Assembly (NCBI GenBank): GCA_039802265.1
Contig: JBDRWI010000028.1
Location: 1-28,284, forward strand
Direction: 5' to 3'
Source of the DNA: a candidate division WOR-3 bacterium
GTDB taxonomy: Bacteria > Hydrothermota > Tepidihabitantia > SM23-42 > JAOAFX01
Length of the DNA stretch: 28,284 bases
Positions within the stretch are counted from its first letter, which is position 1; every line of letters starts with the position of its first letter. Below, in pieces: positions 1 to 28,284 of this stretch. The notes beneath the pieces are model-generated. The model was not told where the DNA came from, searched no databases, and saw only the letters and a list, made by a program, of their open reading frames with translations. A program made the translations under genes and the position numbers.

Positions 1-127
1 TAAAATAATAATAAAGCGATTAAAGCGGGGGATAAAACGATGGAGGTAATAAAAAAATGAGCGCTTCGCAAATGACGGAAAATGCGGTGTTTCGGAATTT
101 CCGAACACCCACTTCTTGATAAAGGAG

Positions 128-1354
128 TCAACTATGAAGAATTGGCGCGGGAATTGGAGGTAATTCAGGATGACGAATATCAGAGAAGGTAATTTTTCGG
201 GTAAGCAAGGTATAGAGGACACGCAGGAGTTTATTTGCTGTAGCAATTATGGCTTTTTTGGCTTTCATTCCTTGTTTCTTCTTTCGTTCATAGTAGATAC
301 GAAACATCTGGGTATAGAGGATAGTGCCGATGGTCATTTGGTAGATAGTTCGTCTGAGATGTCGGTTGCCCCGCTTAGAGATTCTGTATTGACCTTTGAA
401 TTTTCCGGATTCCTGAATGATTGGGTCTATTCCGCTGGCAGCGATGATTTTCTTGGGGCTATTCATAGTAGCAATAGTGGGAATCTCGGTGATGAAGTTA
501 GCTGCTGTAAGTTCACCAATTCCTGGGATAGATGTGATGATTTCCATTGCTTCAGAGTAGTTGGCCTTGGCTTTGTCAATGAACTTTGGTTTGAGCCGAG
601 CCAATTCTTCTTGCAGGTGGAAGAGTCTTTTGATGCAGCTTCTAAGGATTTCTTCCTGGTTTGGGTCATCGATGCTGATAGTGTTATGGATGATTTCCAT
701 GATTTCGCTGGTGGTAAATGGTATTTTTCGGCCCCTTCTGTGGGTGATTTTTCTGATTATGCTGGTGATTTCTGCTTCGGTCAATTCTTTAGCTCGACGT
801 GTGGAGGGGACTTCAAGGAGGAATTCAAGGATTGTCTGGGTGAGGATGTTGTATCTGTGTGCCAGTTCATTGAAGATATTGAAGGTGATTTGTTTGATTC
901 TGGTTTTGAGTTTAGCGATTTCTTGGGCGAGGATTTCGCATTCGCGTGCCAGGAGTTTTGTGGTATCGTCTTGGGTGTGGTTTATGATTTTAGTGGGGTT
1001 TTTGAGGAGGTAGAGGGCGATTATTTTTGCCGAGATTTTGTCGGTTTTGGTTTTTCTAAGGGTGTTGCTTTGGAGGAATTTTTTGGTAATCAAGGGGTTG
1101 ATGAGGGTAATGTTATAGGTTTTGGTCTTCAGGAAGTTGAGGATGTTGATGTGGTAGTTGCCTGTGGATTCGATGCCGATAGCGATTTTTTGGGGATTGC
1201 CGATGGTTTGGAGGAGGGTGAGGATTTCATTAAATCCTTCTTTGGTTTGTGGGAATCTTTTTTGATTGATGATGTTTTCCTCTGTATCAATAATACAGAG
1301 GTCCAGGGTATTAAGGGATGCATCTATGCCGATGAAGTATTTAAAGTTAGGCAT
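128..1354 (-). CDS. IS110-family transposase/recombinase (408 aa)
   Basis: Motifs FIGID, GIESTGNYH, KTD, SIPGIG, GIDP..QESG, ISKRGNRHLR and ANKLLR. SD GAAAGGAG lies 8 nt upstream. Confidence 0.95.
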   Translation of the reverse strand: MPNFKYFIGIDASLNTLDLCIIDTEENIINQKRFPQTKEGFNEILTLLQTIGNPQKIAIGIESTGNYHINILNFLKTKTYNITLINPLITKKFLQSNTLRKTKTDKISAKIIALYLLKNPTKIINHTQDDTTKLLARECEILAQEIAKLKTRIKQITFNIFNELAHRYNILTQTILEFLLEVPSTRRAKELTEAEITSIIRKITHRRGRKIPFTTSEIMEIIHNTISIDDPNQEEILRSCIKRLFHLQEELARLKPKFIDKAKANYSEAMEIITSIPGIGELTAANFITEIPTIATMNSPKKIIAASGIDPIIQESGKFKGQYRISKRGNRHLRRTIYQMTIGTILYTQMFRIYYERKKKQGMKAKKAIIATANKLLRVLYTLLTRKITFSDIRHPELPPIPAPILHS

Positions 1355-1591
1355 GGGTTAAGCTCCTTTCCCGCTGTTAGCGGATTAAAGATTGGAAACA
1401 GGATGCTTTCTCTTCCATCCTCCATGTTGATACGGGATCTATGTCCCAACCAACCTATAGGGAATGGAGAAAGCGGGGGACAGACTCCTTTACGGGCTCG
1501 TAGCCCCGGAGTTATGTCGTCCCCCTGTTTCCAATTCTTTGGTTCCATTGATTCATTAATCATAACTAAATTATATCCGAATTCAACATAG
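170..1591 (+). CDS. Antisense ORF spanning the IS (473 aa), possibly analogous to IS900 hed
   Basis: Stop-free across both the transposase, in codon register, and the non-coding region. GGAGG at 156-160 precedes the ATG, and the TAG overlaps the SD of the gene at 1600. No recognisable protein family. Confidence 0.35.
   Translation: MTNIREGNFSGKQGIEDTQEFICCSNYGFFGFHSLFLLSFIVDTKHLGIEDSADGHLVDSSSEMSVAPLRDSVLTFEFSGFLNDWVYSAGSDDFLGAIHSSNSGNLGDEVSCCKFTNSWDRCDDFHCFRVVGLGFVNELWFEPSQFFLQVEESFDAASKDFFLVWVIDADSVMDDFHDFAGGKWYFSAPSVGDFSDYAGDFCFGQFFSSTCGGDFKEEFKDCLGEDVVSVCQFIEDIEGDLFDSGFEFSDFLGEDFAFACQEFCGIVLGVVYDFSGVFEEVEGDYFCRDFVGFGFSKGVALEEFFGNQGVDEGNVIGFGLQEVEDVDVVVACGFDADSDFLGIADGLEEGEDFIKSFFGLWESFLIDDVFLCINNTEVQGIKGCIYADEVFKVRHGLSSFPAVSGLKIGNRMLSLPSSMLIRDLCPNQPIGNGESGGQTPLRARSPGVMSSPCFQFFGSIDSLIITKLYPNST
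1360..1563 (-). ncRNA. IS110 bridge RNA with target-binding and donor-binding loops
   Basis: Closing stem 1387-1402/1524-1540. Target loop: stem 1475-1481/1519-1525, guides 1508-1516 (identical to 1594-1602) and 1485-1492 (reverse complement of 120-127). Donor loop: stem 1411-1420/1461-1470, guide 1424-1430 (reverse complement of 1583-1589). RNA ends are approximate. Confidence 0.8.
1570..1575 (-). promoter_or_regulatory. -10 box (TATAAT) of the circle-junction promoter for the bridge RNA and transposase
   Basis: Joining the IS ends at AGGAG gives TTGACT (131-126)-N17-TATAAT. Confidence 0.7.
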
Positions 1592-1599
1592 GAGGAGTT

Positions 1600-3804
1600 A
1601 TGGTTAAGTTTTTTCTTTCCCTGGTTCTTTTATGCGCCATTGGCTGGGCACAGAGCGGGCAGGTGATTCTCCCCAAACCCGCCAATACGGATAACAAAAT
1701 CTGCTGTGGCCGGCCGGTAAAGCCCTCAGAGGTAAGACCGGAAAAGATTGAAACCGAGCCAGGACCTCAACAGAAGTTGAGCGAGGGCTGGGCACTTGTG
1801 ATAATAAAGGCAGAAGACCCCCTGACAATGAATGCCATATTGGATAGATTACAGAAGAATGGAGTTAATACCAATGGTCTGCGCTGGCCACCCCATTGTG
1901 CCTTAATCAGGGCAACAAAAGAGGATGAGACAAAGATTCTCCAAACCGAAGGGATTGAAGCAATATATTTTGAACCGGTGAAGCCCGAAGACATACCATA
2001 TAAAGACGATCTGACCAATACCGCAATAAATTACTGGAATAGACTGCTCAGCGGTGAATTTGATGAGAGCATCCCGGTTCCCGGTCTTGAGCCACCCAAG
2101 AATGATATGCTCATTCCACCTCAGAATTACCGGTATCAATCAGATTATATGTTTGGTACTGTTGCCACCTGCATCTTCTTTCCGGAAAGCAATGGCTCAA
2201 TTGACCCGAATCTGGAGAACTGGACAACCACACTCCGGGATAATGTTATCAATGAAGTCTCCGCTGGACTTCAACGCTGGGTTACCTGGGCAAGCAATGA
2301 GGTCCCTTCAATCAGTCTGAGTTTTTCGCTTTATTACTATGACTACACCCAACTCCCAACTGGCTATGAACCGATATCCCGGCCACAATCTGACGAAGGT
2401 CTATGGATAAACGATTGTATGAATGCCATCGGTGCGCCCGCCGGCAGTTATTTTAGCCGGGTAAGCTGGTTTAATGATTGGTTGCGCAGCAATTACGGAA
2501 CCGATTGGGCACATTCAATCTTTGTTGCCAATTCATTAAATGATCCCGACGGTTGCTTTGCAGATGGTTACTCTGCCTATGCTTATCTTGGTGGGCCATT
2601 TCTGGTGATGACCTATGACAATGATGGCTATGGTATCGGTAATATGGACTGGGTGTGTGCCCATGAGACCGGTCATAACTTCTATGCCTTTGATGAATAT
2701 TCTTCTTCGGGTTGTACCTGCACTCAATCCCATAATGGCTACGAGAATCAAAACTGTGCCAATAATTGTGCTACAAATAATACCTGTGTAATGAGAAACG
2801 CCCTTGAGACACCGGTAGAGTATTATTCAAAGGGCCATATCGGTTGGGATCCGGGAGTCTATACATTAAGTGATGACGTAACCCAGTCACTGGGTTATCC
2901 TTATCCCAAGGCGCGGAAATATCAATACAATCAATCAGTGGTCTACTGGGCAGCAACGGGTGTCCGTCCTAATTCAGGTTCCGACTGGGATATAAGGCTA
3001 TATTCGGACACCGGATTTGGCACTCAACTGGCATATTCGGCCTACGGGGGCACGGCTGTTGACTTTGTTGTCGCAGACTACAATCATTCGCCAACCGGTG
3101 TGGATGCAATCTATGTCTCACGCTATTCAGGGACGAGCGGGGCAACCGTTGAATATGAAGATGGGACCGAGTCGTTCTCTTATCCAAACTCTTATTCAAC
3201 AACCTGGGATGCAGGTGATGTGGTTGAAATCTTTGACTATTATGTTGGAAGTGCACCGATCAATCTTAACTTCAAACTTGATATCACCTCGGGTAGTGCT
3301 GATCTGGGATTTGGTCTTTTCAAATCTAATGGTTCTTCTTATTATGCCGGCAGGTCAGGTATGGTGGCCTATGCGGATGCCAATGGTGCCGGTGGTGATG
3401 AGACATTCGACTATAATGTCACGGCAAATGACTGGTATGGTATTATTGTCTGGGCAAATAATACCGCGTCAGCCAGTTATACCCTGATTATAGGTCAGGT
3501 GGAAATTGCAGAACAGAGTGAAATGGGAATTGAACGAGAACCCAAGCTCGTTGTCAAGCCAAATCCCTGCAAGGAAAATCCACTTATCAGATGGAATTTA
3601 ATTTCGTCCAATAAAGTTCCAAGTTTAAGGATATTTGATACTACAGGGAAGTTGATAAAGGAATTTAAGATTAGAGAAAGTAGAGCAAAATCGGTATGGG
3701 ACCTTAAAGATAAATATGGGAAAAGGGTTTCCGATGGTATCTACTTCGTCTGTCTTGAAGATGGTGGGGAGAGAACAATTGAGAAGTTGATAGTTGTGAA
3801 ATAA
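1600..3804 (+). CDS. Secreted zinc metalloprotease with beta-sandwich domains and a T9SS-type C-terminal sorting domain
   Basis: Signal peptide, HETGHNFYAFDEY zinc motif and a downstream CVM Met-turn. C-terminal domain reads KPNP...IFDTTGKLIK...WDLKD...GIYFV...KLIVVK. Confidence 0.8.
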   Translation: MVKFFLSLVLLCAIGWAQSGQVILPKPANTDNKICCGRPVKPSEVRPEKIETEPGPQQKLSEGWALVIIKAEDPLTMNAILDRLQKNGVNTNGLRWPPHCALIRATKEDETKILQTEGIEAIYFEPVKPEDIPYKDDLTNTAINYWNRLLSGEFDESIPVPGLEPPKNDMLIPPQNYRYQSDYMFGTVATCIFFPESNGSIDPNLENWTTTLRDNVINEVSAGLQRWVTWASNEVPSISLSFSLYYYDYTQLPTGYEPISRPQSDEGLWINDCMNAIGAPAGSYFSRVSWFNDWLRSNYGTDWAHSIFVANSLNDPDGCFADGYSAYAYLGGPFLVMTYDNDGYGIGNMDWVCAHETGHNFYAFDEYSSSGCTCTQSHNGYENQNCANNCATNNTCVMRNALETPVEYYSKGHIGWDPGVYTLSDDVTQSLGYPYPKARKYQYNQSVVYWAATGVRPNSGSDWDIRLYSDTGFGTQLAYSAYGGTAVDFVVADYNHSPTGVDAIYVSRYSGTSGATVEYEDGTESFSYPNSYSTTWDAGDVVEIFDYYVGSAPINLNFKLDITSGSADLGFGLFKSNGSSYYAGRSGMVAYADANGAGGDETFDYNVTANDWYGIIVWANNTASASYTLIIGQVEIAEQSEMGIEREPKLVVKPNPCKENPLIRWNLISSNKVPSLRIFDTTGKLIKEFKIRESRAKSVWDLKDKYGKRVSDGIYFVCLEDGGERTIEKLIVVK

Positions 3805-3831
3805 AAAGAGTAGTCTTGATTATAACTCAGT

Positions 3832-3867
3832 ATCCCTCACTTTCTGAGAGTGAGGGATGATTTTTTT
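3832..3867 (+). terminator. Intrinsic terminator
   Basis: ATCCCTCACT/AGTGAGGGAT stem followed by a T7 run. Confidence 0.8.
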
Positions 3868-3868
3868 C

Positions 3869-3896
3869 TTGACATACTTTGCAATTTATGTATGAT
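3869..3896 (+). promoter_or_regulatory. Sigma70-like promoter of tRNA-Leu
   Basis: TTGACA-N16-TATGAT. Confidence 0.75.
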
Positions 3897-3912
3897 TATC
3901 GTGCATTACCCT

Positions 3913-3996
3913 GCCGGGGTGGCGGAACTGGGAGACGCACCAGGTTCAGGACCTGGCGCTGGCAACAGCATAGGGGTTCAAATCCCCTCTCCGGCA
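3913..3996 (+). tRNA. tRNA-Leu(CAG)
   Basis: Acceptor GCCGGGG/CTCCGGC, anticodon arm CCAGG-TTCAGGA-CCTGG, long variable arm, T loop TTCAAAT. CCA is not encoded. Confidence 0.95.
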
Positions 3997-4038
3997 TCAT
4001 AAAAATGCCGTAAACTTTGAAATGCCTAAACACCTGAA

Positions 4039-5439
4039 ATGATAAAAAAAATTGAGCAAATCGTCTTTATCGGCTTGGTAATTTATACAATATTCTATTT
4101 TGTTGAATCTTTTATTATCATTACTTATCCATACCAGATTTCATATCCTGAAGGGTTTATTCTTAATCAGTCCTTCATTATCAGTCAGGGGCTTCCAATT
4201 TACAAAGATATCTCTGAATATCCGTATCTGGTTGTTAACTATCCACCGATCTATCCCTTTTTGTGTGCCATCTTTGTAAAACTATTCGGTATATCTTTTA
4301 TCTGGGGCCGACTCATCACCTTCATCTCCTCAATCCTTGTTGGTTTTTTAATTTATAAATTCCTGCAACGCGAGACATCAAAAACTATTGCAATAATTTC
4401 TGCTTTACTCTTTATTTCATCTTCATACATTTATAAAAATAATCCACTCTGCCGAGTTGATATGTTGGGTCTTTTCTTCAGTCTCTGCGGGCTATATCTC
4501 TTTTTAAAGAGCAACAATATAGGGCTGCCTATTCTGTTTTTCCTTTTTGGTTTATATACCAAACCGACCTTTATTTCCGCACCGCTGGCAGTTGCGGTCT
4601 TTCTTTTTTTGAACAACAAAAAGAGGGCTCTTTCGTTCACTGCGCTTATGGTCTTTTTTTATTTAATCATCTTTTTCTTTCTCAATCATCTGACCCACGG
4701 TGAGTTCTACAAACATAATTTCGTGTATAACCTCAACACATTTATCTTCAAGCAGGCATTGAAACATTACATCTGGATGCTCCAGAATCACGCAATACTA
4801 ATTCTCTTTTCTTTGCTGTATGTATTTTATTCATCTTCGGGCAAAAAGCCACCAGTTTTGGTGATCTATTTTATCATCTCCAGTATCGTTGCCCTCTCCG
4901 TTGGCAAAATCGGGGCAAATATGAATTATTTCTTTGAGATGATTGCCTTATCCTGTATACTTACAGGCCTTGGCCTGGGAAAATTACGGTCTGAAATTAA
5001 CGAAAGGGCATACAATTATCTAAGTCTGGGTGCGCTCTCTTTCCAGTTAATTCTCTTTGCACATATGCCCTATCTGACTGAGCCCACCGCGACGAAACTA
5101 TCTCGGAGGGTAGCTGAACAGGTTTCTGAAATTGTAGCAAATACCGATGGTGAAATAATCAGTGAAGATGCAGGATTGTTAATAAAAAACAAAAAAAACA
5201 TTCTATTCCAACCCTTTGAAATTACACAACTTGCCAATCAAAAAATCTGGGACCAGACCCAATTCATCAATGATATAAAAAACAGACGCTTTTCATTGAT
5301 TATCCTTTTTTTCGATGTTGATTGCTGGGTTGATGAGGAGCGACTGACCTCTGAAATGGTTGAGGCAATCCGTGCACATTACTCTGTAAGCAGAAAAATA
5401 GGTGAGTATTATCTATATCAACCGATTCATTACCAATAA
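4039..5439 (+). CDS. Polytopic membrane glycosyltransferase, GT-C fold (ArnT/PMT/GT39-like)
   Basis: Many hydrophobic segments, with YPEG, NYPPIYP, GRLIT, RVDM and TKP motifs. Confidence 0.7.
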   Translation: MIKKIEQIVFIGLVIYTIFYFVESFIIITYPYQISYPEGFILNQSFIISQGLPIYKDISEYPYLVVNYPPIYPFLCAIFVKLFGISFIWGRLITFISSILVGFLIYKFLQRETSKTIAIISALLFISSSYIYKNNPLCRVDMLGLFFSLCGLYLFLKSNNIGLPILFFLFGLYTKPTFISAPLAVAVFLFLNNKKRALSFTALMVFFYLIIFFFLNHLTHGEFYKHNFVYNLNTFIFKQALKHYIWMLQNHAILILFSLLYVFYSSSGKKPPVLVIYFIISSIVALSVGKIGANMNYFFEMIALSCILTGLGLGKLRSEINERAYNYLSLGALSFQLILFAHMPYLTEPTATKLSRRVAEQVSEIVANTDGEIISEDAGLLIKNKKNILFQPFEITQLANQKIWDQTQFINDIKNRRFSLIILFFDVDCWVDEERLTSEMVEAIRAHYSVSRKIGEYYLYQPIHYQ

Positions 5440-5505
5440 ATTATCCCCCAATTGGCAGGTTATCTTCCAGGTGGGGAGGAATTATTTTTTACTTCAACTG
5501 TGTGA

Positions 5506-5533
5506 TTGACTTTTTTCGCTAAATATATATATT
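5506..5533 (+). promoter_or_regulatory. Sigma70-like promoter of the tRNA-Thr/Tyr-yggS unit
   Basis: TTGACT-N16-TATATT. TATTAT at an 18-nt spacer is an alternative reading. Confidence 0.6.
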
Positions 5534-5543
5534 ATGTCCATCT

Positions 5544-5615
5544 GCCGACATAGCTCAGGGGTAGAGCAATGGTTTTGTAAACCATAGGTCGGGGGTTCAA
5601 ATCCCTCTGTCGGCT
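5544..5615 (+). tRNA. tRNA-Thr(TGT)
   Basis: Acceptor GCCGACA/TGTCGGC and anticodon arm ATGGT-TTTGTAA-ACCAT. CCA is not encoded. Confidence 0.95.
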
Positions 5616-5618
5616 CTT

Positions 5619-5701
5619 GGGCAGGTACCCAAGCGGACAACGGGGGCAGACTGTAAATCTGCTGGCGCAAGCCTTCGGAGGTTCGAATCCTTCCCTGCCC
5701 A
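5619..5701 (+). tRNA. tRNA-Tyr(GTA)
   Basis: Acceptor GGGCAGG/CCTGCCC, anticodon arm GCAGA-CTGTAAA-TCTGC, long variable arm. CCA is not encoded. Confidence 0.95.
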
Positions 5702-5708
5702 TATAATA

Positions 5709-6383
5709 ATGATTTCGGATAATATATTAAAATTAAAAGAGCGAATCAAAATTGCCGCCGAGAGAGCAGGCCGAGATCCTGAAGAGATTTCAATTGTCGC
5801 AGTAACGAAGACCGTTCCCCCCGAAAAGATTGAAGAGGCGATAAAGGCGGGTATTAAGATTATTGGGGAAAATCGGGTGCAGGAGGCGAAGGAGAAGTTT
5901 GCAATAATCGGTAACAGAGTCCAGTGGCATCTGGTTGGCCATCTGCAGACCAATAAGGTAAGGGATGCCTTAAAAATCTTTTCTCTAATCCATAGCCTTG
6001 ATTCATTTAAACTCGCCTTGGAGATTGAAAAAAGGGCAGAAAGGCCGGTTGATTGTCTAATAGAAGTCAATACCTCAAAAGAACCGACAAAATTCGGGAT
6101 TCAGCCCGGTGAGGTCTTTGATTTTTATGAATCTATTAAAAATCTCAAGAAGATAAGGGTCTTAGGGCTGATGACCATCGGTCCGGGCTGGGCATTACAG
6201 GACCCCGAGGCATCAAGACCCTGTTTTAAAACCTTACATGACCTGCGGGATGAATTGAGTCAGGCGTATGACCAGGAATTTCCAATCCTTTCAATGGGTA
6301 TGACTTCGGACTTTGAAGTTGCGATTGAAGAAGGGTCAAATATGATTCGGGTGGGCACTGCAATCTTTGGACCAAGGAGTTAG
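5709..6383 (+). CDS. yggS: Pyridoxal phosphate homeostasis protein (YggS/PROSC family)
   Basis: VAVTK, GENRVQE, WHLVGHLQTNK, LSMGMT and RVGTAIFG motifs. Confidence 0.95.
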   Translation: MISDNILKLKERIKIAAERAGRDPEEISIVAVTKTVPPEKIEEAIKAGIKIIGENRVQEAKEKFAIIGNRVQWHLVGHLQTNKVRDALKIFSLIHSLDSFKLALEIEKRAERPVDCLIEVNTSKEPTKFGIQPGEVFDFYESIKNLKKIRVLGLMTIGPGWALQDPEASRPCFKTLHDLRDELSQAYDQEFPILSMGMTSDFEVAIEEGSNMIRVGTAIFGPRS

Positions 6384-6384
6384 A

Positions 6385-7872
6385 ATGACACAATACGAAC
6401 CCGAGGGAATTGAAGACATAAAAAGATTGAATGTCTGGCGACGCTACCAGAGTACCCTCTCATTTATCCTCTATGTAGCGGTAAAAAAATTGTTCCCCCA
6501 ATCAAGGCTGCGCATTGAGCATTCTATAAGTCAGGGTTTCTACTGCTTTTTGGAGCACCGACTTGCAGAAAGAGAACTAAGAGCGCTTGAGAATGTGATG
6601 AGGGGAATTATAAAGCAGGCAAATCCCATAGAGAGATTGGTGGTTTCAAAAGACGAGGCGCTAAAACTCTTTCACCGGGAGGGCTTAAGGGACAAGATAA
6701 CCCTTTTAAGAAATATTGAAGCTAAGAAGATAATCGTCTACCGGCTCCTTGGTCATTACAATACATTTCTTGTTCCACCATTTGATTCCACCGTTAAAGC
6801 ACCGCTTTTCTCCCTAAGGGATTTTCCACCCGGATTTGTTATTTTATTTCCCCACTGGAACAACCTTAAGAAATTACCTGAATTTGTACTCCAGTCGCGT
6901 CTGGCAAGGATATTTTATGAATACTTAGAATGGGTAAAGGTATTGGGAATAACAGATGTTGGGGAGTTGAACAATGCAATAAAAAAGGGGCGTGGCTCCG
7001 AAATTATTCAGGTCTCCGAGGCACTCCACGAGAAGAAGATTGTCTATATCGCTGATAGAATTACCAATGAAAAGAGAAAGATCATCTTGATTGCCGGTCC
7101 AAGCAGTGCGGGCAAGACGACCTTTACCAAGAGACTTGCAGTGCAACTTCTGGTAAATGGTCTGCGCCCCCTCATCATTTCGGCGGATGACTATTTCTTC
7201 TCCCACAATCAAACACCAAGGGACGCCCGGGGCCGGCTCGATTTTGAGTCAATCAAGGCCGTAGATATTGAAAAACTCAATAGTGATATGCTTGCTATAA
7301 CTGAAGGTAAACGGGTCATTCTGCCGAAGTTCAATTTCAAAACCGGTACCCGGGAAAAAGGTCCGGTCGTCCGCCTACCACCGCACGGTGTAGTGCTTAT
7401 TGAAGGTATCCACTGCCTGAATGATGAATTGACCTACAAAATACCCATATTCATAAAATTCAAAATTTACATCAGTGCCCTTACCCAGCTGAATATTGAT
7501 GACCACAATCGCATCTCCACGACCGACACCCGGATGCTGAGGAGGATTGTGCGCGATACCCACTATCGGGGTTATGATGTCGGAGGTGTCTTATGCCGGT
7601 GGGGAAGTGTCCGGAGTGGTGAAGAACGGAATATCTATCCCTTTCAGGAACAGGCTGATGAGATGTTCAATTCGGCGTTACTTTATGAACTGGCGGTCCT
7701 GAAAAGATATTGTGTGCCGATTTTGAAGAGAATAAAGAAGGGCGAACCTTTATATGAAGAAGCAGAAAGGCTATTAGACCTTTTAAGCCTCTTTAAAGAG
7801 ATGAACGACCGCGATGTTCCCTCAAACTCTATTCTTAGAGAATTTATTGGTGGTAGTTCATTCGTTTATTGA
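6385..7872 (+). CDS. Uridine kinase/phosphoribulokinase-family protein with an N-terminal threonyl-tRNA-synthetase-like domain
   Basis: P-loop AGPSSAGKTT, DDYF, EGIH, RRIVRD and terminal LREFIGGS. The ATG at 6385 follows AAGGAG. Confidence 0.85.
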   Translation: MTQYEPEGIEDIKRLNVWRRYQSTLSFILYVAVKKLFPQSRLRIEHSISQGFYCFLEHRLAERELRALENVMRGIIKQANPIERLVVSKDEALKLFHREGLRDKITLLRNIEAKKIIVYRLLGHYNTFLVPPFDSTVKAPLFSLRDFPPGFVILFPHWNNLKKLPEFVLQSRLARIFYEYLEWVKVLGITDVGELNNAIKKGRGSEIIQVSEALHEKKIVYIADRITNEKRKIILIAGPSSAGKTTFTKRLAVQLLVNGLRPLIISADDYFFSHNQTPRDARGRLDFESIKAVDIEKLNSDMLAITEGKRVILPKFNFKTGTREKGPVVRLPPHGVVLIEGIHCLNDELTYKIPIFIKFKIYISALTQLNIDDHNRISTTDTRMLRRIVRDTHYRGYDVGGVLCRWGSVRSGEERNIYPFQEQADEMFNSALLYELAVLKRYCVPILKRIKKGEPLYEEAERLLDLLSLFKEMNDRDVPSNSILREFIGGSSFVY

Positions 7873-7896
7873 CTTAATCAGGATTTTTTATATAAT
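7869..7896 (+). promoter_or_regulatory. Sigma70-like promoter of the citrate-to-2-oxoglutarate operon
   Basis: TTGACT-N16-TATAAT. Confidence 0.75.
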
Positions 7897-8007
7897 AAAA
7901 GGGGGCCTTTCATTTTTGTGGAGGAATGGCTCCTCATAAGCGTAAATTGCTCTATCTTATCCTAATCCCTGAGCAGGTTCAGGGGATAACAAGGAGCTGG
8001 AGGTTCT

Positions 8008-9303
8008 ATGGGCAAAACTTTGGCCGAAAAGATATTATCTGAAAAGAGTGGGCAGGATGCCTATGCGGGTGATATTGTAATTGCAAAGGTGGATGTTGCT
8101 GCCTTTCAGGATGGCACCGGACCTTTAGGCATCCGTCAACTCCAAAAGATGAAGTTAGAAAGGGTAAAGGCACCGAAGTCTATCTGTTTTATTGACCACG
8201 CCGCACCATCGCCCAGAAAAGAACTTTCCAACGACCACATTCTGATTCGGGAATTCTGTGCAAAATCCGGGGCAATCCTCTCTGATGTCGGAGATGGTGT
8301 TATCCATCAACGGCTCGTGGAGTCTTTTGTCAAACCGGGGGATGTGGTAATCGGCGCTGACTCCCATTCCTGTACATCCGGTGCCCTTTGTGCATTTGCT
8401 ACCGGAATGGGTTCAACCGATGTGGCGATTGGTATGGCACTGGGGAGGACCTGGTTTAAGGTCCCTGAGACCTACCGAATAGAAGTAAAGGGTAGATTTT
8501 TACCCGGGGTCTATTCTAAGGACCTGATTCTCTATTTAATTGGAATGATCGGTGCAGATGGTGCTACATACAAATCATTGGAATTTGGTGGTGAGGCTAT
8601 AGAGAATATGTCTATGGAATCAAGGTTCGTCCTTTCCAACATGGCGGTTGAGGCCGGGGCAAAGACCGGTCTTATTGCATCGGACCGAATAACCAGGGAA
8701 TATCTGAAAAAACGCGGAAGGGTTAAGGACTTCAGACCAATTGCACCGGATAAGGATGCAAGATATGAGAAGGTAATTGAAATTGATGCAGAAAAACTGG
8801 AGCCCCAGGTTTCCTGTCCCCATACGGTTGATAATACAAAACCAGCAAAGGAACTAAAGGCGATAAAAGTAAATCAGGTTTTTATCGGTACCTGCACAAA
8901 TGGAAGGATTGAAGATTTGAAGATTGCCGCCCAGATTCTTAAAAACAGGAAGGTTGCACCGGGTGTGAGGCTTATTGTTGTCCCTGCCTCACGGGATATA
9001 TTCCTTGAGGCTTCAAAACTTGGACTTCTGGATATCTTTGTTCAATCCGGCGGAATAATCCTTGGACCCGGTTGTGGCCCCTGTGTCGGAGTGCATGAAG
9101 GGATACTCGGCGATGGCGAGGTCTGCCTTTCAACGGCAAACCGCAATTTTAAAGGAAGGATGGGAAATCCCGAGGGGCTGATCTATCTTGCCTCACCAGC
9201 CACTGCCGCCTACTCGGCATTGAGGGGAATAATAAGCGACCCCAGGGAATTTTTTGAGGCAAAAAAGTCCAAGGCAAAAAGAATAAAATCAAAAAGGAGA
9301 TAA
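8008..9303 (+). CDS. LeuC/HacA-family [4Fe-4S] dehydratase, large subunit (probable aconitase role)
   Basis: DH, GVIHQ, GADSH, GTCTNG, GCGPC, NRNFKGRMG and YLASP motifs. Confidence 0.9.
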   Translation: MGKTLAEKILSEKSGQDAYAGDIVIAKVDVAAFQDGTGPLGIRQLQKMKLERVKAPKSICFIDHAAPSPRKELSNDHILIREFCAKSGAILSDVGDGVIHQRLVESFVKPGDVVIGADSHSCTSGALCAFATGMGSTDVAIGMALGRTWFKVPETYRIEVKGRFLPGVYSKDLILYLIGMIGADGATYKSLEFGGEAIENMSMESRFVLSNMAVEAGAKTGLIASDRITREYLKKRGRVKDFRPIAPDKDARYEKVIEIDAEKLEPQVSCPHTVDNTKPAKELKAIKVNQVFIGTCTNGRIEDLKIAAQILKNRKVAPGVRLIVVPASRDIFLEASKLGLLDIFVQSGGIILGPGCGPCVGVHEGILGDGEVCLSTANRNFKGRMGNPEGLIYLASPATAAYSALRGIISDPREFFEAKKSKAKRIKSKRR

Positions 9304-9304
9304 G

Positions 9305-10585
9305 ATGGCAAACCCAATAAAGATGAAATTGATGAACAAAATCCCATTATGGCGTGAGGAGATAAAAAATCTGGTAAAAAATTATGGTGATAAGGTGATT
9401 TCTGAGGTGACTGTTGCCCAAGTCTATGGAGGAATGCGCGGTGTAAAGGCACTGGTATGTGATACATCGGAGGTTCCACCCGATAAGGGTCTTTTAATCC
9501 GCAACATTCCGATTGCCCAGTTAAAGAATAAACTTCCGGAAGAGATTCTCTTCTTACTCATTACCGGTGAACTGCCCACCAAGGATGAACTGGAAGGCGT
9601 AAAAAGTAACCTTAAGAGCCGGGGCGATGTTCCGGAATATGTCTGGAATACATTAAGGGCACTACCCGGAGATTCACATCCAATGGTAATGCTGAGTGTA
9701 GCAATACTGGCAATGGAAAAAGAGTCTCTATTTAGAAAAAAATATACCGAAGGTTTGAAAAAAGAAGAATACTGGGAATGGACACTTGAAGATTCCCTGA
9801 ATCTCCTTGCGAAACTACCTGCAATTGCCGCCGGTATATACCGGATGCGCTTCAATAAAGGTCCTTTAATCAATTCCGACCCGAACCTTGACTGGGCCGG
9901 CGATTATGCCCACATGCTCGGAATCCCCGACCCAAAAGGAGAATTCAAGAACCTTATGCGCCTATATATGGTCTTACATTCAGACCATGAGGGAGGAAAT
10001 GTGAGTGCCCATACCTGCCACTGTGTTGGGTCAGCACTCTCAGATCCTTACTATGCGGTCTCAGCAGGTTTGAATGGCCTTGCCGGTCCACTTCACGGAC
10101 TTGCCAATCAGGAATGCCTGGACTGGCTAATTAAGGTTCGGGAAAAATTTAAGGGTGTGCCCAGTGATGAGAATCTGAGACAATTTGCCTGGGATACATT
10201 AAATTCTGGAAAGGTAATACCTGGTTATGGTCATGCGGTCTTGAGAATCACCGACCCGAGGTTCGATGCCTTCTATGAATTTGGTGCGCGGGTATGTCCT
10301 GATGACGAAATCTATCAGATTATGGCAAAGGTATTCAAGATTGTCCCTGATGTCTTAAAGGAGCAGGGTAAGGCAAAGGACCCCTGGCCCAATGTTGATG
10401 CCGCAAGTGGTACATTACTATACCACTTTGGACTGACTGAATTTGAATACTACACAGTCTTATTTGGTGTTTCAAGGGCAATGGGGATGTGTGCCCAGCT
10501 CATTGTCAGCCGTGCCTTAGGCGAGGCGATTGAAAGGCCAAAGTCGGTTACCACGGAGTGGATAAAGACGACGGTGGCGAAATAA
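9305..10585 (+). CDS. gltA: Citrate (Si)-synthase, eukaryote/Geobacter-like type
   Basis: YGGMRG, HSDHEGGNVSAH, GLAGPLHGLANQE, GYGHAVLR, PWPNVDA and IERPKS motifs. Confidence 0.93.
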   Translation: MANPIKMKLMNKIPLWREEIKNLVKNYGDKVISEVTVAQVYGGMRGVKALVCDTSEVPPDKGLLIRNIPIAQLKNKLPEEILFLLITGELPTKDELEGVKSNLKSRGDVPEYVWNTLRALPGDSHPMVMLSVAILAMEKESLFRKKYTEGLKKEEYWEWTLEDSLNLLAKLPAIAAGIYRMRFNKGPLINSDPNLDWAGDYAHMLGIPDPKGEFKNLMRLYMVLHSDHEGGNVSAHTCHCVGSALSDPYYAVSAGLNGLAGPLHGLANQECLDWLIKVREKFKGVPSDENLRQFAWDTLNSGKVIPGYGHAVLRITDPRFDAFYEFGARVCPDDEIYQIMAKVFKIVPDVLKEQGKAKDPWPNVDAASGTLLYHFGLTEFEYYTVLFGVSRAMGMCAQLIVSRALGEAIERPKSVTTEWIKTTVAK

Positions 10586-10718
10586 AAGACATATGGTAAC
10601 GCAAAAAAGGAATAAAAATGTTGATTAGAAAAAGGGCTATAAGATTGATTGGTGATTCAAAAAATGCAGATGCACCATTTATGGTGCTTAAAATCTTATT
10701 AAATTTTGTAAGGTTTAT

Positions 10719-10815
10719 CCTCCCCCTTGATGGGAGTTTTAATTCCCCCGGATAAAGGTGGGGGTGAAAGATAAAATACCCCTCACCCTTGTCCTCTCCT
10801 AACAGGGGGAGAGGG
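10719..10815. repeat. Inverted pair of GC-rich REP-like palindromic units
   Basis: CCCCTCACCCTTGTCCTCTCC..GGGGGAGAGGG at 10779-10815 and an interrupted opposite-strand relative at 10719-10766. Confidence 0.5.
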
Positions 10816-10839
10816 ATTTGAGATATCCGAGGAGGTCTT

Positions 10840-11340
10840 ATGCTCCTAACCGGAAAGGCATGGAAGTTTGGCGATGACATCTCTACAGATTTGATCTGCC
10901 CGGGAAGATATTTCCATCTCCGTTCAAATCTTGAAGAACTTGCCAAACATGTCCTTGAAGATGCGGACCCGGAATTTGCCAAAAAACTCACAAAGGGTGA
11001 TTTTGTCGTTGCCGGGAATAACTTCGGTTTGGGCAGTTCGCGGGAACATGCCCCCACGATCATCAAACTTGCCGGGGTCTCCGCGGTCCTTGCCAAATCA
11101 TTTGCCAGGATTTTCTATCGCAATGCGATAAATATCGGCTTACCCCTCATTGAGTGCGATACCGATAAGATTGAGCAAGGGGATGATCTTGAAATTGACC
11201 TCGGCTCGGGCGTAATAAAAAATAAGACAAAGAATATTGAAATCAGGGCTCATCCGCTACCCAAGGCGATGTTAAATATCCTCAATGATGGAGGGCTCCT
11301 GGCACACATTGAAAAACATGGTGATTTTAAGTTAGACTAA
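10840..11340 (+). CDS. LeuD/HacB-family dehydratase, small subunit
   Basis: GDDISTD, NFGLGSSREHA and SFARIFYRNAINIG motifs. Confidence 0.92.
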   Translation: MLLTGKAWKFGDDISTDLICPGRYFHLRSNLEELAKHVLEDADPEFAKKLTKGDFVVAGNNFGLGSSREHAPTIIKLAGVSAVLAKSFARIFYRNAINIGLPLIECDTDKIEQGDDLEIDLGSGVIKNKTKNIEIRAHPLPKAMLNILNDGGLLAHIEKHGDFKLD

Positions 11341-11369
11341 ATCAAATTAATGTGAAAAAGGAGTAGAAT

Positions 11370-12671
11370 ATGAAGAAGGTAAAAAAGACCAAAATGGTCA
11401 AAAAGGCCAAAAAAGCCAAAACCGTTAAAAAGGCAAAGGTTATTAAGGCAAAACCAGTCAGTGAAAAGCCAAAGTTTCCCGAGCCCATTGTAAAGGCAAT
11501 GGAGCATTTCGGAGGTATCCTTGAAAAACAATTAAAAAGGGTAGAGGCAATTAAAAAGGCTGAAGACTGGATTGATTATCAAAAATTGAAACCCATTATC
11601 ATCGGTGTAATCGGTGGTGATGGGATTGGCCCATATATTACCGGTGAAGCCCAGCGGGTATTGGAGCATCTGTTGAAAGATGAGGTGGCGAAAGGCAAGG
11701 TTGAATTTCGTACAATTGAAGGTTGCACGATTGAACGGCGGGCAGAGGTAATGAAGCCAATCCCGGATGATGTCCTGGAAGAGATTAAAAAATGTCATGT
11801 ATTATTAAAAGGTCCAACCACAACCCCAAAGAAGGGAGACCCCTGGCCCAATATTGAGAGTGCCAATGTGGCAATAAGAAAGGAACTTGATCTGTTTGCC
11901 AATGTCCGGCCGGTGCGCGTTCCCTCCCAGGGCATTGACTGGATATTCTTCCGTGAAAATACGGAGGATGTCTATGCGCTTGGTCCTTTCGGCATTGAGG
12001 TCACCCCGGAACTGGCAATAGACTTCAAGATGATCACCAGACCTGGAAGTGAACGAATTATCAGACTGGCATTTGAGCATGCCAAAAGAAACAACAAAAC
12101 AAGGGTTACCGCGGTCACCAAGGCAAATGTGGTAAAGACAACCGATGGATTGTTTCTTAAGACATTCTATGAAATTGCCAAGGAATATCCAGGAATAAAT
12201 GCCGATGACTGGTTCATTGATATTATGACCGCAAAATTGGTTGATACAAAGCGCCGCACTGAATTTCAGGTCCTTGTCCTGCCCAATCTCTATGGCGATA
12301 TACTTACCGACGAGGCTGCGGAATTCCAGGGTGGTGTAGGAACGGCCGGCAGCGCCAATATTGGTAAGCGTTATGCGATGTTTGAGGCAATTCACGGCTC
12401 CGCCCCAAGAATGGTTCAGGAAGGAAGAACCCAGTATGCCGACCCCTCCAGCGTGATTCGTGCTGGCGCGATGCTTTTGAATCATATTGGCTATGTGGAA
12501 TTGGGCAAAAAACTTGAGATGGCACTGGATATCTGTGGCCAATATGAGAGGAAACTTGTAATGACCGGAAGGGCAACCGGTGCCACCGGCCGTGATTTCT
12601 GCAATTATATCCTTGAAACGATGGAAGACCCGAACCTGGAAAACCGCTGGAACGAATACCAGAAGAGATAG
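11370..12671 (+). CDS. icd: Isocitrate dehydrogenase (IDH/IPMDH family) with a Lys-rich N-terminal extension
   Basis: GDGIG, KGPTTTP..SANVAIR, RENTE, KANV, NLYGDI and FEAIHGSAP motifs, plus operon context. Confidence 0.8.
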   Translation: MKKVKKTKMVKKAKKAKTVKKAKVIKAKPVSEKPKFPEPIVKAMEHFGGILEKQLKRVEAIKKAEDWIDYQKLKPIIIGVIGGDGIGPYITGEAQRVLEHLLKDEVAKGKVEFRTIEGCTIERRAEVMKPIPDDVLEEIKKCHVLLKGPTTTPKKGDPWPNIESANVAIRKELDLFANVRPVRVPSQGIDWIFFRENTEDVYALGPFGIEVTPELAIDFKMITRPGSERIIRLAFEHAKRNNKTRVTAVTKANVVKTTDGLFLKTFYEIAKEYPGINADDWFIDIMTAKLVDTKRRTEFQVLVLPNLYGDILTDEAAEFQGGVGTAGSANIGKRYAMFEAIHGSAPRMVQEGRTQYADPSSVIRAGAMLLNHIGYVELGKKLEMALDICGQYERKLVMTGRATGATGRDFCNYILETMEDPNLENRWNEYQKR

Positions 12672-12702
12672 GTATTAAGTGCACGTAAAATTTATAGTGC
12701 CT

Positions 12703-12732
12703 GGGCTGGGTGAACCCCAGCCCTTATTTTTT
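12703..12732 (+). terminator. Intrinsic terminator
   Basis: GGGCTGGG/CCCAGCCC stem followed by TTATTTTTT. Confidence 0.85.
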
Positions 12733-12774
12733 AAACCGGAATATTCTTCCAAGGTGGATACCATGTCTTGAACT

Positions 12775-12915
12775 CTGCAGTTTGCCCTTGAAGAGTTAGA
12801 AAAAGATAATATCAAAGTTCTTAAAAAATCTAAATCCTACAGAACAACACCCCGGGGGAAAGGCAGATCAGCCTGACTTTTTGAATATAGCAGTTGAAGT
12901 AGAATCACCATTCAC
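12775..12915 (+). pseudogene. folK: folK (HPPK) fragment
   Basis: Translates as LQFALEELEKDNIKVLKKSKSYRTTPGGKADQPDFLNIAVEVESPF. It lacks the LGSN start and the C-terminal half, and is preceded by an in-frame TGA. Confidence 0.7.
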
Positions 12916-12968
12916 CGATGGATTTTTTGCAAAGTCCTTCCTTGAATATCTTTTGTATGATATGGTGT

Positions 12969-14996
12969 TTATTCCTCTTTTGGGGCGTAGTGTGAGAACT
13001 GCATTGTATAAATTCCTTTACCCTGAGTGATTGACCGTAGATCGGTTGCATAACCAAAGGACTTGGAGAGGGGAAAATTTGCCTTCACAATCTTTTCTTT
13101 ACGATTTGTTTCAATATTCAAGATTTTGCCTTTTCGGGCATTGAGGTCATTTAAGACATCGCCAAGATAGGTATCAGGCACAACGATCTCCAGTTCCATT
13201 ATTGGCTCCAGGAGGATTGGATTTCCTTTCATAAATGCCTCTCTCAGCGCAATCTGGGTAGCAATCTTGAATGCTAAGTCCGAGGAATCCACTGGATGGT
13301 AGGCACCATCAATTATGGCCACCTCAATATTCACGATCGGATAACCCATAAAAATCCCGGTGTCACATTGTTCTTTTATCCCGGATTCAATTGCTGGAAT
13401 AAACTCCTTTGGTATGGTACCTTCCTTGATTCTATTTTTAATCAGAACCTCAGGTTTATCATGGGGTTTAACCATTAATTTTACAACCCCATACTGCCCC
13501 CTGCCTCCAGTCTGTTTTATAAACCTGCCCTCAGCCACAGCCTCATTCCGAATTGTCTCGCGGTAAGAGACCTGCGGTTTACTCACATTACTCTCTATTC
13601 CAAATTCCCTTTTCAGGCGGTCAACAATAATTTCCAGGTGGAGTTCACCCATACCGGAGATAATTCTCTGGGCAGTTTCTTCATCGGTCTTTACCTTGAA
13701 GGTTGGGTCTTCGGTCTGGAGATATCTGAGTGCCTCTTCCAGTCTCTCGTCATCCATCTTTGTCTTGGGCTCAAGCGAAACAAAGACCACTGGCTCCGGA
13801 AATCGCATCGGTTCATAAGATATTGGATGCTTCACACTACAAAGTGAATAACCGGTTTTGCACTCACGCAGCCCGGTTACAACTCCAATCTCTCCAACCC
13901 CCAGACTTTCTGTCTCCTCTTTTTTATTGGCATGCATAAGGAAGAGTCGGCCTACACGGTCAACACGGTCAGGTGGGAGGACCCTTACCTTATCACCATT
14001 TTTGATTGAACCAGAATAGACCCGGATATAATAAATCAATCCTAAATGGGGGTCGGTCTGGGCCTTGAATAAAAGTGCCGAGAATGGTTCATCAAAGGAT
14101 GGCATCCTTGTTTCTTTCTTTTCTGTTTCTGGGTTTATCCCCTCGGCTGGAGGGATATCAATCGGGGCTGGTAGGTAATCAAGGACTCCATCAATGAGTG
14201 GTTGTATCCCCCTGTTTTTCAGAGCACTTCCGCAGAAGACCGGAACAAAATGGAAGTTGAGAGTTCCGCGCCGAATCGCCGATTTTATCATTTCCACTGA
14301 TAATGGAACATCCGAGAAGTAACTTTCGAATAAATCCTCATCGTATTCCGCAATCGTCTCTAAAAGTTCAATTCGGAATTTCTCGGCATCAGTTTTATAT
14401 TCTCGGGGAATCTCTGTAGTATAATAATCCATTCCCAGTTTGTCTTTCCAGAACATTGCCCTTTCTTCAACAAGGTCAATTACTCCCTCAAATTTATCTT
14501 CTGAACCAATCGGCAATTGTAAGATTAATGGCTTGAGGGAGAGTTTATCTTTCATCTGCTTTATTACCCGAAAGAAGTCGGCACCAAGACGGTCCATTTT
14601 ATTGACAAAGGCGATTCTCGGCACCCGATACCTATCAGCCTGACGCCAGACGGTCTCACTCTGGGGTTGTACCCCACCCACGGCACAGAAGATAACAATT
14701 AAACCATCTAAGACCTTCATTGAGCGTTCTACTTCTATTGTGAAATCTACATGTCCGGGTGTATCAATAATGTTTATTCTATGCTCTTTCCAGTATACAG
14801 TCGTGGCGGCCGCAGTTATGGTTATTCCCCTTTCCCTTTCCTGGGGCATCCAATCCATTGTTGCCGAGCCCTCATCTACCTCGCCGATTTTTCTTATTTT
14901 ACCGGTATAAAACAAAATCCTTTCTGTAGTTGTTGTCTTTCCGGCATCAATATGGGCGGCAAGTCCAATGTTTCTTATCCGATTGAGTTCAATCAT
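12969..14996 (-). CDS. fusA: Elongation factor G (675 aa)
   Basis: [35 protein letters not shown] and GMGELHL motifs. The ATG at 14996 is preferred over the TTG at 15014. Confidence 0.95.
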
Positions 14997-15003
14997 GACC
15001 AAA

Positions 15004-15031
15004 ATTATACTCAAACGAATTTTAATTTCAA
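15004..15031 (-). promoter_or_regulatory. Promoter of fusA (leaderless arrangement)
   Basis: TTGAAA-N16-TATAAT-N7-ATG with no SD. Confidence 0.7.
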
Positions 15032-15119
15032 GATTTTTAACGAAAATTTGTCTGAGGGAAATGCCTTTTTGTCTTCATCCTCAGAATCTTGGTGAAAAAA
15101 TTGGTAGGCAGTATACAAA

Positions 15120-15338
15120 TCAGGAATATTTGACGATTTCCCGTAAGAGTCGTTCCGTTTCTTTTGCCTCTTTTGCATCCACCGGATTGATAGCAAAACC
15201 GGCATGGATCATTACATAATCGCCGATTTTTACCTCGGGTGTTAGAATAATAGAAATCTCTTTCCTTACACCCATAATCTCGGCGATTGCCATATCGCCA
15301 TTTATCTCTTCTATTTTACCAACGACTGCCAGGCACAT
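15120..15338 (-). CDS. hypC: Hydrogenase maturation chaperone HypC/HupF (72 aa)
   Basis: MCLAVVGKI start and GDYVMIHAGFAI motif. Confidence 0.93.
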   Translation of the reverse strand: MCLAVVGKIEEINGDMAIAEIMGVRKEISIILTPEVKIGDYVMIHAGFAINPVDAKEAKETERLLREIVKYS

Positions 15339-15352
15339 ATTTGGATAGTATA

Positions 15353-15380
15353 ATTTTACACGATTCTTCGGTAAAGTCAA
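15353..15380 (-). promoter_or_regulatory. Promoter of hypC
   Basis: TTGACT-N16-TAAAAT, 14 nt before the ATG. Confidence 0.65.
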
Positions 15381-15426
15381 GGGTTCATCATAAAATGGTG
15401 CAAAATTGGCGGTCAGAAATTTTCTC

Positions 15427-15454
15427 TTGACATCATAAATAATTCAGATATAAT
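15427..15454 (+). promoter_or_regulatory. Promoter of the candidate selenoprotein operon
   Basis: Consensus TTGACA-N16-TATAAT. Confidence 0.8.
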
Positions 15455-15476
15455 ATTATGATTAGAAAGGGGACAT

Positions 15477-16502
15477 ATGGAAAGGATAAAAAAGTTTATT
15501 TGCACGGTTCTCTTGGTTTTTATCCCCGGTGTTCTGTTTTCCGCAGAGCGGGTTGTCGTTGCGGAGATGATAACCGACGAAGGCTGAGCCGACTGCGGCG
15601 CTGCCAGTGGGACACTGGCACAGATTGTAATAAATCATCCCGGAAGGGTTGCCGCAGTTGATGTCCATTATCCTCCAGGTGACTCATTCTTCTTACAAGA
15701 AGGGTATGACCGAATCCACTACTACCCACCTCCATTTTATGGAATATATCTTACACCCTGGCTCTGGTTTGATGGCAATCAACATGGGGGAATGGGGTAT
15801 TTCCAATGGGAATCAATGATTGTAAATCGGATGAATCAACCTGCGCCGGTAATGATAAATCTTGATGGAGAGTATTCGCCTAACAGTAATACTGGAACAA
15901 TCTATGCTACATTCCGAAATGACTCCAGTGCAACGATTACGGGTAGGGTAATTTTTGTAATCACCGAAGACAGTCTGTTTTATCCTGCACCCAATGGTGT
16001 AATCTGGCATTGTAATGTCCCAAGGGATTATATTCCTGATGATAGCGGAGTAGTAGTCACCATTAATCCCGGTGATTCAGTCACTGTAACTATGCCTTTT
16101 ATCACCCATCCTACTTGGAATAAGACACACTGTAAGATTAAAACTTGGATTCAGAATGACCAGATGCAGCCTGATACAACCAAAGAAATCTGGCAAGGTG
16201 CCATGGTAAATCTGCTGGAACTCGGCATAGAAGATAATTTTTCTCCGACCCATAAAGAGGTTCTAAAGGTTTCACCCAATCCCTGTCTGCGCAATGGCAC
16301 TGTCCAATTCAACCTTCCCTATGCTGCATTCTACGAAATTTCAATCTATGATTGTTCAGGGAAAAGAGTCAAGAAGATTATAAATAATGCAAAACATGCA
16401 ATCTGGAATTTAAATGAGGGTTATGGCGTCAATCCTGGTGTCTATTTTTACCGCGTTGTGTCAAAGAAATTCGTAAAGACTGGAAAAATAGTAATTGAAT
16501 AA
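15477..16502 (+). CDS. Putative selenoprotein: Omp28/thioredoxin-like UxxC protein with signal peptide and T9SS-type C-terminal domain (341 aa, Sec37)
   Basis: ATG 15477 follows AAAGGGG. Reads MERIKKFICTVLLVFIPGVLFSAERVVVAEMITDEG-TGA(15585-15587)-ADCGAA and stays open into the 15792 ORF. Has TPWLWFDG, VITED, HCNVPR and a C-terminal SPNP..IYDCSGKRVK..GVYF..KIVIE. Confidence 0.88.
15602..15620 (+). promoter_or_regulatory. Bacterial SECIS-like hairpin
   Basis: TGCCAGTG-GGA-CACTGGCA, a perfect 8-bp stem with a G-first loop, separated from the UGA by 14 nt. Confidence 0.8.
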
Positions 16503-16568
16503 CAAAGAGGTGAACGATAAGTGATAATATATCCATCAACAAAGTCCGTAAATGATAAAGGAGGAATT

Positions 16569-18509
16569 ATGAAGGTCTTTTTGACAACCATCATAATGCT
16601 GGGAGTGGCAAGCGCGGGAAACTGGTTAATGAATGGTGATTTTGAGGAGGAGTTAACTACGGGCTGGACAGTAACCCAGTCGGGGTCATCAATTTATGTT
16701 GACCGCGCGACCGGTTATGAGCCAGACCCTGATTATGAGGCGCGCGTGGAAAAAGGTTCAGGAAATGGTTTTGTCCAGGTGGCACAGACCATTGATATTA
16801 CTACACCGAGCGAGTTTACCTTTTCAGCCAGGGCAAAGCTATACGCATACGACAATAATGCGGATACACTTACCTATGCTGCTGCCGCATTAAGGATAAT
16901 TTATCTTAATGCATCCGGCACGTTCCTTGGCGAAACAAGAATCTGTCAATTCACTGCACCCTGCCCCTGGCAGAATACCGCAACCTGTCATTTAATCATT
17001 GCCAGCGATTCATTTTGGCATAACTATTCTTTTAATCTTCAGACCGAACTTGGGAATCTGCCGGGTGTTAATCCTACAGCGGTCAAAAAGGTTGAAGTTG
17101 CCTTCTATGATACAACTGCCCACACTTGTTGAGGGGCAGCGCAACTGGCGAAGGTCTTCGCCGACGATGTAAAATTAGACTATATCGGAACAGGACTTTA
17201 TTTAAACTTCATCAAATCAAAGGTCTATGACGGAGGCGGCAATAATAATGGCCGACTGGACCCCGGTGAAACCGTAAACATTACCGCATTCCTGAAGAAT
17301 ATCGGTGGTGCCAATTTTACAAATCTAAATTCAACACTCTCAACGACAAGTCCTTATATCACGATCAACGACAACGCTGGTTATTTCGGGACAATTCTGA
17401 TTGATAGCACAAAGGAGAATATTGCTGACCCTTATGTTGTTTCGGTAAGTTCCTCAGCTCCACAGGGACATACTGCACAATTCCGTCTGATTGCAACCCA
17501 GGGTACCTTTGCTGATACGTTCTTCTTTAATCTTGTGGTTGGTTCCTATCATTATTTGGTCTGGAATCCTGACCCCACTCCATCTTCGGGACAAACAATG
17601 CATAATATACTGACATCCCTGGGATATGGCGGATTGTATTCAACTACCCTTCCGACAACCGACCTTGATGTTTATCGGGCAATCCTTGTCTGTGTTGGTA
17701 TATTCCCAAATAATTATGTCATTGGTGCAGGAAGTCCGGAGGCCACGGCACTTGTTAATTATGTAAATAACGGTGGCCGACTCTATCTTGAAGGTGGCGA
17801 TGTCTGGTGTTATGACCCATTATGGGGTGGATACGATTTCTGTCCTTTGTTTGGAATTAATCCTGATAATGATGGTGGTCCAGACTTAGGACCAATCCAG
17901 GGACAGTCTGGCACATTCACGAACCAGATGTATTTCAACTATGCGGGTGAGAATAATTATATGGACCACATAAGTCCGAGCGGGGGTGGTGCATTTCTTA
18001 TCTTCGTAGATGTTGATAATGCCTATAACTGTGCTGTCGCTCGTGACGCTGGAACATATCGCACAGTCGGGACTTCGTTTGAACTTGGTGCACTTGTTGA
18101 TGGTTCAGGTGTATCAACCCGTGCTGCACTTTTAGATTCAATTCTTCATTTCTTCGGGATATTTCAGACGCCAGTTTTTGAAGGAAATGTTCAAAAAGAC
18201 ATACAAGAGACACCAATACAGGTTAAACCAAATCCATTCCGGAATCATCTTGTGATTCAGTACCCACAAAGTACCATGAATTATGCACTAAAAGGCGATG
18301 AAGGAAACGGCTTTAGCCTTGCGCTCTATGATGCAACAGGCCAGAGGGTTAAAGATTTAACTCAATTACTTGGTCCTCGGTTATCCAATAACCAGATAAC
18401 CTGGGATGGAACAGATGATTTGGGTCGTCGCTTACCGGGAGGTATCTATTTTATCCATCTGAGGATAGGCAATCAGCAATATATTCAGAAGGTAGTAAAG
18501 ATTAAATAG
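16569..18509 (+). CDS. Putative selenoprotein: exported multidomain protein with a Cys-Sec pair and T9SS-type C-terminal domain (646 aa, Sec188)
   Basis: SD AAAGGAGG and a signal peptide. ORFs 16521-17132 and 17535-18509 share a frame, and the 402 nt between them are open after TGT-TGA (17127-17132): HTCUGAAQLAKVFADDVKL...DGGGNNNGRLDPGETVNI. C-terminus KPNPF..WDGTD..GIYF..QKVVKIK. Confidence 0.85.
17146..17163 (+). promoter_or_regulatory. Bacterial SECIS-like hairpin
   Basis: (T)GGCGAA-GGTC-TTCGCC(G) with a G-first loop. The Watson-Crick stem is separated from the UGA by 14 nt. Confidence 0.75.
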
Positions 18510-18524
18510 GGTATAACTCTATAA

Positions 18525-18554
18525 CTCCCCGTCCGCCATATGGCGGACGGGGAG
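18525..18554. repeat. Perfect 30-bp GC-rich palindrome (REP-like or 3' stabilising hairpin)
   Basis: CTCCCCGTCCGCCAT|ATGGCGGACGGGGAG, with no U-tract on the + strand. Confidence 0.7.
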
Positions 18555-18897
18555 AGGCAAGGGGTAAATCGAGTTAATTTCTTGAGATTTCGGTTGCCGG
18601 TAATTTTTTCTCCCAGATAATATTAAGGGGGGAGGATTAACCACGGTGTTTATCAAATTCCATTAATAATTATTTAGAAATGTACGGAGTAAAAGGATCC
18701 AGCTGTCAGGAGCCAGGACAAAGTTTACACTTTTACACCCGTCTGAGAGGTTTATTTATTGCAAAGGTAAAGCGACCTTTTAATTTTAAGGAGTGATTTC
18801 CACTTTTAAAATAATTTAATTCCTTCTTTTCTATCATCGGCTGTAATTGTAATGAGATTTAAGTAATTTTTCCTTTGAAAGCAATGGGTTGAAATCA

Positions 18898-18925
18898 TTG
18901 ACATTTATTAAAATATTTATATAAT
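18898..18925 (+). promoter_or_regulatory. Sigma70-like promoter
   Basis: TTGACA-N16-TATAAT. Confidence 0.8.
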
Positions 18926-18952
18926 AACTTAAATAGAGCAGGAGGTATTTTT

Positions 18953-21505
18953 ATGGTCAGCAAAAAAAAGGTGAACAAGAAGTTCAGTATTTACATCTTT
19001 TTATTAATAATTATTTTATCATCGGGGCATGCTGGCTGGAGAATACTGCCAAGTGGTGTAGACATCTTTTTAAGAGACATATCATTTGCTGACTCCCTTA
19101 GAGGTTGGATTGCTGGAGATTATGACTTCTTTAATTTTGATAGCAGCATCCTCCACACTACAAATGGAAGGGACTGGATTGAATTGTGGAGTCCAATAAA
19201 TTCCAATTTAAACAGTATTTGCTTTATTGATTCCCTGAACGGCTGGGTTGTATCAGATATTCCGTTTGCAGAGATAACCGATAGTATAATTGCCCATACA
19301 ACCGACGGCGGTATGTCCTGGAGTAAGCAGCGAAGTCCTGAATTGGTGCACTTAAATAGTGTGCATTTTGTAAATCAAACCCGTGGCTGGGCCGTTGGCA
19401 ATCTGGGCAAGATAATTGCTACAGTAAACGGCGGTGATTTATGGGTAAGCCAGAATAGTGGAACCGCTGTAAAATTGAATGATATCTATTTTGTTGACCA
19501 GTTGAATGGCTGGACAGTTGGTGATTCAGGTAAAATTATTCATACTACAAATGGTGGTATTTCTTGGTCCATTCAAACGAGTGGAATTCAGCAAGAGTTA
19601 AGGGCGGTATATTTTTATAATCTAAATATAGGATGGGTTGTTGGCAATTCAGGTACTGTGTTAACCACAACGAACGGTGGAAATGAATGGGTTTTGCAGA
19701 ATAGCGGCGTAAATAGCCAGCTTAACGATGTCTTCTTTACTGATATAGCACATGGCTGGGCAGTTGGTGACTCAGGCAGAATTATCTACACAATCGACGG
19801 CGGGAATAATTGGGCAGTCCAATCAAGCGGAGTTAGTAGTGCACTATTTGGCCTTTTCTTTATAAACCAGCATAAGGGTTGGGCAGCTGGTGGGGCAGGC
19901 ACCATTCTATTTTATGAAGATATTCCTCCTTCTACACCAGTCTTGATCGCACCTCCGGAATCGTCCAGAATAAATGATTTAACTTTAGCTTTTCTCTGGC
20001 ATAGAGCTCAGGATTATTCGGGCATAAAGAGATACTATCTCCAAATTGATACCACTGATAATTTCGTTGCACCCATTATAAGTGATTCCACCGTTGATAC
20101 AGTTTATCTATTGACTAATAATTTAGCAAACCGTCAATACTGGTGGCGGGTATGTGCTATGGACAGTGCTAACAACATTGGAAGTTGGTCTTTAATCTGG
20201 ACATTCTTTGTGGATACTGTTCGTCCTTATGTTGTTGGGACGGTGCCGGCTTTGGGTGATACTGGGGTATTGCCTGATGTTAGTATTTATGCGACTTTTT
20301 CGGAGTTGATGGATTCGGTGACGATGGTTCCTGGTAATTTTTCTGTGGTTGGTTCGGTGAGTGGTGTTCATGTGTTTGGTGTGAGTTATAGTAATTTAGA
20401 TTCGACGGTTTGTCTTGATCCGGTTGATAGTTTTTATTATGCGGAGACGGTGGTGGTTACGATAAGGAAGGAGGTTTGTGATTTAGCGGGTAATATGATG
20501 GTGGCGGATAAGGTTTGGGAGTTTTATATGCACACACCTTCACTGGATAACATCGGTCCAGTTACATCGCAACTTTTAGTTACACCCAATCCTACACAGG
20601 GTGCCCAAAGGATTGTTATTAAAGGAACTGTCTCCGATTCAACCTTTGGCAATTCAATAATTGAATCGGCTGAAATTTTTGTAGACTCAATAGGACCCGA
20701 TAGTACTGGGATAGCCCTCGCTCCGCTTGATGGAGTCTTTGACGAAATTACCGAGGAGGTTATTGATACTATGGATATCGCTAACTGGCAGTTTGGCACA
20801 TCCCGATGGTTATTTGTCCACGGTCTTGATGCCTCAGGCAATTGGGGGAACTTTGATTCAATCTGCGTAATTGTGACGCCGCCCCCGCCTGATACTACTC
20901 CTCCCACATTTGATATTACCATTATCCCCCAGGAGCCATATATTGGCGATACCATCACCATAAGGACAATCCCCAGCGAACCGCTCTGCTTTGATTCGGC
21001 GGTTATCTGCTCCATCACCACCCAAGATAGTACAATACACACTCTAACGCTTGCCATAGATACTTCGGGATATTATGGCAAAATGTGCACGGCGGGTTTT
21101 ACATCAGGAGTATGTGTGGTGAGGGTCTCAGGTTATGACCTTGCTGGAAATAAAGGCTCGTCTTCTACAAAATTCAATATTACCGCAAAACCCGGAGAAT
21201 TTATGCCTGAAGATATGGTATACGCCTGGCCCAATCCTGCCCGGGGAAATGAGGTAAATTTCCATTTCTATGTAACTACCAACGCGGATGTGACCGTTGA
21301 AGTATTCAATTTAAGGGGAAAATTGGTGACTAGGCTCAATGGGTATGGGGAAGGCGGTAGACCACCCCATCAACTAAACTCAAATGTAATCAAATGGGAT
21401 ATTACAAAAATTGCCAGTGATATTTATATCTTCAAGTTGTTAGCAAAAAGTCGTGAAACAGGTGAGACCAAGACGGTCGTTAAGAAATTTGCGATTGTAA
21501 AATAG
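18953..21505 (+). CDS. Exported YCF48/BNR-repeat beta-propeller protein with FN3/Ig-like domains and a C-terminal sorting-like domain
   Basis: About 7 repeats of L..v.F.d...GW.VG..G.I..T.nGG..W, a DLAGN Ig-like module, and a C-terminal WPNP..VFNLRGKLV..IYIF..KKFAIVK. Confidence 0.85.
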   Translation: MVSKKKVNKKFSIYIFLLIIILSSGHAGWRILPSGVDIFLRDISFADSLRGWIAGDYDFFNFDSSILHTTNGRDWIELWSPINSNLNSICFIDSLNGWVVSDIPFAEITDSIIAHTTDGGMSWSKQRSPELVHLNSVHFVNQTRGWAVGNLGKIIATVNGGDLWVSQNSGTAVKLNDIYFVDQLNGWTVGDSGKIIHTTNGGISWSIQTSGIQQELRAVYFYNLNIGWVVGNSGTVLTTTNGGNEWVLQNSGVNSQLNDVFFTDIAHGWAVGDSGRIIYTIDGGNNWAVQSSGVSSALFGLFFINQHKGWAAGGAGTILFYEDIPPSTPVLIAPPESSRINDLTLAFLWHRAQDYSGIKRYYLQIDTTDNFVAPIISDSTVDTVYLLTNNLANRQYWWRVCAMDSANNIGSWSLIWTFFVDTVRPYVVGTVPALGDTGVLPDVSIYATFSELMDSVTMVPGNFSVVGSVSGVHVFGVSYSNLDSTVCLDPVDSFYYAETVVVTIRKEVCDLAGNMMVADKVWEFYMHTPSLDNIGPVTSQLLVTPNPTQGAQRIVIKGTVSDSTFGNSIIESAEIFVDSIGPDSTGIALAPLDGVFDEITEEVIDTMDIANWQFGTSRWLFVHGLDASGNWGNFDSICVIVTPPPPDTTPPTFDITIIPQEPYIGDTITIRTIPSEPLCFDSAVICSITTQDSTIHTLTLAIDTSGYYGKMCTAGFTSGVCVVRVSGYDLAGNKGSSSTKFNITAKPGEFMPEDMVYAWPNPARGNEVNFHFYVTTNADVTVEVFNLRGKLVTRLNGYGEGGRPPHQLNSNVIKWDITKIASDIYIFKLLAKSRETGETKTVVKKFAIVK

Positions 21506-21513
21506 GAGGAGCA

Positions 21514-23421
21514 ATGTCCAAAAAATCTGTGCTTGCAATAGTTTTTTATCTTGCCTTAGTTTTTGCCGATACTGGTGGCAGTGGTGCGACATTTCTTACC
21601 CTTGATACCGGTGCCCGAAACTTAGGAATGGCTGGCTCAGGTAGTGCCTTTGCAAACGGAGTTCAATCTTTATGTTGGAATCCTGCTGTGCTCGGCTGGT
21701 TAAACGGAAAAGAGATTATCTGTTCCCACTCAGAGCATTTCCAGTCAATCAGGTATGAGAATATAGGATTCGCCTACGGCAGAAATAATACTGGTCTTGG
21801 TTTTTCTTTGAAAGGACTCTATCTTGGTGGTATTGAAGAGCGGACCGAGCCATCGCCTGAACCTATTTCCATGATGAATGCCTATTTCCTCGCCCCTACT
21901 CTATCACTGGGCAGGGTTGTTAGTAGATATTTTACCCTTGGTATGAATATAAAGTCAGTATATCAACAGATTGGCGATGACAACTCATTCTCTTTTGCTA
22001 CAGATATGGGAGTGGATACAAAGACACCTGTAAAAGGTATGAAAACCGGTCTATCAATCATTGACCTCGGGACCGGGGTTAAGTTTACAAGGTTTTCTTA
22101 TTCGCTACCCACCCGATTACGCCTCGGGCTGGGATATTCCCTGGCAGATGGAAATGTAAATCTTGCCCTTGACCTAATCAAGTTCCTTAAAGAAGACCTC
22201 GAATATGCCATGGGAATAGAAGGAAGAATGATTGAAAGGCTCTCTCTGAGATTAGGCTATCGCGGAACTTTCAACGGAGAAGATAATTATGGTGGACTCG
22301 CCTGTGGTTTTGGTGTTCAAGTTCAGAATTTTGATGTTGACTACGCCTTCACCACAAATGGTTCCTTAGGTGGAACACACACCTTTTCAATATCCTATTT
22401 CTGGGGGCGCAGTGAAAGAGTGAAGGCTGAAAGAGGATTGCTCATCGCTGAAGAATTTATGAAAAGGATTAAATATCAGGCACAGGAGTTTTACAACCAA
22501 GGATTAGCCGCAAAAAACAATGGTATGGACGAAGAGGCGATTAAGAATTTTGAAACGAGCCTTATTTGGAATTCCGATTTTCGTGAACCGGTTCCCTATA
22601 TTGAGGCCTTAAAGAAGAATAAATTTAATAGATGCCTCCAGGCCGGCTACAATGCATATAAGGGGAATGACTACATTGAAGCTATTTACCAATTTTCCTG
22701 TGCGGCAAGGATTGATTCTACGGATAAAAATGCCCAGGGTTGGCTCAAGGCAAGTCTGGCTGCACTTGTTAAGGCAACCAGTGAAAAGATTTCGGAAAAA
22801 ACTAAAAGAGAAAGGATATCATACTACATACAATCAGGTGGAGAATGTTTTTCAAAAAAAGATTATAAAGAGGCAATCAGGCAGTGGTATAATGCCCTTG
22901 CCATTGATTCCACGCAAATTTCAGTTCGGAGATTTATTGAAGCGGCTAAAATAAAAATCAGAGATTATATTCAGGTCCTGATAGAACAAAAAAGGCTATT
23001 CAAGGCATTAGGCAGGGTTAAAGAATATCTTTCTTTGGAACCCGAAAATCAGGAGTTTCTGGATAAAAAGGCGTATCTTGAGAAAGAGCTCAATAACTTG
23101 ACACTGGCTCATATTGATAATGGTATCAGATTCTTCAATCGAGGAAGTTATCTAAGTTCAAAGGTTGAATTCCGGATTGTCCACCTGCTGGAGCCACAGA
23201 ATTTTACTGCCAAACATTATTTAGCCAAGATAAATTCATTGAGGATAGAACCAAACACGATTGAATTGAATAATCTCTATGAAAAAGGTGCTCAATTTTA
23301 TGCCCAGGGTAATTACGAATTTGCACTTGAGTGCTATGAGGGTATTAAAGAGTTTAAACCGGACTTTTTCGGTGTCCAAAAGAATATTGAGCTTATAAGA
23401 AAGAAGATAGCAGAAAATTAA
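21514..23421 (+). CDS. PorV/PorQ (UPF0164/FadL-like) beta-barrel fused to TPR repeats
   Basis: FL.L..GAR..GMAG, WNPA, LP..LRLG, LRLGY, VDYAF and LG.TH..S motifs, followed by helical TPR-like repeats. Confidence 0.8.
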   Translation: MSKKSVLAIVFYLALVFADTGGSGATFLTLDTGARNLGMAGSGSAFANGVQSLCWNPAVLGWLNGKEIICSHSEHFQSIRYENIGFAYGRNNTGLGFSLKGLYLGGIEERTEPSPEPISMMNAYFLAPTLSLGRVVSRYFTLGMNIKSVYQQIGDDNSFSFATDMGVDTKTPVKGMKTGLSIIDLGTGVKFTRFSYSLPTRLRLGLGYSLADGNVNLALDLIKFLKEDLEYAMGIEGRMIERLSLRLGYRGTFNGEDNYGGLACGFGVQVQNFDVDYAFTTNGSLGGTHTFSISYFWGRSERVKAERGLLIAEEFMKRIKYQAQEFYNQGLAAKNNGMDEEAIKNFETSLIWNSDFREPVPYIEALKKNKFNRCLQAGYNAYKGNDYIEAIYQFSCAARIDSTDKNAQGWLKASLAALVKATSEKISEKTKRERISYYIQSGGECFSKKDYKEAIRQWYNALAIDSTQISVRRFIEAAKIKIRDYIQVLIEQKRLFKALGRVKEYLSLEPENQEFLDKKAYLEKELNNLTLAHIDNGIRFFNRGSYLSSKVEFRIVHLLEPQNFTAKHYLAKINSLRIEPNTIELNNLYEKGAQFYAQGNYEFALECYEGIKEFKPDFFGVQKNIELIRKKIAEN

Positions 23422-23430
23422 GGATTCAGA

Positions 23431-24954
23431 TTATTCAAGGCTACCAACAACCTTTTCTACCTCGTGGAGTATTTCACAGGATTTTACGAGCTCCTTCATC
23501 CTGGTATGGTCAGGGTATAAAGGTCTGTCCTCATCAAGATGGGCAACATATCTCCTGATAACTTCCTTTGCTGCACGAACACCCCGGCCCGGTGTAAATT
23601 CTCGAAAATCTAATGCCTGTGCAGCGGCCATAAACTCAATTCCCAGGACTCCATAGGCATTATCAAGAATCTGATTATTCTTTATGGCAGTATTCATTCC
23701 CATAGACACAAAGTCCTCTTGGTCCGCAGCCGCGGGTATGGATTGAATTGATGCAGGCATTGAAAGGATTCTCTGCTCAACAATCAACATATCTGCCGTA
23801 TATTGACTGAGCATCATTCCTGAGAACATACCCGCACCTTTGGTCAGGAACTCGGGCAGGCCCTGGCTCAGATTGGCATTGGTGAGCCGATTTAGACGTC
23901 TCTCAGAAAGCACACACACCATAGTCACCGCCGCACCAACCATATCCATAGGCAATGAGACGGGAGACCCCTGGAAGTTGGCACCAGTAAGAGTCAACTT
24001 ATATTCGGGTAAGAAGATAGGATTGTCACCAACACCATTCAATTCAATCTCCACCTGCTCTTTAGCCCAGCGCACCGCATCATGGGCTGCACCAATTACC
24101 TGTGGCGACGACCGCATTGAATAGGCATCCTGAACCTTGGTCTTAAATTTGCCGGTTAAAAGGTCACTACCTTCAATACACTTCATAATTGCCCGGGCTG
24201 ACCTTATTGCCCCTGGGAAACCTCTTGCCTCATGCAGGCGCACATCATAAGGTTTCATATTGGCGAGCAGTGCCTCAAGGGTCATGGCACAGGCAATCTC
24301 TGACTGCTTAAGCCATCGGTTTATATCGTATAACTGTATCGCACTCATTGCGGTAATGAGATTTGAGCCATTTATTGTTGCCAGTCCATCCCTTGCCTTA
24401 AGTCCAGGAATGGAAATTCCTGCCCTTTCCATTGCCACACGACCCGGAAGTAGTTCACCTTGATAATATGCTTGGCCCTCACCTAAGAGCAGAAGGGCAA
24501 TCTGAGACATTGGCGCCAGGTCACCACAGGCACCGACCGACCCCTTCTGGCAGACTACAGGAGTAACGCCTTTATTCAACATCTCAACTAAGGTAATAGG
24601 GATTTCTGGCCGGCATCCAGATTTTCCCTTTGCGAGAACATTTACCCTGCTTACCATTGCCCCACGGACAAATTCTATGGGTGCTGGTTCACCTATGCCT
24701 GCGGCATGATTATATATAAGATATTTCTGAAACTGTTCTAACTGCTCATCCGAGAGAATTTTCTCTGACAACTCACCGATCCCGGTGTTTATCCCGTACA
24801 TAATTTCTCGGGCTTTGATTTTTTCCTCTACCATTTTACGGCATTCCTTAATCCGCTCAATCGCCTCCGGCGCCAGTTCCACTTTCTCGTTATGACGGGC
24901 AATTGCGACTAATTTCTCAATTGTTAAACTTTCACCATTAAGAACAATCGCCAT
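23431..24954 (-). CDS. Aromatic amino acid ammonia-lyase (HutH-like, MIO family) with an Ala-Cys-Gly motif
   Basis: YGINTG, GSVGACGDLAP, NG, QDAYSMR, DNP and QED.VSMG motifs. Confidence 0.9.
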   Translation of the reverse strand: MAIVLNGESLTIEKLVAIARHNEKVELAPEAIERIKECRKMVEEKIKAREIMYGINTGIGELSEKILSDEQLEQFQKYLIYNHAAGIGEPAPIEFVRGAMVSRVNVLAKGKSGCRPEIPITLVEMLNKGVTPVVCQKGSVGACGDLAPMSQIALLLLGEGQAYYQGELLPGRVAMERAGISIPGLKARDGLATINGSNLITAMSAIQLYDINRWLKQSEIACAMTLEALLANMKPYDVRLHEARGFPGAIRSARAIMKCIEGSDLLTGKFKTKVQDAYSMRSSPQVIGAAHDAVRWAKEQVEIELNGVGDNPIFLPEYKLTLTGANFQGSPVSLPMDMVGAAVTMVCVLSERRLNRLTNANLSQGLPEFLTKGAGMFSGMMLSQYTADMLIVEQRILSMPASIQSIPAAADQEDFVSMGMNTAIKNNQILDNAYGVLGIEFMAAAQALDFREFTPGRGVRAAKEVIRRYVAHLDEDRPLYPDHTRMKELVKSCEILHEVEKVVGSLE

Positions 24955-24975
24955 AAATTTTTCTCCTTTGCCACA

Positions 24976-25003
24976 ATTCTATTTAATATTGGGCAAAAGT
25001 CAA
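24976..25003 (-). promoter_or_regulatory. Promoter of the ammonia-lyase gene
   Basis: TTGACT-N16-TAGAAT, followed by SD AAAGGAG. Confidence 0.75.
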
Positions 25004-25077
25004 GCCTATTTAATCTAACTGTTATTTTAAAGTTAACACCTTTCAGACAGGTTAAGAAATGTTAACTTCCACATGCA

Positions 25078-25105
25078 TTGACTTAATTGAACAATCAATT
25101 ATAAT
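25078..25105 (+). promoter_or_regulatory. Promoter of the radical SAM gene (leaderless arrangement)
   Basis: TTGACT-N16-TATAAT-N5-ATG with no SD. Confidence 0.7.
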
Positions 25106-25110
25106 CGGTT

Positions 25111-26154
25111 ATGAAGTGTGTGATGTGTCAGAAAGAAACCATTCTTGCCCGAATTCTTCCTTATTGTTCGGAATGCATCCGTCAACAATTTGATAAAATC
25201 TATCCGGAAATTTTAAAAATTCATCAGCAGACAAGGAGTGCTTACCTTCTGCCCGGAGAAGTTCCTCAGGATAAGGATGGCATACCCTGCGGATTATGTG
25301 TTAACAATTGCCGCATTGGAATTGGTCAATCAGGTTATTGTGGTGTGAGAAAAAATATTGCAAAAAAGATTATCGGCCCTGATGAAAATTGGGTTTATGT
25401 AGATTGGTATCACGACCCGCTGCCTACAAATTGTGTTGCCGACTGGGTTTGTGCGGGTAGCAAAGACTATGGCTATAAAAACTTAGCAGTCTTCTATGAG
25501 GCATGCAGTTTTAATTGTCTATTCTGTCAAAACTGGCAGTATCGGGAAAGAAAGAATCGGGCAACGGTTGAGGAACTGGTGCGTGCCGCAGACCCACTTA
25601 CCTCCTGTATCTGTTATTTCGGTGGCGACCCCACACCGTTTGCCCTACATTCCATCGTCGCGGCAAATGAGATTTTAGCACGAAAAAAACACAAAAAATT
25701 TAGAATCTGCTGGGAGACCAATGGTTCGGTTTCGCCAAAGATAATGATAGAATGGGTTGCCCTGGCATTGGAAACAGACGGTTGTATAAAGATTGATTTC
25801 AAGGCATTTTCTGATAGTTTAAATATTGCATTATGCGGCTCATCAAATAGCAATACAAAAGAAAATATCAAAATTGTAGCAAAATATATTCCCCAGCGAG
25901 AAAAACCACCAATTTTGATTGTTAGTACCCTGTTAATCCCTGGCTACATTGATGAGTATGAGATAACCGAAATGGCGAAGTTCTTGAGTTCAATAAATAA
26001 AGATATACCCTGGTCATTTTTGGGTTTTTATCCACATTTCTATTTTAGTGATTTACCCAGGACTTCAAGGAGGCAGGCAGAACAGGCATTGGAAATTGCC
26101 AGAGATTATGGAATAAAAAATACCCATATCGGCAATGTTCATCTTTTGGTTTGA
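25111..26154 (+). CDS. Radical SAM protein, PFL-activase-like/AmmeMemoRadiSam-like
   Basis: CSFNCLFCQN, FGGDP, ETNG, IDFKAF, STLLIPG and HIGN motifs, with extra N-terminal Cys clusters. Confidence 0.88.
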   Translation: MKCVMCQKETILARILPYCSECIRQQFDKIYPEILKIHQQTRSAYLLPGEVPQDKDGIPCGLCVNNCRIGIGQSGYCGVRKNIAKKIIGPDENWVYVDWYHDPLPTNCVADWVCAGSKDYGYKNLAVFYEACSFNCLFCQNWQYRERKNRATVEELVRAADPLTSCICYFGGDPTPFALHSIVAANEILARKKHKKFRICWETNGSVSPKIMIEWVALALETDGCIKIDFKAFSDSLNIALCGSSNSNTKENIKIVAKYIPQREKPPILIVSTLLIPGYIDEYEITEMAKFLSSINKDIPWSFLGFYPHFYFSDLPRTSRRQAEQALEIARDYGIKNTHIGNVHLLV

Positions 26155-26418
26155 AATAGGAGAATCAAAAACCGGTGGACTCTATTTAACGCTGTCAGGG
26201 ATAAATTAGGCAAGATTTGCAATGCAGTGTCCCATAAAATAACTCATCCGCATCTATCATTTATACCTTGCTTTTAAATTACAGACCTGGCTGCAATAGA
26301 GTCCATTTTGGAAATAACCGATATTCTCTCTATCCTTTAGCAAAAAACTCGTTCCACTCTTACAAAAAAGTTAACGCCTGTCCTGAGGTGCCATTAATTA
26401 ATTTTTGCATTTTACTTT

Positions 26419-27138
26419 TTAATATTTGCGGTAAATATGGGGTCTGACTCCATTTCTGTTTTTCTCAGGATTGGTAACGATTTTCACAAGCAGAAAATCT
26501 TCATCCTTGATCAAACCTATCTGTGGTGCATAATATTTATGCGCGGTACCGGATTCCAGCGGTGTGGTTTCTTCGATATGCAGGCAACCCTCATATACAT
26601 TAAGCGGCGTCGTAACTGTCTCATCTTGAGAAATTATTTCGGCACGGTCCATTGCGACCCCCGGCGCAATCTCGTTATAATACTTATCGCCGACGATAAT
26701 TTTCCCAGGCATCATCAATCCGAACCGCGCGCCGTTAACTCCAGACAACCAAGAACCTTCGTGACTCACGACTTGTCCATTCTCATAAATATTAACATCC
26801 TCGCCAAAATAATAGACATCACCGGTGGTGGTATCAATGGCAAAATAATCTCGGGTTACTTCCGACAACTGGTCGTTGACTTTTTCAGAGTCAACTATCA
26901 CTCTGGTTTCAACACCATCAACAATGTAGGTTTCGTCAAGAACCGTTTGAATTATCGTATCATTACCATTGGCAAAAATTAGTTTATGCCCTGGCTGTAT
27001 TATGAAATAGCGATTAATACCAGTCGGTCTCAGATTTGCCTTATTAACCTGAAAGGAATCACGCCATGTGTTTTCTTGCTTGCATTCATTAAGAAAAAAC
27101 GCCATTACAATAAAAAAAATAATTACCGTTTTCTTCAT
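26419..27138 (-). CDS. Hypothetical exported protein or lipoprotein (beta-rich)
   Basis: Signal peptide ending at Cys19, SD AAGGAG, protein-like 239-aa ORF. Confidence 0.75.
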   Translation of the reverse strand: MKKTVIIFFIVMAFFLNECKQENTWRDSFQVNKANLRPTGINRYFIIQPGHKLIFANGNDTIIQTVLDETYIVDGVETRVIVDSEKVNDQLSEVTRDYFAIDTTTGDVYYFGEDVNIYENGQVVSHEGSWLSGVNGARFGLMMPGKIIVGDKYYNEIAPGVAMDRAEIISQDETVTTPLNVYEGCLHIEETTPLESGTAHKYYAPQIGLIKDEDFLLVKIVTNPEKNRNGVRPHIYRKY

Positions 27139-27227
27139 TGGGCTCTCCTTGTTATTTTATTCTTCACTATAATATTTAAGCAAAAAATCTGAAAGTTCGC
27201 TCATAATTTGCAACACATATCAGGAAT

Positions 27228-27255
27228 ATTTTATCAATAAAAACTAATAAGTCAA
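27228..27255 (-). promoter_or_regulatory. Sigma70-like promoter
   Basis: TTGACT-N16-TAAAAT with a TG extension. Confidence 0.6.
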
Positions 27256-27679
27256 GTCTTATGTCTCACTAATTTGGTCTTAATAATAATTTCCGGTGAT
27301 TGATTTCATCTAATAGATTATTGAGTTCCACAAACTTTTATCGATGCCTCTCGCAAAACAGTCCGATCTTTATTATCACCGTCTGTCGTAGGATGTCAAT
27401 CGTATGAAATAATCCGCTGCTGGCTGGTAAAGGTTAAAAAGTATACGCCTGCCTTGAAGACCAAGATTTAAAAAATCACTGGCTACTGACTGCTTCTACT
27501 ACTCCTACATTGTCAATGTATAATGTAAAGAAGATTTGACCCGGCATCCGACCAATAAAGTGTTTTTAACTTTTTTGTAATTTATGTTAAAATAGAACCA
27601 AGGATACAATAACCCTTTTGCCGAGAGAGATTAAAGATTTATGCCGCTTCGTAAGTGGAAGTGGATATTTACCAACAAA

Positions 27680-28284
27680 TTATTGATGCATTATCATTTG
27701 ATTGTACATTTTTCTCAATTCGTCTTCAGGTATGAATGGCTGACAAATTGCATCAAGGGTCTCCCTTTTTATCTCTCCGTTTATTATTAATTCTTTTCCT
27801 GCTGTTTTTGCTGCCGCCAGAACCGCCTTTCCATGCGCGGTCAATTTGCCATTCTGTTCCATTAAGAAGGCGTGGGGTCTGATTCCCACCAACCACAGGT
27901 AGCAATAAGTACCATCTTTTCAATTTTCACATCATTGCGCAATCGTGCACGTGTCCTACCACTACGAAACTCAAGCACAGGTTCAAGTAATGGGCAAAGA
28001 CGATTTAATATGTTCTACATTGCTCCAGGCAAAGGGATATAAACTGGTGAAGCAAGAATAAGTATTTCTGATTGTTTCAAGACAGGATAGAGTAATTGCA
28101 TATCATCTTTGATAAAACATTGTTCGGGGTTTTCATACCAGCAATACATTGTGCCACATACACAGGATTTGACCTTTAGTTTGCTGGCAAAAAAATTTTT
28201 GGTTTCACAACCTGCTTCTTTCATTCCTTCAACAAAAGGATTGAGAATCCTTGCGGTGTAACCCATATCCATCCTCGGACTGCC
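27680..28284 (-). pseudogene. Flavodoxin-fold iron-sulfur flavoprotein/FMN-reductase-like pseudogene (5' end outside the window)
   Basis: GSPR...C.C...CW...C.IKDDM...ASPVY, then TAG at 28015-28017. The frame continues NILNRLCPLL...ATCGWWE and then shifts into RPHAF...AGKELI. Confidence 0.75.

Follow-up and report, generated by a model that had tools for sequence, protein, structure and literature searches.

The window analysed here (the 28,284-nt contig JBDRWI010000028.1 of a candidate division WOR-3 bacterium) carries an IS110-group bridge-recombinase element which, as the best explanation of the evidence as a whole, is very probably programmed against translation starts. An earlier note on this DNA had seen in this copy the guide basis of targeting to ribosome-binding sites (RBSs), and this view has held up: guides covary with flanks across relatives, and the same element occurs in runs X1, X4 and X6 at further translation starts, with the register unchanged.

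The element and its recombinase

126–1594, minus strand: IS110-group element, both CT cores within (ends set by junctions in close relatives, 16 left and 14 right, and by the wider clade)
128–1354, minus strand: IS110 recombinase, 408 aa (NF033542, 212 bits with a cut-off of 140; PF01548 and PF02371; IS621 alignment)
126–127, minus strand: CT core, right end (wider-clade junctions; guide–flank comparison)
1593–1594, minus strand: CT core, left end (wider-clade junctions; guide–flank comparison)

The presence of PF01548 and PF02371 together with a length in the range of 300–460 aa places the recombinase in the IS110 group. The non-coding left end of 240 nt lies upstream of the transposase gene, not downstream of it as in the IS1111 group, and the right end overlaps the transposase stop. 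Residues D11, E62, D105 and S316 are present, and the alignment with IS621 has Ser (S108) in place of the fourth-motif Asp. This Ser is common to L001, L003, L063, L142, P0001, P0002 and P0012; the Asp is kept in 111 of 120 homologues. According to excerpts of the IS621 papers (PMC11208160, PMC11208158, PMC13626964), mutating this Asp abolished recombination. The many insertion sites seen in sequence data suggest that the recombinase is active despite S108. No second copy was found in the assembly by blastn, tblastn or the RNA model, and a scan of the genome contigs with the recombinase as a single protein query gave one locus. Among 2537 plasmid records there was no close relative (best identity 32%), and no circle joint, i.e., joined ends, was present among the run pieces listed, which are contigs only.

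Structure and guides of the predicted bridge RNA

1384–1532, minus strand: predicted bridge RNA, target loop then donor loop (fold; covariation; match to model R1 of 128 bits, the window itself being in the training set)
1507–1516, minus strand: left target guide, 8 nt of the left target from CAU, then two core positions (guide–flank comparison)
1485–1492, minus strand: right target guide UAAAGGAG, core plus 6 nt, which reads as a Shine-Dalgarno (guide–flank comparison)
1483–1484, minus strand: predicted target-loop handshake dinucleotide UC, the complement of donor GA (placed by analogy with IS621)
1448–1455, minus strand: left donor guide GGUUGGUU, three wobble pairs (guide–end comparison across relatives)
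1418–1431, minus strand: right donor guide, discontiguous, with AU (1431–1430), GGAG (1423–1420), then handshake GA (1419–1418)

The two hairpins with internal loops described in the earlier note are borne out by the fold of the non-coding end (z −4.2; none of 200 shuffles equally stable) and by covariation of the structure in 51 relatives, with 96.8% of cells paired and two-sided change in 16 of 25 pairs (slid controls, 33–63%). The RNA matches no Rfam family, and a scan of the window with Rfam yields only three tRNAs. Both proposed target matches were recovered: CAUAACUCC (1516–1508) is the reverse complement of 1594–1602 at 9/9 positions and UAAAGGAG (1492–1485) equals 120–127 at 8/8, a perfection that is partly an accident of this contig, since its flanks stem from two loci (see below). 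Shuffling the non-coding end 20,000 times at the dinucleotide level produced both matches together once. The second core position of the left target guide is G here and U in most relatives.

The flanks of other copies, whose comparison the earlier note had suggested, follow the guides. Positions match at 257/398 for the left flank (50 elements; 188 ± 8.5 when shuffled) and at 181/242 for the right flank (41 elements; 99 ± 9), and none of 10,000 shuffles reaches the guide–flank score on either side, although the relatives are kin and not independent, so that all P values are overstated. Three target classes have identical element ends and, in each, their own matching guides; one target class among relatives is CTTC-CT-GAA. 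Two elements found later, L142 and L143, show the same fit between guide and flank.

On the donor side, the wobble match of GGUUGGUU (1455–1448) to the other end, AGTTGACT (133–126), is as claimed, with five identical positions and three wobble pairs; at two of the three, relatives have the Watson-Crick letter. In 46 of 51 elements, position 1431 forms a pair with donor position 14, with a change from A:T to G:C among them, and GGAG of the right donor guide is present in 51/51. The handshake positions agree at 4/4 here and at 62/88 and 84/102 in relatives (raw counts, not set against shuffles). The 7-mer UCAACAU at 1430–1424 does equal 1583–1589, but its proposed role as a donor guide was rejected: it is kept in only one of six elements with an identical end, namely this copy, and alone it was reached in 202 of 20,000 shuffles.

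Translation starts as probable targets

120–125, plus strand: right-target flank with the host half of the Shine-Dalgarno, which is native at the C4 locus
1595–1602, plus strand: left-target flank with host start codon, native to the C12 locus
1589–1597, plus strand: rebuilt Shine-Dalgarno, TAGGAG of the element end plus host bases
1600–3804, plus strand: host gene, 734 aa, with a C-terminal secretion sorting domain and a weak M12 peptidase match below the cut-off

In the target loop, CAT is followed by four bases of loose match, a C, the CT core and CCTT(TA). On the host strand this is, as the covariation shows, a Shine-Dalgarno with an ATG 5–6 nt behind it, and the element therefore inserts within the Shine-Dalgarno, antiparallel to it. 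The site is visibly restored by the fixed left end of the element, TAGGAG in host orientation; relatives with other targets have the same end. The earlier note was thus right that AGGAG of the element leaves the host a Shine-Dalgarno, but a five-base target duplication was rejected, since relatives show a CT core. CCT is present in both the fixed element end and the target.

Among close-family junctions, CAT stands at −8 or −9 in 17 of 19, versus 16.2% of comparable genomic sites, and the remaining two are TTG starts. Genomic sites at most two mismatches from the guides carry ATG in 13 of 13 cases, one of them this copy's own junction. The loose target motif fits 84 genomic sites; natural sites show a loose guide match in the spacer. 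In G005, CATA is found at −8 in 8/9 left junctions and CCTT in 10/10 right junctions. The orientation of the element is always antiparallel to the host gene, and genes behind insertions in relatives include ftsZ and gap. The ftsZ and gap insertions lie at the ends of draft-genome contigs and are perhaps not fixed.

A predicted promoter at the circle junction

1570–1575, minus strand: −10 hexamer TATAAT of the circle-junction promoter (−35 TTGACT from 131–126, spacer 17)

The junction promoter and the antisense frame described below were absent from the earlier note and come from the present analysis. The excised element would join its ends at the CT core and form a TTGACT-17-TATAAT promoter, which would drive the bridge RNA and the recombinase. 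When ends are joined computationally, 37 of 44 elements have at least five of six positions at spacer 16–18; in the integrated form, a promoter scan found no more than expected by chance (3 versus 3.0). The promoter sequence is plain, and its activity we infer by analogy with IS621.

Relation to known systems

IS621 of E. coli (PDB 8wt6) and this recombinase both contain RuvC-like and Tnp domains (E 1.4e-22). As far as the IS621 excerpts go, the two elements also have in common a left-end RNA, two loops and a CT core in all four guides, as well as a discontiguous right donor guide, handshake dinucleotides and a predicted junction promoter; IS621 targets REP elements, whereas this element appears to target translation starts. 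It further differs in its left target of 8 nt and right target of about 4–6 nt, in the Ser replacing the fourth Asp, and in having an antisense frame. ISCro4 (PDB 9t56; E 2.3e-22) and the seekRNA element ISEc21 belong to the IS110 type and carry the non-coding region ahead of the transposase, as here, and are distant in protein; unlike for our element, translation-start targeting is not described for either in the excerpts of PMC11187229.

The closest resemblance in target is to IS900/IS901 of Mycobacterium avium, for which excerpts of PMC8141618 and PMC2942039 give the motif CATG-N6-TCTCCTT, insertion between Shine-Dalgarno and start codon, and, in IS900, the hed ORF, which spans the element on the opposite strand and whose function is unknown. 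On these accounts IS900 has in common with this element both the target type, with antiparallel insertion at the host gene, and, in hed, a frame of similar kind; the likeness is drawn from the published motif and descriptions. The distance from CAT to CT is 11 nt in the published IS900 motif versus 8–9 here, and hed is described in these excerpts without an RBS and start of its own, whereas the antisense frame here has both. No paper in the literature searched ties IS900 targeting or hed to a bridge RNA; the target-motif tables of PMC11208160 may list such guides.

The antisense frame

170–1591, plus strand: antisense (hed-like) frame of 473 codons that shares the register of the recombinase and stops at TAG within the rebuilt site
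134–163, plus strand: 9-codon leader ORF that takes its ATG from the element end and follows the host Shine-Dalgarno (L003, L004 and L059 have similar leaders)
156–161, plus strand: internal Shine-Dalgarno-like GGAGGT, 8 nt before ATG 170

The antisense frame is the longest among 1079 long ORFs (median 75 codons). It has zero stops in 13 of 20 RBS-targeting elements versus 0 of 47 other relatives, a contrast for which the tree, a quick one with long-branch warnings, gives only three independent comparisons, too few for a sign test to reach significance. The frame is not required, since 7 of the 20 RBS-class elements lack it, including the whole branch of L104, L128, L092 and L120. The left end is a multiple of three in length in 12/18 versus 8/33 elements, and L142 and L143 have the open frame and fit in phase as well. 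The open-frame relatives L066, L068 and L090 have no ATG at the element end and no clear internal Shine-Dalgarno.

The leader ORF and the stop-free frame would hand host ribosomes across the 1.5-kb insert, and a frame ending in the restored site would limit Rho-dependent polarity and allow re-initiation; the host carries Rho, and its gene is probably still expressed behind the insertion. The frame and the selection on it are seen directly, and a pass-through function is the reading towards which we lean, if only slightly. That Rho loading sites are avoided is no more than a lead: the strand in host direction has many G and few C here (409 G, 220 C), and the skew differs by class (median 0.12 versus −0.06), but L064 and L075 have an open frame without skew.

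Alternatively, the frame may help the element to regulate itself: host transcription and translation would pass through it, antisense to both bridge RNA and recombinase, and thereby silence the integrated copy. The invariable antiparallel orientation agrees with this, as does an open frame that lets an antisense transcript cross the whole element, and IS621 excision, according to the excerpts above, needs read-through in the element's own direction. The in-phase stop of the frame at the restored site and the insertions before ftsZ and gap would, however, go unexplained. We regard self-control as unlikely, though well worth keeping in mind, and it and ribosome pass-through are not mutually exclusive.

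It is less probable still that a functional protein is made from the frame, which would then be a true hed gene, and that RBS targeting serves its expression, as is reportedly the case in IS900, going by the title of Doran 1997. The Shine-Dalgarno-like site and ATG at 156–172 are kept in L003 and L004, and four-fold sites are slightly more conserved than in control pairs (0.50 versus 0.41 at 70–80% identity), a signal that C-rich third positions can also yield. Against this, distant pairs show an antisense-protein identity of 0.22, no different from closed-frame controls (0.23), the product of the frame has no match in Pfam or NCBIfam, and its Atlas model has a pLDDT of 0.26 (best feature score 0.77). 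The protein is not conserved, which suggests that the frame counters polarity by letting ribosomes pass.

Codon bias, with RBS targeting as the mere choice of an abundant intergenic motif, is a very improbable source of the pattern and, for the frame, largely refuted. The few independent contrasts, the RBS-guided relatives without the frame and the 84 sites fitting the loose motif would suit it, but only TTA, CTA and TCA are avoided (about 16 expected from genome usage, one seen) whereas the same genes do use other codons ending in A, at about 20%, the frame crosses the non-coding end in phase, including the 18-nt longer end in L003, and it stays open in proteins only 35–40% alike.

Provenance of the flanks

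1–116, plus strand: multi-copy host repeat in the left flank, outside the element (matches on C4, C47, C8, C21, C31, C6 and C72)

The empty site predicted in the earlier note by joining the flanks, on which that note had staked its reading, did not bear out: the joined site and two alternative registers have no match in the genome (89% complete), because the two flanks stem from two loci. The left flank, 1–127, is identical over 127 bases to C4:78–204, where C4 continues into a different gene (880 codons), and all 99 bases of the right flank, 1590–1688, agree with the end of C12, a contig whose upstream region is its own. The empty C4 allele is also present in runs X1 and X2, and the C12 allele in X1 and X6. 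The left junction of the window was absent among the 29 of 47 pieces listed, and no empty allele of gene 1600 was found in relatives among 20 genomes searched. We consider it rather likely that the contig joins flanks of two loci by assembly through the multi-copy element; otherwise, the rearrangement is real. One true insertion into exactly the joined site is hardly credible, even though run X2 shows the element and gene 1600 as contiguous, each half is a perfect match to its guide and the genome is incomplete, since the joined site is absent, each flank has an empty allele on another contig and in runs, and an X6 contig likewise pairs a C42 flank with a right flank differing from the C42 allele.

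Implications

We marginally favor the view that a start-aimed guide, a fixed end acting as Shine-Dalgarno and stop, and a selected stop-free antisense frame form one package that defines a 'translation-transparent' transposon lineage. As parts of this joint view, the stop-free frame would be selected across recombinase and bridge RNA, the element would sit before essential genes, and the frame would decay upon reprogramming of the guide. If true, it would explain how IS900-type targeting works and give hed a function, linking the old observation of Shine-Dalgarno/start landing, and of an opposite-strand ORF that has had no explanation, with the mechanism of bridge RNAs, and the closest relatives would act with a DEDS, not a DEDD, site. 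One clade displays natural reprogramming among three target classes with identical ends. For annotation, single metagenome contigs can carry scrambled flanks, and a 1.5-kb insertion between Shine-Dalgarno and start codon is not necessarily a knock-out. Such a transposon would find safe harbour in the most abundant functional motif of the genome, and may offer an insertion system in which downstream genes are still expressed.

Element ends and bridge RNA

The IS110 element (126-1594, minus strand) has the following parts, and three tRNA genes lie elsewhere in the window.

1354-128, minus strand: IS110 recombinase, 408 aa (NF033542, 212 bits)
Upstream of the recombinase: non-coding end, 240 nt
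170-1591, plus strand: antisense (hed-like) frame, opposite to the recombinase
3913-3996, 5544-5615 and 5619-5701: tRNA genes

The assembly contains a single copy of the element. Among 60 genomes screened for relatives, 18 gave any match and four (G005, G010, G012 and G024) contain close kin; further close relatives are locus L001 and metagenome loci, from the best 79 of 564 confirmed stretches. The left end, CT-CCTA, and the right terminus, ATAGTTGA-CT, are constant in relatives across all targets, and the core is CT. When the ends are joined computationally, they yield TTGACT-17-TATAAT, and a comparable -10 box is found in 37 of 44 elements. Two unusual relatives were also observed. L049 (G010:C6) is a partial copy with target-like sequence in place of the right end, possibly an aberrant recombination product, and L144 (G150:C74, about 5000-5320) is a transposase-less miniature element with IS-like ends, located at a translation start, in whose bridge RNA the target loop is collapsed.

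The fold computed for the non-coding end (z -4.2) consists of two hairpins that contain internal loops. The four guide matches proposed in an earlier note were all found at their positions, and both target matches occurred jointly in 1 of 20,000 shuffles. In an alignment of 51 distinct RNAs, out of 54 loci with both anchors found, the 25 stem pairs tested were 96.8% paired with two-sided change in 16, the structure being derived from the same alignment. These RNAs comprise three target classes, with matching guides in each: CAT-N4-C/CT/CCTT, CTTC/CT/GAA or GTA, and CAC/CT/ACA. The majority of relatives (metagenome loci L060-L133) have targets of the latter two classes, with unchanged ends. Guide-flank identity was 257/398 on the left (188 in shuffles) and 181/242 on the right (99 in shuffles), values reached by none of 10,000 shuffles on either side; one left and ten right elements with missing flanks were dropped, bulges were disallowed and kin were treated as independent though related. 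In the RBS class, whose guides match a Shine-Dalgarno sequence and start codon, four spacer positions follow the guide too (36/72 versus 24; 18/10,000).

The left donor guide was correctly identified in the note. By contrast, UCAACAU, its other donor guide, is private to the window copy; the right donor guide consists of GGAG and an AU further upstream, a layout shared with IS621, and the first base of AU changes together with the donor in 46 of 51 elements. The handshake dinucleotides fit at 4/4. Sequencing run X4 contains an element variant altered in the target-loop stems (window 1462-1497), alongside a second, related element whose right target guide differs.

Insertion at translation starts

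The proposal that the bridge RNA is programmed against a Shine-Dalgarno sequence and start codon is borne out by guide-flank covariation and by the CAT register in relatives: CAT lies at -8 or -9 in 17 of 19 close-family junctions, versus a 16.2% background. The 16 downstream genes that were scanned include ftsZ once (behind L040) and gap twice, in two different genomes (L033 in G012, L036 in G005); etfB lies behind L003. The spacer is matched loosely at the G005 junctions (9 left, 10 right), and translation starts as a class are therefore the working target. On the host strand the sequence of the element end is TAGGAG, also in relatives with other targets, and the Shine-Dalgarno site is thus restored. 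The duplicated AGGAG invoked for this restoration is not a repeat as such: it is the CT core plus CCT, present in the element end and in this target class. As judged from sequence, this is a genuine bridge element of the IS110 group whose targets are translation starts.

The consulted parts of two papers report that IS900 has the target motif CATG-N6-TCTCCTT and a hed ORF without assigned function (PMC8141618), and that IS900 and IS901 insert between the Shine-Dalgarno sequence and start codon (PMC2942039). In the literature covered, with few subscription papers, nothing ties bridge RNA to translation-start targets or IS900 to bridge RNA; the former link is absent from the searched portions of PMC11208160, PMC11187229, 10.1101/2025.10.25.684509, 10.64898/2026.10.21.760802, 10.1101/2025.05.14.653916 and PMC13604230.

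Flanks from two loci

The genome does not contain the joined empty site predicted in the note. Instead, window 1-127 equals positions 78-204 of contig C4, where the Shine-Dalgarno sequence leads into a different gene, and window 1590-1688 equals the terminus of contig C12, which carries its own upstream region. Both are empty targets in identical register. Contigs from four of nine listed runs were compared, X1 and X2 being possible sources. The C4 allele is present in X1 as well as X2, and that of C12 in X1 as well as X6. Run X2 has the element adjoining gene 1600, and three runs (X1, X4 and X6) have it at further translation starts; among 29 of the 47 run pieces, the left junction of the window was not found. 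An X6 contig has a similar flank mismatch relative to the C42 allele. The window contig is probably a chimera formed through a multi-copy element. A real rearrangement is less likely but conceivable, because half-match recombination is reported for IS621 in the part consulted of 10.64898/2026.08.31.748434. A repeat of ~110 bases, present in multiple copies (window 1-116; C4, C47, C8, C21, C31, C6, C72), immediately precedes several Shine-Dalgarno sites and fragments the assembly.

Ser108 and the antisense frame

In the window element and seven close relatives, the fourth motif Asp of the recombinase is replaced by Ser108 (window 1030-1032); in IS621 the corresponding Asp is essential. The closest relatives (L001, L003, L063 and L142) all carry Ser, and the large number of insertion sites suggests that the variant is active or was so until recently.

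The antisense frame resembles the hed ORF of IS900. Read along the host strand, the order is host Shine-Dalgarno sequence, ATG 134 (from the element end), a leader of nine codons, another GGAGGT and then ATG 170. From there 473 codons lead to the TAG within the restored site, 8 nt ahead of the host ATG. Only one of 57 Leu and Ser codons in the recombinase is TTA, CTA or TCA (about 16 expected by genome usage), with other A-ending codons used normally, and its antisense run is the longest among 1079 long ORFs. The stop-free frame occurs in 13/20 RBS-class, 0/47 other and 0/13 unclassified elements, counted over 80 proteins of at least 290 aa with the final 25 codons excluded and class assigned from the guide or the flank (manually for L105). 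Left end length is a multiple of 3 in 12/18 versus 8/33. A later search with the RNA model (matches in 5/151 genomes) added L142 and L143, which fit in guides, frame and phase; the L143 recombinase (G107) has only 234 aa, the antisense frame being open nonetheless. The antisense product showed no conservation in the relatives compared and no fold in a model. Seven RBS-class elements have no open frame, and entry signals are variable. In a quick tree rooted at the midpoint, members of the RBS class are scattered over deep branches plus one nested clade, with three independent contrasts for frame versus class; loss of the frame upon retargeting would fit this tree, the direction being unproven.

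Untranslated mRNA invites Rho termination, and Rho is present in the host; a stop overlapping a Shine-Dalgarno sequence favours re-initiation. Most likely, the IS900-like hed frame of the element serves ribosome pass-through.

Follow-up and report, generated by a model that had tools for sequence, protein, structure and literature searches.

The window, the whole stretch of 28,284 nucleotides that was analysed, comes from a candidate division WOR-3 bacterium and carries an IS110-type element of about 1.46 kb at positions 128-1594, with its transposase on the minus strand. To its left lies a host leader (1-127, plus strand), a copy of a dispersed repeat that ends in the Shine-Dalgarno (SD) sequence AAAGGAG at 121-127, and to its right a host gene (1600-3804, plus strand) for a 734-residue protein with a secretion C-terminal sorting domain. 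These two flanks are different host sites. Window positions 1-127 equal positions 78-204 of C4, the empty form of the left-hand site A, letter for letter; the gene at 1600 has its own SD and a canonical promoter, with the -10 box 19 nt before the ATG, on the end of C12, which represents the empty right-hand site B. The initial annotation correctly placed the SD at 121-127 facing an ATG at 134, but that SD belongs to the C4 gene and not to the gene at 1600. An outward promoter driving the downstream gene is not supported, as positions 1-1700 hold 3 promoter-like sites against 2.4 expected, the only one on the plus strand (1266-1294) scoring 9/12.

Judged by comparing junctions, the ends are those of the IS110 group: GAG, which contains the core AG (read as CT on the strand of the transposase), is common to both junctions (125-127 and 1592-1594, plus strand), short end repeats form the left arm CTATG (132-136, plus strand) and the right arm CATAG (which with the overlapping rebuilt SD spans 1587-1595, plus strand), and there are no long terminal inverted repeats or target duplication. 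The recombinase gene (128-1354, minus strand; SD at 1363-1369) encodes 408 residues that match PF01548 (RuvC-like, E 1.7e-26) and PF02371 (Tnp, E 9.7e-21), both above cut-off. D11, E62, D105 and S275 of the DEDD tetrad plus serine are present; the fourth Asp is Ser108, and we file the element as an IS110 group variant at that catalytic residue. All 9 close copies have Ser108, and Asp stands there in 97 of the 100 homologues (of 120) in which the motif was found. Near-identical copies sit at several sites, which suggests that the Ser108 element is still mobile. When the ends are joined in silico as a circle, TTGACT (126-131, minus strand) and TATAAT (1570-1575, minus strand) form a predicted sigma-70 promoter with a 17-nt spacer that is complete only at this junction; it recurs in 5 of 6 close relatives, and L040 has an 18-nt spacer. 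No circle joint was seen among the contigs of 4 runs, contigs being prone to drop rare forms, and searches of plasmids and phages found only relatives at the 24-32% level.

A putative bridge RNA (1394-1532, minus strand) is predicted to have a closing stem and target-binding and donor-binding loops. Its fold has a z score of -5.4 with the expected stems present, just 3 of 69 pairs covary, and an Rfam search gave no match. The left target guide (1507-1516, minus strand) holds the SD-to-ATG spacer and the start codon and matches window positions 1595-1602 at 8/8, while the right target guide AAAGGAG (1485-1491, minus strand) is the SD itself with the core. Thus the predicted target guide spells SD, spacer and ATG, a match that is shown at the level of sequence. 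The guides covary with their own sites: over 11 sites, 27 of 44 spacer positions agree, where permutation would give 16.7 (p 2e-4); two rows have one guide in common, and three close-clade sites lacking a guide call are excluded. Candidate donor guides, read by eye, lie within 1420-1456 (minus strand), the left at 1448-1456 with G-T/U-G wobble and the right at about 1420-1425. A 79-residue ORF over the predicted bridge RNA (1324-1563, minus strand) was rejected as a gene, since it is broken in L055 and shifted in L056 and L057.

The open frame opposite the transposase

The plus strand of the element is read by an almost unbroken frame. A 9-codon upstream ORF (134-163, stop TAA at 161-163) faces the host SD, and its end overlaps an element-borne SD, GGAGGT (156-161, plus strand), that lies within the last part of the transposase gene. 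Near this SD every plus-strand frame closes (stops at 135/171, 161 and 190). Then follows an ORF of 473 codons (170-1591, plus strand), in codon register with the transposase, from ATG 170 to TAG 1589-1591; the latter is supplied by the right end repeat and overlaps the rebuilt SD AGGAGG (1590-1595), which precedes the ATG at 1600 by 8 nt. GGAGGT and ATG 170 are conserved in position across the clade. The upstream ORF ends in TGA or TAG in relatives; these variants are single transitions throughout and thus count as modest evidence only. We rejected ATG 134 as a selected start because it is part of the left end repeat and is also found in frame-less relatives, where a stop follows 1-4 codons later, so that in itself it does not speak for translation.

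This frame contains 2 stops between 128 and 1595; the remaining plus-strand frames contain 20 and 64. The 38 Leu and 16 Ser transposase codons under the ORF include no TTA, CTA or TCA where 7-17 would be expected, and the sole such codon of the recombinase gene is codon 398. On recount these numbers, a hand count in the initial annotation, proved exact, and its positions for the host SD, ATG 134, both ORFs and the stop/SD overlap all hold, as does its description of the plus strand as G/T-rich and C-poor (T526 G408 A310 C220). Neighbouring host genes were said to use these three codons freely. The transposase gene has the lowest rate of antisense-stop codons among the 1087 ORFs of at least 250 residues in the genome (median 0.043 per codon); in the next-best genuine host gene, also in the window, the open antisense run is 287 codons. 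For the window copy alone, the probability of an open frame is 1e-8 under host codon usage, 1e-10 under the element's own third-position use and 1e-3.2 under a conservative null that is aware of TpA and CpA; the stop-free 234-nt non-coding end contributes a further factor of about 0.03. With a C3 of 0.43 the gene ranks first in the genome.

The frame is kept in all 5 unbroken full-length relatives (69-75% identity), and a real internal stop is found in one of 8 close relatives (L060), so that the scattered stops that would have spoken against selection are not seen. Counted over 8 close copies, A-ending and G-ending codons number 5 and 137 for Leu/Ser but 225 and 48 for the other four-fold boxes; in a frame-less sister clade the A:G endings are 49:30 and 58:33, respectively. 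Of the 97 IS110s below 50% GC, 86 have 7-40 antisense stops; the other 11 have one or none, and every one of these has an SD junction. The frame is also open in the T3-rich L136, L137 and L043, in L040 (C3 0.26) and in the separate lineage L048. As these copies are related, the p-values describe patterns rather than independent trials, and the survey leaves out the 36-50% homologues P0003-P0120. A pattern search for junctions yielded more junctions and zero new frame-bearing elements. The deleted copy L016, considered as a case of the frame without transposase, gave no support, its deletion being out of frame.

Among 11 close copies the non-coding end has five different lengths, and in all 11 its length is divisible by 3; in this region one near-identical copy carries an insertion of 3 nt. 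L056/L057 have a -1/+1 indel pair that alters about 22 residues of the antisense peptide, after which the frame is restored. At a transposase identity of 0.70 the antisense identity is about 0.50, against about 0.46 where the frame is absent, with four-fold divergence alike (0.44-0.47 in the frame-bearing and 0.44-0.49 in the frame-less sister clade); four-fold sites are 40-60% diverged within the frame-bearing clade. The peptide is thus not conserved beyond the constraint on the transposase, and together with the in-frame indels and the compensated frameshift this argues that the frame, and not the peptide, is what selection has kept. These comparisons of sequences support selection on the antisense frame, as had been proposed, with codon bias failing as its explanation.

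Possible roles of the antisense frame

We consider that the frame probably serves as a translated pass-through that prevents polarity. An RNA-guided element would insert at the AGG-AG-G of host SD sites, because its guide spells SD, spacer and ATG, with the transposase antisense to the host, and the insertion would separate the host promoter or upstream gene from the host start codon by 1.46 kb. Whatever their frame on entering the left end, ribosomes would terminate within about 35 nt of the element-borne SD and ATG, begin translating the long frame there and traverse the entire element until they end on the host gene's rebuilt SD. The purpose would be the act of translation and not the peptide: translation would protect the transcript of the host against Rho, against terminator-like hairpins and probably also against decay, so that insertion would cost the host little. 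A 473-residue junk peptide is a cost to be counted against this scheme. The host genome encodes Rho, and two terminator-like sites lie inside the frame. Host terminators are in excess at more than 12 nt past stops (38 against 10 in controls) and not at 12 nt or less (16 against 18), a spacing that appears, on this rough measure, to resemble that of coupled bacteria. We found no paper testing an anti-polarity role in literature that mostly excluded subscription journals, and the accessible portions of PMC12892987 and 10.64898/2026.10.21.760802 contain nothing on one.

The frame is optional, since IS110s that target SDs also spread without it. About a dozen such elements have 8-32 antisense stops; among them is the frame-less sister clade, whose left junction is identical in type and for which a single genome gave as many as 13 junction matches. 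The frame of L136, L137 and L043 closes 30-60 nt ahead of the rebuilt SD, so strict coupling of stop and SD is not general. L136, L137 and L060 come from a phylum sample in which Rho polarity should matter least. Rho prefers untranslated C-rich RNA, and the G-over-C skew is the highest of the panel (0.22-0.37) in the close clade and L048. However, elsewhere in this genome the opposite strand of a transposase gene unrelated to the element (C83) is just as poor in C (skew 0.35) and has 12 stops, so the skew is not specific. Conversely, L136, L137 and L043 carry the frame but not the skew. On these two counts we rejected a C-poor strand as specific Rho avoidance and retain it only as weak support.

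A first alternative, which we regard as unlikely, is that the frame serves the element's own control: its translation would sustain host transcription antisense to the transposase gene and the bridge RNA and thereby silence the integrated copy by collisions or duplex RNA, with the sparing of the host gene as a side effect. The frame does lie antisense to the predicted bridge RNA as well as to the transposase, the strong promoter is present only in the circle, and the frame of distant members falls short of the host SD; but in 11 of 11 close copies the non-coding end preserves the frame right up to its stop at the rebuilt SD, a precision that silencing would not call for, and the integrated copy already lacks the -35 box.

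It is quite improbable that the ORF encodes a functional protein made whenever the target gene is expressed, like Hed, the product of the 'host expression dependent' ORF opposite the transposase of IS900 in Mycobacterium avium subsp. paratuberculosis (PMC8141618, PMC2942039). The accessible text of PMC8141618 (2021) treats hed as a gene and gives its function as unknown. The ORF here has its own SD and ATG, its predicted product is Phe/Gly-rich and acidic, the latter consistently among relatives, and gene callers list it in public sets, with 5 members in its 90% cluster. Against this stand the near-equal antisense identities and the tolerated frameshift described above; furthermore, a Pfam search with the peptide gave no match and the ESM Atlas no confident model (pLDDT 0.26, best feature score 0.77).

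The weakest alternative explains the open frame as an incidental, inherited consequence of C-rich third positions and of TpA avoidance. It can draw on the top-ranking C3, the modest conservative null, the 287-codon run in a host gene and the 13 of 19 IS110s of at least 60% GC that have at most one antisense stop with no SD link, but it is largely refuted, and we give it hardly any chance, in view of the A-to-G reversal restricted to Leu/Ser boxes, the open frames of T3-rich and C3-poor elements, the 12 stops of the equally skewed C83 gene, the diverged four-fold sites and the frame-preserving non-coding indels.

Returning to the translated pass-through, a broader form of it is possible, and we put it forward tentatively: that a sequence-free 'ribosome escort' frame arose on at least two occasions among RBS-targeting IS110s, held open by transposase codon choice and in-frame indels in the guide-RNA gene, with the end repeats providing both the first ATG and the stop, kept where transcription and translation are coupled and decaying in hosts with runaway transcription, where the elements would rely on a purine-rich, C-poor host strand. 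If the escort reading is true, the element keeps a record of how its host expresses genes, and the hed ORF, now 30 years old, is a polarity shield and not a gene; a testable answer is thereby offered for the function of hed-type antisense ORFs. The case would also show an element residing before expressed genes at little cost, at a target that every operon offers, and may hint at ways to make non-polar bridge-recombinase insertions. One 1.46-kb stretch would carry three codes, for a recombinase, a predicted structured guide RNA and an open opposite frame, and for annotation it matters that the antisense frame, entered as a gene, exceeds the transposase in length.

Comparison with known systems

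IS621 and the IS110-group bridge recombinases, as far as the accessible portions of PMC11208160 describe them, resemble this element in PF01548 and PF02371, the CT core, the short end repeat, the long non-coding left end with a two-loop RNA (here predicted), the junction sigma-70 promoter and guides that match target and donor (the donor guides here being candidates). They differ in that here the target guide is SD, spacer and start codon, Ser takes the place of the fourth catalytic Asp in the subclade, and the opposite strand is an open frame that includes the bridge RNA gene. The frame-less SD-targeting IS110s (L133, L135, L147 and others) share the left junction, the guide logic and the rebuilt far-end SD and are set apart by their antisense stops; those from the Thermotogota sample also have a host-strand purine content of 0.51-0.59, against 0.47-0.51.

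The closest known system is IS900 hed. In the sources cited above, so far as accessible, it too belongs to the IS110 family, inserts at translation-initiation signals and has an element-spanning ORF on the strand complementary to the transposase. Unlike hed, which has no RBS or start codon of its own, the frame here has both, GGAGGT and ATG 170 being element-borne, behind a 9-codon upstream ORF; we therefore do not class it as hed, though it may well work like it. The evidence here, furthermore, favours a frame and not a protein. Open antisense frames are cheap in the high-GC host of IS900, whereas the 42% GC here makes selection measurable, and what would be new relative to IS900 hed is that selection on the frame can be demonstrated from the sequences of the element and its relatives.

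Ends, target and anatomy of the element

A domain search finds both IS110 domains in the 408-aa protein encoded at 128-1354 on the minus strand. Homology among relatives spans 128-1594 and the sequences diverge outside it; comparison of their junctions shows that ...AGGAG abuts TCAACTATG on the left and ...CATAG abuts GAGG on the right, and in the close clade the host start codon lies 8–9 nt beyond the right junction. The plus-strand layout proposed in the initial annotation is confirmed: ATG134 opens a nine-codon upstream ORF (uORF; stop TAA at 161-163), an element-borne Shine-Dalgarno (SD) sequence, GGAGGT, lies at 156-161, and ATG170 opens a 473-codon frame in codon register with the transposase, whose TAG (1589-1591) overlaps an AGGAGG 8 nt upstream of the host ATG at 1600. 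Between 128 and 1595 this register holds two stops; the other two plus-strand frames have 20 and 64. ATG134 and TAG1589 are supplied by CTATG and CATAG, the arms of a short end repeat; start and stop thus come free with the recombination signals, and it is the intervening frame that needs selection. Two terminator-like sites lie inside the long frame, and joining the element ends in silico creates TTGACT-17-TATAAT. Public sets already include the 170-1591 ORF as a called protein, with a 90% cluster of 5 members, and it is a likely source of mis-annotation.

On the transposase strand, the non-coding end is predicted to fold (z -5.4) into a closing stem and two arms, an architecture reported for IS110-group bridge RNAs (PMC11208160), with covariation in a nine-copy consensus at only 3 of 69 pairs. 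The predicted right target guide reads AAAGGAG and the left one spacer plus ATG. The window's left guide matches the right flank at 8/8 positions, and over 11 sites 27 of 44 variable spacer positions match the guide of the element at that site, compared with 16.7 when permuted (p 2e-4; one guide is common to two rows, and the set excludes three close-clade sites for which no guide was called). In all nine close copies (the window element and L039-L060), Ser replaces the fourth Asp of the DEDD tetrad (codon 108, 1031-1033, minus strand); near-identical copies nonetheless occupy several sites.

The SD at 121-127 belongs to another host gene and is not the original SD of gene 1600. Window positions 1-127 are identical to C4:78-204, where that SD continues into a different gene, and gene 1600 has its own upstream region and canonical promoter at the end of contig C12 (99 bases identical). 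Since the flanks match C4 and C12, and depth in sequencing run X1 is about twice as high on the element contig as on the downstream gene (24 vs 11), the contig is most likely chimaeric, its left part coming from one site (site A, empty on C4) and its right part from another (site B, on C12), through recombination or because two copies collapsed in assembly. The window copy is not one clean insertion; the SD-landing argument holds because both sites are SD-ATG signals. Nine public hot-spring runs from three studies contain all or part of the stretch, and near-identical copies occupy other SD sites in such runs, four of which were compared. A dispersed hairpin repeat found at 1-127 recurs in this genome on C4, C47, C8, C21, C31, C6 and C72; in most copies an SD and gene start lie no more than ~10 nt beyond its 3' end (…CACCCAC), and its longer copies carry a decayed reading frame that we take to resemble a DUF559-type nuclease. 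This repeat may represent a second element located directly upstream of ribosome-binding sites.

Codon choice and distribution of the frame

The 38 Leu and 16 Ser codons beneath the long frame, counted by hand in the initial annotation, include no TTA, CTA or TCA, and the 234-nt non-coding end is stop-free as well (~3% of resamples). Expectations for these codons are 15.7 under host codon usage (P 1e-8.1), 16.8 from the element's own third-position use, the test of codon bias that had been suggested (P 1e-10.2), and 6.7 under a TpA/CpA-aware null (P 1e-3.2). Host genes do use them more: of the 1087 long ORFs in the genome, the element's has the lowest rate, and the runner-up host gene, within the window, has a 287-codon run. 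The isocitrate/isopropylmalate dehydrogenase-family gene (11370-12671) has the second-lowest rate, with three such codons among 433, and an antisense ORF of 245 aa (11805-12542). The C-poor plus strand noted earlier is present but not specific, as a 406-aa transposase-like gene at C83:7023-8243 (minus strand), presumably IS91-type by its motifs, combines an equally C-rich, G-poor coding strand with 12 in-register antisense stops.

Relatives do not carry the scattered stops that would have marked the frame as incidental: all five unbroken full-length copies (L039, L040, L055, L056, L057; 69–75% identity) have a single frame of 450–479 codons with the same terminal TAG. L058 has one frameshift that disrupts both transposase and antisense frames, the partial copy L059 is open, and a single genuine internal stop occurs in L060. 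Four-fold sites differ by 40–60% in most close-clade pairs, so the open frame is not mere descent. Across eight close copies, Leu/Ser codons with final A number 5 and those with final G 137, and the other four-fold boxes favour A, with 225 against 48 for G; the corresponding A:G counts are 0:19 and 60:34 in three distant frame-bearing elements, and 49:30 and 58:33 in the frame-less sister clade. Removal of near-duplicates and of hits shorter than 240 codons left a panel of 121 non-redundant IS110 genes, 97 of them below 50% GC. No more than one in-register antisense stop is present in 11 of the 97, among them the window element, and each of the 11 has an SD at a visible junction; the remaining 86 have 7–40 stops (median 18).

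On a FastTree tree (73 rows) the window clade, L136/L137 and L043 bear the frame, and L048 (G093:C59; 27% identity), whose sister element has 12 antisense stops, bears it separately; by this topology the L048 frame is independent of the window clade's. L048 is a distant IS110 at an SD, with a 543-codon antisense frame ending ~10 nt before it and a strand skew near-identical to that of the window element. Branches that bear the frame surround the frame-less clade (L043 on a long branch, several branches without DNA), which suggests that this clade lost it. Two frame-less relatives, L133 and L135, have in-register open stretches of 173 and 115 codons near the right end, possibly remnants of a decaying frame. 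L026 (G010:C6) has a different left end, its uORF lying in another frame and overlapping the long-frame start. L016 (G024:C99) and an X1 joint (273-1296) are internal deletions that retain both ends; L016 lacks the internal start and the stop of the uORF, so that its left-end ATG opens the long frame directly, but the deletion shifts the frame.

Proposed translation across the insert and its rivals

Insertion between SD and ATG would leave 1.46 kb untranslated, and in coupled bacteria Rho terminates untranslated RNA (PMC7858274, PMC13323073). The host genome encodes Rho. A rough scan of 1350 gene ends gives 38 terminator-like hairpins more than 12 nt past the stop against 10 inside genes, and 16 at 12 nt or less against 18 inside genes, which is the pattern of coupled species; the 12-nt stop-to-terminator mark is reportedly that of Johnson 2020. 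Restart at ATG170 would be possible for ribosomes arriving from the host SD or an upstream gene that overlaps, because all three plus frames close from ~35 nt before it to 20 nt after it. Several relatives have a same-strand upstream gene at most 70 nt away. Escorting ribosomes would then translate across the insert. In L136, L137 and L043 the frame ends 30–60 nt before the SD, which favours coverage of the insert over exact coupling. The anatomy and selection on the frame are established, as is the targeting logic at the level of sequence. The proposal that selection keeps host expression running through the element stands as to selection, through A/G codon choice and the relatives, and we infer the translation and its purpose; that the frame is a translated pass-through is in our judgement probable.

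Selection on the frame leaves room for two other readings, that it serves self-silencing of the element, which we consider unlikely, and that it encodes a functional protein, which is slightly less likely again. The length of the non-coding end is divisible by three in 11/11 close copies (168, 228, 237, 252 and 255 nt) and in only two of four lengths in the frame-less clade. One copy, 99.6% identical, carries 3 nt more there and a uORF stop of TGA instead of TAA, and L056/L057 have lost one base and gained another, which changes ~22 residues before the frame is restored. Antisense peptide identity is ~0.50 at a transposase identity of 0.70 (~0.46 in the frame-less clade), four-fold divergence is equal in the two clades, the peptide has no match in Pfam, and its structure model has a pLDDT of 0.26. 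By these comparisons selection acts on the frame and not on the peptide, whose composition may be weakly constrained. Finally, an open frame as a by-product of composition, the situation suggested by panel members of at least 60% GC (13/19 open regardless), is very improbable here given the codon counts.

About a dozen SD-junction elements carry 8–32 antisense stops (read by eye), one of them with 13 junction matches in one complete genome; the frame is therefore optional. Several come from the phylum sample around G271 (Thermotoga sp.); others lie on viral contigs and are like Bacillus plasmid elements in identity and range, from which we infer a Bacillus-like host. Both Thermotogota and Bacillota count among the runaway phyla in PMC13323073, which would explain frame loss, and L060, the sole close copy with an internal stop, is the Thermotoga-labelled one. 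This link is a lead only, since L136 and L137, from the same sample as G271, keep the frame.

Relation to IS900 and IS901

We found no published test of an anti-polarity role for such antisense ORFs in the limited literature covered. Both the SD-targeting habit and the antisense frame are already known in kind, since the insertion point of IS900 and IS901 lies between the SD and the start codon (PMC2942039) and IS900 carries hed, an opposite-strand ORF spanning the element that is described as having no ribosome-binding site or start of its own and a function unknown (PMC8141618). Unlike hed, the frame of the window element has its own restart (SD and ATG) behind a uORF, offers evidence for frame over peptide, and is patchily distributed, perhaps in line with how the host expresses its genes; and in contrast to IS900, its low-GC setting makes selection on the frame measurable.

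Follow-up and report, generated by a model that had tools for sequence, protein, structure and literature searches.

A candidate operon for two secreted selenoproteins with type IX-type sorting domains in a candidate division WOR-3 bacterium

The window (the whole 28,284-nt stretch of DNA analysed, from a source genome of 2.3 Mb that is 89% complete) contains two adjacent genes, each interrupted by an in-frame TGA (Table 1). The promoter that the preliminary description had placed upstream of the pair was recovered as a consensus sequence in all 12 positions; perfect TTGACA/TATAAT promoters were frequent in the genome (n = 202). Gene 2 starts with an ATG preceded by a ribosome site, and the signal peptides of both products were judged by eye from the translations. 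The G+C-rich hairpin 3′ of gene 2 is likely a terminator or a stabiliser of the mRNA end, and its interpretation as a repeat element was dropped since just 8 loose matches were found genome-wide. A tie of the gene pair to the divergent hypC and EF-G genes was also dropped because relatives have different upstream neighbours.

Table 1. Positions of the features at the locus, numbered from the first letter of the window
Feature	Position	Strand	Description
Sigma-70-type promoter	15427..15454	+	TTGACA-16 nt-TATAAT; 12/12 consensus match; function predicted
Gene 1	15477..16502	+	341 aa; predicted signal peptide, thioredoxin-fold UxxC, Ig-like domain, T9SS type A sorting domain; HBP35/Omp28-like
Predicted Sec codon, gene 1 (U37)	15585..15587	+	Conserved TGA, Cys counterparts; Cys40 at 15594-15596
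Putative SECIS, gene 1	15602..15620	+	8-bp stem, GGA loop
Sorting domain, gene 1	16269..16499	+	TIGR04183, 42.4 bits
Gene 2	16569..18509	+	646 aa; predicted signal peptide, CBM-like Sec domain, variable middle domains, sorting domain
Jelly-roll beta-sandwich Sec domain, gene 2	16617..17189	+	C187-U188 in the loop before the last strand; also C126 and C132
Predicted Sec codon, gene 2 (U188)	17130..17132	+	Conserved TGA
Putative SECIS, gene 2	17147..17162	+	6-bp core stem, GGUC loop
Sorting domain, gene 2	18228..18500	+	TIGR04183, 26.9 bits
G+C-rich hairpin 3′ of gene 2	18525..18554	+	13 bp, -30.8 kcal/mol, no U tract

As first described, each gene carries a single in-frame TGA beside a Cys codon (U37-A-D-C40 in gene 1, C187-U188 in gene 2), and translation table 11 breaks both genes in two. 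Elsewhere TGA proved to be an ordinary stop, at 7870, at 26152 and at the end of hypC; it terminates 473 long frames in the genome, and the sole tRNA-Trp reads CCA. A genome search for the selenocysteine machinery, set beforehand as a possible refutation, recovered selA, selB, selC (tRNA-Sec) and selD, each over its cut-off, and selD carries its own in-frame TGA. A check for sequencing errors in contigs of other runs, from two studies, found both TGAs unchanged, with no variant at 15585 in 4 of 4 runs or at 17130, a site covered by 3 of 4 runs. The homologs demonstrated no pattern of Trp or Arg replacement. At the gene 2 site, TGA was present in all 52 aligned homologs, and no Cys codon or any other codon was seen among these close homologs; at the gene 1 site, TGA was present in 45 of 55 aligned rows and a Cys codon occupied the same column in the other 10, which are loci chosen for having no stop. 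Distant relatives of gene 1 have Cys at this position.

The hairpin with a G-first loop and a 14-nt gap that had been reported for both genes was reproduced, the stems beginning 15 nt past the TGA. The spacing from TGA to loop is 22 nt in gene 1 and 20 nt in gene 2, and the energies are -11.4 and -8.2 kcal/mol, respectively. The bSECIS model specifies a loop of 3-9 nt with a G within its first two positions, a stem of 4-16 bp, a spacing of 16-37 nt and an energy of -7.5 kcal/mol or lower (PMC13188914), and both hairpins agree with it on every point. By chance, the same hairpin test was passed at 62 of 13,655 Cys or Trp codons in long frames and at 4 of the 473 TGA stops, gene 2 itself being among these four. 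The folding-energy z was -2.08 for the gene 1 hairpin and an unremarkable -0.16 for that of gene 2, so the case for the gene 2 SECIS is built on conservation and covariation. All 288 of 288 cells were paired in the gene 2 alignment, with 16 two-sided changes, and 93% were paired in that of gene 1, with 18 two-sided changes; the covariation score of either element was equalled by 0 of 500 shuffles. The genomic data show that SelB almost certainly decodes both in-frame UGAs as Sec through the hairpin in the coding region.

An alternative genetic code and pseudogenes were ruled out by the use of TGA as a stop and its conservation in homologs. More broadly, it is extremely improbable that the sites are not Sec but pseudogene lesions, sequencing errors or codons for Trp, Gly or Cys. 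One database fragment with W (P0128) and one with L (P0126) at the gene 2 site, both seen at the protein level only, would fit such a reading; the 473 terminated frames, the tRNA-Trp, the unchanged contigs, and the conserved codon with a covarying hairpin across families argue against it. The gene 2 domain was found in 91 of 251 genomes of the phylum, 84 of these selA-positive, which corresponds to 84 of 102 selA-positive vs. 7 of 149 selA-negative genomes, kin among them not being independent. Seven of the eight Sec genes detected in the source genome encode envelope proteins. Another sorting-domain gene has an in-frame TGA without a hairpin (C13:30463), which is probably a nonsense change.

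The predicted fold of gene 1 is that of HBP35 (PG0616) of Porphyromonas gingivalis (PDB 5y1a; TM 0.80, E 2e-13, 17% identity). The two proteins share a two-domain fold, a C-terminal domain (CTD) and, by prediction for gene 1, a signal peptide, and the CxxC of HBP35 sits where gene 1 has UxxC, with Sec for the first Cys. HBP35 is described, in the available parts of the reports, as a T9SS cargo or surface protein with thioredoxin activity (PMC4674972, PMC2907840). By analogy, gene 1 very probably encodes a thioredoxin-type disulfide oxidoreductase in which a selenolate replaces the attacking Cys. This kind of protein is not new: UxxC selenoproteins related to Omp28 have already been catalogued (NF045500; GOS_C, PMC2398784), and these have the thioredoxin-like fold, UxxC and the Omp28-type domain in common with gene 1. 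The NF045500 score of gene 1 was 34 bits vs. a cut-off of 200 (41 bits in one relative), and the model was matched by all but one of the 44 rows aligned for gene 1 (43 of 44); we regard gene 1 as a distant relative of this group. It differs in its added T9SS sorting domain, its several paralogs per genome and its operon with a second selenoprotein; the available part of the GOS_C report gives no export route or function (PMC2398784).

Gene 2 places its predicted Sec on a different scaffold. The best structural match of its domain had a Z of 15.2 and an rmsd of 2.5 over 145 residues, and the jelly-roll sandwich resembles CBM4/CBM16-type galactose-binding-like modules and the carbohydrate-binding domains of phage tailspikes (5w6h, 8xmz, 2zew), from which it differs in an identity of 20% or less and an invariant loop Sec; sugar binding would be an analogy only. 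Pfam CBM_4_9 gave 22.8 bits, below the cut-off of 25.9, over the N-terminal part only, and the gene 2 profile had no match among PDB sequences. None of the NCBIfam selenoprotein models exceeded its cut-off in 47 members of the domain, the best being weak NTTRR-F1 matches in 8 of 47, far under the cut-off. Both the family and the fold are missing from a 2026 catalogue of 119 selenoprotein families, and no description of the family was found in the catalogues and literature searched. For the middle region, Pfam yielded nothing useful, and the leads from a structure atlas were unnamed Bacteroidota clusters and DUF4960.

Gene callers had been expected to fragment such genes, and among 150 proteins representing the gene 2 domain in the database, 113 stop at the Sec position. 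Another 18 of the 150 continue past it uninterrupted, most of them lacking a corresponding Cys; therefore, the fold can exist without Sec. The loops of these 18 distant proteins are variable, and a few have a Cys nearby. No full-length database protein with the domain was found among 422 candidates of 355-1131 aa, a result that is no evidence of absence because a slower search did find a few stop-free proteins.

The Cys before Sec appears to be exchangeable with one in a second loop, whose nearness was read from the strand order. Where the former was missing, the second-loop Cys was present in 7/7 sequences vs. 13/40 otherwise (A1); among the representatives, it was present in 13/32 without the Cys before Sec vs. 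1/72, and it was absent in 19/32 of the representatives not ending in Cys. The swap clusters on a weak, quick tree with 4 changes and is compatible with a single origin. Judged from the sequences, gene 2 likely presents Sec in a loop of its CBM-like sandwich, at the binding end, where it would cycle an Se-S bond with a neighbouring Cys. We consider it improbable that CU and UxxC serve instead as soft-metal ligands for metals, metalloids or heme in surface scavenging or detoxification, with the CBM-like domain as scaffold. The fold of gene 2 is a binding fold, CU motifs occur in SaoL, HgcA and MbdU, which are catalogued as organometallic or metal-binding proteins, and HBP35 binds hemin; yet the Cys beside Sec is replaceable, the conserved gene cluster is without metal-resistance or transport genes, and the hemin binding of HBP35 was independent of its CxxC, according to the part of that report available (PMC2907840).

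The proposed C-terminal sorting domains held up, both exceeding the TIGR04183 cut-off of 23. The expectation of T9SS core genes was borne out in part: full-length SprA scored over its cut-off in all 30 of the 30 genomes, 10 loci of the PorV family scored over theirs, and the source genome has at least 150 sorting-domain matches in support of outer-membrane export, but motor and ring genes were not found. GldM/PorM had no match in the 30 genomes and GldL, GldN and PorP had none in the source genome, and the control genomes gave none either. The best match to the PorU sortase model reached 73.5 bits vs. a cut-off of 420; the genome encodes C25 peptidases that carry sorting domains. The host has SprA, the PorV/PorQ family and type A sorting domains in common with the T9SS of Bacteroidota and differs in having no GldM, GldL, GldN or PorP matches and no PorU over the cut-off; the absence of a detectable Gld/Por motor also sets the host of gene 1 apart from that of HBP35. 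The sequence features indicate that the signal peptides probably direct both proteins to the periplasm and the C-terminal domains direct them through an SprA/PorV translocon to the surface or medium. Retention in the periplasm, with an FlgD-like Ig domain at the C-terminus and a partial T9SS that does not export across the outer membrane, is improbable. The missing motor and ring components and the borderline Pfam scores, where gene 2 slightly favoured FlgD_ig over Por_Secre_tail with both below cut-off, would be consistent with it; SprA in all 30 genomes, the PorV-family loci and the TIGR04183 scores speak for export.

Export had further been proposed to depend on selenium. It is correct that UGA-stopped products lack everything downstream, including the sorting domain in both genes, but no sign of a regulatory switch was found, and we regard the dependence as a side effect of the UGA position. 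A switch in which a stable, functional truncated form stays inside without selenium while the full protein is exported with it is very improbable: the stopped gene 1 product has only ~14 residues beyond the signal peptide, that of gene 2 loses the last strand of its domain (strand 176-189 of the model), and Sec occupies a catalytic-type position with Cys counterparts. The literature search found no publication joining selenoproteins and selenocysteine with type IX secretion, none pairing Omp28 with selenoproteins, and none on type IX secretion in WOR-3 or on T9SS/SprA in Zixibacteria; for selenocysteine in WOR-3 there was one unrelated listing.

In many relatives, the operon extends to genes for a Sec lipoprotein, TlpA, a DUF6029 barrel and a membrane ferredoxin. 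Among 55 DUF6029-bearing genomes, 21 had gene 1 or gene 2 no more than 10 kb away from DUF6029, the ferredoxin adjoined DUF6029 in 41 of 52, and CxxxxC was present in all 10 complete DUF6029 rows. Within the family of the source genome itself, the gene pair was close to DUF6029 in just 1 of 14. An all-Cys cluster without gene 2 was observed in two genomes that had no selA and selB matches. DUF6029, a TlpA ortholog, the ferredoxin and a DsbD membrane domain were not found in the source genome at its 89% completeness; its Omp28 Sec lipoprotein gene stops ~100 nt short of where contig C18 ends, which makes an assembly gap likely. PG2174 of P. gingivalis is presumably a DUF6029 protein. Genes with the neighbouring locus numbers PG2172-PG2175 (PorA, Omp28, PG2174 and a thioredoxin-domain protein; PMC13744359) likewise bring together a CTD protein, Omp28 and a thioredoxin-domain protein, differing in that no selenium and no relay function are described in the part of the report available. 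Multi-selenoprotein operons are known from SAO and Tso (PMC13188914; bioRxiv 2022.07.06.499078), with several Sec genes, some CU motifs and signal peptides; their families differ from genes 1 and 2, and none is described as T9SS cargo in the available parts of these sources.

We tentatively assign to the pair the reduction or reshuffling of extracellular disulfides, in a protein substrate or the bacterium's own large secretome, a role that falls somewhat short of an even chance. In relatives, electrons would be supplied by a linked chain of membrane polyferredoxin, TlpA, DUF6029 barrel (CxxxxC) and Omp28 lipoprotein (UxxC), a relay read from gene order and motifs. It is unlikely that the pair instead serves as folding catalysts of the secretome, introducing or rearranging disulfides in sorting-domain proteins while these are exported or afterwards, and does not work on external substrates. 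The secretome offers at least 150 sorting-domain matches in 2.3 Mb, and in a dsbA mutant of E. coli, HBP35 took part in forming disulfide bonds; against this, HBP35 reduced insulin faster than E. coli thioredoxin (PMC2907840, available part), the TlpA and ferredoxin linked to the pair point to a supply of reductant, and gene 2 is missing from Sec-free relatives. Extracellular disulfide chemistry may, in a wider and more doubtful reading, make the gene pair the outer end of an undescribed envelope-spanning thiol/selenol wire. The membrane polyferredoxin would reduce periplasmic TlpA, the CxxxxC loop of DUF6029 would carry electrons through the outer membrane in a DsbD-like role, and the Omp28 Sec lipoprotein would recharge several families of T9SS-displayed selenoenzymes, which would break extracellular disulfides or polysulfides. 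A proposal that DUF6029 may be a polysaccharide porin (PMC9603273) counts against a relay role. Taken as a whole, with export, redox role and electron supply included, a two-gene operon for secreted selenoproteins is the best explanation of the locus, and one we hold with moderate confidence.

Most bacterial selenoproteins on record are oxidoreductases of the thioredoxin-like or metabolic type, and T9SS cargo goes unmentioned in the catalogues searched. The lineage studied here, as a whole, maintains several families of probably secreted Sec proteins, split by gene callers, illustrating the size of the hidden selenoproteome in uncultured phyla, and gene 2 would add a new Sec scaffold with a fold outside the 119-family list. 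The findings lend support to T9SS-like export in a host where no Gld motor can be recognised. DUF6029 and Omp28 gain a testable function, accessible through the Cys versions in cultured Bacteroidota. Together, both genes suggest an extracellular redox chemistry based on selenium, and if the wire exists, the Sec trait in this lineage would be retained mainly for surface chemistry.

Gene 1, encoding a thioredoxin-fold UxxC protein, and gene 2, encoding a protein with a CBM-like selenocysteine (Sec) domain, were both split when translated with table 11. A preliminary description, made from this DNA alone, had placed a consensus promoter ahead of the pair and taken TGA elsewhere as a normal stop; a perfect sigma-70-type match was found, TGA ended other long frames, and the sole tRNA-Trp carried anticodon CCA. 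The hairpin behind each TGA fitted the bacterial SECIS model of PMC13188914 (section 5), a test also satisfied behind 62 of 13,655 Cys/Trp codons and, in the 473 long frames ending in TGA, behind the stop of 4, gene 2 being one of the four. Putative N-terminal signal peptides were judged by eye on both proteins, and the C-terminal domain of each exceeded the TIGR04183 (T9SS type A) cut-off in a profile search. The divergent hypC and EF-G paralog were kept as operon neighbours only within the same genus.

Coordinates of features in the window, in its own genome (G000) and in relatives (other G numbers); C, contig; L, locus
Feature	Location	Strand	Remarks
Aconitase large subunit, citrate synthase, aconitase small subunit, isocitrate/isopropylmalate dehydrogenase	window 8008-12671		one run
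EF-G paralog	window 12969-15014	minus	after hypC; divergent from operon
Lone hypC	window 15120-15380	minus	divergent from operon
Perfect sigma-70-type promoter	window 15427-15454		sequence match
Gene 1	window 15477-16502	+	341 aa; U37-A-D-C40; one TGA, translated as selenocysteine
Gene 2	window 16569-18509	+	646 aa; C187-U188; one TGA, translated as selenocysteine
13-bp hairpin, no U tract	window 18525-18554		folding
Second perfect promoter	window 18898-18925		precedes next entry
Sorting-domain protein (YCF48 repeats, Ig domains), then PorV/PorQ-family barrel fused to TPR repeats	window 18953-23421
Two gene 1 paralogs and one gene 2 paralog	G000 C23:26526, C87:1922, C2:8131		TGA and SECIS
Omp28-like UxxC lipoprotein	L128:99-818 (G000 C18)	minus	SECIS; at contig end
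Third sorting-domain family	L132:1229-2581 (G000 C95:5728 onward)		in-frame TGA; DSCUS motif; own conserved hairpin
Another long sorting-domain gene	G000 C13:30463		in-frame TGA; no SECIS-like hairpin
DUF6029 example	L143:1091-2665 and orthologs		invariant CxxxxC near C-terminus
selB adjoining or near gene 1/gene 2 clusters	L083:5997-7919; G002 C48; G023 C233; G003 C28

Genomics showed Sec insertion at both in-frame TGAs, as had been proposed. In G000 (89% complete), selA, selB and tRNA-Sec were found together on contig C13, and selD, with its own in-frame TGA, on contig C5. Sixty relatives were searched; 45 matched the gene 2 domain and 58 matched gene 1. Of 55 fetched rows for gene 2, 53 had TGA at the site and the other two did not reach it; 52 remain once a misaligned earlier stop (L077) is removed. 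For gene 1, 55 rows covered the site: 45 carried TGA and 10 a Cys codon (TGT or TGC), the 10 Cys rows being distant loci chosen for absence of a stop; three further rows did not reach it. When the species-level genome collection was scanned, all 36 full gene 2 matches, partly from the same genomes as the fetched rows, also read through a TGA with a hairpin at the same site. Within the phylum, the gene 2 domain was present in 91 of 251 genomes, and one TGA, counted per match and not by position, was found in 149 of the 150 matches listed, with 71 more beyond these. selA was present in 84 of the 91 (102 genomes were selA-positive in all), and the domain occurred in 7 of 149 selA-negative genomes, several of the seven incomplete; these counts ignore kinship.

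The hairpins also covaried. All 288 cells of the gene 2 hairpin were paired, with 16 two-sided changes, and the gene 1 hairpin was 93% paired, with 18; neither 500 shuffles nor slid pairings reached either covariation score, and the main base swaps fell on third codon positions. Contigs from other sequencing runs, in which a read error might have surfaced, showed no change at either TGA; the runs with this DNA were hot-spring metagenomes of two studies. The gene 2 domain had 150 representatives in the database, of which 113 ended at the Sec position, 18 ran through, 18 were partial and one continued near it; gene callers therefore do cut this family, as anticipated. Homolog records were labelled Candidatus Stahlbacteria (presumably belonging to WOR-3), Cloacimonadota or Desulfuromonas-related.

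A genome-wide scan of G000 yielded eight Sec candidates: selD, genes 1 and 2, the paralogs on C23, C87 and C2, the C18 lipoprotein and the C95 sorting-domain family. Other cytoplasmic selenoproteins may have been overlooked, since the scan's hairpin filter failed to pick selD. The C95 family, with several one-TGA copies in many relatives, provides further sorting-domain genes with UGA and hairpin of the kind that the preliminary description suggested seeking; in relatives, the C87 subfamily included Cys members as well as Sec ones. The TGA at C13:30463 is probably a nonsense change.

The gene 1 structure model (pLDDT 95.5) matched P. gingivalis HBP35 (TM 0.80, E 2e-13), which is reported to be T9SS-secreted and to owe thioredoxin activity to its CxxC (PMC4674972, PMC2907840). 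Gene 1 scored 34 bits against the Omp28-related selenoprotein model NF045500 and is outside it by that model's threshold of 200. NF045500 corresponds to GOS_C, a family of UxxC selenoproteins with a thioredoxin fold that was already known in 2008 (PMC13188914 Table 1; PMC2398784). From the fold match and the NF045500 match, we infer that the gene 1 product functions as HBP35 and GOS_C do.

The N-terminal domain of gene 2 (model pLDDT 94.9) was a jelly-roll sandwich by structure comparison (best Z 15.2), resembling CBM4/16 modules and the sugar-binding domains of tailspikes; this Sec-bearing domain had no sequence relative in PDB and no match to selenoprotein HMMs. Sec was invariant, in a loop ahead of the last strand, and 40 of 47 rows had a Cys directly before it. 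The loop at alignment column 113 carried a Cys in 7/7 rows without the pre-Sec Cys versus 13/40 with it, and among database representatives a loop Cys was present in 13/32 versus 1/72. The Fisher p of 3e-7 overstates this swap, because the loop-Cys state requires only four changes on a quick tree, possibly with a single origin. Judged from strand order, the Sec loop, the column-113 loop and the conserved loop with C132-P-W134 would share one end of the sandwich. The remainder of gene 2 varies, and in some homologs (294-306 aa, L078) the sorting domain follows directly on the Sec domain, which resembles a transferable redox head carried on a stalk.

SprA was above cut-off in 30/30 genomes (1809 aa in G000), and G000 (2.3 Mb) had at least 150 sorting-domain matches and 10 PorV-family loci above cut-off, one at 21514 in the window. 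GldM gave no match in any of the 30 genomes, nor GldL, GldN and PorP in G000, the control genomes being equally silent; no protein attained the PorU cut-off. SprA, the PorV family and sorting domains are shared with the Bacteroidota T9SS, and GldL/M/N and PorP were without match here; by these profile tests the host machinery does not amount to a full Bacteroidota T9SS, and G000 would hold a reduced or divergent one. Export of both proteins through a T9SS-type translocon is likely, the rival being a periplasmic location for both. Selenium-dependent export had also been proposed. It follows from the position of the UGA, ahead of the sorting domain. Termination there would leave a stub in one case and an incomplete fold in the other, and such dependence is therefore read as a side effect.

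Genes 1 and 2 were adjacent in most close relatives. A longer operon in a neighbouring family contained one or two copies of each, then a UxxC Omp28-like lipoprotein, a TlpA/ResA protein (CxxC), DUF6029 and a membrane 4Fe-4S protein. DUF6029, treated in PMC9603273 as a beta-barrel, possibly for polysaccharide, had its CxxxxC 22 and 17 residues from the C-terminal end in 10/10 complete rows. Among the matches listed, from which genomes were picked by hand and then checked, 21 of the 55 genomes with DUF6029 had a TGA-bearing gene 1 or gene 2 match no more than 10 kb from it (19/28 in family f2, 1/14 in that of G000, one in f7). Of 52 genomes with both DUF6029 and the membrane ferredoxin, 41 had them side by side. 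Searches of the 89% complete G000 found no DUF6029, TlpA ortholog or ferredoxin; orthologs of its C18 lipoprotein sit ahead of TlpA and DUF6029 in relatives. In two genomes (G050 and G053), Omp28-CTD proteins, TlpA, lipoprotein and DUF6029 formed a cluster with Cys throughout; gene 2 was absent, and no selA or selB match was above threshold.

The gene content suggests that both proteins would be secreted and displayed on the surface, gene 1 undergoing thioredoxin-type turnover and gene 2 a Se-S cycle. Binding of metal or heme and folding of secretome proteins are rival roles. The redox pair would act on extracellular disulfides and may be recharged via ferredoxin, TlpA, DUF6029 and the lipoprotein.

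The operon of two selenoproteins is real, and the gene 2 family is apparently undescribed so far. The 2026 catalogue of 119 selenoprotein families (PMC13188914) includes GOS_C and some outer-membrane selenoproteins, among them a TonB-dependent receptor and an MtrB/PioB barrel; its Table 1 holds no CBM-fold family, and none of the terms T9SS, Omp28 or WOR-3 appears in its text. Omp28 and WOR-3 were absent by term from the main texts of BSepDB (PMC13326102, with one supplement), deep-Sep (PMC12013277), PMC9312934 and bioRxiv 2022.07.06.499078, and T9SS from the two of these four searched for that term; BSepDB was compared by terms only, and members could stand in its sequence sets under other names. 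A literature search covering few subscription papers returned no matching description. The kin of gene 1 (GOS_C) are already known, and the proposed relay across the envelope would be a testable idea.
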